The translations under genes and the position numbers were made by a program. The notes under the pieces are model-generated. The model saw only the letters and a program-made list of their open reading frames with translations. It was not told the origin of the DNA and ran no database searches. From Candidatus Latescibacterota bacterium (GTDB taxonomy: Bacteria > Latescibacterota > UBA2968 > UBA8231), in the NCBI GenBank assembly GCA_965223905.1, contig CBDCXV010000010.1, positions 1,696,001 through 1,760,000 of the forward strand: 64,000 nt of DNA. The letters run 5' to 3'. Positions 1 through 64,000 of the stretch are shown one piece after another. Every line of letters starts with the position of its first letter. Positions within the stretch are counted from its first letter, which is position 1.

Positions 1-276
1 AGGGTCCACCTGGCCACCTTGCTGTTGCGTGGGGGTCTCACCGGGCGGGACGAGCTGGAAGTGCAGCTCAACGGCGTGCCCCTGGCGCCCGGCCCCTTCG
101 GCTGGCCCAACCCCAAGCTCCTCGAGAGGCATCCCGGCACACGCTGGTTCCCGGTGCCGCCGGATGCGATGGCATACGGCGACAACCGGCTGGCAATGAC
201 GTTGACGAAGAGAGATCCGGATGCCGGCGGGGAAATCGTGATCGACGAAGTGGAAATCTGGGTGCAGCCGGAGTAA
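1..276 (+). CDS. C-terminal part of a hypothetical protein (starts before the window)
   Basis: Frame 1 is open from base 1 to TAA at 274-276 with high-GC3 codons; beta-sandwich-like C-terminus (VQLNG...GDNRL...IDEVEIWV). Confidence 0.6.
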   Translation, partial: RVHLATLLLRGGLTGRDELEVQLNGVPLAPGPFGWPNPKLLERHPGTRWFPVPPDAMAYGDNRLAMTLTKRDPDAGGEIVIDEVEIWVQPE

Positions 277-283
277 CGCCGCG

Positions 284-1033
284 CTACTCGGTTGGCGTTC
301 CCGGCGCCGGGGGAAGGGGTCCCGGCGGCTCGGGAACCGCGGCGCCCATCGCGAGCCAGAAAACCAAGAGGAACAGCACCATCCCCAGCGCCCGTTTCGC
401 CGGCACCTGGGCCATCACCGACAGTCCGGTGCCGATGACGAACACCTGCCACAGGTCGAACAGGTTGATGCCGATAAGCAGCTTGCCGAAGAAGGTTTTG
501 CCCGCCTCCTCCCCTACGAAGGCCCCCGGTCCCAGGTGGATGAACGGCTTCTGGGCGAACAGCATCAGCGGCGTGCTCACGACTTTCTCGATGGCGACGA
601 TGACCGCGGCGTACCCCTTGAGGGTCAGCATCTGCCGCAGGGAAACCTCGACGCGGAAAATCCAGCGCCCGACGGCAAGCATCACCAGCCCGACGCAGAC
701 CACCGTCGAGAACCCGTTCACCAGGGGCAGGGTCATCCAGCCGTGCTCGCGCCAGGTTTCCAGATTCTGCAGGGCCTCCTGCCGCTGCTCCTCAGGCAGC
801 CCGTTCAGGCGATCCTGCATCGCCGGCAGTCCGGGGTCGGCGGTGACCGACAGGGTCGCGTAGTTCGAGCCGATCCAGACCAGGCACATCAGCATGACCG
901 GCAGCAGCCAGTCCTGCGAGGTCGGGTCGTCGCGCACCGCTTCGAAGCTCGTCCGCGGGGCGTACACCACGCGCGCCAGCCGGTCCGTCAGGGACAGGTC
1001 CTCGTAACCGGTGGAGAAGGAAGGTTTGTTCAT
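284..1033 (-). CDS. Yip1-domain membrane protein
   Basis: N-terminal 'APRTSFEAV...W' motif and about 5 hydrophobic segments; 'NLFDLW...IG' typical of bacterial YIP1 family. Confidence 0.75.
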   Translation of the reverse strand: MNKPSFSTGYEDLSLTDRLARVVYAPRTSFEAVRDDPTSQDWLLPVMLMCLVWIGSNYATLSVTADPGLPAMQDRLNGLPEEQRQEALQNLETWREHGWMTLPLVNGFSTVVCVGLVMLAVGRWIFRVEVSLRQMLTLKGYAAVIVAIEKVVSTPLMLFAQKPFIHLGPGAFVGEEAGKTFFGKLLIGINLFDLWQVFVIGTGLSVMAQVPAKRALGMVLFLLVFWLAMGAAVPEPPGPLPPAPGTPTE

Positions 1034-1111
1034 GATGGCAGTGCCCTGAAGAGACCGAATATAGGGATGAACCCCGCCCTGCGGACAGGCTCCGTCGGCT
1101 CCCCGAACCCG

Positions 1112-1140
1112 TTGACAGAAGCGCCTTTGCGGGATAGAAT
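1112..1140 (+). promoter_or_regulatory. sigma-70 promoter of tRNA-Glu
   Basis: TTGACA (1112-1117), 17-nt spacer, TAGAAT (1135-1140), 23 nt upstream of the tRNA. Confidence 0.85.
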
Positions 1141-1163
1141 TAACCGATTCGCAACCGCTTTAT

Positions 1164-1239
1164 GGCCCGTTCGTCTAGAGGCCCAGGACGCCGGCCTCTC
1201 ACGCCGGTAACACGGGTTCGAATCCCGTACGGGCTACCA
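1164..1239 (+). tRNA. tRNA-Glu (anticodon CTC)
   Basis: Acceptor GGCCCGT/ACGGGCT, anticodon stem CCGGC/GCCGG with loop CT-CTC-AC, T arm ACGGG-TTCGAAT-CCCGT, encoded 3' ACCA; 76 nt. Confidence 0.97.
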
Positions 1240-1250
1240 TGAAATTTGAG

Positions 1251-1281
1251 AAGGGAGTGTCGGAAGGCACTCCCTTTTTTT
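1251..1281 (+). terminator. Rho-independent terminator after tRNA-Glu
   Basis: AAGGGAGTGTC-GGAA-GGCACTCCCTT hairpin running into a T7 tract. Confidence 0.9.
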
Positions 1282-1367
1282 GTTGTCACCCAGCAATAGA
1301 CGCACCGGAACCGCTGCTGAAGCCATGGCCTCGAATGTGCCCGATACTGGCGGTATTCCGCGCCGGG

Positions 1368-1796
1368 TCAGGCGGCCCTGTCGGCGACCACGAGGCTGCG
1401 GCCGAGTGCGCGCAGGGCGGTTTCCACGCTGTCTACATGGGATCGATGGCCGGGATTGCACAGCTTGCGCACGGCCCCTTCGCTCAGGCCGAGAAGGCGG
1501 GCGAGCTCGACCTTGGTGACCCCCTGGCGCCGCATGGCCGTATAGAGGGCAAGCTTGGCGGCGAGGACGGTCGGGACCGCTACCAATTCCTGCCCGGGAA
1601 CCGCGGCGCTGGGAACGGGGATGTCCCAGCGTTTGTGGACGTATCCCGTCAGGGCGACGGCGAGGGCGTCCTCGGCCATCGCCAAGGCTTCCGCTCGATC
1701 ATCGCCGCAAGTCAACGCACCGGGGACATCGGGAAAGGAGACGAACAACCCTCCCTCTTCTTCCGGAGTCAGGACGCATGGATAGACATAATGCAT
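1368..1796 (-). CDS. hicB: HicB-family antitoxin (HicB + HTH)
   Basis: 'YPCVLTPEEEGGLFVSFPDVPGALTCGD..EALAMAEDAL' HicB fold plus C-terminal HTH. Confidence 0.9.
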   Translation of the reverse strand: MHYVYPCVLTPEEEGGLFVSFPDVPGALTCGDDRAEALAMAEDALAVALTGYVHKRWDIPVPSAAVPGQELVAVPTVLAAKLALYTAMRRQGVTKVELARLLGLSEGAVRKLCNPGHRSHVDSVETALRALGRSLVVADRAA

Positions 1797-1800
1797 GGCT

Positions 1801-2007
1801 TCAAAACTCCTTCTTGGGGATGTCGAGGTCCTTCAGCATGGCGGCCAGCAACCCGCTCCCGATCTCTTTGCGAGGCACAGTGGTCAGGCGGTCGCCCAGG
1901 TAGATCAGCCCATGGCTGCCTTTACCGTGGCTGGGATCGAAACTGTATTCCCTGCCTGTCTTCCTGGCATAACGCCTGACCCGCCTGATGAATTCCGCTC
2001 CGTTCAT
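1801..2007 (-). CDS. hicA: HicA-family toxin (68 aa)
   Basis: MNGAEFIRRV...'GKGSH'...'TTVP..EI..GLL.AMLKDL' dsRBD-like HicA motif, directly upstream of hicB; C-terminal part of track ORF 1801..2991. Confidence 0.88.
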   Translation of the reverse strand: MNGAEFIRRVRRYARKTGREYSFDPSHGKGSHGLIYLGDRLTTVPRKEIGSGLLAAMLKDLDIPKKEF

Positions 2008-2139
2008 GCCCCCGATGAACCTGCACCGAAAAGAACGATTCATCAAGTATTTCGTAAAAAAAAGGACCTCATAGGGAACAAGGACCTCACCGGGACCCGC
2101 CCCCGCGGCGTCCCCGAACTCGATCGCCGGAGAAATGAC

Positions 2140-3540
2140 ATGCCACGTCCCGTTCGCATCGGCGTAATCGGCGCCGGTTCCGCCACCTTCACCCTCGGCC
2201 TCGTCAGGGACCTGAGCCTGACGCCCAACCTGAAAGGGAGCGAGGTCCACTTCATGGACATCGACGCCGAGCGCCTCGACGCGGTCACCCGCATGGCGCG
2301 GCGCTACACCGACGAGGTCGGGGCGGAGCTCCGTTTCGAGCAGACCACCGAGCGCGCCGAAGCGCTGCGCGGCTGCGACTTCGTCATCGACACCGCCATG
2401 GTGCAGAGCCATCACCACCAGGCCGGCATGAGGGAGCTGATGGCCAAGCACGGCTACTACTACCGCGGCGTCTCCGGCGGCTCCTTCTACCAGTTCCGCG
2501 TCATGATGGAGCTGGGCCGGGACATGGAGCGGCTGTGCCCGGAGGCCTGGCTGATCCAGTCGGGCAACCCGGTGTTCGACGGCTGCACCCTGATGACGCG
2601 GGAGATGCCGATCAGGATCTGCGGCCTCTGCCACGGGCATTTCGGGTACCTGCGCATCGCCGACGAGCTCGGCCTCGACCCCGACCGCGTCGACTTCGAG
2701 GCGCCCGGGGTCAACCACTGCATCTGGATGACGAGCTTCCGCTGCGACGGCGAGGACGCCTACCCGCTGATCGACCGCTGGATCGAGGAAGAGGGGGAGA
2801 ACTACTGGTCCACCCACGAGGCGGCCGGGACCCACGACATCCAGCTCTCGCGCGGCACCATCCACCAGTACCGCATGTACGGGCTGATGCCGATCGGCGA
2901 CACGCCGCGGTCGGGCGGCTGGTGGTACCACACCGACATCGACACCAAGAAGCACTGGTACGGGGAACCGTTCGGAGGCCCGGACACGCACATCGCGCGG
3001 CCGGTGTTCGTCGAGCGCCTCGACCGCAGGATGGAGCAGATACGGGCCGCGTGCGCCGACCCGGGGGCGCGCATGACCGAGGTTTTCGGCACCGAGCGCA
3101 CCCGCGAGCAGCAGGTGCCGATCATCGACGCGCTCGCCAACGACGTGCGCGGGAAGTTCCAGGTCAACGTCCCGAACCGGGGGGCCCTGCCCGGGGTCGA
3201 CGACGACGTCGTGGTCGAGGTGCCGGCGGTTATCGACGGCGAGGGGATCCGGCCGCTAAGGCTCGAGCCGCTGCCGAAGAAGATCATGCTGGAGCAGGTC
3301 CTGCCGGAGATCCTGCGCATGGAGCGGGGGTTGGAGGCATATCGCACGGGGGACCGGAGCATGCTGCTGTGGGGGGCGCTGGAGAACCACCAGACCCGTT
3401 CGTACGAGCAGGCCTGGGCGGCGCTGGAGGAGCTGCTGGAGCAGCCGGCCAACCGCGAGCTGGCCGAGCACTTCAGGTATCCGTGGGGCGAGGGGGAGGA
3501 GCGCAGGTGGCTGCGGGGGGTGGGTGAGGTGGCTGGGTAG
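2140..3540 (+). CDS. Family 4 glycoside hydrolase (NAD+-dependent alpha-glucosidase/alpha-galactosidase)
   Basis: 'IGVIGAGS', 'MDIDAERL', 'GNP', 'GLCHG', 'GVNH', 'VNVPNRG..VVEVP' GH4 motifs; ATG 2140 with GGAG upstream. Confidence 0.92.
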   Translation: MPRPVRIGVIGAGSATFTLGLVRDLSLTPNLKGSEVHFMDIDAERLDAVTRMARRYTDEVGAELRFEQTTERAEALRGCDFVIDTAMVQSHHHQAGMRELMAKHGYYYRGVSGGSFYQFRVMMELGRDMERLCPEAWLIQSGNPVFDGCTLMTREMPIRICGLCHGHFGYLRIADELGLDPDRVDFEAPGVNHCIWMTSFRCDGEDAYPLIDRWIEEEGENYWSTHEAAGTHDIQLSRGTIHQYRMYGLMPIGDTPRSGGWWYHTDIDTKKHWYGEPFGGPDTHIARPVFVERLDRRMEQIRAACADPGARMTEVFGTERTREQQVPIIDALANDVRGKFQVNVPNRGALPGVDDDVVVEVPAVIDGEGIRPLRLEPLPKKIMLEQVLPEILRMERGLEAYRTGDRSMLLWGALENHQTRSYEQAWAALEELLEQPANRELAEHFRYPWGEGEERRWLRGVGEVAG

Positions 3541-3707
3541 GGTCGCTGGCAAGCTGGGGGCAGGTTGGCCAACGGATCCTGAGGTGGTGGAGATCACTCC
3601 CGACGGCATCGGGGTGCCCGAGGAATGCTGGCAGACGCCCAGAGCGACTGAGCCGTTCTGCAAGACCGCGGGATTTCCCCGAGCCCGGGCTTACCCGCAG
3701 GTCCGCT

Positions 3708-4607
3708 TCAGGTCAGCGCCGGGGGGCGAAAGACCTCTTTCTCATGCCACTTCACGAACCTGGGGTCCGGGCCAAGGCAGGTGTTCCGGGGCGCTCGAAG
3801 CGGACTGTCGTGGTAGTCGAGGAACCAGCGGACCGGGGCGCTGAGGCCGTGGACCTCACTTGAAACAAGCACCCTGTAGCCCCCCTCTACCGGTTCCAGA
3901 CCGAGCGCGCCACGGTCGAAGGCCTTGTGGTGCAGCCCGCACAACGCCAGTCCGTTCGCGACCTCGTCGGGACCTCCGGCGGCGTGCCACTTGATGTGCG
4001 CCGCTTCCAGACCGATCAACTCATTCCCAAGTCGCACATCGAAGTCACAGACGGCGCAGCGGCGCTGGTACTCCCGCAGAACCTCGTCGCGGAAGGCCGG
4101 GTTGCGCCGCGGGGGTAGTGGCGCGTCCCGCACCGCCCAGGTTCGCGGGATTCCGACTGCATCGCGGATCTCGTCATGCAGCGATTCCGGGAAGTGCCCG
4201 TCCAGTAGTCTTTGCGACGCCTCTCTCGCCAGCTCCGGCCGGTTGCTGAGCAGGTCGTACAGCGGGGCTGGAAAACCGCCCTGCACTCCCCGCTCGCGAA
4301 GATCACGTACGCGAAGATCTCCGCTCGCGGTTCGGGACAAGGTTTCGCTCCCGGGGGTCTCCCAAAGTTCGTCGGCGGGAAGCCTGCCGAACGGGAACTC
4401 CGGACGCGGCTTGCGGGGTGGACCGAAATTTTTCAGGAGGTCCGTGAGCCGGGTCTCGATCTGCTGGTAGGAGGCAAGGCGTTCCTCCATGCGGAGGACG
4501 CGTCCGAGCGCCAACAACAGCAGCAGGGGCTTGTGCGGCGCGCGTTCACCGCGTCGCTGCCAGACGTTGATGCGCTCGATCTTCTCGAGGAACTCGTCCC
4601 GGTCCAT
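3708..4607 (-). CDS. Sulfur-binding-domain (SBD)-HNH endonuclease, putative phosphorothioate-DNA-dependent nuclease
   Basis: N-terminal 'RAPHKPLLLL' and 'PEFPFGRL' as in ScoMcrA/SprMcrA-type SBD; C-terminal CAVC...EAAHIKWH...NGLALCGLHHKAFD HNH. Confidence 0.82.
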   Translation of the reverse strand: MDRDEFLEKIERINVWQRRGERAPHKPLLLLLALGRVLRMEERLASYQQIETRLTDLLKNFGPPRKPRPEFPFGRLPADELWETPGSETLSRTASGDLRVRDLRERGVQGGFPAPLYDLLSNRPELAREASQRLLDGHFPESLHDEIRDAVGIPRTWAVRDAPLPPRRNPAFRDEVLREYQRRCAVCDFDVRLGNELIGLEAAHIKWHAAGGPDEVANGLALCGLHHKAFDRGALGLEPVEGGYRVLVSSEVHGLSAPVRWFLDYHDSPLRAPRNTCLGPDPRFVKWHEKEVFRPPALT

Positions 4608-4646
4608 AGATCAGAAAGAGGCCGAGATCCGGGCGAACCGTCAAGG

Positions 4647-5462
4647 TTACAAATGACACACGGCACAGCCTTCCGCTAAATCCGGGGCTGGGATCTCCTC
4701 CCGCTCCGGAAGCTCGGCAATTCTCAGTAGCGGCCGTCCGTCGACCCAGGTATAGCCCCGGTCTCCGGCGCTATCCTGCTCATACCCCATTGCTTTTTCG
4801 AAAAGATCGGGGTGCACCTCCTTGAGGTTCTGCCATTCCCCGACCTGCTGGTAAAAACAGAAGTAACAGCCGGAACGGGACCGCCAGCGGTAGTAGCCGG
4901 GCAACCCGATGCCTGATTCGGTCAGAATTCGCTTGATGTCCTCAAGGATCATCCCCGCGTCCTTGAAAGGGTACACGGGCAGGATGTTCGGCCGCTGGGA
5001 GATCACCGGTGGCTTCTTCGATTGGTACCCCTCCCTGTCCTCGTCACCGCGAATGCCGATGTAGCTGAACGCGTGGCTGTCGCCGACGAACCGCTCGAAC
5101 GGCTGAATCTTCAGCACTCGCGTGCACCATCTCGAACGCGGATTCGGCAGGAATCCGCCGTAGAGCTCGTTCAGGTAGACGTCGAAGGGATTGCGCCCGG
5201 GCTTCCTCGCGACTTTGAGGTCGTCGAGAGCATTGAGCCGCTGCACCTCCACGCCCAGGAGTGCTTCCAGCCGTTCGAGGTACTCGTAGGTTTCGGGCAA
5301 TTCGCAGCCGGTATCGCAGAACACGTACTCCGCGGGGATCTCAGGGAAATTCTGGCGCATGTACAGGGCGAGCGCGGTAGAGTCCTTGCCGCCGGAGATA
5401 CTGACGATGTGGCGAATGTTCTTGTCGGACAGGCTTTCAAGCGCCTCCTGCATACTAGCCAT
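4647..5462 (-). CDS. sspD: PAPS-reductase-family phosphorothioation protein (SspD/DndC-like)
   Basis: PP-loop 'SISGGKDS', 'FCDTGCE', 'RWCTRVLKI', 'RSGCYFCFYQ', terminal 'CAVCHL'; overlaps the ATPase stop. Confidence 0.82.
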   Translation of the reverse strand: MASMQEALESLSDKNIRHIVSISGGKDSTALALYMRQNFPEIPAEYVFCDTGCELPETYEYLERLEALLGVEVQRLNALDDLKVARKPGRNPFDVYLNELYGGFLPNPRSRWCTRVLKIQPFERFVGDSHAFSYIGIRGDEDREGYQSKKPPVISQRPNILPVYPFKDAGMILEDIKRILTESGIGLPGYYRWRSRSGCYFCFYQQVGEWQNLKEVHPDLFEKAMGYEQDSAGDRGYTWVDGRPLLRIAELPEREEIPAPDLAEGCAVCHL

Positions 5463-8400
5463 CGTGGGGTTCCTTCGTCCTTATTTGCCGAATTGCGGAC
5501 AGCCTCCTCTCCGCTTCCACTTCGCCGACCAGGTCGACAAGCTTGGCGAACAGTGCGCCAATACGGCCTTCGAGGAATTTCGACAAGCCGTGAGCGGCGC
5601 TGCTGTCCTCCAACAGGCCGCTGAGTTCGAGGGCCGACTCCTCGATCTGCTGCACTGTCGCCTGTAGTTCACGCTCGAAATGCGCGATGGTACTGTCGTC
5701 CCACCTGGCGAGGGGCTTACCGACGAGTAACGTGGCGAGGGAGTCCGCGAGCTTCTCGTCGGACCTGTACTTCATTTGCATGATCTTCAGCATGCTGGTG
5801 GTCGTGCTCGCCGGTCCCATCCTCTCAACGAAGCTCTGGGAAAAACAGCCGGCCCATTCCCTGGCCACGACCTGCAAGTTCTCTGCCTGATCGCGATCCC
5901 CCAGGCGTATCGCCCGGCGTACAGCCGCTCCTGCCTGTTGCGCGTACGTGCGTGTGACATCCATCAGCTCCTGCTTCGCCGCCTCTATGCCTTCGAGGGC
6001 TTCACTGGTCGCGCGGTCTTCCCCTCCTAGACGGGGCAGATCCTGCAGGATGAGGCGGACGGGGTCGCCCCCTTTGCGGATGAACTGCTGCAGTTTCTGG
6101 CCGGCTGGAGTCAGCTGGCGGGTGGTCAGGGCCGCTACCGGCAGCTGTGCCTTCCAGGCCTCCAGTGCGTCGTGACAGAGCCGGACCAGGTCGGCCTCCG
6201 GGGCTTCGTACTCCGGACCGGCGGTGAAGATGCGGTGCAGGCCGCGCAGGTACTTTTCGCTCTCGTCATCCAGCTCCAGCACGCTGACGCGGAAACGGTC
6301 CGGCTCTCGGCACAGGCTCTCGATGACGGAAGGCAGGATGTCTGCCACGTAGGCCCCGTCCTTCATCAGGGACAGGGCGCTTGGGAACGCCTTGAGTCCG
6401 GCGGCAAGCAGGATCGGCAGCAAACCTTCCCGTACCCCATGGGGCGGCTCCATCAACTTGTGCAGAAGCAGGCGAGGGTCCTTCGGCGTCGTGCTCGGCT
6501 CAGTAAGGAAGACCTCGACTTCCCTCCACACCTGCTTCAGGCCGGGGTCCTCGAGCTCTTCCGGATCCGCATATCGCCAGCGGCCGTTGTCCTGCCGGTA
6601 GAGCCCGGTGTGAAGCAGCACGCACCGGAACATCGACGAATCAGGGAAGTTCCCCTCGATGCCTAAGCCTTCCATGCCAGACCGTTCCAGGATCCCGAGC
6701 ATCAGCTTCTTGCGGGCGTTCACCACGACCGCGGAAGGACGGTGCCTGACGATCATCTCGTTGTTGATGCGGGGGCAGTGCCCGAACACTTCCTCCATGA
6801 TGTTCGACAGCGCCGTCCGCAGGCCGCGGGGGGAGTCGGCTCGCCGCATCGGCTTACCCTTGTGGAACCACCGCGGCCCATCGAAACCGGGCCAGACCAG
6901 CCGGTCCAAGAGCTGTTGCAGATGGCCTTGGGCGTCGTCGGTCATTTGCTGCAGCTCCGGACCGACGAGAGGATCGGCCCCGACAAGCTCGCTGTCGGTC
7001 TGCATCCTCAGCAGGCACCAGACCTCCAGGGCGGCCTCGCGGATCGGCAGCGGTTCCCGGGGCAGGGCCACCACGATCCGGTCGGCGTTCAGGTCCGACC
7101 GAACCGCCTGCTCGGCCTGTGAGATCTCCTCGTGGCTTTCCGCCAGGACGTACAGCACCTCTCCATCCGTGCCGGGATCGAGCCGCCTCAGGTACTGGTC
7201 CTGTCTAAGGGATTCGGGAAGGGTCGCTACGCACTCGTAGCGGCCGGCCAGGTATCTTCGGACGCAGCGCTTGGCGTTGTACTCGACGGGGCGCCAGGCG
7301 GGCGGCCTGGCTTCCTCGCTGAGGAACTTCAGGTCGTCGAACTGCTCTTCCTGCCTTCGCTTCTCCTCCTCAAGCCTGCCCCGCAAGTCGACGTCCGTGC
7401 CGTGCCATACGGCCACCTGGTCGCTGTGGCGGCGGTGCAGCAGCAACTTGCGATCGACCAGTTTCTCGACGACTTCCTCTCCCGCATCGCTCGTGGTGTA
7501 TCCCCTGAGCGCGAATTGCAGCAGGCCGAGGCCGGCGCGGGAGCGCTCGCCGCTCGTACCGAGACTGAGCAGGCAGGCTGCCTTCAGAGCCTTTGCCTCG
7601 TTTTCACCAGAGACCTTCGTCAGGGCGCTTTCCGTCTCGAGCCACTGACGGTAGGTGCCGCCAACCGATGTATCCGCCCTCATCACCGGGGCGAAGTAGT
7701 CGTACAGGGAGGCCGGTCCAACCTCCCCGTCCATATCCGCCGCGTAGAGGAAGCTGAACAGGGTGCGCTCGTTCTGCGCCACGCGGGCTGCCAGGCGAGG
7801 CAGCAGGTACAGCGTCACAGGTTCGAGGGGATATGCCCGGTGAAGCACCTGCTGGATCTCCGTGAGGGTGGCTTCTCCGAACAACCCATGAGTCTTGCAT
7901 TCACGGGCAGCCCTGAGCGCAAGGGGCCCCGCCAGCTTCTTCCCGCCTCTGCGGGAAGCCACTACCTCCGAGACGAGCCGGTAGATCTCCTTGCTCTCAT
8001 CGACGTACTGCAGGGTGCGGAAGCGGCCTTCGATCTTGGTCCACTCCGAACGGACCGACTGGGTCATGTTCCCCGCGTACTGGAGCAGACTCTGATGGAG
8101 GAACAGGCCCATCGTCGCCGGCACCCCCCTGGTGCGGCTGACGAACTCCGCCAGCACCTGGATTTCCGCCAGTGCGGAAGTCCGCCCCTCGCTGAGCAGG
8201 GCTTCGAGGTGCCGTCCGAACTCGTCCCACAGCAGGACGACCCGGTCGCACCCGCACACCGCGGCCTTCTTCTGCAGGGCGGCCAGCACGTTATCCAACC
8301 CGTTCTGCCCCCCGGTATTCAACCCTTCGATGCTCTTGGTCCGGCGCCCGAGCTTCAACCGTCTCATGCTGCGGATCGCGGCATCCCGCAACGCCTCGGC

Positions 8401-8793
8401 CACGTTCGGGCAGTACCCGTGGAGCGCCAGGACAAACCCTCGTTTTTCTGCGCTCCTTCCCCTTCTCCTCACGGAAAGAGCCAGTTCCGAACTGACCGCT
8501 TCCAGGCGATCGGTTACTTCACCCAGGGAATCGGCGGCAGCCGGCCTGTTCTCAATCACGTGCAGGGCGTAGGTCGCCGTCAGCGATTTGCCGCTTCCAT
8601 ACGGGGCCACGACGAAATAGGCGCGCTCGTTCTCTTGGCCGAAGAGGGCCTTGAGCAGGGGGACGGTCTTGGCAGTGGGACGAAAGTGGTCGATCCGCTC
8701 CGGCTCGTCGGCGTCGTAGACGAGGTTGATGGAACGCAGGAATGCGTCCTGCGAGACAGGCTCGCCCACCTCGGTTTTCCTTTTACGCTGCAT
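5455..8793 (-). CDS. sspC: Large P-loop ATPase of the Ssp phosphorothioation system (SspC-like)
   Basis: 1112 aa; Walker A 'APYGSGKS', Walker B 'LLWDEFG', 'AQNERTLFSFL'; lies between DUF4007 and PAPS reductase genes. Confidence 0.78.
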   Translation of the reverse strand: MQRKRKTEVGEPVSQDAFLRSINLVYDADEPERIDHFRPTAKTVPLLKALFGQENERAYFVVAPYGSGKSLTATYALHVIENRPAAADSLGEVTDRLEAVSSELALSVRRRGRSAEKRGFVLALHGYCPNVAEALRDAAIRSMRRLKLGRRTKSIEGLNTGGQNGLDNVLAALQKKAAVCGCDRVVLLWDEFGRHLEALLSEGRTSALAEIQVLAEFVSRTRGVPATMGLFLHQSLLQYAGNMTQSVRSEWTKIEGRFRTLQYVDESKEIYRLVSEVVASRRGGKKLAGPLALRAARECKTHGLFGEATLTEIQQVLHRAYPLEPVTLYLLPRLAARVAQNERTLFSFLYAADMDGEVGPASLYDYFAPVMRADTSVGGTYRQWLETESALTKVSGENEAKALKAACLLSLGTSGERSRAGLGLLQFALRGYTTSDAGEEVVEKLVDRKLLLHRRHSDQVAVWHGTDVDLRGRLEEEKRRQEEQFDDLKFLSEEARPPAWRPVEYNAKRCVRRYLAGRYECVATLPESLRQDQYLRRLDPGTDGEVLYVLAESHEEISQAEQAVRSDLNADRIVVALPREPLPIREAALEVWCLLRMQTDSELVGADPLVGPELQQMTDDAQGHLQQLLDRLVWPGFDGPRWFHKGKPMRRADSPRGLRTALSNIMEEVFGHCPRINNEMIVRHRPSAVVVNARKKLMLGILERSGMEGLGIEGNFPDSSMFRCVLLHTGLYRQDNGRWRYADPEELEDPGLKQVWREVEVFLTEPSTTPKDPRLLLHKLMEPPHGVREGLLPILLAAGLKAFPSALSLMKDGAYVADILPSVIESLCREPDRFRVSVLELDDESEKYLRGLHRIFTAGPEYEAPEADLVRLCHDALEAWKAQLPVAALTTRQLTPAGQKLQQFIRKGGDPVRLILQDLPRLGGEDRATSEALEGIEAAKQELMDVTRTYAQQAGAAVRRAIRLGDRDQAENLQVVAREWAGCFSQSFVERMGPASTTTSMLKIMQMKYRSDEKLADSLATLLVGKPLARWDDSTIAHFERELQATVQQIEESALELSGLLEDSSAAHGLSKFLEGRIGALFAKLVDLVGEVEAERRLSAIRQIRTKEPHDG

Positions 8794-9219
8794 GGAGACC
8801 CTTCATCTGCAGGAACCGTTGCAGGCCCTCGACGCACACCGCCTTGTCGAAGCGCTGCAGCTTGAAGCTGTTGAAGAACCAATCCCAGGTGGTCGCGTGC
8901 TCCTCGCTGCTGATCAGGTTCACGTGAAGCGCTCACCAGGTGCCTATGTCGGTGAAGTAGGGGTCGCGCTCCCAGACGAGATTGCCCAAGGGGGTAGGTT
9001 GCAACGGGGCGCTCTTTCGAGGCCGCCTTCCCGAGACTTGCTCGCACAGGCCGGTCGCCTGAAGCCATACCGGATCGACTTGGCCATGTTGCGGCCCACG
9101 CCGAGCCAGTCGGCAACGTGCTCGCCGATGAGTTTCTCGGGCTCTTCGACGACGAGCTTCAACCCTTTGTGCAGCCACCCTTCCCGAACGGGGAAGGTCT
9201 CGTGTCCACCGAACCTCAT
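8783..9219 (-). pseudogene. sspB: SspB/DUF4007 nickase pseudogene
   Basis: MRFGGHETFPVREGWLHKG...LGVGRNMAKSIRY, then a 1-nt deletion near 9067, then WLQATGL...DPYFTDIGTW, in-frame TGA at 8933-8935, then ALHVNL...ATTWDWFFN...; ends after about 145 codons, roughly half the usual length. Confidence 0.85.
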
Positions 9220-10399
9220 CCGGCCACCTCCGAAAGCTCCATGCGGCTTGTGTCTCTCCAGTCCGAAAACGCCCTGATCCGGGCGACCACTTCCGCTACG
9301 GTCTCGGCGGCAGCGGCCACCTCCTCCTCGCTGTTCAGCACCGACATGCTGAAGCGGACGCTTGCGTACGCCTCCTCTTCGGTCAGTGCCATGGCCCGCA
9401 GCACGTGCGACGGCTCGGGCCGGTGGTTGGTGCATGCCGAACTCTGCGAACACCGGATCCCGCGCTGGTCCAACCGGGCTACCATTGCCTGTCCGTCCAC
9501 GCCGTCAAAGAGCAGGTTCGTCGTGTTGCACACGCGGGTGGCGCGCCCCCCGTTCACCGACACGCCGGCGCACCGGTCCACGATCTCGCTTTCGAACAGA
9601 TCGCGCAGCCTGCCGAGCTTGGTGATCGTCTCGGGGAGAGAGCCTGCACGGATGCCGGCAGCACATCCCATGCCGGCGATGCCCGGGACGTTCTCGGTTC
9701 CGGCCCGCAGGCCCGACTCCTGATCGCCGCCGTCCAGGAGCCCCCTGACCTCGACGCTGCCGCGCAGGTACAGGGCTCCTGTACCGGGCGGAGCGTGGAA
9801 CTTGTGCCCTGCAATCGACGCGAAGTCTATCGGCAGTTCCCGCAGATTCACCGGCAGCTTACCGACTGCCTGGGCCGCGTCAGTGTGGAAGGGCATTCCG
9901 GCTTCCGAGCAGATCCGCCCTAATTCCTCAACCGGTTGGGCGACCCCGGTCTCGCTGTTCACCCACTGAATCGATACCAGGGCGGCTTCCCCGGCGACCG
10001 CTTCCCGCAGGTCCTCCGAATCCACGATCCCGCTTCTGCCGACAGGAAGCAGCACGACTTCCGTTCCTTCACCCTCGGTCCTTTCGAGGGCGGCGAGGAC
10101 TGAGGAGTGTTCGACTGCGGTCGAGACGATCCTTTTTCCCGGCCCGGAGAAGCTGCGGATGACGGTGTTGTTCGCCTCGGTGGCGCCGCTGGTGAAGATG
10201 ATGGAGTCGGGCTGGCATCCGAGAAGTGAGGCCAGCGACGACCTGGCGTTGCGCAGCTGCCCGCGCGCACGGTCGCCGGCGGCATGGCTGCTGGAGGGAT
10301 TGCCGAACGTCCCCCCCATCGCATTCAACACGGCGGCGCGAACCTCGGGCAGTGCCTGAGTCGTCGCGTTGTTGTCGAGATAGATCTCGGAAGGTCCAT
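9216..10399 (-). CDS. sspA: Cysteine desulfurase (SspA/IscS-like), possible 5' frameshift
   Basis: 'IYLDNNATT', 'GNPSS.H', 'FTSGATEANN', 'HTDAAQAVGK', 'AGHKFH', 'RAGTEN', 'SQSSAC'. The ATG at 10399 is 1 nt out of frame with IYLDNN, and the first in-frame start (GTG 10331) lies downstream of that motif. Confidence 0.85.
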
Positions 10400-10579
10400 G
10401 CTCAGGGCCTGAGAGGGTGCAGATGAGAGGTGGGTGTTGCGAATCGGAGGGCGAGGCAAGGCCCGTCTGGTCTCAGATGGGAACAAAAACGAGGCCAGGT
10501 TTCGGGGGGTGGCGAGCAGTCCAAGCCGGGGACCCTGGGAGATTTCAAGAGGTATTCAAGCCCTGAACTGTCCTAACCT

Positions 10580-10626
10580 ATCCCAAATGTTGGGGAGTGG
10601 TCAAGCGAATTCCCAAGATGTTGGGG
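10580..10626 (-). promoter_or_regulatory. Tandem NrdR-box-like operators flanking a putative -35 of the ssp operon
   Basis: Minus-strand 16-mers CCCCAACATCTTGGGA (10611-10626) and CCCCAACATTTGGGAT (10580-10595), starts 31 bp apart; TTGACC (10599-10604) between them and TAGGTT (10575-10580) 18 nt further on. Confidence 0.6.
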
Positions 10627-10802
10627 TTTCCTGGTGAAAGAGCACCGGGGGAGTAGCCGGTTCCGCTCGGTCGTGGATCTGTTCCCTTAAGGTCGCAGTA
10701 ACGGCGGCTATTGGATACGGTTAATATACTGAACAAAAGTGCACACTGGCAAGGTCGGGTGCAACAGATTCTGCCAGCACTTCGGGCCCTCTGGAACGGT
10801 CG

Positions 10803-12311
10803 TCAGTCAAGCATGGTGGCCGCCAAACGGCCCATTCGCATGCAAACACGCCGGTATAGAAGGCTGAAGCGATCGCGCCAGCCCGCTCTCTTCTCCTTGA
10901 GGAATGGATACGTCGGCCGCCCGCGCTCGCCGAGGCCGAACCGCCTGTGGGTGAACTCGCAACTATCCACACAACGATCCGGATGTTCGAGCCACTGCGT
11001 CTCGGCTTCCACGAACCTGTGTTCGAAGGACCACTGGCCCGCAGTCGCTCCGCAGTCGTGCCACCAATCCTGGCCGACCAAATAGCGGACGAGGATGCGC
11101 ATCTCCTCGGCAGCTACAACATTGCAGAATGCGATCGTGTTCTGGCCGGGCTCTGGGCCGTCGTTCACTTCATCGTTGATGTACCGTCCTCTGCGTCTTA
11201 TGCCTAACCGCTCGTCTCTCGCGTCACTACTGGTGTACTGACCTCGGCAGCGCAGGCAGCGCATGTCCGGCCCCACCAAGTGGACGTTCCACTTTGCGGA
11301 GAGCAACCGCTCCCTCGATTCCACGAGAACGCCACCATCGATCAACGGAAGGCAGTTCGAATACGCGATGTGGTTAAGAACCTCGCGCGCCTCCGGATTG
11401 TCGACGCAGCATAGGATGATGTCCGCGTCGGCCGTGTGTCGATATGCCCGTTCGGTGCGTATCGACAGTGGCACAGCCCGAATGACCGGCCTCCCGGCCG
11501 TGGCCACCTTTCGAAGGTGTGCCGCCGCTACCTCCGCCTTTGGCAGCCCTAGGCAGTGCCGGTCGGCGTAGATCAAGCGATCCAGGTTCCTTTCCTCGAC
11601 CCAGTCTGAATCAACGACGGTGATTTCCTCGAATCCTGTGCGCGTTAGACACTCCAGCACGATGGAGCCGACACTTCCCGCTCCCACAACGCAGATGTGC
11701 GTACGAGCCAGCCGTGCCTGCGCTTCCACTCCCCAGCAATCCAACGTCCGCACCAAGCTTTGTCGGCGGACATAGGGAGGGTAGGCGTCCGGTGGGGAAT
11801 CGGCACTCGTGGATCGGGCTCCGACGCGCCGCACGTCCGTGCAGTGAACGGGCTGGACGCCGCGCCCCGATTCCCGCCAGAACCGTGCGCTCCAGCAACC
11901 GTCTGAGCCCATTGTCATCCCCAACAGAGGCAGTCGAGTCTCGCGGACGAACGGGGCGATCACGTTGCGCTCTGTATCGTGGTCCAAATCGCTCATCCCC
12001 TGCCAGCCGGATCCGGGATGGCTGTGCAGCACGGCTACCCCCGCCTCCGCCTTAAGCGCGCGGTCGAGCACTCGGTTCAGGTAGCCGCTATGCACTGTCA
12101 CATTCCCGTGCAGATCTCGATCCCCATCTTCAGGAAGGACGACTTCCCCGAGGATTCCCGTATAGCGGTTGAAACCGTCCCCCCGGCGCCACAGGGCCAA
12201 ACAAGCCTCCTCCTGGCAATGGCCATGTCGGAATCCACTCAGCAGGTGGTCTGCGAGTTCAGGGTGAAGTGCTTCCCGTATCACGACCCGATGGATGGGG
12301 ATTATATACAT
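10803..12311 (-). CDS. JAB/MPN peptidase - ThiF/E1 adenylation fusion (bacterial ubiquitination-like)
   Basis: JAB: 'EEACLALW', 'HSHP...MSDLD'; E1: 'VVGAGSVGS', 'D.VEERNLDRL', 'CCVDN..AR', 'CLRC', C-terminal 'CVDSC'. Confidence 0.85.
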   Translation of the reverse strand: MYIIPIHRVVIREALHPELADHLLSGFRHGHCQEEACLALWRRGDGFNRYTGILGEVVLPEDGDRDLHGNVTVHSGYLNRVLDRALKAEAGVAVLHSHPGSGWQGMSDLDHDTERNVIAPFVRETRLPLLGMTMGSDGCWSARFWRESGRGVQPVHCTDVRRVGARSTSADSPPDAYPPYVRRQSLVRTLDCWGVEAQARLARTHICVVGAGSVGSIVLECLTRTGFEEITVVDSDWVEERNLDRLIYADRHCLGLPKAEVAAAHLRKVATAGRPVIRAVPLSIRTERAYRHTADADIILCCVDNPEAREVLNHIAYSNCLPLIDGGVLVESRERLLSAKWNVHLVGPDMRCLRCRGQYTSSDARDERLGIRRRGRYINDEVNDGPEPGQNTIAFCNVVAAEEMRILVRYLVGQDWWHDCGATAGQWSFEHRFVEAETQWLEHPDRCVDSCEFTHRRFGLGERGRPTYPFLKEKRAGWRDRFSLLYRRVCMRMGRLAATMLD

Positions 12312-12341
12312 AATTCAGCAAGTCTAATTTTAGTAATCTCA

Positions 12342-12376
12342 TCCGCGAAATTAAAGAAAATCTGGTATAATATAAT
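12342..12376 (+). repeat. 35-bp subterminal direct repeat, copy 1 (copy 2 at 16250-16284)
   Basis: TCCGCG-N9-AAAATCTGGTATAA(T/C)ATAAT; 28/35 identical; contains extended -10 TGGTATAAT. Confidence 0.7.
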
Positions 12377-12480
12377 AGAGAAAATACCAGAGAGAAGGAC
12401 ATCCCAGGTCCTCAAGTGTTTAGCCTCGAACACACGGCAGCATGCCATATTGGCACCGTGGGTCTGGGTCGATACGCGCA

Positions 12481-13368
12481 TCATTTTCCGGATCTGCATA
12501 TCGTGGAGGCATGAAGGTCCAAGGTTACCGTTTTGATGACGTTTTCATATACCCTAATCCCATCAGCAAAAACGAGCTCCCGAGAATCGGGAGACCATGC
12601 TATACTATTGCTCCCCAGTTCCCACTTGTGTATAAGCTTCTTGTTGGAGCCATCCAGGTCCATTGTCCATACGCTTTTCTCGTATCCTGCGATCTTATCG
12701 TCCGGGAAATCGCTGTAGTCGTCCCGATTAAATTCTTCCCCACGAACAATAACTGCCATCCTTTTCCCGTTAGGAGCTACGTCAGAATATGTGCCTTTGC
12801 TTATGAAGTGCGACGTATCTCCATCGGTTATCCAGACCTCCGAGCTTCTTGTCCAGTATATGATGCGTCCACCGGGAGCCCATGTAATCCCGAAAATTTG
12901 CCTGCTGTCTAATACATCATTAGGGATACGTTTGACAACGCCACCTTCCAGAGTTATTACAATAATTTCCTGGGCTCCTCCTCCTAAGAATAGAAAAGCC
13001 AATAGATCATCTCCAACAGGAGACCATTCCACAGATCTTAATGGTCCGTCACTCCCGCTATTAAAGATTGGCCATTCTGGCCTTTCGGAACCATCTAAGC
13101 TCCTCCAAGTAACTCCCCAATCATCAAAGCCCATTTCACTTGCGTTAAAAGCATAGGCCATCCTTGTTCCATCCGGAGATAGATCTCCCCGATAGACCAG
13201 GTTATAGTTGCCCAATTTTGTAAAGTGAGAATTGTCTGGATCAACTACACCAAATCCGTATTTTTTGTTTCCCCTTTCCACTTTCCAGGAGAAATCGAAA
13301 TAAACCTGTCCCCAGACGGAAGACGCTACTATCAGAATAATAACTGACACTCCGGCAAGTCTTTGCAT
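12481..13368 (-). CDS. Secreted TolB-like (PD40) beta-propeller protein
   Basis: Signal peptide; repeated 'SPDG', 'WSP', 'WAPGG', 'VWTMDLDGSN' blades; low GC. Confidence 0.75.
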   Translation of the reverse strand: MQRLAGVSVIILIVASSVWGQVYFDFSWKVERGNKKYGFGVVDPDNSHFTKLGNYNLVYRGDLSPDGTRMAYAFNASEMGFDDWGVTWRSLDGSERPEWPIFNSGSDGPLRSVEWSPVGDDLLAFLFLGGGAQEIIVITLEGGVVKRIPNDVLDSRQIFGITWAPGGRIIYWTRSSEVWITDGDTSHFISKGTYSDVAPNGKRMAVIVRGEEFNRDDYSDFPDDKIAGYEKSVWTMDLDGSNKKLIHKWELGSNSIAWSPDSRELVFADGIRVYENVIKTVTLDLHASTICRSGK

Positions 13369-13369
13369 T

Positions 13370-14380
13370 TCACTTACTCTTCACCTCTCCCCAGGTTGCA
13401 GGAGAAACCCTCGTAGTTTTGTCTCCCGAAGGCGACCAAGCTATTGAGTTTATGTACTCGGGAAAATCAATTATATCTCGTACGATGCCATCCAGAGAAA
13501 CAGCCTTAATCTCTCTAATTGTAATAAAAGCAACCTCCCTGGAATCAGGAGACCAAGAAATGCGGAACTCTTGTAAGGGTACGTATCCTCTGAATTGATG
13601 TACCAGTTTTCTGTTGCTGCCATCCATATCCATTACCCATATTTCCAAATCAGTTGGACTACTTCCTGTATATCCTGGAGCAATTAAAAAAGCTACTTTC
13701 GTTTCATCCGGAGATACGTCTGGGCTTCTTCCTTCTCCCAATGACTGTGAAAAATCACCGTCTGTAATCCACATTTCGCCTGACTCACTGTATATGAATT
13801 GTCCATCTGGAGCCCAATCGCAATACTTGTAAGTTCCATACTTTGCTTCAGTGGAAATTTCTTGTAGTATGATCCCTCGTCTTATGTCGCTAAATGGATC
13901 TACTACAATTAATTCAGGAGGTTCAGAAGGTTGAATATCGGCAAATAAGAGTATCTTTGTCCCGTCAGGTGACCATCTTGGAGAATAAATACGTGGAGTA
14001 TCTGACGATCCCTGATAGAAAACATATTTCCATGATTGATACGGGTCGTCATTGTCATGAATGTTCCCCCATTTTGGGAGGTAGTCCCAACGGTTTGACA
14101 TTGTGAGGCCATATGATGTTCCATAGCTTTTAACTGAACTGTAGACATCTATGATGTAATTACCGTCAGGAGATAGATCAAATGCCTCACCGGTCCAATA
14201 TCCTATAAGGGTAGAGGGATCAGTTCCCTTAGAATCTGTGTAGTAACTTGCTCCCTCTTCTGCAATAAAAGCTATCTCGTCTGCTCCGGATGCCACTATC
14301 CCGAGGCAGGAAAGAACAACTATTATGGTAATCATATGGCCGCTCCTTAGTGATGTAAGCAGACGTATTTCCGCGTTCAC
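13370..14380 (-). CDS. Secreted TolB-like beta-propeller protein with C-terminal 'SPATWGEVK' motif
   Basis: Signal-like N-terminus; 'WSPDG', 'SPDVSPDETKVAF', 'IWVMDMDGSN' repeats; ends TTRVSPATWGEVKSK. Confidence 0.78.
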   Translation of the reverse strand: MNAEIRLLTSLRSGHMITIIVVLSCLGIVASGADEIAFIAEEGASYYTDSKGTDPSTLIGYWTGEAFDLSPDGNYIIDVYSSVKSYGTSYGLTMSNRWDYLPKWGNIHDNDDPYQSWKYVFYQGSSDTPRIYSPRWSPDGTKILLFADIQPSEPPELIVVDPFSDIRRGIILQEISTEAKYGTYKYCDWAPDGQFIYSESGEMWITDGDFSQSLGEGRSPDVSPDETKVAFLIAPGYTGSSPTDLEIWVMDMDGSNRKLVHQFRGYVPLQEFRISWSPDSREVAFITIREIKAVSLDGIVRDIIDFPEYINSIAWSPSGDKTTRVSPATWGEVKSK

Positions 14381-14535
14381 TTCAATGATGACTTTATCTG
14401 TCCCCAGGTTGCAGGACGAACACTCGTTGCCCCACTGCCTGGAATCCAGTCAACGTCCCATACAACATCAGTCTCAAACAGAAACACAGAGTCCGTTCCG
14501 TCCGCATCTACCATGTAAAGACCGCGCCCAGTGAT
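14377..14535 (-). pseudogene. 3' remnant of a third TolB-like paralogue
   Basis: Reads ...LYMVDADGTDSVFLFETDVVWDVDWIPGSGATSVRPATWGQIKSSLK*, with an in-frame stop upstream; its stop overlaps the GTG of the next paralogue. Confidence 0.7.
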
Positions 14536-14809
14536 TCAGGACGATCTGAATTAACCTCAAGCGCGACTTCCAGACTGAATTGTCAACCAGGGTCCAGAAC
14601 AATTCCACCCGTTCGTAGGGAAATCCCAAAGCCTTCGGCCTTATCGAGGATGGAATCGTCATTGAACCTCAGATGCCTGACCCCTCCTGGATCTTGTTAG
14701 CTGTCCGGGTGGAAAAGTCGGAATCGGAAGGACCTGGGGGTTAGAAATGTGCGTGAGAGGCGTGTGGTGTTTCGCCCGCGAGGAAATCAAGCCTGTCAGG
14801 GAATTACCG

Positions 14810-15076
14810 TTAAGAACGGAGAGCTCTGCCATATGCATCTCCAAACTCTTCCAGAGACTCGCGAAGTTTGCTAATGTCCCGAATCACAGCCTGATGCTTG
14901 TTCCGGAAAAGAGAAATCTCGTCCGCGTCTGAAAGTGTGCGAAGTGAAGGAAAATCCGATAGCCTGGGCCTATGAGTAGTCTCAAAGACCGTCTTTTCCC
15001 TTGATAGCCAGTTTATTTGATCTTGAAGTTTTTGGTCGAATATCTCAATCGTGCGTTCAATCTCTTCATGATTCAT
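14810..15076 (-). CDS. Hypothetical protein (88 aa, helical)
   Basis: ATG with GGAGGA upstream; low-GC passenger region. Confidence 0.5.
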   Translation of the reverse strand: MNHEEIERTIEIFDQKLQDQINWLSREKTVFETTHRPRLSDFPSLRTLSDADEISLFRNKHQAVIRDISKLRESLEEFGDAYGRALRS

Positions 15077-15135
15077 AGTAAGAACGAATCCTCCGGTTCA
15101 AGCGCCTTTTAAATTTAAATTCTCTTCTTCCCTGA

Positions 15136-15930
15136 TCAGTCCTGCAAGCCGTCGTTTAGGTCAGGAGAATAGTTATCAGAAATCACTCGGAAAATGTAAT
15201 CCGCCAAGATAAGCATATTTAAGCTATGCTTATACGTAGAGTAGGGCACTAAACCATGCACCACAGCATGGCGATTCGGAACAGAATCCCTGATATATCC
15301 TTCCCTATTACTGTCAGTTACTCCTTCATAAATATGCTCCACAAGGCGTCCAAAAAGGATCAGTCCATGCGCTTTTTTTGGCAGAAAATCCTCTAACGAT
15401 CCACGATTGGCAAACGATTCAAGGAGCTTCTTCGAGCCAATACGACCTGCCTTGTCCTCAAAAACACACTCCCTGAGTATTCGTTCCATTTCAGGAAACA
15501 ACAATCGACAGACACATCGATGAAGACCTTCTCTATGAGCGATCAAGGCTTCCCGGAAGGTCTCTTTGCTCTCTTCTGAGATAGGACAGGTTACTAATCG
15601 TAGCTCCATCTCTTGCTGAATACGGTTCCAGTTCTTCCTATAGAACTCGGACAAACGACGATCCAATAGAGAGGTATCTCCGGCACAAGCTTCTACAAGC
15701 TGGATGGAAACAGAATCGTAAGGCAGCCAACCTGTTGCATCTACTGAATCCATGAAATCTGAGTACCTTTGAAAATGGCTTAAATGCCTAACGAAGAGGC
15801 AGTCTTTTCCCCCGTCTCTTTCATTCAGCAATCCGGCCATGCCTTCATTTCCCTCCTTTCCACCTATATGGCCCCCGGGATGATCGAGATCGAGTTGTGA
15901 GGCCAAGATGTTCATCACTTCTCCTCCCAC
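15136..15930 (-). CDS. Putative HEPN-domain protein
   Basis: 'FREALIAH..G', 'LFPEMERILR' and C-terminal 'PNRHAVVHG' (R-X4-H); true start uncertain. Confidence 0.55.
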   Translation of the reverse strand: MGGEVMNILASQLDLDHPGGHIGGKEGNEGMAGLLNERDGGKDCLFVRHLSHFQRYSDFMDSVDATGWLPYDSVSIQLVEACAGDTSLLDRRLSEFYRKNWNRIQQEMELRLVTCPISEESKETFREALIAHREGLHRCVCRLLFPEMERILRECVFEDKAGRIGSKKLLESFANRGSLEDFLPKKAHGLILFGRLVEHIYEGVTDSNREGYIRDSVPNRHAVVHGLVPYSTYKHSLNMLILADYIFRVISDNYSPDLNDGLQD

Positions 15931-16249
15931 CGGCGCGCCAGGAAGGCGATCCCGGAACCGGCTTCCCTTCTCTGTCTACTATCCGCTACTGTTTACCGAA
16001 ACTTGTACCACGCTAAATCCATTCTAACCCATTCTTTCCTGCAGGCAACGGCAAGGTAAGGGCAGACGGCTGTTACCGCTACCGGCTCGATGAACTCTGC
16101 CACGGGTTCCCCCCTCCAATCCCGATCCTACCGGACCCGAATACCCTTTCAATACCCCGCCCAGGCAAGCTGTCTCAGGGTCGTTTTCTCTACCCCTTCG
16201 TCGGTGAAGGAGGTCCTAACCGAAAAAACGTTCCTGATTGCCGGTCAGG

Positions 16250-16284
16250 TCCGCGTTTTTCGAAAAAATCTGGTATAACATAAT
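16250..16284 (+). repeat. 35-bp subterminal direct repeat, copy 2
   Basis: TCCGCGTTTTTCGAAAAAATCTGGTATAACATAAT, matches 12342-12376. Confidence 0.7.
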
Positions 16285-16308
16285 GGAAAGGTATCTAACC
16301 CCGATGGA

Positions 16309-16735
16309 TCAACGCGCCCTCCAGATCCTACGGAGATGTCGGTCCAGGTAGGTTCTCAGGCTCTTTCCGTCCGGCGTCTCGATCTGGTCCCAGAAGTCCC
16401 CCCGACGGGGCACTGATCGCCATCCAACTGAGCCCGTCTTCCCCTTCATAGTGGTTGACGACTCCCCTCGGCTGCGACCCCTTGACCTGCTCTGCCAGGA
16501 CATCATCCGGCGGCGACAAGTACAGCCAGTGTGGCGCAACTTCGGGCCATTCTCCTTCGTCTGGGTGCAGGGCGAGCCCCAACGTCACGGTCTCTCCAGC
16601 GCGACTGCCGTCCTCGATCTGATAGTCGAAGCGGACACCTTCTGCACCGCCTTGGTCCTTTGGCGCCGAGAACGACTCGTGCCGGTAGCCCAGCCCGGCA
16701 AGCTCCGCCGCCATTCGCTCCGAGTTCTGGCTCAT
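16309..16735 (-). pseudogene. Prokaryotic E2/UBC-like protein, +1 frameshift in a G6 tract (real or sequencing error)
   Basis: MSQNSERMAAELAGLGY...FDYQIEDG..AGETV..G...WPEVAPHWLYLSPP...WMAISAPS, then G6 at 16398-16403, then DFWD...SLRTYLDRHLRRIW; 141 aa if repaired, no Cys. Confidence 0.65.
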
Positions 16736-16817
16736 GCGAAAGGCGCACCTTTCTCGGGTGCCGCCCGGAAGATTTTGTAGTTTGTCAACTGTAGGTTGTG
16801 CGAAAGGAGAGAATGGC

Positions 16818-17915
16818 ATGTTTGGAATACGACTTCGGCTCGCTCGTAAGCGAGCAGGCCTTTCCTTGCGGTCACTTGCAGAACAGATGGAGCCGAGAGT
16901 CACCGCGCAGGCCATCAGCAAGTACGAGGCGGGCATGATGATGCCCTCTTCGTCGGTTCTGGTTGGCCTCGGCAAGGCGCTTGACGTCTCGCTGGACTTC
17001 CTCATGAGCGCCCAAGTCGAGGCGGTCGACGGCCTTGAGTTCCGCAAGCATTCCAGCACTTCGCCGAGCGACCGCGCGAAGGCCGAAGCCGTCCTGATCG
17101 ACAACCTTGAGCGGTATCTGACCATCGAAGAGGTTCTCGAAGTACCCCCGCCGGGCGACTCGTTCGAGGACCGCCGCTACGACAGCGTCGCTACCGAAGA
17201 AGAGATCGACACTAGGGCCGATGAGGTCCGCAACGCGTGGGACCTTGGCAACGATCCAGTGCCCAGCCTATGCGCCCTCCTTGAGGAAAAGGGAATAAAG
17301 GTGGTCGAAGGAGACCTCCCTGAGCGCATCAGCGGCTTGGCGTGCCGCGTCATGCGAGACGGCAGGGTGGTCGCCGATGCAGTAGCGGTATCGAAGCGGA
17401 CGAACGTGGAGCGCAAACGCCTCACCCTGGCCCACGAACTCGCACACAGAATCATCCGTTCCACCGGAAACCCCGCCATCAAGCTGGAGGCCGCAATGAA
17501 CCGCTTCGCAGGCGCCTTCCTCGTCCCACGCAAACATCTCCTCAAGGAAGCCGGAGCAAGCCGTCACCGCGTCACCTACTACGAGATCATCCGCCTCAAG
17601 CACACCTACGGCGTCTCAGCGGCCGCAATGTTGGTCCGCCTCGGTCAAGTCGGCATCCTGCGTCCTTCCGCCGTCGAGCGCGCCTTCAGATCCTTTGCCC
17701 GCTCTTGGCGCAAGACGGAACCAGAACCGATCGGCTCCGATCAAGGATTCGGGGCATTCGAGAAGCCCCAGCGCTTTGAGCGACTTGTCTGGCGCGCCAT
17801 CGGCGAAGAGCTGATCTCGCCGGTGCGTGCGGCCGCTCTTCTCAACGAGTCCCTCGACGCGGTCGAGCAGCAGATCAGCGGTCCGCTATCCAGTGACGTG
17901 TGTCATTGTCAATGA
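16818..17915 (+). CDS. XRE HTH - ImmA/IrrE metallopeptidase fusion
   Basis: 'RLRLARKRAGLSLRSLA...ISKYEAG' HTH; 'RLTLAHELAH', 'E..MNRFAGAFLVP'; SD GAAAGGAG. Confidence 0.9.
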   Translation: MFGIRLRLARKRAGLSLRSLAEQMEPRVTAQAISKYEAGMMMPSSSVLVGLGKALDVSLDFLMSAQVEAVDGLEFRKHSSTSPSDRAKAEAVLIDNLERYLTIEEVLEVPPPGDSFEDRRYDSVATEEEIDTRADEVRNAWDLGNDPVPSLCALLEEKGIKVVEGDLPERISGLACRVMRDGRVVADAVAVSKRTNVERKRLTLAHELAHRIIRSTGNPAIKLEAAMNRFAGAFLVPRKHLLKEAGASRHRVTYYEIIRLKHTYGVSAAAMLVRLGQVGILRPSAVERAFRSFARSWRKTEPEPIGSDQGFGAFEKPQRFERLVWRAIGEELISPVRAAALLNESLDAVEQQISGPLSSDVCHCQ

Positions 17916-18070
17916 CGCTTCCTGCCTGATCGACCTCCGCAAGGGTGGATTGCTGGAGGCCCTCTGCAATCTGCCGTACCGACTCGTGGTTCCGCTGCCC
18001 GTACGCGCGTCGGAAGTCCTCGACTTCGCCGACCAGCAATGGCAACACCTCGAGGACCACGGCATGATCG
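17893..18070 (+). pseudogene. Truncated PIN-domain protein
   Basis: GTG start overlapping the ImmA gene; 'VIVNDASCLIDL..GGLL..L..LP...P..V..E' PIN N-terminus; similarity lost after about 59 aa. Confidence 0.7.
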
Positions 18071-18155
18071 ACTCGAGTCTTTGGCCGGACGGCTTTGACG
18101 GTTGCGGGCTACCCCCACTGCATGCGGGGACCCCGACACAGATGCGCGCCATCGG

Positions 18156-18284
18156 TCAGGGTGGGGGGGCCCAGACGAGCATGAGGTCGCCGACCCCGCC
18201 GGCGATCAGCTCGTCCTGGACGCGCTCGTCCTCGAGGAAGTCGAAGGGAGGGAAGACGAAGGGCAGTGGGCGCAGCAGCGGCAT
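18156..18284 (-). pseudogene. Short ORF, probable 5' remnant of a host gene truncated at the island edge
   Basis: GGAGA SD + ATG, strongly GC3-biased codons for about 38 codons, then an abrupt stop. Confidence 0.35.
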
Positions 18285-18541
18285 GGCGTTCTCCCGGGTT
18301 TTTTGTGGCTGGGCAGCAGCTTCGGGCGGTGCCGGTGACGACACCGAAATACCGCGCTGACTGCCCGGGGGCTTCTGGGGAGCAGCGTGGCGGTCGTGCG
18401 GAATCGCGAGGGCTTCGCGCCGGTGTCAAGCACTGGGGGCGATCCGTCACACCGAGGTTTGCGCGCATCCGGGCAGCCCCTATGTTGGACGAATCCCCTG
18501 CCGCAACTGCTTCATCCCCCATCACCCGACGGTTTCTTCGT

Positions 18542-19354
18542 ATGTCCGAGGTCACACTCGTCTGCATGGTCGCGGGCCTTTCGCGGCGTTTCGGCGGCCG
18601 CATCAAGGGGTTCGCAAAGGTCGGCCCCCAAAACGAAAGGCTCGTCGAGCTGATCCTCGACCAGGCGCTGAGCGCCGGAATCTCGAGGATCGTCTTCGTC
18701 GTCGGCGAGGCGACGCACACCCCTTTCGAGCAGCTGTTCGGTTCACGGCACAGGGGGGTTCCGGTCGACTACGCCATGCAGGAGTTCGACGGCGCGGCCC
18801 GGAAGAAGCCGTGGGGCACCGTCGATGCGGTCTGCGCCGCCCGGGACTTCATCGGCGGTCCGTTCGTGGTCTCCAACGGCGACGACATATGCGGCGGGCA
18901 GGCGTTCAGGCTCCTCGCCGATCACCTGGCGAGGTCGGGGAACGCCGTCACCGTGGGGTTCCCGCTGGCGAAGATGCTGCCTGAGGAAGGGACGGTGAAC
19001 CGGGGGGTCTTCGAGCTCAACGACGACGGGACCCTGAAGGCGGCCACCGAGCTGTTCGATCTCGACCGCGACAACATCGAGGCCCGGGGCCTGGGGGCGG
19101 ACACCCTCTGCAACGTCAACCTGTTCGGGTTCCACCCTCCGGCGCTCGCGCTGTTGGAGGAGGCGCTCGCCTCCTTCAAGGCGGAGCATGCCGGCGATCC
19201 CGCGGCGGAGTGCCTGCTGCCGACCGAGATCGACGGTCTCGTCGGTTCGGGAAAGCTGGTGATGGACGTGTACGTCTCCGAGGAAGACTGGATCGGCGTC
19301 ACCAATCCCGGCGACGAGGAGAAGGTGCGGGAGCTGCTCGCACGACGACCCTGA
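18542..19354 (+). CDS. Sugar-phosphate nucleotidyltransferase family protein
   Basis: 'VCMVAGLSRRFGG..K...VGP', 'KPWGTVDAV', 'VSNGDD', 'GTVNRG', 'WIGVTNP'. Confidence 0.88.
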   Translation: MSEVTLVCMVAGLSRRFGGRIKGFAKVGPQNERLVELILDQALSAGISRIVFVVGEATHTPFEQLFGSRHRGVPVDYAMQEFDGAARKKPWGTVDAVCAARDFIGGPFVVSNGDDICGGQAFRLLADHLARSGNAVTVGFPLAKMLPEEGTVNRGVFELNDDGTLKAATELFDLDRDNIEARGLGADTLCNVNLFGFHPPALALLEEALASFKAEHAGDPAAECLLPTEIDGLVGSGKLVMDVYVSEEDWIGVTNPGDEEKVRELLARRP

Positions 19355-19412
19355 GGCGATAACGGCCAGAATTTCCTGCCGCCGGACAGATCGTCATCCC
19401 TATGGGCTGTTT

Positions 19413-19665
19413 CTACAGATACAGAAAGATCTGGATGTGCGGCCTGAACAACTCTACCCCAGTGGGGGCGAGTGTCAGGTAATTACATCTGTCTATCTCC
19501 CTATAGTTATTGTGGTAGTAATTCCATGCATTTTCTAAATCTTGAATAGTCAGATTAGGATATGCCTCCAGTAGCTTCTTATCATCCACTACCAACTCTT
19601 TTGAACGTACTAATCCCCAAACTGGAATTCTTGTGTTCTTTTATACGATAATTGGGTGAATTCAT
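19413..19665 (-). pseudogene. DUF433 antitoxin remnant
   Basis: 'NTRIPVWGLV....DKKLLEAYPNLTIQDLENAWNYY' with a frameshift after MNSPNYRIK; low GC. Confidence 0.65.
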
Positions 19666-19929
19666 TCATTTCTGTCTCCTTCGAAGATCTGAGGGGGCTT
19701 CGTGAATCGAAATTATCGCATTATGAGAAACCCAATATACCGGATTGCCTTCTTCATCCCACATATCAGTCAGCCGAACAACCCTTTGTATGTTTGGCTT
19801 CATTCTCAAAGTTGTTCCATCCTCAAGGCGTATTTCGCTGAATCTCTCTCTGGATTCTATGATACCAACAACAACTCCCTCCACACTGTTGCCATCAGGT
19901 CCTGGAACATTAACGCGACGTTCTGTCAC
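19666..19929 (-). CDS. Small hypothetical protein (87 aa)
   Basis: AGGAGG SD before GTG-ACA-GAA; 'ERFSEIRLEDGTTLRMKP...DEEGNPVY'; low-GC islet. Confidence 0.6.
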   Translation of the reverse strand: MTERRVNVPGPDGNSVEGVVVGIIESRERFSEIRLEDGTTLRMKPNIQRVVRLTDMWDEEGNPVYWVSHNAIISIHEAPSDLRRRQK

Positions 19930-20330
19930 TTTTCTTATCCTCCTTCTTGCCCTGCTTTTTGCCGTTGTTAGTTCATGAACTGCATCTGTGTGACATCGGT
20001 TGCTCCAAAAAGCCCAGGGTCCATACATAACCGGGGGTGCGACATCCCCCACTAGCAGATTTGGGTAAGTAAGGTGGGGAATGGCAACAGCCGAAAACCG
20101 CATTGCTGCCTGAATCAGCACTGTCCCATGCAGCGATCTATTTGATTCCAACTGACGAGAAGTCAGTCTGCCAATCATTTAGTGTTTCTGGCTTCCGTTG
20201 CGAACACCAACCAATCTGACAGAAAAATACGCATTATTTCGCGGAAACCTACCTGCCTGCTTGTTCTTTCCCGGTTGCCCGCAATTCGAGAAGGCCCCTT
20301 GGTTTCCATACCTTGGCGGGCAACTCCAGC

Positions 20331-22661
20331 TCAGCGCAGCAGCATCACCTTGCGCGACTGCATCAGCCCGCCTGCCATCAGGCGGACCAGGTAGACACCG
20401 CTCGCCCGGACCCCACTGTCCCAGCGCAGCAGATGGCGGCCGGCCGGGGTCGTTCCCTCCAGCAGCGTCTCGACCCGTTGGCCCGCGAGGTTGAACAGCT
20501 CCATACGGACCTCCCCGGCAGCGCCGATAGCGAACGGTATCGACAGGGTCGCGTTGGCCGGGTTGGGGTACGGCGGCAGCAGGGCGAACTCCTGCGGAAG
20601 CAGCTCCCCGCCCAGCGCCACTTCGACTGCGGTCGGATCCCCGAGGCGCTCGATCCAACTGCTCACCAGCCGCGCCCCCTGCGTGTCGACCAGGGCGGTC
20701 GCCAGCGGCGGCATCCGCCACCTGCCGGTTTCGAGCATGCGCAGGTAGAGCAGGGAACGCCCCGGCTCCCCCGGCTCCACGATCTTTGCCTCGTGCAATC
20801 CCAGGTTCCCGAGCCGCGCGCTCTCGAGTATCCCCGTCTCTGCCAGCGGCGTGTCGAAGCGCAGGTCGAACTCCGCCCGGATGCCGTGGCCGGGGCGATG
20901 GCAGTTGGCGCAGTTGGCCGCGAGGTAGGCGCGGGCCCGCGGCTCCAGGGGGACGCTCTCGTCCGCCGGCTCCGGCCACTTCGCCCAGGTACCGGCCGGC
21001 GGCAGCTCGCCGGCAAACAGCCCGTCCCCTTCCCAGCTCTCGATCCGGCCGCCGCGGTTCATCTGCCCGGTGCGCAGGCCGAGCACGTACCCTGACGCCG
21101 GGGTGTGGCAGTCGCCGCACTGACCGCGCGACGGGAAGTAGTGCTGGTGGGTGCGGGCCCCGTCCGGCGAGGTGACCGCGTACTCCGCGGTCTCGGCCAC
21201 CTCGAGCAGGAAGGCCCCGGTCTCCTCGTCGTTCCATTTGTAGGAGTAGCCGTCCCATCCCGGGTTGCCGGTGCGCTTGATCAGCAGCCGCGTCTCGGCG
21301 ATCCGCTCTCCTACGTAGAAGCTCTTGATCAGCACGGTCCCGTCCGGAAGCTCCCAGGCGCCGTCGGACCGGTAGCGGATGCGGCCGTTCTCCGGCAGCC
21401 ACAGGTAGCGCCGCTTGCCGGCCCCGTCCGACCAGAGCGGGGCGTTGACCTCGTACGGCCTCACCCGGGCGGCCGGCTCCTGCGCGGCAATGCGTGAGAA
21501 GACCCCGGTCTGCGACAGCCGCGGCGGCGGCAGTTCCCGCCCGGCCGCGGACTCGAGCCGGTACACGGCGTTGCGCGCCAGCACGTACAGCTCGTCCTCG
21601 GCGTCCCGCCCGAAGGCGAGGACGTGGCCGTCGGCCACCGCCAGCAGCTCGCTGCTCCAGACCTCCCCGTCCCGGCGCAGGGCCCAGACCTTGCGGGTGC
21701 CGAAGTCGCCGAACAGGTAGAGGCCGGCCAGCCGCGGCCAGCGGCTCCCCTGGTACACGAACCCCCCGATCACGGCGACTCCTTCCTCGCGCCCGTACTC
21801 GAAAACCGGCGGGATGAAAGCGGGGTCGTCACACCCATCGGCGTCCCGGCACAGGGTCCCCTCCACGCGCGCCCAGCCGTAGTTGCCGCCTCGCTCGACC
21901 AGGTCGATCTCCTCGCGGTGCTTCTCGCCGACGTCCCCCACCCAGATCAGCCCGGAGAGCGGGTCGAAGCTGAAGCGCCAGGGATTGCGCAGGCCGTAGG
22001 CCCAGATCTCCTCGCGCCAGCCGCGCTCGTTGCCGGCGAACGGGTTGTCCGCGGGAATGCCGTACCCCTCGCCGCCGGCATCGACGTCGAGCCGCAGGAT
22101 CGCCCCCAGCAAGGTGGTGAGGTCCTGGCCGTGGTCGTAGCGTTCCTCCCCCTCCACGCCGCCGCCGTCTCCGAGTCCCATGTAGAGGTAGCCGTCGGGA
22201 CCGAACTCGATGTGGCCGCCGTTGTGGCTGTCGGTCGGCTGCGAAACCACGAGGCGGATCCGCTCCTCCGGGTCGGCGCGGTCCGGGTCCTCTTCGGAAA
22301 CGCCGAACTCCGACAGCACGGTGCGGAAGCTCTCGCCGGAGTAGTGCACGAAGAAGCGCCCGTTGGCGGCGAACCCGGGATGGAAGGCCAACCCGAGAAG
22401 GCCGGTCTCCGGCCTGAAGTCGCGCGTCTGGGGCCGCAGGTCGATGAAGATGGCGCCGGTGTCCTGCCGCGCCGGGTCGAACACCCGGATCAGGCCCGAC
22501 TTGTCGGCGACGAAAAGGCGGCCGCTGCCGTCCCCGGACGGTCCCATGAAGACCGGGGACTCCACCGGCAGGGTGGGGAACGCCCGCACCAGGGTGAAGG
22601 GAGGGGATTCGGCGGCGTGGGCAACGGCCGCCGCGGCCGCGAAAATCAGCAGGAACAGCAT
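20331..22661 (-). CDS. PQQ-dependent soluble sugar dehydrogenase (GSDH) + diheme cytochrome c + C-terminal sorting domain
   Basis: Signal peptide; 'GLLGLAFHP', 'HNGG...FGPDGYLY', 'YGLRNPWRFSFD'; CGDCH and CANCH; 'PYPNPAN...FNLAGQ..WD...SGVYLVRL' tail. Confidence 0.85.
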   Translation of the reverse strand: MLFLLIFAAAAAVAHAAESPPFTLVRAFPTLPVESPVFMGPSGDGSGRLFVADKSGLIRVFDPARQDTGAIFIDLRPQTRDFRPETGLLGLAFHPGFAANGRFFVHYSGESFRTVLSEFGVSEEDPDRADPEERIRLVVSQPTDSHNGGHIEFGPDGYLYMGLGDGGGVEGEERYDHGQDLTTLLGAILRLDVDAGGEGYGIPADNPFAGNERGWREEIWAYGLRNPWRFSFDPLSGLIWVGDVGEKHREEIDLVERGGNYGWARVEGTLCRDADGCDDPAFIPPVFEYGREEGVAVIGGFVYQGSRWPRLAGLYLFGDFGTRKVWALRRDGEVWSSELLAVADGHVLAFGRDAEDELYVLARNAVYRLESAAGRELPPPRLSQTGVFSRIAAQEPAARVRPYEVNAPLWSDGAGKRRYLWLPENGRIRYRSDGAWELPDGTVLIKSFYVGERIAETRLLIKRTGNPGWDGYSYKWNDEETGAFLLEVAETAEYAVTSPDGARTHQHYFPSRGQCGDCHTPASGYVLGLRTGQMNRGGRIESWEGDGLFAGELPPAGTWAKWPEPADESVPLEPRARAYLAANCANCHRPGHGIRAEFDLRFDTPLAETGILESARLGNLGLHEAKIVEPGEPGRSLLYLRMLETGRWRMPPLATALVDTQGARLVSSWIERLGDPTAVEVALGGELLPQEFALLPPYPNPANATLSIPFAIGAAGEVRMELFNLAGQRVETLLEGTTPAGRHLLRWDSGVRASGVYLVRLMAGGLMQSRKVMLLR

Positions 22662-22750
22662 GACGCGAAGAAGGGATTGCCCGCGGGGCGGGGCAAGTGA
22701 AGGAGGCTGGCGCGTGCCCGGGTCCTCCCCGTGATTTTCGCGACGCCACC

Positions 22751-25186
22751 ATGACCGACGCAACGCAAACCCCCGAGCAGGCCCGGCTCGTGGTCATCGG
22801 CGCCGGCATCGCCGGCTGCAGCGCCGTCTACCACCTGGCCCAGCTCGGCTGGCGCGACATCGTCGTCCTCGACCAGGGCCCCCTCTTCGAGACCGGCGGC
22901 TCCACCTCGCACGCGCCGGGAGGGGTCTTCCAGACCAACTACTCCCGCATGATGACCGGGTTCGCGCGCTACACGGTGGAGCTCTACCGCGCCCTCGACC
23001 TCGACGGCGAGCCCTGCTTCCACTCCGTCGGAGGCCTCGAGGTCGCCGCCACCCCGGAGCGCTGGCACGACCTGAAGCGCAAGGCGGGAGCGGCGAAATC
23101 CTGGGGGGTCGAGGCGGAGCTGATCACCCCTGCCGAGGCCGGCAGGCTCGTCCCCATCCTCGACGAAACCAGGATCCACGGCGCCTACCACGTCCCCGGG
23201 GACGGCATCGCCAGGGCGGTGCGGGCGGCCGAGGCCATGGCCCGTGAATCCGCGGAGGCCGCGACCTTCGTCGGGCGCACCGAGGTCGCCGGCATCGAGG
23301 TAGAGGACGGCCGCGTGCGCGCCGTGCTGACCTCGCGGGGCCGCATCGCCGCCGGGACGGTTCTGGTCTGCGCCGGCATCTGGGGGCCGCGCATCGGCCG
23401 CATGGCGGGCGTGGAGATCCCGCTGGCCCCGGTCCAGCATCAGTACGCCGTGACCGCGCCGCTTCCCGAGCTGGCCGGGGAGACCCGGGAGGTCGTGCAC
23501 CCGGTCCTGCGCCACCAGGACCGCGCCATGTATTTCCGCCAGCACGCCGACTGCTACGGGATCGGCTCGTACCAACACGAGCCCCTGCTGGTCGCCCCCC
23601 GGTCCCTCTCCGGTTTCGAGGGGAAGGCCCCGCCTCCGGCGCTCAGGGAGTTCACCCCGGAGCATTTCGAGGCCGCCCATGCCGACGCCGTCGAGCTGCT
23701 GCCGGCCCTGCGCGGCGCCGGGCTGGCCCACCGCATCAACGGCATCTTCTCGTTCACGCCGGACGGCATGCCGCTGATCGGCCCCTCCCCTGACGTACGC
23801 GGCTTCTGGGTCGCCGAGGCGATCTGGATCACCCACGCCGGCGGGGCCGGCAAGGCAGCGGCGGAGTGGATGACCTCCGGCGCCCCGGAAGTCGACCTGC
23901 ACGAGGCCGACCTCAACCGCTTCCCCGCCCATGCCCTGTCTTCCGCGTACGTCGAGGCGCGCGGGGCGCAGCAGTACCGCGAGGTGTACGACATCATCCA
24001 TCCCCTGCAGCAGATGGAAAACCCCCGCGACCTGCGCCTCAGCCCGTTCCATGCCCGGCAGCGGGAGCTGGGAGCGGTCTTCTTCGAAAGCGCCGGCTGG
24101 GAGGTACCGCAGTGGTTCGAGGCGAACGCCCGCCTGCGGCGCGACCCCTCGCCCCTGCGGTCCGGCTGGGAGGCCCGCGGCTGGTCGCCGATCGAGGCAG
24201 GGGAGCACAAGGCCGCCCGCGAGCGCGCCGTGCTCTACGACCTGACGCCGCTGGCGAAGATCGAGATTCGGGGCTCCAGGGCGGCCTCCTTTCTGCAGTT
24301 CATCGCCGCCAACCAGTTGGACCGGCCGCCCGGAACGGTCGTGTACACCCCGATGCTGGACGCCGGCGGCGGCATCCGCGGCGACGTGGTCGTCGCCCGC
24401 CTCGAGAAGGAGCGCTTCCTCGTCTTCACCGGGGCGGCCTCCGGTCCGTCGGACCTCGCCTGGCTCCGCCTCCACGCCCCCGGCGACGGTTCCGTGCAGA
24501 TCGCCGAGGTGACCTCCCGGTACTGCGGCGTCGGACTCTGGGGGCCCAAGGCGCAAGCGGTCCTGCAGCCGCTTTGCCGCGACCGGCTCGACGAAGGGGC
24601 GTTTCCCCGTTTCACCGCCCGGCGCATCGACGCCGGCGCCGTTCCGGCGCTGGCGATGCGCCTCTCCTACGCCGGCGAGCCGGGTTGGGAGATCTACACG
24701 AGAGCCGAGTACGGATTGAAGCTCTGGGACTATCTGTGGGAGGCGGGACAAGACGCCGGGATCGCCGCCCTGGGCTCGGGGGCCTTCGACTCGCTGCGCC
24801 TGGAGAAGGGGTACCGCCTGCGAGGCAGCGACATCGACACCGAGCACGATCCCTTCGAGGCCGGCCTCGGCTGGACGGTGAAGCTCGACAAGGGGAACTT
24901 CCTCGGCCGGGACGCCCTGCTGGCGCTGCGCGAGCGGGGCGTCGAACGCAGGCTGAGCTGCATGACCCTCGACGACCCGGAGGCGGTGGTCCTCGGGAAG
25001 GAGCCGATCCTCGACGGGGACCGGGTGCTGGGCTCGGTCACCAGCAGCAACCGCGGCTACAGCGTCGGCAGGCATATCGCCTGCGGCTACCTGCCGGTGC
25101 GGAACGCCGCGCCGGGAACCCGCGTCGAAATCGAGTACTTCGGAGAGCGGCTCGGCGCCACCGTGGCCGCGGAACCGCTTTTATAA
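22751..25186 (+). CDS. GcvT-family FAD oxidoreductase (dimethylglycine/sarcosine dehydrogenase-like)
   Basis: 'IGAGIAG', 'GGSTSHAPG', 'FSFTPDG', folate-binding 'SYAGEPGWE', 'SLRLEKGY'. Confidence 0.9.
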   Translation: MTDATQTPEQARLVVIGAGIAGCSAVYHLAQLGWRDIVVLDQGPLFETGGSTSHAPGGVFQTNYSRMMTGFARYTVELYRALDLDGEPCFHSVGGLEVAATPERWHDLKRKAGAAKSWGVEAELITPAEAGRLVPILDETRIHGAYHVPGDGIARAVRAAEAMARESAEAATFVGRTEVAGIEVEDGRVRAVLTSRGRIAAGTVLVCAGIWGPRIGRMAGVEIPLAPVQHQYAVTAPLPELAGETREVVHPVLRHQDRAMYFRQHADCYGIGSYQHEPLLVAPRSLSGFEGKAPPPALREFTPEHFEAAHADAVELLPALRGAGLAHRINGIFSFTPDGMPLIGPSPDVRGFWVAEAIWITHAGGAGKAAAEWMTSGAPEVDLHEADLNRFPAHALSSAYVEARGAQQYREVYDIIHPLQQMENPRDLRLSPFHARQRELGAVFFESAGWEVPQWFEANARLRRDPSPLRSGWEARGWSPIEAGEHKAARERAVLYDLTPLAKIEIRGSRAASFLQFIAANQLDRPPGTVVYTPMLDAGGGIRGDVVVARLEKERFLVFTGAASGPSDLAWLRLHAPGDGSVQIAEVTSRYCGVGLWGPKAQAVLQPLCRDRLDEGAFPRFTARRIDAGAVPALAMRLSYAGEPGWEIYTRAEYGLKLWDYLWEAGQDAGIAALGSGAFDSLRLEKGYRLRGSDIDTEHDPFEAGLGWTVKLDKGNFLGRDALLALRERGVERRLSCMTLDDPEAVVLGKEPILDGDRVLGSVTSSNRGYSVGRHIACGYLPVRNAAPGTRVEIEYFGERLGATVAAEPLL

Positions 25187-25203
25187 ACCAAAGGCGCAGC
25201 CTC

Positions 25204-25500
25204 GTGACCACATCGATAACGGACAAGCTGAAGGAAGGCATGACGCCTGGGGACGCCGCGAAGGCGCTAGAGCAGGCGGGGGCCGACATCGTCGGCGTCA
25301 ACTGCTGGCAGGACCCGACCTTCATGCTGCCTGTGGTCGAGGAGATGCGGGCCGCGGTCGGCTGCTGCGGCTGCCAGGGCTCGCACATCCTCCAGATGGC
25401 CAGGGCCCTCGGCAAGATGCCGGCCGAGGAGCGGGAGTGGGCAATCGACTACGAGCGCCCGCAGTCCGCCACCGAGGCCTACCACCACATGCGGCAGTGA
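25204..25500 (+). pseudogene. Homocysteine S-methyltransferase (BHMT-like) remnant
   Basis: 'AGADIVGVNC' joined within about 18 aa to 'GCCGC..SHI..MARALGK'; N-terminal half and middle segment missing. Confidence 0.7.
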
Positions 25501-27453
25501 GCCCGCTTCTTCGCAGCCTGTGGGCGCCGCTGGCTTTCTGCGCCTGCGTCCACCTTCGCTCCCCGGCGCCCGAACCGCCGCCGCTCGAGTGGCGCTACCA
25601 CGGCGGCAATGCCGCCAGCACCCGCTTCGCCCCCATCAGCGGAATCGACAGCACCAACTTTTCGCAACTGCGGGTGATCTGGCGCTGGCCTGCGCCCGAC
25701 CCCCGGATCCGCGAGACCGAGGACGTCAGGATCAACCCGAGCGGCAACGAGTGCACGCCGCTGATGGTCGACGGAACCCTCTACGTCAGCAGCCCGTACA
25801 ACATCGTGGCGGCTCTCGACGCGGCGACCGGCCGCGAGCTCTGGACGTTCGATCCCGAGGCGTGGAAGGTGGACGCGGGCTTCAACGCCAGCCGCGGCGT
25901 GGCCTATTGGAGCGACGGTACCCGGCACCGCATCCTGACCGCTACCTCGTCGGCGTACCTCTATTCCCTCGACGCCGTCACCGGCGAGCCGGACAGGGCA
26001 TTCGGCGACAGCGGGCGCGTCGACCTGACGCGGCATCTCCGCAGGCCGGCGGACCGTTTCGTGTACGGCGTCTCCTCCCCTCCCATGGTCTGTGAGGACG
26101 TCGTCATCGTCGGTTCGAGCCATAGCGGGTGGAACGACAGGGACGTCCCGGAATTTCTGCCCCTCGGCGACGTGCGCGGCTTCGACGTGCACAGCGGAGA
26201 GTTGCTGTGGACTTTCCGCACCGTTCCGCAGGCAGGAGAGCTCGGCAGCGAGACGTGGGAGGAGGGCAGCTGGAAACGCTACGGCGGCGCCAACGTCTGG
26301 GCCCCGATGAGCGCCGACCTCGATCTCGGCTACGCCTACCTGCCGATCAGCGCCCCGAGCCACGACTTCTACGGGGGCGAGCGGCCGGGCGACAATCTGT
26401 TCTCCGAAACCCTGGCCTGCGTCGACTGCGCCAGCGGACGCCGCATCTGGCACTACCAGCTCATCCACCACGGACTCTGGGATTACGACGTCGCCGCGGC
26501 GCCCATCCTCATGGACGTTTCAATAGACGGCAAGCCGGTCAAGGCGGTCGTGCAGCTGACCAAGCAGGCGTTCGCCTATGTCTTCGACCGCGTCACCGGA
26601 GAGCCGCTCTGGCCCGTGGAAGCACGCCCGGTCCCGCAATCGTCGGTCCCGGGCGAACGGCCCTCGCCGACACAGCCCTTTCCGACCCGGCCCCTGCCCT
26701 TCGACCGCCAGGGATTCGGCGAAGAGGACCTGATCGATTTCACCCCGGAGCTGCGGGAACAGGCCCTGGAGATCGCCAGACGGCACGACTTCGGGCCGCT
26801 CTACACGCCTCCGAGCGCACGGGGCACGTGGACCCTGCCGGGTGGCGTGGGCGGCGCCGACTGGGGCGGCGGGGCCGCTCATCCCAACGGCTGGGTGTAC
26901 GTCCCGTCGAGGACGGTGCTTTCCGTTTTCGGCCTCAGGGAGTTCGACAGCGAGACCTCGTTCTCGAGGTACACCCCCCTCTTCTTCTCTTCCGGCGGGC
27001 CGCAGGGGTTGCCGCTCGTCAAACCGCCGTATGGCCGAATCACCTATTATCGACATGAACACCGGAGAGCACCGCTGGATGATTCCCACCGGTCTCGGGC
27101 CGGTCGATCATCCCGCCCTTCGGGAGTTGGACCTGCCGCTTCTCGGATGGGATTCGCGCGTCTTCGTGCTGACGACGCCGGAGATGCTGATCGCCGCCTC
27201 TGAGCCGCCGGGTAAACTGAGAGGATTCCGCGAACAGTACTGCATCGACCCCGAGAAACACCTCTCCGCCTACGACCTGCGGGACGGGCGTCTCATCGCC
27301 CGCGTCGACCTGCCCGGGAACGCCAGCGGCAATCCCATCGCCTACACCGCAGCCGGCCGCGACTACATCGCCGTTTCCATCGGCGGAGGGAGCAGGGGCC
27401 CCGAATGGGTGGGGCTCGCCCTCCCCCGCCCCGGGGAGCAGTTGCCTCCATAG
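25497..27453 (+). pseudogene. PQQ-dependent glucose/quinate dehydrogenase-type protein, frameshift near 27045
   Basis: 'TPLMVDG', 'RGVAYW', 'HHGLWDYD', 'PTQPFP', 'KPPYGRIT', then ACC-TATT-ATC-GAC-ATG, continuing 'IDMNTGEHRW' in the next frame. Confidence 0.8.
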
Positions 27454-27612
27454 GGGTATGACCGCGCCCATCCCGATCGCCCTTCCTTGTTGTCAGAGCC
27501 ATGCCAATAAGGACCGTTGGTCCAGGTAACTTTCGGCAGGCGAGGCTACCGATGACGGGGAGCGACGGACGACGCTGAACAGGGGCTGAAACCGGTCCCG
27601 GACAGGCCCGCT

Positions 27613-28740
27613 TCAGGCCGGCGGTTTCTCGATGTCGGCGCCGGGCGGACGCCAGCGCCGCCCCAGGAACCTGACGGCGCGCCCCTGCCCCGATCCGCCG
27701 GTTTCATCCCCCGGCCAGATAGCTGTCAACCGCCCTGGCCAGGCGCTCCGCTCCGCCAGGGCCGCTGCCGCCCGCTCGATATTCCCCTCCTCACCGGGCC
27801 GGATGGGCAGCTCGACCCCGTAGCTGCCCTCGTGGAACACCCTGCTGTCGGTCTCGAGGTCGATCAACCCCACCTTGGCAACGAAAAACCGTATCATCCA
27901 CTCTTCGATCTCCGTCTGCCCGGGATTCGAGAGGTCGTACCTGTAGCGGACCTCGAGGCGGTAGTCGGGCTGCAGGCGGTTGCCGGCAGCGGCGACCGCC
28001 CACTTCACCTTCCCCGACCTGGGAAGCGCTTCGACCAAGGCGCCCTTCACCGCGGCGAACAGCTCATTCGACTTGTCGAGGACCTCCTGGGGCGTGCCGA
28101 CTCCGAAGAATATGTAGTAGTTGTTGTCCGGTTCCTCCAGAAGGTGCGCCCGCAGGGCCTCCAGCCGGTCCTCGGGGTCCTCGCGGGGGCTGTCCCCGTG
28201 CAGGAGGAACGGCCTGGCGTCGACCAGGATCCCCACCTTCTTGCTGCCTGCGGGCCGAGCCGGGGAGGCACGGCGCGACGGATCGCCGATAAGGCCAAGC
28301 AGCAGCGCCTGTCCGTCGTAAGCGAGCCGCGCCCTGCGGCCCGCCTTGTCGATCGCCGCATCCAGCGACCTGCTCCCCTCCTCCTCGAGCAGCTTGCGCG
28401 ACTCCTTCAGCAGGTGCTTGAGGAAGTCGGCCGCCTCTCTTTCCTCAACCCCTTCCGGCCGCGCCGCCAGCAGCGTTTTCCAGGCCCCGTTCTTCCCCTT
28501 GCGCCGGGCCTCGAGGCTGTCGGTCAGGGCCAGCAGTTTGCTCCGCACCTCCGCCGCCTCCATGCCGGTAAGGGCGCTCAGCTCTTTCAGGAAGTCGGCG
28601 GAGCGGCCCATTTTCGGAGCGTTGAGCCGCGCGTGCCCGACAGTGAGAAGCTGCGTATCGAAGCTCGGCGTATCGGCGGCCGACGCCGGGGCGGTCAGCA
28701 GAAACCCCAGCGCCAGGCAAGCCATCGGTGGCGTCATCAT
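27613..28740 (-). CDS. Hypothetical secreted protein
   Basis: Signal-peptide-like 'ACLALGFLLTAPASAA'; high GC3. Confidence 0.55.
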   Translation of the reverse strand: MMTPPMACLALGFLLTAPASAADTPSFDTQLLTVGHARLNAPKMGRSADFLKELSALTGMEAAEVRSKLLALTDSLEARRKGKNGAWKTLLAARPEGVEEREAADFLKHLLKESRKLLEEEGSRSLDAAIDKAGRRARLAYDGQALLLGLIGDPSRRASPARPAGSKKVGILVDARPFLLHGDSPREDPEDRLEALRAHLLEEPDNNYYIFFGVGTPQEVLDKSNELFAAVKGALVEALPRSGKVKWAVAAAGNRLQPDYRLEVRYRYDLSNPGQTEIEEWMIRFFVAKVGLIDLETDSRVFHEGSYGVELPIRPGEEGNIERAAAALAERSAWPGRLTAIWPGDETGGSGQGRAVRFLGRRWRPPGADIEKPPA

Positions 28741-28908
28741 CCCGCGTCTTTTGGCGGCGCCGGGCCGGCAACCAGGATCCCGGGATTCCATGCCTGTCGT
28801 CTGCCTTTCTGTGGCTGTGAACGCATTCGCTTCATGTTCATTGGCGACCGGTAACCGGCCTTGCATCCCCCGTCCCTGCAGAACCGCGGGCATTCCCGAC
28901 GCCGATCC

Positions 28909-30060
28909 TCAACGGGACGGGGTGCGAGCCTGCAGCCGCAGTTGCGGCTGCCATTCCCCGGAATCGCGGGAAAACCGCTCCGCGTCCGCGTCCGGCATCT
29001 CCCCCACCAGATCACTCTGCGGCTTCTCGTCATAACGGGCGCATACCGAACCTTTCTCGCAGGAGATCGAGATGATGTCGTTGAGGATCAGGTCCTGCTC
29101 CTGCGAGGTCACCACCGGGAAGAGGTAGTTCCGGTTCACATGTTTCATCCGCCCTCCTTCTTCCGCCCTCCTCCTGGTGAACTCGACGTGCCGAAGAAGC
29201 CGTCCCCGCGTGTACTCGTTCGCGAATCCCGCCAGGGAGCGGAGCATGTTCTCCGCTGTCGCGAGAAGCCCCCGGTCGATCTCGACGGCGACCGAGCTCC
29301 TCCCGGCCGCCATCGCCGCGGCCGCGGTCATGCCGGTGCCGGAGAAGGGATCGAGCACCACGTCCCCCTTGATCGAGTGCATGCAGACCAGCCTGTAGGC
29401 CAGCTCGAAGGGGAAGGCGGCGCTGCGTTCCCGCGAGGCCGGATCGACCAGCTTCTGCCCGGCCCCCGGGAGGTCGAACCAGACGTCGGAAAACCAGGAG
29501 TTCCTCTCCTCCCAGAAAAAGGCGCTCTGCCGCCGCAGGGCCTTTTCCCCCGGCTCGGTGAACTGACGGCGCTTCCCCTTCCTGGCGATCAGGATGTACT
29601 CGTGCTCGTAGGTGACGTAGGCGCCGGGAGGCAGCATTCCCGATCCCATGAACTTGGTCGGCGCGTTGGTCGGCTTGCGCCACAGGATGTCCGGCAGCGT
29701 CGCGAAGCCGAGCTGCGACAGCCCGGCGAGTACGCGCGAGTGGTTCGGGTAGAGGCGGAATTCCCCGGCGAGGGTGCGCGTCGCGTCGCCGATGTTTATG
29801 CAGGCGATCCCCCCGGGCCGCAGGACGCGATGGACCTCGCGCCAGGCGGCGTCGAGGTGGTCGTGCATCGACGCGAAGGCGCGGTCTCCGGCCGCGGCAG
29901 CGAGCGCTTCCCCGACCCCTTCCACCTGCTGACGGAAGAGCCCGTCCCACATCTCGATCATCGGGTACGGCGGCGAGGTGACCACGAGGTCGACCGATTC
30001 GTCCGCCACCTCATCCATGCCGATGGCATCGCCGCAAATCAGCCTGGCGGTTGTTTTCAC
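28909..30060 (-). CDS. Orphan N4/N6 DNA methyltransferase (beta class)
   Basis: Motif IV 'VVTSPPY' precedes motif I 'VLDPFSGTG'; no adjacent REase. Confidence 0.88.
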   Translation of the reverse strand: MKTTARLICGDAIGMDEVADESVDLVVTSPPYPMIEMWDGLFRQQVEGVGEALAAAAGDRAFASMHDHLDAAWREVHRVLRPGGIACINIGDATRTLAGEFRLYPNHSRVLAGLSQLGFATLPDILWRKPTNAPTKFMGSGMLPPGAYVTYEHEYILIARKGKRRQFTEPGEKALRRQSAFFWEERNSWFSDVWFDLPGAGQKLVDPASRERSAAFPFELAYRLVCMHSIKGDVVLDPFSGTGMTAAAAMAAGRSSVAVEIDRGLLATAENMLRSLAGFANEYTRGRLLRHVEFTRRRAEEGGRMKHVNRNYLFPVVTSQEQDLILNDIISISCEKGSVCARYDEKPQSDLVGEMPDADAERFSRDSGEWQPQLRLQARTPSR

Positions 30061-30204
30061 GATCCCTGCTTCTGCGGGAGAAGGGGGCGCAAAGATCCGG
30101 TTTCACCCCTTGCCCCTGCTCTTGACGGACCCCCTTGCATCTCTTTCTTCATTCCGATATGCGCGATTTTCGCGCAAAGATAGCCATCCCCCAGGAGGAC
30201 AACC

Positions 30205-30861
30205 ATGACACTGAGAATCAACGACGAGGCGCCCGACTTCACCGCGGAAACCACGGAGGGAACCATCGACTTCCACGAGTGGATCGGCGACGGCTGGGCC
30301 ATCCTGTTTTCCCACCCCAAGGACTTCACCCCGGTCTGCACCACCGAGCTGGGAACCGTGGCCGGCCTCAAGCCGGAGTTCGAGAAGCGCAACTGCAAGG
30401 TCCTCGGGATCAGCGTCGACGGCGTCAGCGACCACGAGGAGTGGTCGAAGGACATCGAAGCTTCGCAGGGCCACGCGATCAACTACCCGCTGGTCGGCGA
30501 CCCGGAGCTGGAGGTCGTGAAAGCCTACGACATGCTGCCCGCCGACGCCGGCGACACCTCCGAGGGGCGCACCCCGATGGACAACGCCACCGCGAGATCG
30601 GTGTTCGTCATCGGCCCCGACAAGAAGATCAAGGCGACGATCACCTATCCGATGAGCACGGGCCGCAACTTCGAGGAGATCCTGCGCCTGCTCGACTCCT
30701 GCCAGCTGACCGCGACCAAGAAGGTGGCGACCCCCGCCAACTGGCAGCAGGGAAGGGACGTGATCATCGTGCCGGCGGTGTCCGACGAGGAGGCGAAGGA
30801 GACCTACCCCGACGGTTGGGAGACCCCGCTTCCGTACATCCGCATCGTTCCCCAGCCGTAG
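30205..30861 (+). CDS. 1-Cys peroxiredoxin (Prx6)
   Basis: 'FSHPKDFTPVCTTE', 'YPMSTGRNF', 'ATPANW'. Confidence 0.95.
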   Translation: MTLRINDEAPDFTAETTEGTIDFHEWIGDGWAILFSHPKDFTPVCTTELGTVAGLKPEFEKRNCKVLGISVDGVSDHEEWSKDIEASQGHAINYPLVGDPELEVVKAYDMLPADAGDTSEGRTPMDNATARSVFVIGPDKKIKATITYPMSTGRNFEEILRLLDSCQLTATKKVATPANWQQGRDVIIVPAVSDEEAKETYPDGWETPLPYIRIVPQP

Positions 30862-31133
30862 CGCCGGGCGGGCATTCCGCATTGGTCCGGCCCTCGCATC
30901 CCTCCCGGCGCCAGATTCCCTGCCCGGACGCATGCCCGGGCACCGGCAGCCGGCTGGGCCGTCGCGCCCGTTTCGGGGCCGCTTTCCTGCCCGGACAGGT
31001 GCCATGCTGCCGGCAGACGGCCTGCCCACCGGCCTGAATCACCGGGCCTGAAACGACAGCCGCGTCTCTCCCGGGTGCCGCTCAATGGAGCGGGCCTGCG
31101 GGGGACGCGGCATTTTTCTGTACGGATGCGGCC

Positions 31134-31925
31134 TCAGCTGCCGGTCGAGCGGTAGCGGCGGACCCCGAACCCCCAGACCCGCAGGCAGACGAGCAGGAAC
31201 AGCGGGCCCGCGGCCGGCGCCAGCCAGCGCAACGCCCCGGCCCCGTCGTCGATCTCCAGGAGCGCCAGCACCGGGTAGTAGCTGACGCAGGCCAGCGGCA
31301 CGACGCCGGTGAAGAAACGGCGGAACCACTTCCGGTAGATCGACAGCGGATACTGGGCGGCGAACACGCCGCCGTTGGTCAGCGCGTTCATCGCCTCCAG
31401 CCCCTCGATGGTCCAGAAACAGAGCGTCGCCTGCAGGATCATGATGCCGCTGAACAGGCAGACGCCCCCGGCGACGGCCGCGGCGAGCAGCAGCATCTTC
31501 TGCGGCGACCAGGCGAGCTGCAGCTCCGCGGCCGCCCAGGCCAGCACCATCGCTCCCTGAAGCAGGCGGCCGGCCCGCCGCAGCTGGAACTCGTGGCCGA
31601 CCAGCTGCAGCACCGTGCCGCGCGGCCGCAGCAGGACGCGGTCGAACTCGCCGCTCCGTACCAGCAGGGCGAAGCTGTCGAAGCCTCTCACCACCGCCTC
31701 GGAGAGCGCGAACGACAGGTTGACGACGCCGTAGAACAGCCCGACCTCCCAGAGGGACCAGCCGCGCAGCTGGCCGAAGCGGTCGAACAGCATCCAGACC
31801 GTGGCGAACTCCAGGGCAGTGGTGAAGAAGTGGCCCGCCGCCGTCATCGCGAACGAAGCGCGGTACTGCATCTGGCCGCGCAGCGAGACGGCGAGGTAGC
31901 GGCCGTAGAGCGACAGCGTGTCCAT
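31134..31925 (-). CDS. ABC-2 family permease (DUF990-type)
   Basis: 'MQYRASF', 'GWSL.EV', 'GEFDRVLLRP', 'YPLSIY', 'YRSTGS'. Confidence 0.88.
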   Translation of the reverse strand: MDTLSLYGRYLAVSLRGQMQYRASFAMTAAGHFFTTALEFATVWMLFDRFGQLRGWSLWEVGLFYGVVNLSFALSEAVVRGFDSFALLVRSGEFDRVLLRPRGTVLQLVGHEFQLRRAGRLLQGAMVLAWAAAELQLAWSPQKMLLLAAAVAGGVCLFSGIMILQATLCFWTIEGLEAMNALTNGGVFAAQYPLSIYRKWFRRFFTGVVPLACVSYYPVLALLEIDDGAGALRWLAPAAGPLFLLVCLRVWGFGVRRYRSTGS

Positions 31926-31984
31926 GGGCGGGACGATACGGTCGATGCCGCCGCGGGTCCGCGGAAAGGCTCGGGGCAAGCGGT

Positions 31985-32776
31985 TCAGCCTCCCTGCACG
32001 ACGAGCCGCCGCGTGCCGCGGGCCAGGGCCCGGCGCCCGGCGAGCACCAGGACCGCGATCCATGCGAGCTGGTGCAGGAACAGCGGCAGGCACTCTTCCA
32101 CCGGAACATGCCCCAGGTACAGGCGGAAGGGGATGTCGATCAGCCCGCGGAAAGGCAGCCACTCGGAGAGCAGCTCGATCCAGTCCGGCATCAGGGGGAG
32201 CGGCAGGTACTGCCCGGAGAAGAAGCCGGCGATCCCGGGCATGATGTAGAGGATGCCCTCCCCCGAGATCGTCCACATCAGGGTGACCGCCATCAGGGTG
32301 GTGATGGCGCTCGCCAGCAGCAGGGCGCAGAAGGTCGCCGCGGCCCAGGCGAGGCCGGCGGCCGCGGTGGGCGGCGGCTCGAGCCCGAGGAACAGCCCGG
32401 CGACGACGAATATCGGCAGCGAGCGCAGCAGCGTCGGGGCGGCGCGACGGGCGACGGAGCGGATGAACCACATGTTGTAGAGGTCGGCCGGGCGCAACAG
32501 CTCGTAGGCGACTCCCCCGGTGCGGATCCGCTCCCGGATTTCCGGGTCGATGTACCACGGCATCAGCCCCAGCATCGCTTGGCCGAGCCAGGTGTAGGTG
32601 GTTACCTCGCGGAGGGTCATCGGCATCGGCGCCGAAGCCGAGGCGTAGAACGCCTCGTACACCATGACGATCACGAACCCGAAGAACAGCTGCGCCGTCA
32701 GGCCGGCCAGGGCCGCGGCGCGGTACTGCAGCAGGGTCCGCAGCTGGGCGCTGAGCAGGGCCCTGTACGCGCTCAC
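31985..32776 (-). CDS. ABC-2 family permease
   Basis: 'LQYR', 'IRTGGVAYELLRP', 'LPF', 'LVVQGG' end; GTG overlaps the ATPase stop. Confidence 0.88.
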   Translation of the reverse strand: MSAYRALLSAQLRTLLQYRAAALAGLTAQLFFGFVIVMVYEAFYASASAPMPMTLREVTTYTWLGQAMLGLMPWYIDPEIRERIRTGGVAYELLRPADLYNMWFIRSVARRAAPTLLRSLPIFVVAGLFLGLEPPPTAAAGLAWAAATFCALLLASAITTLMAVTLMWTISGEGILYIMPGIAGFFSGQYLPLPLMPDWIELLSEWLPFRGLIDIPFRLYLGHVPVEECLPLFLHQLAWIAVLVLAGRRALARGTRRLVVQGG

Positions 32777-33756
32777 ATACCCTCCTGCCCGTACAGCTGC
32801 GCGACGATCTCCTCGATGGGCGGGTTCTCGACGAACAGGTCGCGCACCGCGTGGCTTGCGGCGATGCGGGTTATCAGCTCGGCGGTCGGGGTGCGGGCCG
32901 GGTCGTACCCCAGGTGCCAGCGGTGCCCCTCCCGGCGCACCACCCGCGCCTCCCTTTCCCCGATGGAGTCGCACCCCTCCTCGAGGTCGACGACGAGGCG
33001 GCGCTCGGGGGAGACCCGCGACCGCAGCGCCGCCACGGTTCCGTCCATGAGAATGCGGCCCCGGCCGATCACCATCACCCGCGAGCACAGGGCTTCGACG
33101 TCGTCCATGTCGTGGGTGGTCAGGATCACCGTGGTGCCGCGCTCGCGGTTCAGGCGCCTGACGAAGTCGCGCACCGCGAGCTTGGAGACCGCGTCCAGGC
33201 CGATGGTCGGCTCGTCGAGGAACAGCAGCGCCGGCTCGTGCAGCAGCGCCGCGGCGAGGTCGCAGCGCATCCGCTGCCCCAGGCTGAGCTGGCGTACCGG
33301 CACGTCGAGGAGCGGCTCGATGTCGAGCACCGCCACCAGCTCCTCCAGGCAGCGCCGGTACGCCCCTTCCTCCACCTTGTAGATATGCCGCAGCAGGTCG
33401 AACGACTCGACGACCGGCAGGTCCCACCAGAGCTGGGTGCGCTGCCCGAACACCACCCCGATGCCGGCGACGTGGGCGGTGCGCTGCCGCCACGGCACCC
33501 GCCCGGCGATCTCGCAGCGCCCGGAGTCGGGGACGACGATGCCGGACAGCAGCTTCACCGTCGTCGACTTGCCGGCCCCGTTCGGCCCGATGTACCCCAC
33601 CAGCTCCCCCGCTTCAAGCGAGAAGGAGACCCGGTCGAGCGCGCGCACGGTGCGGTGCCGCCTGCGGGCGATGCCGCGGACCGCGCCCCACAGTCCCGGC
33701 CGCCGTTCCGCCACGCGGTAGGTCTTGACCAGTTCCTCCGCGACGACGAGAGGCAT
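32773..33756 (-). CDS. ABC transporter ATP-binding protein
   Basis: 'GPNGAGKST', 'LSLGQ', 'LFLDEPTIGLD', 'TTH'. Confidence 0.92.
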   Translation of the reverse strand: MPLVVAEELVKTYRVAERRPGLWGAVRGIARRRHRTVRALDRVSFSLEAGELVGYIGPNGAGKSTTVKLLSGIVVPDSGRCEIAGRVPWRQRTAHVAGIGVVFGQRTQLWWDLPVVESFDLLRHIYKVEEGAYRRCLEELVAVLDIEPLLDVPVRQLSLGQRMRCDLAAALLHEPALLFLDEPTIGLDAVSKLAVRDFVRRLNRERGTTVILTTHDMDDVEALCSRVMVIGRGRILMDGTVAALRSRVSPERRLVVDLEEGCDSIGEREARVVRREGHRWHLGYDPARTPTAELITRIAASHAVRDLFVENPPIEEIVAQLYGQEGM

Positions 33757-33764
33757 TCCCTCCT

Positions 33765-33965
33765 TCACACGCCCGCGGCCCCCGAACCGCCCCTGCCCGC
33801 ATCGCGGCCTCTCCGCCGTCTCGCCGCGGGAGTGAGGATCCCGTAGGTGCGGCACAACCGGGAGAAACTCTGCGGCGCGATACCGAGCGCCATCCCCGCA
33901 TCCTTGCTCGTGCGGTAGATCCTCGCCGCCAGCTCGATCCGTTCCCGCTCGACCTGGGAAACCAT
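33765..33965 (-). CDS. Small HTH-like protein (66 aa)
   Basis: 'AARIYRTSKDAGMALGIAPQSFSRLCRTYGI' Fis/HTH-like; upstream of the ABC operon. Confidence 0.55.
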   Translation of the reverse strand: MVSQVERERIELAARIYRTSKDAGMALGIAPQSFSRLCRTYGILTPAARRRRGRDAGRGGSGAAGV

Positions 33966-34359
33966 CAGTAATTACAGACAGTTACGCGGTCTGACCCTGC
34001 CGCAGCTCGCCACCCGGGCCGGGGTTTCCAAGGCCTTTCTCTGGGAGATCGAGAGCGGCAACAGCAAGCGGCCGGGGGCGGAAACCCTGTGGAAAATCGC
34101 CGAAGCCCTCGGGGTCACGATCGCCGATCTCATGGGTAAGAAACCGCCCGAGAATGCCGTGACGTCGATTCAACCGGAGGTGAACGAGGGGCTGCGCGCC
34201 TTCATAAACGAGCGCAAGCGGCTCGGCTCCCCCCTGGAACCGGAGGAGATCGAGTCGCTGTCCGTGGTGCAGTTGAAAGGCGGGAGACCGGCCACCAAGG
34301 AGCAGTGGGCCCTGGTCTACGGCATCCTCAAAGAGACCACCGGCGGCCGCCATGGCTGA
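33964..34359 (+). pseudogene. XRE-family HTH regulator lacking its start codon
   Basis: ISNYRQLRGLTLPQLATRAGVSKAFLWEIESG..KRPGAETLWKIAEALGVTIADL; no in-frame ATG/GTG/TTG back to TAG at 33916. Confidence 0.7.
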
Positions 34360-35263
34360 GACGCCGGACTCCTCAGTGGCGGACGCCGCCAGTTCCCCGC
34401 CCTCGAGTCGGGAGCAGGCAGAAGAGCTGGCCGCCCTGGCCACGGTCCGCGCCAGGGCCAGCGCCGCCTTGGCCGAGGCGGACGACCTGCTGCGCCGCGT
34501 CGATCCGGCCTGGTCGCCGCCGCCGTACGACCCGCTGCTGGTGGCCCAGGCCCTGGGGATTCGCTGCGTCAGGATGGACTCCCCGTCCGCCTCCCGCCCT
34601 GCCCTGCTCTGCCGGCACCGGGACAGGCCGACGATCCTCTACCGCGACGGCTCGGAGGCGCGCACCCGTTTCAATCTCTTCCACGAAATAGCCCACACCC
34701 TGTTTCCGGATTTCCACGAGAATCCCCTGTTGAGCCGGCGGCGGCCCCGGCTGTTCGAACCGGAGGGACGGCTGGAGAAACTGTGCGACGCCGCGGCCCT
34801 CGAATTCATGATGCCTGCCGATCTCTTCGAGGCCGACCTGGTCGAGGGCGGCTTCGGGGCTGAAAGGGTGGCGGACCTGTGCGCCCGTTACGGCGTCTGG
34901 CCCGAAGCGGTCTGCCTGCGCATGGTCGCGTCCGACCTCGAGTGCTGTGGGCTGGCCCGGTTCGAGTGCGCCCCCGGTCCGCGGCGGCGGCATCCCCTGC
35001 AGCCGGGACCAACCCTGGCAATGCGGTATTTCGTCGCCTCCGCTTCCTTCCAGGACCGCGGGCTGGCCGTTTCGCGGCGGCTCGACCTCGACCGCAGCCA
35101 CCCCCTTCACGTCGCCTCGCGCTCGAAAAAACCGGCGGCCGCGGAGCTGCAGATCCCCCTGCTTTCGGGGGACCTCCACCCTTTCCTGGTCGAAGCCCTG
35201 CCGTTGCCAGGCAGACGGCGGCACGGGTACAGTCCCGCGGCGGGGTTCTTCTACCCCACCTGA
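34352..35263 (+). CDS. ImmA/IrrE-family metallopeptidase (CapP/IrrE-like)
   Basis: 'RTRFNLFHEIAH', 'E.LCD.AALEFMMP', C-terminal GAF-like region; coupled to the XRE gene. Confidence 0.82.
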   Translation: MAETPDSSVADAASSPPSSREQAEELAALATVRARASAALAEADDLLRRVDPAWSPPPYDPLLVAQALGIRCVRMDSPSASRPALLCRHRDRPTILYRDGSEARTRFNLFHEIAHTLFPDFHENPLLSRRRPRLFEPEGRLEKLCDAAALEFMMPADLFEADLVEGGFGAERVADLCARYGVWPEAVCLRMVASDLECCGLARFECAPGPRRRHPLQPGPTLAMRYFVASASFQDRGLAVSRRLDLDRSHPLHVASRSKKPAAAELQIPLLSGDLHPFLVEALPLPGRRRHGYSPAAGFFYPT

Positions 35264-35513
35264 GTCCGCGCTGGACCGACTGATATCGGAGGATCCCGAT
35301 TCCGTCATCGGCATCTCCCGGATGATATGCGCGGAAGGAGACGCCAGCTGGAAACTCTGGCTGTTCGAGTTCGTCGATACCTTCCGCCTGGCTCCTTCGG
35401 AAGAGCTCGTGGCTCATCCGCCGGTCGGAGAAACCAGTGACCGGATCCGCGCGCTTCTCGCCTCGACGGTCGAAATGCTGTGCGCGGAACGCCGCATGCC
35501 GGTGCCGTGGTGA
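35264..35513 (+). pseudogene. Fragment of the antitoxin-like partner of a DUF6036 nucleotidyltransferase
   Basis: 'SWKLWLFEFVDTFR...PP....ALLASTVEMLC......PW'; lacks both N- and C-termini. Confidence 0.55.
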
Positions 35514-35988
35514 GGAATTGGGAAAGAGGGACGTAATCGGTGAGGTGGGGATCTGCGGCGGCGCGGTGATGTGCCTGGTCTTTCAGGCCCGGCGTGCCAC
35601 GAAAGACGTCGAAGCCATCTTCGAGCCCGCCGGCGAGATCAGGACCGCGGCAAAAGCTGTAGAGGCACGCCAGGGGGTTCCCGAGGACTGGTTGAACGAC
35701 GCCGCCAAGGCCTTTTTCCATGCCGACCCCCCGCGAGAAGACCTGTTCGATCTGCCGAACCTGCGCGTGTGGGCTCCGACGGCGGGATACATGCTGGCGA
35801 TGAAATGCATTGCAGCGCGCTTCGACAGCCACGACCTGGATGATGTGAAATTCCTGATCGAGTATCTGCACCTGCGGAAGCCGGACGACGTTTTCCGTAT
35901 CGTCGAGAGGTATTATCCGAAACGGATGATCCCGCCAACAACGCAATTCCTCATCGAGGAACTGCTTCCTGAACAGAAGGATTCGTGA
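35509..35988 (+). pseudogene. DUF6036 / AbiEii-like nucleotidyltransferase, N-terminally truncated
   Basis: 'ICGGAVM....RRATKDVEA', 'WLNDAAKAF', 'YMLAMK..A.R..HDLDD'. Confidence 0.7.
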
Positions 35989-36066
35989 GTTGCTTTGGCC
36001 TGCACCACCCTACACTTCGCGACAGGTCACCCAAGTGGCAGCTCGATTCGCGCCTTCCGGTGATGC

Positions 36067-37653
36067 GTGCTTGAAGCCGAAATCCCTGCAGCGCACCGTA
36101 TCGACAAGGAGGTCGACATCCACGACTACGACGCCATAATCCTCGGCGGCGGCCACAACGGCCTGGTGGCGGCCGGGTACCTCGCCGGCGCCGGACTCAG
36201 CGTCCTGCTGCTCGAGCGGCGCCACCTGCTCGGCGGGGCCTGCGTCACGGAGGAGCTGTTCCCGGGATACCGGTTCTCCGCCTGCTCCTACATCTGCTAC
36301 CTGCTGCAGGACCGGGTGATCGACGACCTCGAGCTCCGCGCCCACGGTTTCGACGTCTACCCCGCGGACCCGTCCCGCTTCTCCCCCTTTCCCGACGGCA
36401 GCCGCGTGCTGATCTGGGACGACCTCGAGCGCACCCGGGAGGAGATCGCCCGCGTCTCGCGGCGCGACGCCGAGCGCTTCCCGGAATGGCTCGCCTTCTG
36501 GCGCCGGGCCGCCTCCATCATCCATCCGTACTACCTCGGGGAGCCGCCGAGCCTCGACGGCATCCGCGCCGGGTTGCAGGGGTCGGACCGCTCCTTCTTC
36601 GAGCGCCTGCTGACGGTCAGCATGGGGGAGGTGTTGTGCGAGTTCTTCGAGTCGGAGCAGATGCGCGGGACCTACAGCCAGGCCCAGGACGTCGGCGACC
36701 TCGACGCCCCCGGCGGCGCCTGGTGCTACGCCCACATCAGGACCTCGGCCCTCAACCGGCCCGAGAACGTCGGCCTCGTGCACGGCGGCATGGGGGGAAT
36801 AACCCGGGCGATGGCGCGGTCCGCCCGCGGCCGGGGAGCGACCCTGAAGACCGGCGCCGAGGTCGACCGCATCCTCATCTCAGGAGGCCGCGCCTGCGGG
36901 GTGGCCCTGCGGGACGGCGGCGAATTCCGCAGCCGCGTCGTCCTCTCCAACGCCGACCCCAAACGCACCTTTCTCAAGCTCGTTCCCCAGGGCGGGATCG
37001 ACGCCGGTTTCCTCGACCGCGTCGCCCGCCTGAAGACCCGTGCAGCCTACCTCAAGTTCCACGCCGCGCTCAGCGGCCTCCCCGACTTTTCCGCGCACCT
37101 CGGCGACGGCTTCGATCCCCGCTGCCTCGCCGAGATCAAGATCTGCCCGTCGATGGACTACTACCGGAGCAGCTGGAACGACGCCTGCCGGGGGCGGCCG
37201 TCGCGGACCCCGGTGATGGAGGTGCAGATACCGTCGGTCTACGACGCGTCTATGGCGCCGCCCGGGCACCACGTGATGTCCGTATGGGTCAGCTACGCCC
37301 CGGTGACCCTTGCCGAGGGCACCTGGGACGAGCGGCGGCAGGAGGTCGGCGAGCAGCTGATCGACGCCCTGTGCCGGTACGCCCCGAACCTGCGCGACAT
37401 CCTCGTCGACTGGTCGCTGTTCACGCCGGTCGATATCGAGCGCCGCGTCGGCCTGACCGACGGCAACATCCGCCACCTCGACATCGTGCCGGGGCAGTTC
37501 TTCTCCGAGCGTCCGCTGGCAGGATGGGCAAACTACCGCACCCCGCTTCCGGGGCTCTACCTGTGCGGGGCCGGGACCCATCCGGGGGGAGAGGTCACCG
37601 GAGCCCCGGGGCACAACGCGGCAGCGGCGGTTCTGCGCGATCTGGGGGGATGA
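36067..37653 (+). CDS. Phytoene-dehydrogenase-like FAD oxidoreductase (PYROXD2-type)
   Basis: 'GGGHNGLVAA.YLA', 'GGA..TEE', 'GGMG', 'YLCGAGTHPGGEVTGAPGHNAA'; start may be ATC 36118. Confidence 0.9.
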   Translation: MLEAEIPAAHRIDKEVDIHDYDAIILGGGHNGLVAAGYLAGAGLSVLLLERRHLLGGACVTEELFPGYRFSACSYICYLLQDRVIDDLELRAHGFDVYPADPSRFSPFPDGSRVLIWDDLERTREEIARVSRRDAERFPEWLAFWRRAASIIHPYYLGEPPSLDGIRAGLQGSDRSFFERLLTVSMGEVLCEFFESEQMRGTYSQAQDVGDLDAPGGAWCYAHIRTSALNRPENVGLVHGGMGGITRAMARSARGRGATLKTGAEVDRILISGGRACGVALRDGGEFRSRVVLSNADPKRTFLKLVPQGGIDAGFLDRVARLKTRAAYLKFHAALSGLPDFSAHLGDGFDPRCLAEIKICPSMDYYRSSWNDACRGRPSRTPVMEVQIPSVYDASMAPPGHHVMSVWVSYAPVTLAEGTWDERRQEVGEQLIDALCRYAPNLRDILVDWSLFTPVDIERRVGLTDGNIRHLDIVPGQFFSERPLAGWANYRTPLPGLYLCGAGTHPGGEVTGAPGHNAAAAVLRDLGG

Positions 37654-37759
37654 GCGTGGGTGGGATTTCCGATTCGCCCCGGCGCACTTCTGCCGGGATC
37701 AACGGTGGGCATCCATCACCGCCCCCTGGCCACCCAACCGCAGCACGGTCGGTTCACGC

Positions 37760-38068
37760 TTAACTCCCGGTCCCTGGCCCTTCCGCAGTTGCCCACTCCC
37801 GTCGCGCTTGCGCCAGTTCGTAGCTCGCCTGCATCCGCATCCAGTGGTCGGCCGTCCCCCAACCGATGTCCTCCAACGCCAGCGCCATATTCGCGGACAC
37901 TCCCGCCTTGCCATTCAGCAGGCGCGACAGGGTGCCCCGCTCGCATCCCAGGCGTGCCGCCGTCTCAGTGACGTTCCAGCCGACTTCCTCCATGCTTTCG
38001 CGGATCAGTTCTCCCAGATGTGGCGGGTTCAGCATGGGACCCACACGTTTACCTTCGTCGTTGTTCAT
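37760..38068 (-). CDS. higA: HigA/VapI-family antitoxin
   Basis: 'MLNPPHLGELIRE...VTETAARLG..R.TLSRLLNG...S..MALAL...W..MQ..Y'. Confidence 0.88.
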   Translation of the reverse strand: MNNDEGKRVGPMLNPPHLGELIRESMEEVGWNVTETAARLGCERGTLSRLLNGKAGVSANMALALEDIGWGTADHWMRMQASYELAQARREWATAEGPGTGS

Positions 38069-38088
38069 TCGCGGAGGCTCCCTTGCGA

Positions 38089-38286
38089 TCAGTGATAGTC
38101 GATCAGGTCCACGTCCACGGCCTCGCGGTCTTCGAAACGGACCACCACGCGCCAGTTCCCGGATACGCGAACGCTCCACTGTCCCGCCCGATCCCCCCTC
38201 AGCGGATGCAGCCGGAAGCCAGGAGCGTCCGCGCTTCGAGGATGCGTTGCCTCTTGCAGCCGGAACAGGATTCGCCTGATCGGCAT
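38089..38286 (-). pseudogene. higB: HigB/RelE toxin, N-terminally truncated
   Basis: 'PGFRLHPLRGDRAGQWSVRVSGNWRVVVRF....DVDLIDYH'; the usual 'I.S..HKGL' N-terminus is absent. Confidence 0.75.
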
Positions 38287-38325
38287 CGCGGCAACTGACC
38301 GGTGACCGGACGCAACGGCGCTCCC

Positions 38326-40647
38326 TTATCGCACCTGATCCTCGCGGATACGGATGGTGCCGTCGACTTCCGGATTTTCGAGCCGGGTCGTCCGACCGGA
38401 CGGCCAGCGCACCTCGAGCCGGGAGACCTCTTCCGCAGAACCAAGGCCGAACTCCAGCGGCAGGCTGTTGGTGGTGCCGAAACCGCCGCCGCTGGCCACT
38501 TCCTCGAGCAGCTGCCGCCCGCCGGCATGGACCGTCACCTGGGCCCCTATGGCGCTGCGATTCGACCGCGATCCCTCCAGCTCGACAGCGAGCCAGTGCG
38601 ATCCCCGTCCCTCGTTGCGGTAGAGGCTGTTGGGCCACAGGTCCCCGGGGTAGTGCCCGCCGATGGCGGCGTAGAGGTCGAGGTCGCCGTCGCCGTCGTA
38701 ATCGGCAAACGTCGCTCCGTGCCCCTTGCCGAGGTTGCCGACTCCGGCCGCTTCGGTGACGTCGGCAAAGCGCTCCCCGCGGTTGTGGTAGAGTATGTTG
38801 GGCTCGAACCGCGGCATGACCGGGCCTCCGTTGGCCAGGTACAGGTCGACGAGGCCGTCGTAGTCGATGTCGCCGATGCCGGCCCCCATGGTGCCGAAGT
38901 TCCGGGAGATCCCGGCGCCGGCGGCGACGTCGGCGAACCGGTCCCCGCCGAGGTTCCGGTAGAGGTGGACGCGGTTGCGGCCCACGGCCCGTCCGGCGAC
39001 CTGCGACTCGACGAACTGCTCGTAGTAGCACATGGCGGAGACGAACAGATCGACGGCGCCGTCGCGGTCGAAGTCGGCGAAGAAGGCGACGTAGCCGCCC
39101 TCCTCCGGCTCGGCCACCCCGGCGCTCGCGGTGACGTCGGTGAAGCGCGATCCCGATTCGTTGCGGTAGAGGGTGTTCGGCCCGGCGACGTCGGCGACGT
39201 ACAGGTCGACGTCCCCGTCGCGGTCGTAGTCGCCGAACGCCACCCCGAGCGACTTGCCCGGGTGCGCGACCCCGAGGCGGTCCGCCCTGTTCTCGAAGCG
39301 GCCGCCGCGGTTGACGAAGAGCTTGTTCGGGGTGCCGCCGCCGGTGATCCCCTCGGCGACGTACAGATCGACCCGGCCGTCGTTGTCGACGTCCCCCCAG
39401 GCCGCGGTGAAACTGTCGTCCGGGTCGCCGACCCCGGCCTCGTCGCTGACCTCGCCGAAACGGAGGCTCCCGAGGTTGCGGTAGAGGGAGTTCGGGGCCT
39501 TCCCCTCCCAGGCGTCGCGGGTCGCGTAGAGGTCGAGGTCGCCGTCGTTGTCGTAGTCGACCGCGGTGGCGCTCCAGCCGCCGCGCGGATCGCCGAGGCC
39601 GGCTGCCGCGGTGACATCGGTGAACTGCGCCCCCGACTCGTTGCGGTAGAGGGAATGGGGAACCTGGATGCCGGTGCTGAACAGGTCGAGGTCGCCGTCG
39701 CCGTCGAAATCCCCCCAGGCGTTGCCGCGGCCGCGGTCGCGCTTCGCGACGCCGAGCGCTTCGGCGACGTCCCGGAAAGCGACCGGGCTATCCTCGCCAA
39801 GATCCGCAACCGTGAGCTGATAATCCGCCGGAAGATCGCCGGGGTAGTCCCCGTGAAGGCCGAGGTACGCCAGGCGCAGGTTCCACTTCATGCGCTGCGG
39901 TTCGCGCGCTCCCTTCGGGGTCGAGTCGAGGGCTTTGCGGTAGGCTGCGATCGCCGCTTCATACTCGCCCAGCCAGTGATGGGCGGTTCCCAGCAGGAAG
40001 GCGAGATGCGTTTTCCCCGGGCTCACCGCGAGCAGCCCGCTCATCTCGGCCGCGGCCCGCTCGAAAACACCGAGGCGCAGCCGCGACGCCGCGGCGCCGG
40101 CGCGGGCCCGGGGGTCGCCGGGGTTGTTCCGCAGCACCGCCTCGTACTGCTCGAGCGCGCCTTGCGGGTCGGGCGGGGCCCGCGTCATCAGCAGGTCGGC
40201 GAGCATCATCCGCGGGCGGGCGCGGTCCGGAAAATCTCCGACAAGGGCCGCCAGCACCTCGCGCGCTTGCGGACGGCGATCGAGCACCACCAGCACCCGG
40301 GCCTGCTGCATTCGCGCCTCTGGCCGGCCGGGGTCGTGTCCGACGGCCCGCTCGAGCTGGTGCAACGCTTCGGGGAACTTCCGCTGGCGCATCAGGATCT
40401 CGCCGAGGCCGAGACGCGCCTCGTAGTGCGCCGTGTCGGCGCGCAGAACCTGCCGCAGAGCCACCGCCCCGGAATCCAGCTTCCCCCGGTGGATAAGCTC
40501 CACCGCGGCCTGGAACCGGGCGCCGGGGCGCTGATCTTCCCCTTCGTCCGGTGGATCTTCCGGGTCGGCCGCGCAACCGCAGATCGCCGCGGCGAGCGCC
40601 ACTGTCCCGAAGCTACGCGGATGCCGCAGCCTTTTCGCCCACTCCAT
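38326..40647 (-). CDS. TPR + FG-GAP/VCBS + ASPIC/UnbV (CRTAC1-like) lipoprotein
   Basis: Lipobox-like 'AICGC', TPR helices, repeated 'DxDxDGDLDLY' and 'LYRN', C-terminal 'AIGA.V...FGLG....VRWPSG'. Confidence 0.9.
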   Translation of the reverse strand: MEWAKRLRHPRSFGTVALAAAICGCAADPEDPPDEGEDQRPGARFQAAVELIHRGKLDSGAVALRQVLRADTAHYEARLGLGEILMRQRKFPEALHQLERAVGHDPGRPEARMQQARVLVVLDRRPQAREVLAALVGDFPDRARPRMMLADLLMTRAPPDPQGALEQYEAVLRNNPGDPRARAGAAASRLRLGVFERAAAEMSGLLAVSPGKTHLAFLLGTAHHWLGEYEAAIAAYRKALDSTPKGAREPQRMKWNLRLAYLGLHGDYPGDLPADYQLTVADLGEDSPVAFRDVAEALGVAKRDRGRGNAWGDFDGDGDLDLFSTGIQVPHSLYRNESGAQFTDVTAAAGLGDPRGGWSATAVDYDNDGDLDLYATRDAWEGKAPNSLYRNLGSLRFGEVSDEAGVGDPDDSFTAAWGDVDNDGRVDLYVAEGITGGGTPNKLFVNRGGRFENRADRLGVAHPGKSLGVAFGDYDRDGDVDLYVADVAGPNTLYRNESGSRFTDVTASAGVAEPEEGGYVAFFADFDRDGAVDLFVSAMCYYEQFVESQVAGRAVGRNRVHLYRNLGGDRFADVAAGAGISRNFGTMGAGIGDIDYDGLVDLYLANGGPVMPRFEPNILYHNRGERFADVTEAAGVGNLGKGHGATFADYDGDGDLDLYAAIGGHYPGDLWPNSLYRNEGRGSHWLAVELEGSRSNRSAIGAQVTVHAGGRQLLEEVASGGGFGTTNSLPLEFGLGSAEEVSRLEVRWPSGRTTRLENPEVDGTIRIREDQVR

Positions 40648-40977
40648 TCACGCCCTCTCGATGTCTCGCAGTAAGGCCACCCAAGGTACGGAATCGATGC
40701 CTCCATCCCGCAGTCGCCGTTTTTCAGGCTGCTGGTGGCCGCCTCCCCGCAGGCGAAAGCGCTGCAGGCGCGCCGCGAATCCGCGATGCAGCGAAAGCTC
40801 CTCCGGCTTTGTCCGGGCCGGGACCGGGAGTCAACGGCAGACCAGGGGGCCTCGAGGACCGGAAAAAGGGAGATTGTCGGTTTCGACGATGCCTCCACCG
40901 CGGCCATGCACAGGACCGCCAGTCTCCCCGAAGCGGGAGGACGCTCAAGCCCCGGCGGCTTCCGGGGCCTCCAGCCT

Positions 40978-43332
40978 CTACAATTCCGCAGCGAAGGCCG
41001 CAAGGCGGCTCAGCAGCACCGCCAGGGCGACCTCTTCGGCAGCGCGGCCGTCGTCGCCCGGGGGGCTCGACCCGCCTCTTGTGAACGCCTCCAGCGCCTG
41101 CAGCACCGTCAGGAAATCGCCGCGCACCTCCCTGGCTTCGAGGTTCTCAAGCGGGGCGCTCCCCCGCATCAGGCGGGCGATGGCGGCGACGGTCCCCATC
41201 AGTCCCTCGGTGTCCTCCTCGTCGTACTGCGCCAGCGCCGTCGAGAAATGCCCCTCGAGATCGTTGCTGATCCGCCGGGCCAGGGGGGCGCGGCTCAACG
41301 ACGCCCCGGCGCGGCTGATCAGGCGCTTGACGACGGCGATGCGGCGGTGCTCGTCATAGGAGACGAGCTTGTAGAACTGGCCGCGCGCCCCGAGGCCGTT
41401 GGCGACGGCGTTGAGCAGCTGCAGACGGATCGCCGGGGAGCGGAACCGGTTCAGCCGGCGCAGTGCCGGCACGACTATGCGGCGGTCCCCCATGCCCCCG
41501 AGGACGTCGACCAGGGTGGGAAAGGTCAGCGGCTCGAAGTCGTTGGTCAGGTGCCAGAACAGCAGCTCCTGCGCCTCTTCCCCCTTGATCCCGGCCAGGG
41601 CGCGGATGGCGCTGATGCGGACCCTGGGGTCGTCGTCGTCGAGGGAGGCGATCAGCGACTCCAGGCCATCGGGAGAGCCGAGCCGGCCGAGGGCCTCGGC
41701 CGCTTCGCCGCGAATGTCGGAAGAGCGGTCGCGCAGCTCGCCGACGAGATACCCCACGGCGTCGCCAGACCGGCTTTCCCCGAGAGCGTGGGCGGCCTCG
41801 CGGCGCACCTCCGCGCTGGCGTCGTGCATGGCCTGCGCAAGCTGCTCGACCGCCAGCGGGCTGTGCGACCTGCCGAGCGCCAGGGCGGCTCGGGCGCGCC
41901 GGCTTTCGCTGGCCGACAGGCGGTAGACGGCGTTGCTGAAGAAGTAGCGCAGCAGGTTGCCCGTCGACATCTGCCGCAGCAGCGAGCGCGAGCTGATCAC
42001 GGAGCGGTCGCGCACCCTGGACAGAAGCAGGAGCGGCGCGATGCCGGCGACGGCGCTGGCGGCGAAGATGAAATGCAGCGGTCCCGCGGTCGCCCCCGGC
42101 AGTTGCAGCTCCACCCCGTCGAGACTGCGGCTCATGAAGCTGCCGAGGAGCGGCCCCAGCCCGTAGATCAGGCTGACCGAGGCCGACCAGACCGCGAGGT
42201 AGACCGGCTTCTTCGGACCCTGGGGAAGCAGGTCGAACATCAACGGCGTTATGCCGGTGCTCACCCCGGCGCCGACGAACCCGCCGATGGTCAGGGCCAC
42301 CGGGATGAGCCAGTAGCTGTCGGCGTCGGCGAAGACCCACAACAGCGGCACCGCGGCGTACGGTCCGAGCAGCAGCTGCATGACCGGCTTGCCGCCGAAG
42401 CGGTCGATCAGCCCCGCCCAGATGCGGTAACCGGAGATCGAGGCGACCATGTTGACCGCGGTAAAGATGGATATGGCCGTGTAGGAAAGGCCCAGGTGCG
42501 TGAGCATGTAGACGCTGTAGAAGGGCGCCGCCAGGCCGAGGGCGAACTGCGAGGAGCCAAAGAACAGGATCGCCCGCCTGAAGTTGCCGTCCCTCAGCGG
42601 CTCGGCGATCAGCCGCAGCTGCATCCGCTCCGAGGTCTCTCCGCCCTGGCGCGGGTACGAGGCCGCTCCCAGGGCCCGGTTGCTCACCCATCCGAGCAGG
42701 ATGCTGGCGGCGAAAACGGAGGCGAAGCCGACCTGCTTGCCGTCTTCGTCGAAGGCGTCGAGGAAGGCTCCGACGGCGATGCCGGAGACCATGGCGGCGA
42801 CCGTGGCGACGATGGTCGCGCGGCTGGTGAAGCGGGCGCGGATGGCGCGCGGAATGATGTTCGATTGCCAGCTGCCGATGTAGGGGGAGCTGAGCTGGAC
42901 GAGCAGCAGGCTGGCGCTCAGCAGGACGACGAGGAGGGGGAAGCGGTATTCCTCGGGGACGGCGAACGGGATGGCGAGGATGCTGCCGCGAAGCAGCATC
43001 GCCCCCATGCGGCTGTTGAGGATGAAGCGCTTCTCTTCCCGGAAGCGGGCGCCGATGAGAGGCGCGGCGAGCTGAGCAAGCGCCATCACCGAGATGATCG
43101 ACGACAGCAGGGCGACGGACGCGGCGTCGGCCCCCAGCCACAGGGCGTAGCCGGTCATGACCGCGGTGCTCAGGCCGGCGAACTGGCTCCAGGCGCCCCA
43201 AAGACCCTGGTGAACGGTGAAGGCGCGCATGCTGCGCACCACCTCGCCGCGGGAAGGAGCGGGGGGCGGGGCCGCGGCCCTGTCAGCAGCACCGCCGCCG
43301 GCGGCCCCCGCAGATGCTGCGCTCTCCTCCAT
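40978..43332 (-). CDS. MFS transporter fused to HEAT/PBS-lyase repeats
   Basis: About 12 TM helices ('LIDRFGGKP') followed by 'VRREAAHALG', 'IRGEAAEALG', 'VRISAIRAL' repeats. Confidence 0.85.
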   Translation of the reverse strand: MEESAASAGAAGGGAADRAAAPPPAPSRGEVVRSMRAFTVHQGLWGAWSQFAGLSTAVMTGYALWLGADAASVALLSSIISVMALAQLAAPLIGARFREEKRFILNSRMGAMLLRGSILAIPFAVPEEYRFPLLVVLLSASLLLVQLSSPYIGSWQSNIIPRAIRARFTSRATIVATVAAMVSGIAVGAFLDAFDEDGKQVGFASVFAASILLGWVSNRALGAASYPRQGGETSERMQLRLIAEPLRDGNFRRAILFFGSSQFALGLAAPFYSVYMLTHLGLSYTAISIFTAVNMVASISGYRIWAGLIDRFGGKPVMQLLLGPYAAVPLLWVFADADSYWLIPVALTIGGFVGAGVSTGITPLMFDLLPQGPKKPVYLAVWSASVSLIYGLGPLLGSFMSRSLDGVELQLPGATAGPLHFIFAASAVAGIAPLLLLSRVRDRSVISSRSLLRQMSTGNLLRYFFSNAVYRLSASESRRARAALALGRSHSPLAVEQLAQAMHDASAEVRREAAHALGESRSGDAVGYLVGELRDRSSDIRGEAAEALGRLGSPDGLESLIASLDDDDPRVRISAIRALAGIKGEEAQELLFWHLTNDFEPLTFPTLVDVLGGMGDRRIVVPALRRLNRFRSPAIRLQLLNAVANGLGARGQFYKLVSYDEHRRIAVVKRLISRAGASLSRAPLARRISNDLEGHFSTALAQYDEEDTEGLMGTVAAIARLMRGSAPLENLEAREVRGDFLTVLQALEAFTRGGSSPPGDDGRAAEEVALAVLLSRLAAFAAEL

Positions 43333-43375
43333 GGTGCCGGCCGTCGGCCGCCCTCCGGAGAGGGCGGCCGAGAGG

Positions 43376-44233
43376 TCAGAAGACTTCGCTCTCCTCGCTC
43401 AGGCTGAGCAGGGGTTCGTAGAGCTTGGGGCTGCGCAGCTTGCCGAGGGCGCGCTCCTTGAGCTGGCGGACGCGCTCCCGGGTCAGCCCCATCAGGCGGC
43501 CGATCTGCTCCAGGGTCAGCGGATCTTCGCCGTTGAGACCGAAGTAGTTCATGATGATGTACTGCTCGCGGTCGTCGAGGTGCAGCAGCGCCCTGTCGAC
43601 CTGGGCCTTTGCCGACTCGTCGAGCAAGCCCTCGTCCGGGGCCTGCTGGCCCTCGTCCGGCAGGACGTTCATCAAGGTGCGCTCGTCGTCGTCGAAGGTC
43701 TCGTCGAGAGAGCGGGGCTGGCGGGCGCTGAGGATGGCGTCGAGCACCTCTTCGGGGGCGATCTCGAGCTCCTCGGCGATCTGCTCGAACTTCTGCTCCC
43801 CCTCCCCTTCGAGGCCGAGCTTGCGCGAGACCTTGGAAATGTCCTTGAGCAGGCTCAGCTTGTTCAGGGGCAGGCGCACGGTGCGCGCCTCGTCGGCGAT
43901 GGTCTGCAGGATCGACTGGCGGATCCACCAGACGGCGTAGGAGATGAACTTGAAGCCCTTGGTGCCGTCGAAGCGGTCGGCTGCCGTCATCAGGCCGACG
44001 TTGCCGGCGCTGATCAGCTCGGGAAGCGACAGACCGCGGTTCTGGTAGTTCTTGGCGACGTCGACGACGAAGCGCAGGTTGGCCTGCACCAGCTCCTCGC
44101 GCGCCTCCATGTCGCCGAGCTTGATGCGGGCGGCGAGAGCGACCTCCTGCTCTCGGGCCAGGGGTCGCGAATCTGCGATATCGTCGAAATACTGCCGCAG
44201 GGCGGATTCGTCATCTTTGGTCAGGAGTCGCAT
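43376..44233 (-). CDS. RNA polymerase sigma-70 factor, short RpoD/SigA-like
   Basis: 'LVQANLRFVV..AK.Y', 'FKFISYAVWWIRQSI', 'TRERVRQLKE'; lacks region 1.1. Confidence 0.92.
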   Translation of the reverse strand: MRLLTKDDESALRQYFDDIADSRPLAREQEVALAARIKLGDMEAREELVQANLRFVVDVAKNYQNRGLSLPELISAGNVGLMTAADRFDGTKGFKFISYAVWWIRQSILQTIADEARTVRLPLNKLSLLKDISKVSRKLGLEGEGEQKFEQIAEELEIAPEEVLDAILSARQPRSLDETFDDDERTLMNVLPDEGQQAPDEGLLDESAKAQVDRALLHLDDREQYIIMNYFGLNGEDPLTLEQIGRLMGLTRERVRQLKERALGKLRSPKLYEPLLSLSEESEVF

Positions 44234-44464
44234 GGTATCCTCTCAATAGCTGCGCAATTCTTGCAGGGAGGACCTGGCAGTTCGCCTCGAGGTTTCCCTA
44301 ACAACTTGTTATTAATGTTTTTACAGTCAATTTCCCGACGGTGGAGAATGCAGAATTTGCGCTATTCCGCGGATCGTCTTTCCGCTTCGCTCCGCAGGAC
44401 CGGACTGGCTGACCCGCGATAGAGGGAAGAGAAGCGATCGTTTTTCTCCGGCACCCGCTAGCCA

Positions 44465-44480
44465 TGCAAATGCGGTGCCA
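44465..44480 (-). promoter_or_regulatory. sigma-54 (-24/-12) promoter upstream of the sigma-70 gene
   Basis: Minus strand TGGCAC-CGCAT-TTGCA, exact TGGCAC-N5-TTGC consensus; IHF-like TTTCAATATGTTA (44499-44511) and palindrome TGCAA-CAT-TTGCA (44570-44582) upstream. Confidence 0.72.
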
Positions 44481-44667
44481 GCTAATGAATCACCGATGTA
44501 ACATATTGAAAACGAATGGATTGCAGTGCCGGTAGCCGCAGCGGAACCGGTCGCCGGTGCGGTAACCAATGCAACATTTGCACGATTTTCCGCCGCGGCT
44601 GACGCACCGCGTGTCTGGACCGGCACTCCTGCCGGCCGTCGCAGCGCAAGTACTCGGGAGCTCCGGG

Positions 44668-45641
44668 TCAGGAAATGGCGACCCGGCGGCCCTCCCTCGC
44701 CGAGATCTCTCCCTGGAGGCTGATCCGCACCGCCTCCCGGGCGAGCTGGAGATCGGCCTTCCATGCGGACGGCCCACCGGCCACCTCGGCAACGAACCGG
44801 CTTTCGAGAGAAGGGGCCTCGGCCGCCGGGGGGTGAACTCTCTGCGAGCCGGCCCGGGACGACAGGGTCCACCCATCGTCTGCCGCGGCCAGGCGGCCGC
44901 CGGCGAGCAGCAACTGCCGCCTCTGCTCCGCCTGCGCGACCTCGACCCCTCCCGCCCAGGTCCAGACCGCTGTCCCCCCCGATTCGAATCCCGCGGTCAG
45001 GGTATTGACGAAGGACCGGTAGCGGCCCGAGCCGCGGTCGAGGCCGGCGTACTGCGCGTGCGCCTGCACCCAGGCCGCGGGCCCGAAGAGGTCGACGAGC
45101 GGGTACACGTGGTAGATGAAGAACAGCATCGGGGGCCCGGATACCTGCAGGTTGAACAGCACTTCCGGGCGCGCCCCGCGGCCCGGAGTCACGCGCGTGA
45201 ACTCGGCGAGCTGCATAGGGCCGAGGGCGGCCACCTGCCGGCGCAGCCACTCATGTTCGCCCGATACCGCTTCCTCGTGGGCGACGCGGACGACGAGGCC
45301 CTTCATGCGCGCCGTCCGCACAACGCTCTCCGCTTCCTCGAGGCTGCGGGCGAGGGGATACTCGGTGAAGACCGGCTTGCCCGCCTCGAGAGCTGCCAGG
45401 GCGATGGCCCCGTGGCTGTCGTTGCTGGTGCAGATGACGACGGCGTCGACCTCGTCGCTGGCCACCAGCTCCCGCCAGTCGCCGAGCAGGGGAACCCCGT
45501 ACTGCCGCGCCAGCGGCGCGCCTGTCGCGGGATTTCGCGCCGCCAGGGCGGTGACGCGGCACCCCTCGAGCCCGGCGAAGGCGCGCAGGCGCTGGGCGGC
45601 CATGCCGCCGGAGCCGACGACGCCGGCGCGCAGGGACCCCT

Positions 45642-45645
<4 letters not shown>
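44668..45645 (-). CDS. Gfo/Idh/MocA oxidoreductase
   Basis: 'GVVGSG', 'VDAVVICT...H', 'GKPVFTEYPLA'. Confidence 0.85.
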
Positions 45646-47540
<1,895 letters not shown>

Positions 47541-47644
47541 AGGGTATGGGTGAAAGATAACCGCCGCCGCGGGGCGGCCTCAAACCCGGAACAGGAAGAT
47601 CCTTTCTTGATGAGGCGCGCCGGCCTGGGCTTTATTTCCGCACC

Positions 47645-48277
47645 ATGGCGGATGTCCTGCACATAGACCCGGATCACCTGAAAGGGCGCTGGCTGCGCCG
47701 CGCCGCGGAGGTGCTGCGCGACGGAGGGATCGTCATCTATCCGACGGATACGATCTACGGGTTCGGATGCGACATCGAGGTCAAGAACGCCATCGAGCGC
47801 ATCCGGCAGCTCAAGGGACGGGAGGCGAAGAAACCGATGTCCTTCCTCTGCTCCGACCTGACCGCGATCAGCCGTTACGCCCGGGTCACCAACTTCTCCT
47901 ACCGCATTCTGAAGCGCTTTCTCCCGGGGCCGTACACCTTCGTGCTCCCGGCGACCCGGGAGACGCCGCGCATTCTGCGCAGCAGGCAGAAGACGGTCGG
48001 CATCCGCATCCCCGATCACCCGCTGACCCAAGGCCTGGTCAGGGAGCTCGGCAGTCCCATCCTCAGCACCAGCGCCAACCGCAGCGAGCAGGAGGTGCTC
48101 ACCGACCCTGTGGACCTCGAAAGGGAATTCGGTTCCCGCGTCGACCTGATCCTCGAATGCGGCGTGCTGCCGGTGCAGCCGAGCACCGTCGTCTCCCTGG
48201 TGGGGGACGAGGTCGAGGTGCTGCGGGAAGGCCGGGGAGACGTCGAGTTCTTCAGGCAGCAACAAGCGGGATCATGA
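47645..48277 (+). CDS. Sua5/YciO/YrdC family (threonylcarbamoyl-AMP synthase-like)
   Basis: 'YPTDTIYG', 'LKGR', 'PGPYT', 'GIRIPDH', 'STSAN', 'PSTVV'. Confidence 0.9.
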   Translation: MADVLHIDPDHLKGRWLRRAAEVLRDGGIVIYPTDTIYGFGCDIEVKNAIERIRQLKGREAKKPMSFLCSDLTAISRYARVTNFSYRILKRFLPGPYTFVLPATRETPRILRSRQKTVGIRIPDHPLTQGLVRELGSPILSTSANRSEQEVLTDPVDLEREFGSRVDLILECGVLPVQPSTVVSLVGDEVEVLREGRGDVEFFRQQQAGS

Positions 48278-50796
48278 TTCCCCCCGGCGGTCCCGGCGTG
48301 GCTGAGCCGGCGAAGTCGAACCGTATCCGCAGTCGCCGCGGTCGTTTGAGGGCCGCGGTCGCCGTTTTGCTGGCCTCGGCTTCGTCCGCAGGCGCAAACA
48401 GTTTCGACCCTGTCCAACCCTTCGCACCCTACTCCGAGCGCAGCGAGTTCATGCCCGCGGTCCCCGGGGCGCACGGCGGGCTCTACGGTTTCGTCAATCC
48501 CGCGGTGCTCACCCACGTCCGCGGCCTGGAGTCGACCTTCGCCTGGTCGGACCGCGGCCGCGGCGGCCGCAACGAATGGGGGATGTTCACCGCCCTCCCC
48601 CGGATCGGTTTCGGCCTCTTGCGGCAGTCCCCGGCCGACCGGCGCGGGGCGGAAGTGGACGAGTACCGGCTCGCCTTCTCCGGCGGGGACCGCGCCGCCA
48701 GCTTCGGTGCCGGTTTCGGCTGGGGAAGAGGCCCGCGCTCCCTGCGGCCGCAGAGCCTGTTCTCCTTCGGCTCGCTGCTGAGGCCTTCCCCCCACCTGTC
48801 TCTGGGCCTCACCTGGACCTCCGATCTGCGGGCGCGGGCCCGGGAAGCAGCGGTGGACGTAGGGGTACGGCCGCTCGGATCGCCGCGGCTCACCCTTTTC
48901 GCCGACGCCGCGATGGCCAACGACAGGGCCGGCGGGGACCGCTTCTGGAGTGCCGGCGCCGCCGTCGAGCTGTGGTACGGCCTCGCCATCAGCGCCCGCT
49001 ACCGCGACGACGGCGTCGCCGCCCTCGGCCTGCGGCTCGGACTCGGGGAAAGCGCCGTTCAGACCGGGCGCCTAGTCGATCTGCGCGGCGACGGCGGCGA
49101 GAGCTCGCGCGGCCTGTACTCGGTGAGCCTCGCCGGTTTCCAGGGAGATGGCCTCGCCCCGCTGAAGCCCCGGCGCCCGCGTTACCTGCACCTGAAGCTC
49201 GACGGTCCGGTGAGGTACCGCCGCCACGCCCTGTTCGACCGCTCGCGCACGCTGCTCTCCCTGCTCTCCCTGATCGAGCGCGCCCGCACCGACCCCGGGA
49301 TCCGCGGCGTCGCCCTCAACCTCTCGGGGATCCGCATCGGCTACGAAAACAGCTGGGAGCTGCGGCAGCAACTACAGGCCCTGCGCGACGACGGCAAGCG
49401 GGTCGTGGTCTACATCGACCACGCCGGCCTGCGCCACTACCACCTCGCCTCGGTCGCCGACCGCATCCTCCTCGACCCGTCCGGCCTTCTGATGCTCGAG
49501 GGCTTCGTCGCCGGCGGCACCTACCTCAAGGGAGCCCTCGACCGGATCGGCGTCGGCGTCGAGGAGCTGCGCTACCGGGAGTACAAGTCCGCCCTGGAGC
49601 CGCTGGTCCGCGACTCGATGTCCGCTGAAGACAGGGAGCAGTGGCAGGCCTTCGTCGACGACGTGTACGCCAGCGCCCGCGCCGACATCGCCGCGGCTCG
49701 CGGCCTGGAGATGGAGGAGGTCGACCGGCTCGTCGACGAGGTCACCCTGTTCCTCCCCGAGGACGCCCGCGGCCACGGACTTGTCGACACCCTGGCCCGC
49801 TGGGACGCCGTCGATGCCGTCATCGAGTCCCTGGAGGGCCGGCCGGTGGCCAAGGCCGGGCCCGCCTCGATTGCGCCGCGGCGCGACCGCTCCTGGGGGG
49901 AGCCCCCGCGGCTCGCCGTGCTCTACGCCCTCGGTGTCTGCGCGATGGATACCGGCATCGGCGCCCGCAGGCTGGTCGCCGATATCGAGCGCGTCAGGGA
50001 AGACGACCGCGTCAAGGCGGTGGTCCTGCGCGTCGACTCGCCCGGGGGCGAAGTGCTGGCCTCCGACCTGGTCGCCGACGCGGTGCGCCGCCTCAAAGAG
50101 GAGAAGCCGGTGATCGTCTCGCAGGGGGCGGTCGCGGCCTCGGGCGGGTACTGGATCTCGATGTACGCCGACAGCATCGTCGCCGCGCCGGTCACCCTGA
50201 CCGGATCGATCGGGGTGATTTACGGGTGGTTCTACAATCGCGGACTCAAGGAAAAGCTCGGCCTCGCCACCGACCACGTCCGCGCCGGGGCGCGCGCCGA
50301 CCTGCCGTTCGGCATGGAGCTGCCCCTCTTGGGAACGCTGCCGGACCGCAACCTCCGGGACGACGAGCGCGCCATCGTTTCCGCGGCGATGCGCGCCACC
50401 TACGACCGTTTCGTCGGGGAAGTCGCCTCCGCCCGCGGGCAACCGATCGAAGCCATCGAGGCGGTCGCCAAGGGACGCATCTGGTCGGGATCGCAGGCAC
50501 TGGAGGCCGGGCTGGTAGACGAGCTCGGGGGGCTGATGGCGGCGCTGCGGCTCGCCAGGGAGCGCGCCGGACTGAAGCCGGACCGGCCTGTCGTCATCGA
50601 CGAGCACCCCCGGCTCGGCCTGATCGATTGGGACCGGCTCGCCCCGAGCCTGATCGGCCAGCAGCTGTCGATCACCGCATATCGCGGTTTCGGCGAGCAG
50701 CTGCTCTTCCGCCTGGAGCGCAGGGGGCAGCCGCTGCTGCTCGGCTCCGAGCGGACCACCTCGTGGTATATGCGGGACGGGCGGCTCGCGGAATGA
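48274..50796 (+). CDS. sppA: Signal peptide peptidase SppA (S49) with N-terminal beta-strand-rich extension
   Basis: Two S49 domains: 'YKSALEP', 'VLRVDSPGG', 'AASGGYWIS', 'TGSIGV', 'GRIWSG..A...GLVDELG'. Confidence 0.85.
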   Translation: MIPPGGPGVAEPAKSNRIRSRRGRLRAAVAVLLASASSAGANSFDPVQPFAPYSERSEFMPAVPGAHGGLYGFVNPAVLTHVRGLESTFAWSDRGRGGRNEWGMFTALPRIGFGLLRQSPADRRGAEVDEYRLAFSGGDRAASFGAGFGWGRGPRSLRPQSLFSFGSLLRPSPHLSLGLTWTSDLRARAREAAVDVGVRPLGSPRLTLFADAAMANDRAGGDRFWSAGAAVELWYGLAISARYRDDGVAALGLRLGLGESAVQTGRLVDLRGDGGESSRGLYSVSLAGFQGDGLAPLKPRRPRYLHLKLDGPVRYRRHALFDRSRTLLSLLSLIERARTDPGIRGVALNLSGIRIGYENSWELRQQLQALRDDGKRVVVYIDHAGLRHYHLASVADRILLDPSGLLMLEGFVAGGTYLKGALDRIGVGVEELRYREYKSALEPLVRDSMSAEDREQWQAFVDDVYASARADIAAARGLEMEEVDRLVDEVTLFLPEDARGHGLVDTLARWDAVDAVIESLEGRPVAKAGPASIAPRRDRSWGEPPRLAVLYALGVCAMDTGIGARRLVADIERVREDDRVKAVVLRVDSPGGEVLASDLVADAVRRLKEEKPVIVSQGAVAASGGYWISMYADSIVAAPVTLTGSIGVIYGWFYNRGLKEKLGLATDHVRAGARADLPFGMELPLLGTLPDRNLRDDERAIVSAAMRATYDRFVGEVASARGQPIEAIEAVAKGRIWSGSQALEAGLVDELGGLMAALRLARERAGLKPDRPVVIDEHPRLGLIDWDRLAPSLIGQQLSITAYRGFGEQLLFRLERRGQPLLLGSERTTSWYMRDGRLAE

Positions 50797-50805
50797 GGGC
50801 GCTGG

Positions 50806-51597
50806 TCAGGCCCAGGCCCCCTTTGCCATCATGCCGCCGTCGACGCAGACGTACTCGCCGGTCATGAAGGAGGCCCCGTCGCTGGCGAGAAAAACCGCGA
50901 CGTTGCCGATCTCGCTCGGCTGACCGATACGGTTCATGGGGTGGACGGCCCCCCAGATCTCCTTCATCTCGTCGAACGACTTGCCCAAGCCGTCGGCGGC
51001 GTCGGTGACCAGCGGCGTCTCGATGGTGCCCGGGTTGATCGCCAGCACGCGGATGTTGTCCTCGGCGTACTCGAGGGCGAGCTGCCGCGTCAGCGACAGG
51101 ATCCCCCCCTTGCTGGCGGCATAGGGCGCGACCCCCTTCATCGACTGCAACCCCTGGACGCTGGCGGTATTTATGATGGCGCCGCCGCCGCGCTTCATCA
51201 TCTCCGGCACGCAGAGCCGCGTCATCAGGAAGAAGCTCTTGAGGTTGATGTCGATGATGCGGTCCCACTGTTCCTCCTTCAGCTCGTGGGCGGGGACGTA
51301 GCTGTCGGCCGGCTGGATGCCGACGTTGTTGCAGAGCACGTCGACCCCTCCCCAATCCGACACGGCGCGCGCGACGAGGGTCTCGCAGTCGGCGTTGAGC
51401 GAGACGTCCGCCTTCTGAAAGCGGATCTCGCCGCGGCCGGCGCTCTCCCTGTCGCCGGCCAGGGCCTCCCCCGTCTCCTCGTTGACGTCGCCGCACAGCA
51501 CCTTGGCCCCTGCCTGGGCGAAGGCCTCGCAGATGCCGCGCCCGATCCCCTGACCGCCGCCCGTCACGATTACGACTTTGCCATCGAATTCCGCCAT
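50806..51597 (-). CDS. SDR family oxidoreductase
   Basis: 'VTGGGQGIG', 'NNVG', 'YAASKG', 'NPGTIET', 'VDGG'. Confidence 0.92.
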   Translation of the reverse strand: MAEFDGKVVIVTGGGQGIGRGICEAFAQAGAKVLCGDVNEETGEALAGDRESAGRGEIRFQKADVSLNADCETLVARAVSDWGGVDVLCNNVGIQPADSYVPAHELKEEQWDRIIDINLKSFFLMTRLCVPEMMKRGGGAIINTASVQGLQSMKGVAPYAASKGGILSLTRQLALEYAEDNIRVLAINPGTIETPLVTDAADGLGKSFDEMKEIWGAVHPMNRIGQPSEIGNVAVFLASDGASFMTGEYVCVDGGMMAKGAWA

Positions 51598-51958
51598 CTG
51601 TATCTCCTGTCTGTTTCGGTTTCGACGGGTTCCTCGGGGGGCTTGCAACAAAGGCCTGCCTCCCCACCCGTCAGTGGTCGATGCCGTTTCTACGGGCAGG
51701 CGAATATATCCGGTTCGAGACCTTCCTCAAGAGACGGACGGGTGCATTGCGGCGCCATTTCCGGCAGGGCTCCATACCGGGGTACCGCACTCTTTTTCCA
51801 TGGATGGATCGAGGAGAACTGCCAACCCATTACAGAGGGCTCGGCGAGGCACTTCGACTCGATCGCCGCAAGGGAACCTCGGGACCGAACCGGATGAGCC
51901 GGGTTTTTCGGCTCGGCAGGGAAGGCAACGACACGGCCCCCTCGCGATTTCACCCGCT

Positions 51959-53922
51959 TCAATAGGCGACGTGGATCACCCCGCTGCGCTCGGCCCGGCG
52001 CGAGTCGGCGTCCACCTGCACCCGGAACAGGTAGATGCCCGGAGGCAGCGGCCCGTCTGTCCCGCGGCCGTCCCAGACCCGTTCCCCGCGGCCGCTGGCC
52101 TCCAGGCCCTCGTACACCCGCCGCACCCGGCGGCCGCTGAGATCGTATACGTCCACCGTCACCGCCTGAGCGTCGGCCAGCTGCAGCAGCGTGTACTGGA
52201 AGGAGACCTCGTCGTTGACCCCGTCGCCGTTCGGTGTCACCACCGGACTGCTGGCGCCGACCTCCTGCAGCAGCGAGCCGGACAGCTCGATCCCCACCGA
52301 CAGGCTGTTGCTGTCGAGAGCGAAGGTCGCGTCCCCTTCGGCCACCGCCTGCCCCACCTCCCCCGGGCGGCCGGTGTCGGACACCACGCCGTCGAACACC
52401 GTCCCGAAGCGGAACACCCGCGCCCGGAAGAAGACCTCGACCACCTTGCCGCTGTCGGTGGTCTCCAGGCGGGGCAGCCGCAGGGCCACCCGCGGACCGG
52501 GAAAGGGGACGGAAGCATTCCCGCACGCCACCGGGTCGACGCTCCCGTCGACCCAGGCCTCGCAGGGAACGGGGTCTCCGTTGACCCGGACCGAATCCAC
52601 CCCGGTCAGCTCTCCCGGGGTGCTGAGATCGAAGCGGTCGAAACCGGACTCGGCCCCCTCCGAATCCGCGGTGAAGGCCGGCCTGAAGGCATACACGAAC
52701 CCGGTCTCCCTGCCCGCCACCGCCAGCGGCGGCGACACCTCGCCGACGACCTGCCGCGCCACCGGCGGCGAGGTCACCTCGAACTCCAGGTGCGTCATCT
52801 CCCCTCCGGAAAAACCGGAGTTCTCGAACCGGACCTGGAACTGCACGTACCGATTCGGCCCCGGAGAGGCGAAGTCCGCGGCGCTTCCGGCGGTGTACGG
52901 CGCCGACCAGTAGCTCCAGTTGTCGGCGTCGTGGCTCGTGCCCGCCTGCTCTGTCAACACTATCCCTTCGTACTCTTCCCGGGTCAGGAGCCGCCCCCTT
53001 TCGTCGCGGTAGCTGCGCTCCTCCCCGCGGCCGGTCAGGCGCCAGTAGCGGACCGGGTCGGCGTCGGCGCCGCTGCGGCTCCGGATCTCCACCGTGGCAC
53101 CCGGGTCCTTCCTCTCCCGCCAGCGGACATCGCCGAGGCTCGACGCACCCCCCAGGTCGAGGATGCGCGAGGTGTACGAGGCGCCCGGCGCGAACCCCTC
53201 TCCGTAGACCTCGAGCTCGGCGATCTCCCAGGGCCGGATGGTTCTTTCCCGCCTGTGGGGATCGCCGATGACGACCATTACGGTGTGCGCAAGCCGGGTC
53301 GGAATCGTCACCGCCACACGGGGACTCCGGTTGTCCTCGGCCTCCGCCACAAGTACGTAGCTCCGCACGTTGCTCAGGGGACTGTTGAGAACGGAAGGAT
53401 CGCCGTCGAAGAGGTAGATCTTGAAGTCTTCCACGAAGCGGTCCTGGCCTTCGGGGGTCGGGTAGAACACCACCCGGTTGACCGGCAGGATTCCCCCCAG
53501 GTCGATCCCGATTAACGGGTGTTCCAGGACTTCCTTTATATCCGCTTCCTCGAACGCCGTGGTGGGGTCGCCGTCGACGACCCGCAGGTGGAAATCGTTC
53601 TCGGTTCTGACGTGCTTGGCCCCGAAAGGGGTGCCCCCAGCGACAGGACGTCCAGGGAAATGTTGCGGTCCGGATCCAGGAGGACGGGGGCCATCCGTCC
53701 TTCCTCGAAATCGAGCGACCGGACCGAGCCGCCGTAGCCGGCGGCGGCCTCCTCCCAGGAGAGGTGGACGACGTCGATCCCCTGTTCGTCTGGAGGCGGA
53801 CCGCCGATGCGGAACAGGGTCAGCCCGTCTACCGACCCGGGGGCCAAGGCGCCGGTGCAGAGCGCCAGAAGCGCCGCGGGAAAGCGGTTGGCAGGCTTTT
53901 TCCCCATTGCGTGAGCAGCCAT
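51959..53922 (-). pseudogene. Secreted FlgD-Ig-domain protein, frameshifted in a G5 tract (real or sequencing error)
   Basis: Signal-peptide ORF 53536..53922 joins ORF 51959..53473 if the C5 tract at 53634-53638 gains one base (LGGTPFGAKH...VVDGDPTTAF...IDLGG.LPVNRVVFYP); tail 'TPNGDGVND...YDLSGR...WDG...PGIY'. Confidence 0.75.
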
Positions 53923-53933
53923 CGCAAAGGCCC

Positions 53934-54695
53934 TTACTCGTAGAGGTCGCTGGTATCCGCGGCCGCCAGGTCGACGAGGAAATCGGCGATCTCCGCGGTG
54001 AGCAGGGAAAAGCAGCGCTCCCCTTTTTCCGGGGTCGCGGCCTTGGGGTCGCCGACGCCGGTGTCGGCCGTTGCCTTTGTCCAGTCCCGCTGCGACCAGG
54101 CTCTGCCCTCGCGCAGCGCCCGGATCCTGAACTTCCGCTCGCGGCCGGATCCCGCCTGCGACAGCGGCAGCACCAGCTCGGGGGCGAGGAACTGCATCAG
54201 GCTGGTCTCCATCTCACCGGCGTGGTCCCCGACCTCGTCGAAGATCCCGGCGTCGACGAGCCGGAACCAGTCGGCGATGCAGAGGAAGGTTTCGCAGCGC
54301 CGCGACAGCTCGCGCACCATCTGGCGAAAATCGTTGCCGCCGTGGCCGTTGAGGATGACGAGCTTCGGGATCCCCTGGTGGTCGAGGACCTCGACGATGT
54401 CCTTCAGAATGGCCAGCTGCGTCGATGGGTTGAGGTTGATGTCGAGCCGGATGTCGAGCTGGCCTGTGTTTACACCGTAGGGAATCGCCGGCAGCACGAC
54501 GACCCCGGCTCCCCGCTCCCAGGCGAGTCGCGCCGCTTCCGCGGCGATCCGTTCCGATTCGATCACGTCGGTCGCGTAGGGGAGGTGGTAGTTGTGGGCC
54601 TCGGTCGCTCCCCAGGGCAGCACGGCGACCTCGTACTCCGTGCCCCGGACCGCTTTCCAGGTGGTTTCCGCGAGGATGTACGGGCGCCCGGACAT
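53934..54695 (-). CDS. Creatininase family protein
   Basis: 'LPWGATEAH..HLP..TD', 'LNGHGGN', 'DHAGEMETS', 'GVGDP..AT.EKG'. Confidence 0.92.
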   Translation of the reverse strand: MSGRPYILAETTWKAVRGTEYEVAVLPWGATEAHNYHLPYATDVIESERIAAEAARLAWERGAGVVVLPAIPYGVNTGQLDIRLDINLNPSTQLAILKDIVEVLDHQGIPKLVILNGHGGNDFRQMVRELSRRCETFLCIADWFRLVDAGIFDEVGDHAGEMETSLMQFLAPELVLPLSQAGSGRERKFRIRALREGRAWSQRDWTKATADTGVGDPKAATPEKGERCFSLLTAEIADFLVDLAAADTSDLYE

Positions 54696-55573
54696 CACCC
54701 GGCCCCCGTTGCCGCGCCCCGGTCGAATGGGGGCATCTCCGCGGCCGCGGCCACCTCCTCGAGCTCGGCGATCTTTCCGGCGCCGCTGCAGGCAGTGCTG
54801 ACGCGGTCGTCCGCCAGGACCCAGCGGAAGGCGTTCTGCGGCAGAGCGCCCGGCTGCCGGCGCAGCTGCTCCAGCACCTTCGCGGCGCGGCGGCGCTCCT
54901 CCGGTTCGAGGCCGGCGAGCACCGCGTCCCTTCTCTCGCTGTACCCGAAGAGGCCGCCGGCGAGGATGGTGGCGACGACGATCCCCATGCCGGCCGCCGC
55001 GGCCGCGGGGATCACCGCTTCGGCGGCCAGCTGCGAGACCGGGTGGTAGTCGTGGTACACGAGCACGGTGTCGAACTCCCCGGTCGCCGCCAGCCGCGCC
55101 AGCAGCGGAATCGCCCGGCCGGTGATGCCGATAAAATCGCACATCCCCAGCTTCTGCGCGGCCCGCAGCCCCTCGAGGGTTCCCCCCGGTCCGGTTATGC
55201 GCTCCCAGCCGGCGAGGTTGACCTCGTGGATCTGCGCCGCGGCCAGGCGCTCGACCCCGAGCCGCCGGAGGCTGCGCTCCAGGCTGCGCAGGACCGCGCC
55301 TTCGCTGTAGTCGAAGTCCTCGGGATCGAAGCCGACCTTGGTCGCCACCTGCACCGGTTTGCCTGCCGCGGCCAGCGCCGGCCCGAGGAGCTCCTCGCTG
55401 TCGCCGTACAGGGGAGCGGTGTCGATGTAGTTCACCCCCAGCTCCTGGGCCCGCGCCACCAGCTCGGCGGCGTTCTGCCGGCGCCGCTCCGGGTCGGTGC
55501 CGCCGATGTAGGCTCCGCCGAGGCTGACCTCGCTCACCCGCAGTCCCGTTCTTCCCAGGGTTCTGTATTTCAT
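54695..55573 (-). CDS. Aldo/keto reductase
   Basis: 'YRTLGRTGLRVSEVSLG', 'NYIDTAPLYG.SE', 'ATKVG', 'SLRRLG'. Confidence 0.9.
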   Translation of the reverse strand: MKYRTLGRTGLRVSEVSLGGAYIGGTDPERRRQNAAELVARAQELGVNYIDTAPLYGDSEELLGPALAAAGKPVQVATKVGFDPEDFDYSEGAVLRSLERSLRRLGVERLAAAQIHEVNLAGWERITGPGGTLEGLRAAQKLGMCDFIGITGRAIPLLARLAATGEFDTVLVYHDYHPVSQLAAEAVIPAAAAAGMGIVVATILAGGLFGYSERRDAVLAGLEPEERRRAAKVLEQLRRQPGALPQNAFRWVLADDRVSTACSGAGKIAELEEVAAAAEMPPFDRGAATGAG

Positions 55574-55640
55574 TCCGGTATCCCTGTCCGGCTCCCTTTG
55601 GTTTCACCCCGTCCCGGGGCAGGGCGGATTCCGTGCCCGT

Positions 55641-56417
55641 TCACGGGGCTCGGCCGGCTTCGCCTGGCGCGCTCCTCCACCCGGATTGGTTCTCCATGTG
55701 GGCGTCGACGATGCCCGGCGTGCCGCTGCCCCAGACCGTGCGCCGCGGCCCGAACGCCTCGATCACCCTGGCGGTGAGCGGTCTGGCGCTCTCGAACAGG
55801 GGTGGATCCGTGGCGAAGTGGTCGAGCCCGGAAAGCTTCATGTACACCTGGTCGAAGCGGGCGAGATCGAGGACGTGGGCGTATTCGACGGCGCTGGTGG
55901 TGTGGGGCTCGCACAGGTGGTCGAGGAGCACGGTGCAGTCCGGGCCGCGGCGGACGGCGTCGGCCGCGGCTTTGGCGTAGATGCCGTTTATCAGCAGCTC
56001 GACGACGAGCCCGAGCTCGCTGGCTTCCCGCCACTGGCGCAGCACCCAGTCGTCGAAGCGCTCCACCAGGGCGGCCCCCCGGCCTCCCACCCCGTAGTGG
56101 CGCCAGGCGACTATGCACGGCTCTGCGGCCACCAGTTCCCGCATCGCCCTCGGGGCGCCGTCGTCGCCGCTGCGGAAAAGGCAGGTGCCGCGCAGCCTGT
56201 CCGGCTCGCGGCGCAGGCAGTCGAGGATCAGCCGGTGGTCGTCCCAGTACGTCGAGGCCTGCACGACGACGGCCCGGTCGATGCTCTCCTCCTCCATGCG
56301 GCGGAGGTACTGTCCCAGCGGATCCACTTCCAGCTCCGGCTGGTAAGGGGCGTCGCGGTGGAGGGGAAAGTGCTCCAGGTCGGCGCTGAACATGTGGGCG
56401 TTCCACTCGACGATCAT
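55641..56417 (-). CDS. Amidohydrolase_2 family protein (C-terminus possibly frameshifted)
   Basis: 'EWNAHMF', 'IDRAVVVQ', 'LDHL', 'MKLSG', 'FGP.R.VWGS'. Confidence 0.8.
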   Translation of the reverse strand: MIVEWNAHMFSADLEHFPLHRDAPYQPELEVDPLGQYLRRMEEESIDRAVVVQASTYWDDHRLILDCLRREPDRLRGTCLFRSGDDGAPRAMRELVAAEPCIVAWRHYGVGGRGAALVERFDDWVLRQWREASELGLVVELLINGIYAKAAADAVRRGPDCTVLLDHLCEPHTTSAVEYAHVLDLARFDQVYMKLSGLDHFATDPPLFESARPLTARVIEAFGPRRTVWGSGTPGIVDAHMENQSGWRSAPGEAGRAP

Positions 56418-56520
56418 GTTGTGAACAAGCGGATTTCATCCATATTCATCAAGCATCCCCCAGGGTTCGTGCAGACCTCCCCCGCCGGCCTCGTCCGGCC
56501 TTCGCACGGAGGATCGACCC

Positions 56521-57702
56521 ATGCAGTGGGCATCAGCCGTTTCCACCGAAACAGAAATCACCGCGGCCGTGGCCGAGCTCAAGCGCGAGCTGACCCGGCA
56601 GACCGGAAGCGCGACCGCCGACCTCGTCGCCGCCTTCGTCACCCCGCACTACGAGGACGACCTCGACAAGCTGCCGCAGCTGATCGCCGACAGCTTCGCG
56701 CCGAAGACCTTTATCGGCTGCACCGCCATCGGGGTAATCGGCGGCGGGCGCGAGCTCGAGGAGGTGCGCGGGCTGGCCCTCACCGCGGCGGTGCTGCCCG
56801 GGGTCGAGATCACCCCCTTCCATCTGCGCCCCGGAGACCTGCCCGACCTCGACAGCGGCCCCGACCGCTGGGTCGAAGCCCTCGGGGTCGACAGGGAACC
56901 CACCCCCCACTTCCTGATGCTCGTCGACCCGGCAGCCGCCGAGGGGTTCGATCCGCGGCCGCTGCTCATGGGGCTCGACTACGCCTATGCGGAAGCGACC
57001 AAGATCGGGGGCCTCGCTTCGAGCCTGGAGGGGAACCGCCTCTTTCTCGACGGCGAGGTGCATACAGGCGGCTGCATCGGCGCCGCACTCCAGGGAGCGA
57101 TCGCCGTCGACACGGTGGTCGCCCAGGGGTGCCGCGCCATCGGCGAACCGATGACGGTCACCGGCTCCAGCGGCTACTTCCTGTCGGAGCTTGACGGCCG
57201 CTCCGCGGTCGAGACGCTCATCGATCTCTACCACAGCCTCGGAGAGGAGGACCAGGAGCTTCTGCGGAGCGCCCTGCACGTCGGCATCGCCTCCACCGAG
57301 CTCAAGGGAGAGCTCGGCCAGGGGGACTACCTCATCCGCAACGTCCTGCAGCTCGACCACGAGAAGGGGGTCATAGCCGTCGGCGACCGGCTGCGCACCG
57401 GGCAGACGGTCCGCTTCCACCTGCGCGACAGCGCCGCGGCCCAGGAGGACCTCACCCTGATGCTCGAGCGCTACCGGCGCGAAAACCAGGAGGCGGCCCC
57501 GGACGGGGTCCTTCTGTTTTCCTGCAACGGCCGCGGCCAGGCCTTCTTCGGCGAGCCCCACCACGACTCGCGGCTTTTCTCCAGTGCCATCGGGGAGGTG
57601 CCCCTTGGCGGGTTCTTCTGCGGCGGCGAGATCGGCCAGGTCGGCGGCTCGACCTACCTGCACGGGTACACGAGCGCCTTCGCGATCTTCCGCAGCCCCT
57701 AA
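56521..57702 (+). CDS. FIST-domain protein
   Basis: 'IGCTA.GVIG', 'GGLAS', 'VAQGC..IG', 'FHLRD', 'FSCNGRG', 'GFFC.GEIG'. Confidence 0.92.
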   Translation: MQWASAVSTETEITAAVAELKRELTRQTGSATADLVAAFVTPHYEDDLDKLPQLIADSFAPKTFIGCTAIGVIGGGRELEEVRGLALTAAVLPGVEITPFHLRPGDLPDLDSGPDRWVEALGVDREPTPHFLMLVDPAAAEGFDPRPLLMGLDYAYAEATKIGGLASSLEGNRLFLDGEVHTGGCIGAALQGAIAVDTVVAQGCRAIGEPMTVTGSSGYFLSELDGRSAVETLIDLYHSLGEEDQELLRSALHVGIASTELKGELGQGDYLIRNVLQLDHEKGVIAVGDRLRTGQTVRFHLRDSAAAQEDLTLMLERYRRENQEAAPDGVLLFSCNGRGQAFFGEPHHDSRLFSSAIGEVPLGGFFCGGEIGQVGGSTYLHGYTSAFAIFRSP

Positions 57703-58262
57703 CCCGCGAACGAGGCGCGGTGCAGAAGGTCGTACTCCGCGCCGGCAGGTTTCAGGGTGCTGCGTATCAGCGCGACGTCCTTCACCGAAAAACGGCAGCG
57801 GGGAACCGATTCGATCCAGCCGCCCGAGGGCAGCCTCGCCGGCCGGCGCAGGCGGGCCAGCGTCAGGTGCGGCTGGAACGGCCTGCCCTCCCGCTTCCAG
57901 CCGAGACCGCGGACCGCGGCTTCGACCTGGTTCCCCAACCTTCGCAGCTTGCGGTCCGCATCGCCTATCCCGACCCACAGGACGCGGGCGCCCAGCGCGT
58001 CGGGATAGGCGCCGGCGGCTCCCAGCTCGACCTCGAATGAGGCGGAACCCGCGGCGATCTCGTCGAGCGCGAGGGAAAGGGGGGCGAGCTGTTCTTCCTG
58101 CGTATCCCCGAGAAAGCGCAGCGTGAGATGCAGGTTCTCCGGCCGCGTCCACCTGACGGAGGCGGCCCGGGGGAGCGACGCCGCGGCAGGGACGCCGGCG
58201 AGGGCGGTGCGCAGGCCGGCGGGCAGCTCTACGGCGACGAAGGTGCGGATGCTGCCGGACAC
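57699..58262 (-). CDS. thpR: RNA 2',3'-cyclic phosphodiesterase (2H family)
   Basis: Two HxT motifs, 'NLHLTLRFLG' and 'FQPHLTLAR'. Confidence 0.92.
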   Translation of the reverse strand: MSGSIRTFVAVELPAGLRTALAGVPAAASLPRAASVRWTRPENLHLTLRFLGDTQEEQLAPLSLALDEIAAGSASFEVELGAAGAYPDALGARVLWVGIGDADRKLRRLGNQVEAAVRGLGWKREGRPFQPHLTLARLRRPARLPSGGWIESVPRCRFSVKDVALIRSTLKPAGAEYDLLHRASFAG

Positions 58263-58425
58263 GGGTGGGACCGGGGGTCAGGAACCGATTGACCTATGAA
58301 CGGGGCGCGCGGCCGGTCCGAATCCGGAATTCGGGAGGCAGCTCTACCGCGACAAAGGTGCGGGTGCTGACGGACATAGGTGAACCGGCTGTCGGAGGCC
58401 GGTTGATCTGTGGGCGAGGGCCGCC
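58220..58425. repeat. Diverged tandem duplication (period about 115 bp) of the thpR 5' end and upstream region
   Basis: GGCAGCTCTAC.GCGAC.AAGGTGCGG.TGCTG.CGGACA at 58222 and 58337; the second copy encodes MSVSTRTFVAVELPPEFR...* (58294-58377, minus strand). Confidence 0.8.
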
Positions 58426-58609
58426 ACAGGCAGACACCGCGACTCTGGATGCGGCTCGGCGCAAAGGGGGGGCGGATTCGAGACATGGATGGAAGCGGCG
58501 GCGGGAAACCGTTCGATCTGCTTACATGCCGCCTTTTCGGAATCGGGACGGAAGTCGGCGACGGCTACTAAGCACGGCCGGACCCGGATCGATTGCACCG
58601 GCTCCCGTC

Positions 58610-59428
58610 TCAGCGCGCCCCGCACGCTTTCAGGCAGGCGTTCAGGTAGCCGCGGCTCTCCGCGGCGATCGCCGACACGTGCGCGAGGTCGTACTCCCCG
58701 GCGCCGATCACCTCGAGATTGACGGCGACGTCGATCGCGGACTCGTGCAGGACGCGGATGTACCCGAACAGGTCGATCCCGCCGCGGCCGCATGCCTGCT
58801 CCTCCGGAGGGCCGGGCGGGCCTCCGGTCCCCTTGAGATCCTCGCGGCAGTCGCGGATATGGACGTGGGCAACCCGCGATATCACCGCTTCCAGGGCTTC
58901 CACCGGGTTCTCGCCCGGAGCGGCGCGGTAGATGTGGCTGGGGTCCATGTCGACGCCGAACGAAGGCGAGGCTATCCGCCCCATCGCCCGCAGCGTCGTC
59001 GGGGTGTCGTGGATGCTCTGGCCGACGTGCGCCTTGGCGCAGAGGACGACGCCGTACTCGGCGGCCTTGTCCGCCATCTTCCGCAGCTGTCCGACCTGGC
59101 GCTCGAAATCCTCCTCGACGCCGCCCCTGCCCCCGGGGCCGACGTTGACCACCGGGATGCCGAGCTCGCGGCCGGCCTCGTACGCCTTGACCAGCCTCTC
59201 CTCGTCGAGTGAGGCGACCTCCATCGCCAGCAGCTCGAGCCCGTATCGCTGCGCCAGCTCCCGTATGACGGCGGTTTGCGCCCCGTAGTTGTCGAGGTCG
59301 AGGTGCTCGCACATCCCCCCGATAGCGGCCAGCTCGACGCCGTCGTACCCGGCGCGCGCGATCTGCTCCATTGCGGTCGCCAGGTCGAAGCCGGCGAAGA
59401 GGACGGTATTCGCTCCGAGTTTGATCAT
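58610..59428 (-). CDS. Sugar phosphate isomerase/epimerase (AP endonuclease 2 TIM barrel)
   Basis: 'AGYDGVEL', 'DMDPSH', 'HVHIRD', 'G.G.ID', 'NLEV'. Confidence 0.88.
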   Translation of the reverse strand: MIKLGANTVLFAGFDLATAMEQIARAGYDGVELAAIGGMCEHLDLDNYGAQTAVIRELAQRYGLELLAMEVASLDEERLVKAYEAGRELGIPVVNVGPGGRGGVEEDFERQVGQLRKMADKAAEYGVVLCAKAHVGQSIHDTPTTLRAMGRIASPSFGVDMDPSHIYRAAPGENPVEALEAVISRVAHVHIRDCREDLKGTGGPPGPPEEQACGRGGIDLFGYIRVLHESAIDVAVNLEVIGAGEYDLAHVSAIAAESRGYLNACLKACGAR

Positions 59429-59727
59429 CCGTTGTTTCCCTGCTCCGTTACGGGTTGAATGCGTGGGGGGAGGCGGCTGCCCCGGCGTCGGCAGATCCGG
59501 CCGCGGCGGCGAACCGGCAGCAGCCGCCCCGGAGTTGAAAGTTGTGCCATTTCAGCCCCGGAGCGCCAGCAGAAGGAGCGAGGTTCCCCTTCCAGTCGGC
59601 CCCGGGAACCACGGCCGTCCCCTTCTTGCACCCTCACACCCGTGTCGTAGTTTCAGCGGTTCACCTTTTTTGAAGGCCGGCCCGCGTTCCGCGCTGATCC
59701 CCCCCCTCCGGCCGCCACCTTCGGCTC

Positions 59728-64000
<4,273 letters not shown>

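Follow-up and report, generated by a model that had tools for sequence, protein, structure and literature searches.

Does an Ssp operon that ends in a nuclease gene predicted to read phosphorothioate (PT) marks encode a working defence system, or is it what was left after writer and reader came into conflict? We analysed such a locus in a 64,000-nucleotide stretch of a Candidatus Latescibacterota genome (the window; the genome is called G000 below). About 84% of sspBCD clusters are reported to have no known restriction partner (PMC8092258), and PT-reading nucleases beside PT writers have been seen both as enemies and as partners: conflict was expected by Lutz 2020 and partnership was proposed by Rakesh, Aravind and Krishnan 2024. 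From the sequence comparisons described below, we consider it probable that the locus is a relic sspABCD-SBD-HNH operon (SBD, sulfur-binding domain), in which the Ssp writer is dead and its neighbour, a PT-dependent type IV nuclease, is alive, and that the reciprocal loss seen among its relatives came from conflict. The locus and these relatives form a natural experiment, in which one operon was inherited by several species and a different piece was broken in each.

Organization of the operon

The genes follow one another on the minus strand in the order sspA, sspB remnant, sspC, sspD and SBD-HNH gene (Table 1). An earlier note on this DNA had placed all five here on one strand, with overlapping ssp junctions and a short gap before the HNH gene, and profile searches and the sequence itself agreed with it on these points. 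sspA and sspB have an ATGA in common (9219-9216), the native stop of sspB (8785-8783) still overlaps the start of sspC (ATG at 8793), and the sspC/sspD overlap is 8 nt, while 39 nt lie between the stop of sspD (4649-4647) and the ATG of the HNH gene (4607). A consensus scan for promoters and terminators over 3400-10900 gave counts at chance level. It returned no promoter-like site in the spacer or upstream of the HNH gene and a single weak one upstream of sspA, where 0.6 sigma-70-like sites are expected by chance.

Table 1. Features of the locus, with positions in the window
Feature	Positions	Strand	State and evidence
sspA (cysteine desulfurase)	9216..10399	-	PDLC02759 381 bits; TIGR03235 280 bits
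sspB remnant (DUF4007)	8783..9219	-	matches DUF4007/PDLC02762; profile and DNA alignment with intact sspB
sspC (BrxC/PglY-like ATPase)	5455..8793	-	intact, 1112 aa; PDLC02779 519 bits
sspD (PAPS-reductase-like ATP pyrophosphatase)	4647..5462	-	intact, 271 aa; PDLC02782 301 bits and PF01507
Spacer between sspD and HNH gene, 39 nt	4608..4646	-	read directly from sequence
SBD-HNH nuclease gene	3708..4607	-	intact, 299 aa; NF045808 299.6 bits (cut-off 180)
Sigma-70-like consensus site upstream of sspA	10723..10752	-	weak, 10/12 matches

Lesions in the writer genes

DNA alignment with the intact sspB genes of G104, G166 and G167 placed three lesions in sspB: a 1-nt deletion between 9067 and 9066, a TGG>TGA stop at 8935-8933, and a deletion of 468-471 nt with its junction at about 8802/8801, which took away the C-terminal half. 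Against the DUF4007 profile, the remnant matches positions 1-52 and 53-138 in separate reading frames that together contain one TGA, and nothing is left of positions 139-288; the match to DUF4007/PDLC02762 spans profile positions 1-51 only. The earlier note was right that sspB had been knocked out, but it understated the damage to the writer, having missed a frameshift in sspA. There, alignment with G103, G104 and G166 shows that codon 3, counted from the ancestral ATG at 10399, has lost one nucleotide (between 10395 and 10394), and the frame from this ATG stops after 24 codons. The only remaining open frame begins at GTG 10331 and ends with the stop at 9216, and a restart at this GTG would cost about 22 N-terminal residues. 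SspA is described as replaceable by IscS or a housekeeping desulfurase (PMC12914056), and a housekeeping desulfurase could stand in for it here as well.

Contigs from two public runs, X1 and X2, which are probably the source sample of the assembly, showed no difference from the window over 8300-8863, 8951-10203 and 10177-10600. Within these spans lie the junction of the ~470-nt deletion and both 1-nt deletions; 8864-8950, where the TGA of sspB sits, is outside them. The extra sspA base was absent from the X1 contigs, as in the window, and was present in a related strain in X2 and in a third run, X3. All four lesions of G000 fall in sspA and sspB and the 4.2 kb of sspC and sspD are free of lesions, a distribution with a chance of about 0.03-0.04; sspC and sspD may still matter.

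As a metagenome-type assembly, the genome comprises 11 contigs and is 93.56% complete. Within it, searches found no second DUF4007/sspB, no second SspD, no DndC and no DGQHR partner protein. SspE-type proteins (defined as DUF262 plus DUF1524) and SspFGH were found neither in the window nor elsewhere in the assembled genome, in line with the earlier statement that the locus has no sspE or sspFGH. Six DUF262 proteins were considered as a hidden SspE. Their best matches were HEC-06, Orf5, NsnA and PDC-M55C, and their match to SspE profiles was limited to about 100 N-terminal residues, so they were rejected as Ssp partners. A match to SspH covered only its common C-terminal domain, which was also matched in 8 of 14 control genomes. 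None of the 38 window ORFs matched BrxZ or BrxL at E<=1e-15, and SspD, which is unfused and scored 35 bits against BrxP, sets the locus apart from BREX type 4. With sspB hit three times, sspA frameshifted and no spare copy in the assembled genome, the PT writer here probably no longer works. An Ssp match at this locus does not amount to a working Ssp system, which calls for caution in annotation.

The intact genes sspC, sspD and SBD-HNH

The minimal set for Ssp modification is given as sspBCD (PMC12914056); SspC and SspD are both full length here and SspB is not intact. The sspC product matches PDLC02779 over profile positions 4-1050 of 1054 and is 91% identical to its counterpart in G103 (dN/dS 0.19), and SspD is 98% identical to its own (dN/dS 0.03-0.08).

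The product of the last gene matches NF045808 over profile positions 3-284 of 284, with its sulfur-binding domain at about residues 4-139 (4598-4191) and its HNH motif at residues 184-237 (4058-3897; PF13391 HNH_2, E 1.9e-10). That the N-terminus is an SBD, as had been proposed, was confirmed by alignment with solved structures: residues 4-125 align with PDB 7cc9 (E 5e-9) and residues 18-139 with 5zmo/5zmm (5zmm, E 2e-8). The sulfur pocket of ScoMcrA is reported to include H116, R117 (or K) and P165 (PMC6224610). H25-K26-P27 of the window protein align with His-Arg-Pro of ScoMcrA, and F71-P72-F73 with its Tyr-Pro-Phe. H25, K26, P72, four Cys, H204, N218, H226 and H227 are conserved among 11 relatives, and C184, C187, H204, N218, C223, H226 and H227 are invariant in them. 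With a dN/dS of 0.12 against G103 and G167, the HNH gene is, by these measures, intact and under purifying selection. Its product is a predicted SprMcrA/EcoWI-type nuclease, whose cutting would depend on PT.

Recurrence of the pairing

The pairing of Ssp with an SBD-HNH gene recurs in other genomes. With this recurrence, the SBD match and no sspE found elsewhere in the assembled genome, none of the three checks set by the earlier note went against it. We found sspD followed by a same-strand HNH gene at nine loci in Latescibacterota, Poribacteria and Desulfococcaceae, none of which (0/9) has sspB, sspC and sspD all intact; L026 (G032), on a 3.5-kb contig, was too short and was left out of the counts. 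The lesions differ from locus to locus and appear to be mostly independent, with at least six independent writer lesions beside intact HNH genes. G103, which belongs to the same genus and has the operon at the same chromosomal site, carries different sspB deletions (598 and 30 nt), and in G104 sspC is gone and the HNH gene is frameshifted. In G167 a DDE transposase gene stands where sspC should be, and L145 has no sspC either. G118 and G125 are without sspA and sspB; the former is a bare sspC-sspD-HNH trio, and sspC of the latter carries a stop. L090 and L096 keep sspD as fragments only, and in L101 the only lesion is one frameshift, possibly introduced by the assembly. In G103, G104, G167, G118 and G125, searches found no spare copy of sspB or sspC (positive control 3/3). 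An ORF of 698-798 aa that precedes sspC in G118 and G125, considered as a fused SspA/B, is by Pfam a TonB-dependent receptor and thus a flanking gene. At this same TonB-receptor site, the sister genomes G142, G133, G146 and G134 have sspABCD without an HNH gene, and there it is intact. An intact sspD adjoins the HNH gene in eight loci (G000, G103, G104, G167, G118, G125, L101 and L145), whatever the state of sspA, sspB and sspC.

In G000, G103 and G104 the operon shares one chromosomal site, the lesions differ, and dN/dS of sspA, sspC and sspD is 0.05-0.2, as low as between intact loci. Together, these observations indicate that writer and HNH gene long coexisted intact in the ancestor.

Reciprocal loss of writer and reader

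HNH-less Ssp loci of the phylum, drawn from 18 of the 38 genomes in which SspD has no HNH gene next to it, were mostly intact (14/19), with 2 ambiguous and 3 broken (G164, G159 and G165). Fisher tests for an intact writer gave p=0.0012 for 0/7 versus 14/19 and p=0.0006 for 0/9 versus 14/19, values in which kin are not independent and kinship is uncorrected. Nine genomes of the phylum hold both gene kinds and are therefore informative. Both were intact in 0/9; six had a broken writer and an intact HNH gene, and three (G134, G146 and G135) had an intact writer and an HNH gene that was frameshifted, truncated or a remnant. This genome-level count takes in HNH copies far from the ssp locus and leaves out G123, which has fragments at the ends of contigs, and G089/G090, whose matches, at about 80 bits, cover HNH but no SBD. 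In these related bacteria, writer and reader nuclease are almost never both intact. Such reciprocal loss points to a conflict between the two, which may have been its cause, and the phylum-wide pattern is a comparative-genomic signature applicable to all PT systems. Where the writer was lost the HNH gene survived, and nothing suggests that losses in the opposite order were lethal, as would be expected of a nuclease that does no harm when PT is absent.

Several other observations speak against conflict. L066 (Thermoanaerobaculia; sspD intact by tblastn) and L071 (Multivoraceae) have intact sspBCD and an intact HNH gene divergent from sspB, and full DndC-D-E sets adjoin HNH relatives in L079, L132, L151, L190 and L198. 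PT is reported from Bacteroides salyersiae, whose PT-writing operon also contains an mcrA homologue (PMC12914056). The long coexistence in the ancestor of G000, G103 and G104 and the breakage of three HNH-less loci belong here too.

Interpretation of the locus

We propose that the ancestral operon was an sspABCD PT writer with the SBD-HNH nuclease as its last gene. The N-terminal domain of the nuclease would bind the sulfur of PT DNA and its HNH domain would cut nearby, and writer and reader would have been in chronic conflict. Since Ssp marks are sparse and single-stranded, self-damage would have been mild rather than lethal, and the conflict may have been settled repeatedly in the phylum by losing one partner, here the writer. 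The locus would now, most likely, be a type IV PT-dependent restriction gene that cuts incoming PT-marked DNA in a presumably PT-free host. The earlier note had offered two alternatives. Conflict that cost the locus its writer and left behind a gene for anti-PT restriction fits better here (sspBCD intact in 0/9 same-strand loci, both gene kinds intact in 0/9 genomes); the other, a functional Ssp variant whose effector reads PT, is improbable for this locus and may hold for the ancestor and for L066 and L071.

A wider form of the latter idea is possible, and we hold it tentatively: SspABCD-SBD-HNH would be a real mobile PT defence system whose effector reads PT directly, prone to autoimmunity and evolutionarily unstable. 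L066 and L071 would then be still-intact cassettes, the reciprocal wreckage in Latescibacterota would be its signature, and in the ancestor of the window selection would have maintained the system in full. Part of that function may persist in the intact sspC, sspD and HNH genes.

It is unlikely that SspD, with or without SspC, works together with the nuclease without SspA and SspB as a reduced functional system. The eight loci in which intact sspD adjoins the HNH gene, the intact 1112-aa sspC in G000 and G103, the G000 lesions confined to sspA and sspB, the bare trio of G118 and the low dN/dS of sspD (0.03-0.08 between genomes all with broken writers) agree with such a module, but low dN/dS can simply reflect recent writer death, sspC is missing or stopped in four loci (G104, G167, L145 and G125), and sspD is fragmentary in L090 and L096. 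No function beyond the writing of PT is known to us for SspD. In B. salyersiae BREX type 4, a PAPS-reductase gene was cloned and named beside mcrA and brxC, which favours the module; the published minimal writer sets, however, require DUF4007, either as sspBCD or as BrxP, an SspD-SspB fusion (PMC12914056). The idea that SspC and SspD write PT without SspB, as BrxP and BrxC do, is unsupported, since BrxP contains the SspB domain.

We also doubt that a disused defence island decayed neutrally, with the HNH gene unbroken so far or maintained for some purpose that has nothing to do with the writer. Turnover of defence loci is fast, three of the 19 HNH-less loci are likewise broken, G104 has lesions in writer and HNH gene alike, and counts among kin overstate significance. 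Neutral decay would nevertheless have to account for the reciprocal pattern, which includes distant HNH copies, for the repeated independent writer lesions beside intact HNH genes, for the HNH dN/dS of 0.12, and for sister loci that lack the HNH gene, occupy the same chromosomal site and are intact.

An Ssp variant still at work in this genome, with PT written because SspB is dispensable or supplied otherwise and the SBD-HNH protein replacing SspE as a PT-sensing effector, is very improbable. The operon is coupled, its HNH gene has the usual place of an effector, its ancestor was intact and under selection, and with 83.9% of sspBCD clusters having no known partner other effectors are expected (PMC8092258); against this stand the four lesions, three of them backed by the run contigs, the lack of a second DUF4007 in the 93.6%-complete genome, and the published minimal set sspBCD (PMC12914056). 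Hardly credible is an intact operon spoiled by assembly or polishing errors, as a metagenome-type assembly in 11 contigs with single-base indels, a known error kind, might suggest, because the ~470-nt deletion is unlike an indel error, the X1/X2 contigs, although perhaps the assembly's own source, match the window exactly at the junction and both 1-nt deletions, and undeleted bases, seen in the related strain in X2 and X3, were detectable by the method.

Comparison with known systems

SBD-HNH genes beside Dnd PT writers have already been published (PMC7461809, PMC10853773), as has an mcrA homologue inside a working BREX type 4 PT operon of B. salyersiae (PMC12914056), and the pairing is to that extent less new than the earlier note had claimed. 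We found no linkage of SBD-HNH to Ssp in the literature; the supplementary tables of PMC10853773 and PMC7461809 may list Ssp cases. Lutz 2020 predicted that PT-dependent nucleases beside dnd clusters would go with mutated clusters, inactive enzymes or different sequence contexts (PMC7461809). An SBD nuclease is reported to have restricted the one-strand CpsCA writer of Vibrio 10-fold, compared with 1000-fold for a two-strand writer (PMC10602919).

The window locus resembles the SspABCD-SspE and SspABCD-SspFGH systems (Xiong 2020; Wang 2021, PMC8092258) in its sspA-B-C-D order, its overlapping junctions and the effector-like nuclease gene directly downstream. It differs in that SspE and SspFGH are missing and sspA and sspB are broken. 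SspE requires host PT for its activity against phage, whereas the SBD-HNH enzyme is expected to cut PT-marked DNA itself.

BREX type 4 of B. salyersiae (brxP, mcrA, brxC) likewise combines a PAPS-reductase gene and a BrxC/SspC-type ATPase gene with an mcrA homologue, but its writer is intact, with BrxP as an SspD-SspB fusion, PT measured, and brxZ and brxL present (PMC12914056). In the window, SspD is unfused, sspB is dead and BrxZ and BrxL have no match.

Dnd loci with a wHTH(SBD)+SAD(SRA)+HNH gene (PMC10853773, PMC7461809) also place a PT-reading HNH nuclease beside a PT writer. These are two-strand PT loci, the nucleases are often three-domain proteins, and they have been proposed as real restriction partners (PMC10853773). 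Unlike the same-strand Ssp loci, the five Dnd sets beside HNH relatives, a small sample, look intact.

SprMcrA/EcoWI (NF045808) is, like the protein here, a two-domain protein of about 300 aa with an N-terminal SBD and a C-terminal Cys4 HNH domain, and the His, Lys/Arg and Pro of the sulfur pocket are kept in the window protein, with Phe in place of ScoMcrA Y164. The characterised SBD-HNH enzymes are described as solitary genes in PT-free hosts (PMC7461809, PMC6224610), whereas the window gene is the last in an Ssp operon.

A predicted phosphorothioate-reading nuclease gene closes the operon

The five genes of the Ssp operon run in tandem on the minus strand. Translational coupling of the writer genes, proposed in the earlier note, was borne out: sspA and sspB share an ATGA, the sspB stop and sspC start overlap by 11 nt, and sspC shares 8 nt with sspD. 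The SBD-HNH nuclease gene (hereafter HNH gene) follows on the same strand, with 39 nt between the sspD stop and its ATG, and beyond it lies a convergent family-4 glycosyl hydrolase gene.

Features of the Ssp locus and its neighbouring region (window positions)
Feature	Position	Strand	Evidence or description
sspA	ancestral ATG 10399, stop 9216	-	PADLOC SspA 381 bits; Pfam Aminotran_5
sspB remnant	9219-8783	-	PADLOC SspB 90.5 bits, profile positions 1-51 only; Pfam DUF4007
sspC	8793-5455 (1112 aa)	-	PADLOC SspC 519 bits
sspD	5462-4647 (271 aa)	-	PADLOC SspD 301 bits; Pfam PAPS_reduct
HNH gene	4607-3708 (299 aa)	-	Pfam HNH_2; NCBIfam NF045808 299.6 bits (cut-off 180)
G000-specific region	~10756-18163		G103/G104 join the sspA-upstream region directly to sequence of window 18164 onward
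ThiF/E1-like protein	10803-12311 (502 aa)		weak matches to CBASS-type E1-E2, '6A-MBL cap2_3' models
Two PD40/WD40-repeat proteins	12481-13368 and 13370-14380		
RmrA/CapP-like protein	16734-17915		

The HNH protein matched the whole NF045808 profile ('phosphorothioated DNA-binding restriction endonuclease'). Its N-terminus matched sulfur-binding domains of solved structure, as had been claimed, residues 4-125 aligning with that of SprMcrA (7cc9, E 5e-9) and residues 18-139 with that of ScoMcrA (5zmo, 5zmm; E 4e-7 to 2e-8). Among the sulfur-holding residues of ScoMcrA named by Liu 2018 (H116-R117, P165, Y164; PMC6224610), H116-R117 correspond to His25-Lys26 and P165 to Pro72, whereas Y164 is replaced by Phe71. 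In 11 relatives His25 was nearly invariant, and Lys26, Pro72 and the Cys4, His and Asn of the HNH motif were invariant. Judged by its sequence, the last gene of the operon is a PT (phosphorothioate)-reading nuclease.

The absence of SspE held in the source genome of the window (G000; 93.56% complete, 5.11% contamination), where six DUF262 proteins best matched HEC-06, Orf5, NsnA and PDC-M55C. An SspH match was confined to a C-terminal domain that also matches 8 of 14 control genomes. G000, in which the window is C10:1696001-1760000, holds one DUF4007 locus and one SspD; a search of this genome for a second PT writer found no DndC, and no DGQHR protein was found in it. The six DUF262 (GmrSD_N) proteins (C2:641729, C10:1626218, C9:833649, C1:660655, C10:874590, C10:667027) make G000 rich in nucleases of modification-dependent or related types. 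The G000-specific region upstream of sspA, with a GC content of 43-50% around 12.5-16 kb compared with ~65% elsewhere, may be an inserted defence island.

The writer is broken at four positions

Alignment with the intact sspB of G104, G166 and G167, genomes of the same phylum, confirmed that sspB is knocked out and placed the damage at three sites: one nucleotide missing between 9067 and 9066, TGG>TGA at 8935-8933, and a 468-471-nt deletion with its junction near 8802/8801, which removed the C-terminal half and spared the native stop with its sspC overlap. Matches to the DUF4007 profile were split between two frames (positions 1-52 and 53-138) and interrupted by one TGA; the part at 139-288 was absent. 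The earlier note had overlooked that sspA is damaged as well: one base is missing at codon 3, the frame from the ancestral ATG stops after 24 codons, and the remainder is readable only from GTG 10331. The window thus carries four writer lesions, one in sspA and three in sspB, and none in sspC, sspD or the HNH gene.

Contigs built independently from two public sequencing runs (X1 and X2, which hold 95-97% of the sampled words of the window and are probably its source sample) showed no difference from the window across 8300-8863, 8951-10203 and 10177-10600. The matching segments cover the large-deletion junction and both 1-nt deletions; the TGA lies within 8864-8950, outside them. The undeleted bases at 10394 and 9066 are present in a related strain of X2 and a third run, X3. 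Other contigs in X1 and X2 (depth 12-14) omit 55 nt between 8748 and 8804 and probably come from another strain, in which sspB and sspC are joined differently. On present sequence evidence, the window locus is a dead writer beside an apparently live reader.

Writer lesions recur beside the nuclease gene

NF045808 scored above cut-off in 15 of 168 genomes of the phylum, and SspD was found in 44. The sspD-HNH pairing recurs, the HNH gene lying directly after sspD in G000, G103, G104, G167, G118 and G125 (in the last across a contig break); at another locus (L096) only the tail of sspD remains before it. In G103, sspB has two deletions, of 598 and 30 nt, with end points unlike those of G000, and sspA, sspC, sspD and HNH are intact. 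In G104, sspB is intact (302 aa), only the final 39 codons of sspC survive, and a frameshift disrupts the HNH gene beside sspD, with a second, intact one elsewhere in the genome. A DDE transposase gene occupies the sspC position in G167. G118 and G125 have the order TonB receptor-sspC-sspD-HNH without sspA or sspB, and sspC of G125 contains a stop; at the same TonB site G142, G133, G146 and G134 carry sspA-B-C-D, 88-95% identical to G118, without HNH. No spare sspB was found in the G103, G118 and G125 genomes, nor a spare sspC in G104 and G167, by a search that recovered SspC in 3 of 3 positive controls. Altogether, writers next to an HNH gene carry no fewer than six separate lesions.

Loss of sspC occurred at least three separate times in one bacterial family (L024 in G164, L025 in G159, L013 in G104, L015 in G167). 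The end points differ, one locus has the DDE transposase instead, sspA, sspB and sspD are intact, and two of the genomes lack an SBD-HNH gene altogether.

Writer and reader are lost reciprocally

We scored a locus as intact when a single tblastn segment without a stop covered at least ~85% of each of the SspB, SspC and SspD queries, a measure blind to missense, regulatory damage and very early frameshifts (window sspA scored 99% covered). All genomes compared were metagenome-type assemblies. None of the seven HNH-adjacent Ssp loci of the phylum was intact, compared with 14 of 19 HNH-less loci sampled from 18 of the 38 other SspD-bearing genomes (Fisher p = 0.0012, with kin counted as if independent). 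Of the others, two were ambiguous (G139b, G011) and three broken (G164 and G159 without sspC, G165 with a stop in sspD). Nine genomes with both kinds of gene were informative, leaving out G123 (fragments at contig ends) and G089/G090 (~80-bit HNH-only matches), and in none were both intact. Six had an intact HNH gene and a broken writer; three (G134, G146, G135) had an intact writer and a non-adjacent HNH gene that was frameshifted, cut at residue 205 or a remnant. This reciprocal pattern argues against stable coexistence of Ssp writing and this nuclease family in the phylum.

Intact HNH-less sspABCD is often followed by a 420-457-aa protein without a family match and a DGQHR/DndB-like protein (TIGR03187, 93-115 bits), as at L018 5558-8055 (G166) and at L019, L112-L116 and L121; L071 (10-2127) has both this pair and an HNH gene. 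The PADLOC Ssp effector models gave no match to the pair, which may be an unrecognised Ssp partner module.

The operon of G000, G103 and G104, which form one genus, lies at the same chromosomal site with different lesions, indicating that their common ancestor had an intact writer and the HNH gene. Between G000 and G103, NG86 dN/dS was 0.19 for sspC, 0.05 for sspD, 0.20 for sspA and 0.12 for HNH (dS 0.24-0.40). These values are as low as in an intact pair (G166-G165, sspC 0.17), suggesting that the breaks are recent or that sspC and sspD still matter. If the whole operon decayed freely after the first lesion, the chance of all four G000 lesions falling in sspA/sspB would be ~0.03-0.04. Why sspC and sspD are undamaged is the main point left unexplained by a dead writer beside a live reader.

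Loci beyond the phylum

Of 464 HNH relatives in species genomes the 80 best were analysed, and nine of these have SspB, C or D genes in their flanks; two of the nine are the G103 and G167 places, and L096 is a third. L101 (Poribacteria) has sspB..sspC..sspD-HNH on one strand; its only lesion, a frameshift near the sspC 3' end, may be an assembly error. Small genes lie between its sspB and sspC (2435-3533), one of them Gp49/HigB-like (PF05973), and between sspC and sspD (7042-7808). The Ssp locus of L090 (Desulfococcaceae) is decayed, L075 has intact sspB and sspC without sspD and with HNH 3.8 kb off, and in L036 HNH is on the opposite strand, 5 kb off. In L066 (Thermoanaerobaculia) and L071 (Multivoraceae) HNH is divergent from sspB-C-D-A; sspBCD and HNH are intact, a split sspA in L071 being the only damage. 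Thus 0 of 9 same-strand sspD-HNH loci were intact versus 2 of 2 divergent loci.

The HNH proteins form three groups matching the SspD and SspC groups, indicating that the genes travel as cassettes. L066 and L071, from different phyla, share 91% identity in SspD, 63% in SspC and 59% in HNH, a likeness suggesting that the cassette moved from one phylum to another. Judged by title, most of the close HNH relatives belong to MAGs of Binatia, Acidobacteriota, Poribacteria, Entotheonella, Gemmatimonadota and similar groups. A Dnd writer adjoins an HNH relative in L079 (complete set) and L030 (truncated). Of 414 metagenome relatives the 80 best were taken, and four of these (L132, L151, L190, L198) have full DndC-D-E, many of the contigs being too short to judge. 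On metagenome contig L145, HNH-SspD lies next to an Hhe-like gene without sspB or sspC (396-8694: 242-aa ORF-HNH-SspD-213-aa ORF, then a PDC-S37/Hhe-like protein of >1700 aa).

Discussion

Loss of the writer while the nuclease stays under selection fits an enzyme that would be harmless without PT, as in type IV restriction. Three observations argue that the presumed conflict between writer and reader is mild or context-dependent: both persisted intact together for a long time in the ancestor, the two divergent loci are undamaged, and intact Dnd sets lie next to HNH relatives. It might be softened by sparse one-strand marks, sequence context or separate regulation.

A full-text literature search, covering the main articles, turned up no paper that deals with SBD-HNH genes inside Ssp operons. 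Wang 2021 (PMC8092258) counted 2,211 of 2,678 sspBCD clusters without SspE and SspFGH, and the words HNH and McrA are absent from the available text. A wHTH(SBD)+SAD+HNH protein in the Dnd locus of 698 taxa was proposed as an alternative restriction component (Rakesh 2024, PMC10853773), in a paper whose available text does not treat Ssp neighbourhoods. Fewer than 3.6% of predicted PT-dependent nucleases adjoin dnd clusters, and these cases were explained by mutations in the clusters, loss of enzyme activity or a difference in sequence context (Lutz 2020, PMC7461809). BrxP is an SspD-SspB fusion, sspBCD being the minimal set, and the PT-writing operon of B. salyersiae includes an mcrA homologue (Nat Commun 2026, PMC12914056). 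Restriction by an SBD nuclease was 10-fold with the one-strand CpsCA writer versus 1000-fold with a two-strand writer (PMC10602919).

Follow-up and report, generated by a model that had tools for sequence, protein, structure and literature searches.

The locus raises the question of how a 4-kb cassette came to lie between an E2-like gene and a JAB-E1 gene in the 64,000-nucleotide stretch of DNA from Candidatus Latescibacterota bacterium analysed here (the window), and of whether it rewires the expression of JAB-E1 or disrupts it. The best explanation, to which we assign a probability of roughly 85%, is that window positions 12297–16301 represent a recent, polymorphic, non-autonomous derivative of an IS1595-family element, that is, a mobile insertion cassette, which most likely disrupts JAB-E1. 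The coordinates of the features are collected in Table 1.

Table 1. Features of the cassette and of the interrupted locus (window coordinates)
Feature	Position	Strand	Remark
JAB-E1 (BubCD-like) ORF, 502 aa	10803..12311	-	native form would be 498 aa
Left target-site duplication copy, 8 bp	12289..12296	.	CGATGGAT = minus-strand JAB-E1 codons 2-4 (ATC CAT CG)
Mobile insertion cassette (probable)	12297..16301	.	4005 bp, 46.1% GC, without transposase
A-end	12297..12509	+	terminus GGGGATTATATAC and 165-213 nt shared with sibling copies
Element-supplied ATG	12309..12311	-	element nt 13-15; opens 502-aa ORF MYIIP + IHRVV...
TGGTATAAT, extended -10-like motif	12363..12371	+	points into element; core of 38-nt direct repeat 12342-12379; putative function
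PD40 (TolB-like beta-propeller repeat) passenger gene, 295 aa	12481..13368	-	
Paralogous PD40 passenger gene, 336 aa	13370..14380	-	
Third PD40 paralogue, remnant	14377..14514	-	C-terminus resembles that of 336-aa protein
HEPN-like passenger gene, ORF 264 aa	15136..15930	-	
B-end	16232..16301	+	conserved ~60-70-nt terminus; reverse complement starts GGGTTAGATACC
TGGTATAAC, second motif copy	16271..16279	+	repeat 16250-16287; points out of element; putative function
Orphaned native start	16295..16312	-	TTG (16312-16310) behind GGAGG (16322-16318)
Right target-site duplication copy	16302..16309	.	CGATGGAT
E2-like (BubB-like, no cysteine) gene	16309..16735	-	stop TGA (16311-16309) overlaps native TTG
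Divergent HTH + M78 peptidase regulator	16734..17915	+	PADLOC RmrA, capP, capH models
PIN-like gene after HTH-M78 regulator	17893-18087 (tblastn match)		

Boundaries and content of the cassette

The ends of the element can be placed by a step in GC content (46.1% within, against 63.0% and 64.2% over 3 kb on either side) and by the 8-bp duplication. From first to last base, the cassette begins with the letters GGGGATTATATAC and closes with ...GGTATCTAACCC. The sequence-only reading had given a 7-bp GATGGAT repeat and an element reaching to 16302; the structure is the same, but the ambiguous C belongs to the 8-bp duplication. Its insertion at the E2/JAB-E1 junction is borne out, and everything that it described is present in the sequence. 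The element sits in codons 2–4 of JAB-E1, at the TTGA overlap that probably couples this gene to the upstream E2-like gene, whose minus-strand frame closes GCG CGT TGA. Uninterrupted junctions with the same TTGA overlap are found at two related loci, L018 (78% identity) and L019 (71%), the former of which also shares the ATCCATCG target. At the distant loci L009–L012, the E2 stop and the JAB-E1 start overlap as ATGA in 4/4 cases examined.

No transposase was detected within the cassette: none of its 19 ORFs of at least 40 aa matched a transposase or integrase Pfam model at E ≤ 0.01, and tblastn of two IS1595-family transposases returned nothing inside the element. The cassette would have kept two family-specific ends, with two PD40 genes, a PD40 remnant and a HEPN-like gene in place of the transposase gene. 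Positions 14392–14427 of the remnant repeat positions 13379–13414 at 83%. Homologues of the HEPN-like ORF span only about its last 75–80%; R220 is invariant and H225 nearly invariant (R-x4-H).

Element ends and sibling copies

When window positions 12200–16400 were compared with the genome by blastn, 10 matches other than self were returned; seven of these were copies of the left end, on contigs C2, C6 and C11. The A-end is 76–93% identical to its sibling copies (85–88% where a long copy adjoins a transposase gene), and in siblings it sits downstream of the transposase gene. In this genome, the ends beside intact transposase genes are 78–86% identical to the cassette A-end, and an 88%-identical copy adjoins transposase fragments only. 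A-end matches were present in 3 of the 26 genomes searched, these being all three of the genus, and in 0 of the 23 outside it; there were 12 in each of the congeners G001 and G002, and most matches start at query base 1, which is base 2 of the element. Three sibling ends adjoin ORFs matching PF12762 and/or NF033547. Genes lying 450–600 bp from sibling ends match PF12762 and reach 143.5 and 162.7 bits against NF033547, the IS1595 family transposase model (cut-off 75 bits), in support of the IS1595-family ends proposed in the sequence-only reading. These comparisons address the family; at the subgroup level, the A-end terminus GGGGATTAT would fit the ISNwi1-type consensus, a resemblance noted in the sequence-only reading. 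The closest plasmid-borne IS1595 transposases show 31–35% identity only.

Homologues of the B-end occur in G001 and G002 at 87–90% identity, the similarity stopping at the terminus, so that both ends, of which the same reading had asked for further copies, recur elsewhere. From its family-wide recurrence, the B-end is probably recognised by the same transposase. Two sibling elements, of 4574 bp and 25,871 bp, have perfect 8-bp duplications of their own (ATCGAGGC and AACGCCAC); their layout is unlike that of the cassette, with A-ends on both sides rather than one A-end and one B-end. We infer that a sibling in the same genome supplied the transposase in trans and that this transposase inserted the cassette, making the 8-bp duplication. 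Together, the IS1595-family ends, the target duplication and the lack of a transposase of its own agree with the earlier designation of a non-autonomous mobile insertion cassette.

The repeats shared by the two ends, D16 (19 nt, 79%) and D5 (38 nt, 79%), are direct and not inverted, and the termini form a weak inverted repeat only (compare GGGGATTATATAC with GGGTTAGATACC). Both features could also be expected of a small genomic island, acquired through a site-specific recombinase or illegitimate recombination, with the 10 ambiguous letters of the empty-site joint, CCCGATGGAT, as its attachment-site core. We regard such an island as very improbable: an integrase or recombinase domain is absent from the cassette and its flanks, the left terminus is that of a multi-copy family with IS1595-family transposase genes, other family members show different 8-bp duplications at unrelated sites, and the duplicated 8-mer belongs to ordinary coding sequence and is present in the uninterrupted locus L018.

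Empty and occupied alleles in public runs

Contigs of four public runs (X1, X3, X4 and X9), from three studies, show both the occupied site and a precise empty one, the latter being the empty-site allele that the sequence-only reading had asked for. The empty joint leads from 12286 to 16300 in 4/4 runs examined, skipping 4013 bases (4005 + 8). Its shorter-side flank has 255+ letters in X9 (1054-nt contig), 30 in X3, 20 in X1 and 20 in X4; the last three, as well as the right occupied junction (28 letters), fall below our bridge rule of 31 letters. For the occupied allele, record 10 of X3 crosses the left junction, with 127 letters on one side and 84 on the other, and record 19 of X4 spans 12267–16329. 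A mis-join of the cassette into the locus might be suspected in a metagenome-derived assembly of 11 contigs with 5.1% estimated contamination, the more so as both alleles occur in the same samples. However, independent contigs from three studies, the two records above among them, reproduce the occupied junctions, and a mis-join would not make a perfect 8-bp duplication; an assembly artefact is therefore extremely improbable. With occupied and precisely empty alleles co-occurring in natural populations, the insertion is recent and unfixed.

Of the four empty alleles, the two that could be typed (X9 and X3) carry 16405G, which is absent from the X1 and X4 contigs at that position, and the X3 empty allele has further flank single-nucleotide polymorphisms (SNPs) that are unseen in X1 and X4 contigs. 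The X1 and X4 contigs over 16405 begin at a branch point and pool both alleles, so that this SNP is unphased with the cassette. Because of these differences, the empty alleles fit better with lineages that live alongside the occupied ones and never received the cassette than with excision products, and the suggestion of an excisable switch is not upheld. In the window, the reading frame of the E2-like gene is shifted by +1 within a C6 run (16398–16403), a frameshift that the sequence-only reading had not mentioned. The window haplotype thus combines the cassette with the frameshift, and the X9 empty-allele contig is without it. In X1 and X4, E2 is intact in most of the cassette-bearing material; the frameshift is therefore not a constant companion of the insertion and could reflect strain variation or the assembly.

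The start codon of JAB-E1

On the minus strand, the element closes with the 15 nt ATG TAT ATA ATC CCC, which are followed by ATC CAT CGG GTC GTG, so the JAB-E1 frame is indeed held open by the terminus of the element, as had been noted. The ORF encodes a ThiF domain (residues 190–359) and, read by eye, a sequence HSHPGSG...SDLD that resembles a JAMM-type motif. Close homologues, which reach 92% identity at 498 aa, begin MIHRVV; the MIHRVVIREALH start is found in 10 of the 13 closest, the best ones being 498 aa long, and a native MYIIP start, which would have spoken against the sequence-only reading, occurs in 0 of the first 60 of 120 homologues listed. The stranded native frame, TTG ATC CAT CGG, runs into an element-borne stop and yields MIHRG* only.

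The intact 502-aa ORF could mean that the insertion is kept since it places the coupled E2 and JAB-E1 genes under separate control, with passenger-gene transcripts extending over JAB-E1, whose translation would begin at the element ATG, and with insertion and precise excision toggling the population. The ORF runs in the direction of the passenger genes, it may be expressed by read-through, as no canonical terminator is predicted between 12481 and 12311, and both alleles are found together in every run. Also, the outward-pointing TGGTATAAC at the B-end could transcribe the E2-like gene in antisense and the HTH-M78 regulator gene in sense. Nevertheless, we consider this functional switch unlikely. 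A GGAGG stands 5 nt ahead of the native TTG, whereas GGAG, GAGG and AGGA are all missing from the 20 nt before the new ATG, and neither an outward promoter nor a ribosome-binding site facing JAB-E1 was found at the A-end. On the minus strand, 50–80 nt before the ATG, there is an 8-bp stem with a U-rich tract behind it. The ATG-bearing terminus recurs in a G002 copy that neighbours a transposase gene, and the frame that it opens there has 60 codons only; no comparably long ATG-led frame was found at the other sibling ends examined. Judging from that copy, this end subtype had its ATG before the insertion, and for this orientation it falls in frame by chance one time in three. The empty-allele SNPs, unphased as they are, and the E2 frameshift on the window haplotype also weigh against a switch.

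Disruption is therefore favoured over the earlier proposal that the cassette "rewires rather than destroys" its target, because of the GGAGG at the native TTG, its absence before the ATG, the occurrence of the ATG terminus in G002 and the pairing of the cassette with the E2 frameshift on the window haplotype. JAB-E1 would be disrupted or strongly down-regulated, with its native Shine-Dalgarno sequence and TTG stranded before a 5-codon stub, and the downstream ORF would be open only through an end-subtype ATG that happened to land in frame.

Comparison with known systems

The cassette is a clear but ordinary representative of an established class of mobile elements. Mobile insertion cassettes, of which the IS231-derived MIC231 of Bacillus cereus is an example, were reportedly treated by De Palmenaer in 2004. 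Like MIC231, the cassette has IS ends flanking passenger genes, no transposase, a target duplication and presumed mobilisation by a cognate transposase encoded elsewhere in the genome. It differs in being of IS1595-type (DDE) rather than IS4-type, in its asymmetric ends (A and B), which share a direct and not an inverted 38-nt motif, and in its PD40 and HEPN-like passengers. IS1595-family 'transporter' ISs with passenger genes were reportedly described by Siguier, Gagnevin and Chandler in 2009. Likenesses are the transposase family, as seen in the siblings (NF033547, PF12762), the 8-bp duplication and the passengers inside the ends; the transporter ISs keep their transposase, and the cassette has none. 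IS insertions can supply outward or hybrid promoters to neighbouring genes. Similarly, the cassette end lends the adjacent gene a signal, here a start codon, but the A-end lends an in-frame ATG only, and the outward promoter-like motif lies at the B-end, away from JAB-E1. One article describes mobile insertion cassettes as IS ends around passenger genes, without a transposase and with mobilisation by the cognate transposase presumed, cites both of these works, and mentions IS-driven expression of flanking genes (PMC3129680).

The interrupted locus resembles Type I Bub (6E.1) systems in its BubCD-like JAB-E1 fusion and in an E2-like protein without cysteine, which agrees with the oxyester chemistry given for Bub in a preprint (bioRxiv 10.1101/2024.11.21.623953). 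The preprint reports a CapH/CapP-like regulator in 31% of Bub operons, and such a regulator is associated with this locus, accompanied here, as a point of difference, by a PIN-like gene. The best structural match of the E2-like model is chain D of 9eav, the Citrobacter BubCD-BubB-BubA complex (Z 8.6, rmsd 3.7, 119 residues aligned); E2 and UEV proteins rank next. Unlike in Type I Bub, the E2-like gene, of ~141 aa here and in L018 and L019, lacks a Ubl part in front; in L010, a more distant homologue, there is a long upstream extension in the same frame that looks Ubl-like by eye.

The insertion and its target junction

The cassette delimited in the table opens with GGGGATTATATAC, closes with GGTATCTAACCC and is abutted at both ends by the 8-bp target-site duplication CGATGGAT (12289-12296 and 16302-16309). 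Target-site duplications of 8 bp are a trait of the IS1595 family. The sequence-only reading had set the limits at 12297-16302 with a 7-bp duplication, GATGGAT; it had described the same event, and the existence of the inserted element is confirmed, but it had assigned an ambiguous C to the element. The GC content is 46.1% within the cassette compared with 63.0% and 64.2% in the 3-kb flanks, making it the sole large low-GC block of the 64-kb window. On the minus strand of a second, small low-GC patch (19350-20180, 39-44% GC) lies an ORF of 170 aa for which Pfam gave no match. The sizeable cassette ORFs all lie on the minus strand. Of the cassette ORFs, 19 are 40 aa or longer (searched as 4 + 15); none of these matched a transposase or integrase family, and tblastn with two IS1595-family transposases as queries returned nothing within the cassette, in agreement with its earlier description as transposase-less.

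Features of the cassette, the interrupted gene and two sibling elements (window positions unless a contig is named)
Feature	Position	Strand	Size	Remark
Cassette	12297-16301		4005 bp	Delimited by junction reading and flank-repeat scan
JAB-E1 ORF	10803-12311	minus	502 aa	
HEPN-like passenger (putative)	15930-15136	minus	264 aa	
Remnant of third PD40 paralogue	14514-14377	minus	45 codons	
PD40 propeller protein	14380-13370	minus	336 aa	
Paralogous PD40 protein	13368-12481	minus	295 aa	
Sibling element	G000:C11:1961238-1965811		4574 bp	Duplication ATCGAGGC
Sibling element	G000:C11:1182940-1208810		25,871 bp	Duplication AACGCCAC

On the minus strand, the frame of the E2-like (BubB-like) gene closes with GCG CGT TGA at 16311-16309, and the native TTG start of the interrupted BubCD-like gene, JAB-E1, overlaps this stop at 16312-16310, with GGAGG five bases upstream. 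Because the element begins after TTG ATC CAT CG, the old start now encodes just MIHRG followed by a stop. At the opposite junction, the terminal 15 nt of the element, ATG TAT ATA ATC CCC, run in frame into ATC CAT CGG GTC GTG, yielding the full-length ORF with the start MYIIPIHRV that had been read from the sequence. The product contains a ThiF/E1 domain (residues 190-359, 1.2e-34) and, in its N-terminal part, HSHPGSG...SDLD, by eye a JAMM-type motif; the PADLOC BilD and E1-E2 models match it weakly. A protein search returned 349 proteins at E <= 1e-20, the best being 498 aa long and 92% identical. A native MYIIP start was found in none of the first 60 of the 120 homologues listed, and MIHRVVIREALH opens 10 of the 13 closest among the matches listed.

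Consistent with the proposal that the E2 stop was coupled to a TTG start of JAB-E1, the homologous locus of a Gemmatimonadota MAG (L018, 78% identity) has an uninterrupted junction with the TTGA overlap and the same ATCCATCG that is duplicated in the window, and that of a Gammaproteobacteria MAG (L019, 71% identity) has the same overlap. The E2 stop and the JAB-E1 start also overlap, as ATGA at the homologous position, in all four of the more distant loci compared (L009-L012, ∼40% identity; L013 was excluded from this count because of its weak E2 match). These uninterrupted junctions therefore indicate that the insertion struck a conserved translational-coupling junction, within codons 2-4 of JAB-E1. 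No close JAB-E1 orthologue that could provide an orthologous empty site was found among 40 related genomes: the best matches had 39-42% identity and lay outside the family, save a partial match in one genome (G020), and the two congeners (G001 and G002) had ThiF-type matches only (27-29%).

Relation to IS1595-family elements

A blastn search of the 7.9-Mb source genome (G000) with window 12200-16400 gave 10 non-self matches, 7 of which are copies of the left 80-210 nt of the cassette, on contigs C2, C6, and C11. The alignments of these sibling left ends (A-ends) start at the terminus, and the A-end lies 450-600 bp past the stop of ORFs that match PF12762 (6.5e-31 and 1.8e-26) and NF033547, the model for IS1595 family transposases (143.5 and 162.7 bits; cut-off, 75 bits). 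Three intact-looking transposase ORFs are present in the genome (C2:484634-485530, C11:1207500-1208369, and C11:1961838-1962764), and the A-end is common to the copies beside transposase genes (85-88% identity over 160-213 nt). In two sibling elements, an A-end lies on each side, and the 8-bp duplications are perfect. Among 26 genomes searched with an A-end query that started one base inside the element, matches occurred solely in the 3 genomes of this genus (12 each in G001 and G002) and in 0 of the 23 genomes outside it.

The right end of the cassette (B-end), the reverse complement of which is GGGTTAGATACC, is a poor inverted repeat of the A-end; the shared terminal repeat is weak, about GGG..TTA.ATAC, and no autonomous copy bounded by an A-end on one side and a B-end on the other could be delimited. 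Despite this weak repeat, the B-end can be taken as a feature of the IS family, judging from 87-90% homologues of window 16232-16299 in G001 and G002 in which similarity is lost at the terminus. The A-end, GGGGATTAT, fits the ISNwi1-subgroup consensus, ggnnatTAT; the B-end, GGGTTAGAT, does not fully do so.

Overall, the A-end and B-end families, the duplication, and the sibling transposases argue that the cassette is very probably (about 85%) a non-autonomous IS1595-family element with passenger genes, i.e. a mobile insertion cassette, much as the sequence-only reading had proposed; sibling copies of its ends occur as seven A-ends in the genome and as B-end homologues in the congeners. Like other mobile insertion cassettes, it combines IS ends and a target duplication with passenger genes and no transposase. 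Mobile insertion cassettes as a concept, and "transporter" ISs of the IS1595 family that carry passenger genes, have both been described already (PMC3129680, which cites De Palmenaer 2004 and Siguier 2009). The cassette opens no new mechanism, and it is of use chiefly as a neat case from nature and a caution for annotation: it is a cleanly documented natural transposase-less IS1595-type case in an uncultured lineage, with both ends, the target duplication, transposase-bearing siblings, and a wild empty-site allele documented together. It is also a possible test case for trans-mobilisation within the IS1595 family; on mobilisation of the cassette itself, the three apparently intact cognate-type transposase ORFs in the same genome and the polymorphism of the insertion in populations bear only indirectly.

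Several other sites were seen alongside these. Of the two ends of the 25.9-kb sibling, one has an intact transposase gene and the other has fragments. In the 4.6-kb sibling there are, in addition, a DUF772 transposase fragment and a match to group II intron D1-D4 (RF02003, 94.5 bits). That intron fragment and a tRNA elsewhere in the window were the Rfam matches; no Rfam family was found on the A-end or the cassette. At a G002 locus (L031, G002:C1:2741200-2746500), direct repeats (261-469 and 1824-1896) that correspond to an ∼75-nt A-end segment (cassette nt 112-186, 83% identity) flank a transposase gene and could mark where other modules replace this gene. In none of the three G002 copies L029, L030, and L031 could the second terminus and the duplication be delimited, and other GGGTTAGATACC-like sites on C2 and C11 had no paired end and no duplication. 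G000:C10:555875 (3869 bp, 8-mer match ATGAAGAA) was considered as a further cassette and discarded: its GC content is normal (63.2%), it lacks the A-end interior of the family, and chance alone would yield an 8-mer match within 30 kb in about one case out of three. Low-GC DNA adjoining the C2 sibling IS (locus L002, G000:C2:483800-490800) holds, at 3990-5216, a SIR2_2-domain ORF (PF13289, 1.1e-13) and a DDE_5 fragment and may be another defence or mobile-element patch.

Occupied and empty alleles in populations

Nine public sequencing runs from three studies each hold half or more of the sampled words of the stretch, and the contigs of four of them (X1, X3, X4, and X9; three studies) were compared over window 11800-16800. 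In all four, contigs join 12286 directly to 16300 and so omit 4013 bases (4005 + 8), which is the precise empty site; 10 letters at the joint could belong to either side. The empty site of X9 lies in a 1054-nt contig with 426 and 500 letters per side (0 and 1 mismatches, respectively); the shorter side measures 30 letters in X3 and 20 letters in X1 and X4, the last two being below the confidence rule of the tool. The empty-site allele implied by the sequence-only reading thus exists beside the occupied allele, which is seen in X3 (record 10, left junction bridged by 127 and 84 letters) and X4 (record 19, spanning 12267-16329), with just 28 flank letters at the right occupied junction in every run. 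The depths of flank, cassette, and empty joint (16.5, 9.3, and 5.6 in X3; 22-25, 11.9, and 4.3 in X4) are compatible with an allele mixture and, at one figure per contig, give no more than a hint of it.

The further suggestion that the cassette is an excisable switch fared less well. The empty contigs of X9 and X3 carry 16405G, and the X3 empty allele has further SNPs at 12200, 12226, and 12251 together with eight at 16405-16490, so that at least these two empty alleles look more like distinct lineages never reached by the insertion than like products of excision. At 16405, the X1 and X4 contigs are without the G; they start from the branch point with both alleles pooled, and they therefore do not phase this position with the cassette.

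The interrupted operon

The E2-like protein had no Pfam or NCBIfam match; Foldseek against the PDB returned nothing at E <= 0.001, and a profile search of PDB sequences returned nothing meaningful. A structure model built from six homologues (pLDDT 86.3) gave, in a VIA-align wide search, chain D of 9eav, the Citrobacter BubCD-BubB-BubA complex, as the best match (Z 8.6, rmsd 3.7, 119 residues); E2 and UEV proteins make up a long series of matches ranked below it (Z 5-7.5). The model supports an E2-like fold for the protein, visible by VIA-align alone among the structure and profile searches run. A conserved cysteine was found in 0 of the 6 homologues aligned, in line with the oxyester chemistry that a preprint (bioRxiv 10.1101/2024.11.21.623953) reports for Bub systems. 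Because the gene encodes only ∼141 aa and starts ∼80 bp from a divergent regulator, there is no room for a Ubl part. This regulator is an HTH-M78 gene (PADLOC RmrA, capP, and capH models) followed by a PIN-like gene, and the same divergent arrangement is present in L018 and L019, where no ORF downstream of JAB-E1 has a Pfam match. Window 16734-18360 and these two loci share a conserved four-gene block, with the PIN-like and HTH-M78 (RmrA-like) genes divergent from the E2-like and JAB-E1 genes.

Type I Bub (6E.1) operons, of which a DUF6527 serine protease (BubE) is a further component, share with this locus the JAB/JAMM peptidase-E1 fusion (BubCD), whereas their Ubl-E2 fusion (BubAB) is unmatched. 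The JAB-E1 fusion, the fold match to 9eav chain D, and the lack of the cysteine therefore indicate that the locus resembles a Type I Bub operon with an E2-like gene devoid of a Ubl part. The 71-78% identity to MAGs of Gemmatimonadota and Gammaproteobacteria, set against the 27-29% ThiF-type matches in the congeners, suggests that this Bub-like system without an adjacent Ubl may have spread by horizontal transfer. A Bub-like ubiquitination operon, presumed to be a defence system, has been struck by a still-segregating mobile element, in keeping with the broader view that systems of this kind are gained and lost rapidly.

Compared with L018 and L019, the E2-like gene of the window is frameshifted by one extra base in a run of six C residues (16398-16403). 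The one-base-shorter intact form accounts for all of the depth in X4 (22.5 of 22.5) and X9 (5.51 of 5.51), for 31.3 of 47.2 in X1, and for a minority in X3 (5.83 of 40.6). The frameshift is therefore no constant companion of the cassette; it either reflects true variation in one occupied haplotype or is an artefact of assembly.

Consequences of the insertion for JAB-E1

The sequence-only reading held that the insertion rewires rather than destroys its target, with JAB-E1 translated from the ATG of the element. Transcripts of the passenger genes could read through into JAB-E1, since the interval from 12481 to 12311 has no predicted canonical terminator. However, on the minus strand the stretch 50-80 nt upstream of the ATG contains an 8-bp stem with a U-rich tail, the 20 nt before the ATG contain no GGAG, GAGG, or AGGA of the Shine-Dalgarno type, and a sigma-70 scan found no promoter facing JAB-E1 (3 sites versus 5.7 expected). 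Moreover, the ATG-bearing end, GGGGATTATATACAT, is also found in a G002 copy beside a transposase gene, where it opens just a 60-codon frame, and in a fragment on C6. The A-end of the window is alone among eight A-ends examined in having a long ATG-led outward ORF, as expected because it sits within a gene in fitting orientation and frame. Rewiring thus found no support and is improbable; the ATG-bearing terminus is no adaptation, and the insertion most likely disrupts or strongly attenuates JAB-E1. For annotation, the lesson is that the 502-aa ORF is a chimera, the first five codons of which are IS sequence.

A 38-nt motif is present at both cassette ends in direct orientation (12342-12379 and 16250-16287, 79% identity). 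No part of the IS family is more strongly conserved than its core, TGGTATAAY, which has A-rich flanks and recurs at G000:C11:1204193-1204220 and at many sites in G001 and G002. The core looks like a plus-strand extended -10 promoter, which would face inward in the A-end and outward in the B-end. With this motif in direct orientation and the outward-facing ATG that closes the A-end subtype, the ends of this family, confined to one genus, could conceivably act as portable expression modules and not bare transposase sites. Insertion would then re-start JAB-E1, fire antisense into E2, and over-drive the divergent HTH-M78 regulator, and the occupied/empty polymorphism would amount to a heritable on/off or re-tuned state of the Bub-like defence operon; we give this elaboration slightly less credence than rewiring itself, and disruption or strong attenuation is the reading that we prefer. 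A conserved structured RNA at the A-end was also considered: the folding z-scores (-0.25 and -0.44 for the two strands) were no better than those of shuffles, and the idea was dropped because the 8-bp hairpin around the motif is missing from several family copies.

Passenger genes

The 264-aa passenger has 29 homologues and no Pfam family. In their alignment, P218, R220, A222, and G226 are invariant and N219, H221, and H225 nearly so, and R220-H225 presumably correspond to the R-x4-H motif of HEPN type. The ESM Atlas placed the protein beside a cluster named "MAE-28990/MAE-18760-like HEPN domain-containing protein" (score 0.95), and a PDB sequence search gave chance-level matches only; a HEPN-like assignment is a lead, not proof. 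The exact protein is recorded on 4 contigs. Both PD40 proteins have hydrophobic N-termini and are therefore possibly secreted or periplasmic.

A 240-260-nt module (window 15943-16206) recurs, ∼71% identical, inside other family elements (G000:C11:1203845-1204090; G002:C1:295632-295863 and 430304-430528). It adjoins a copy of the TGGTATAAY motif, but in differing order, and may be coding or regulatory.
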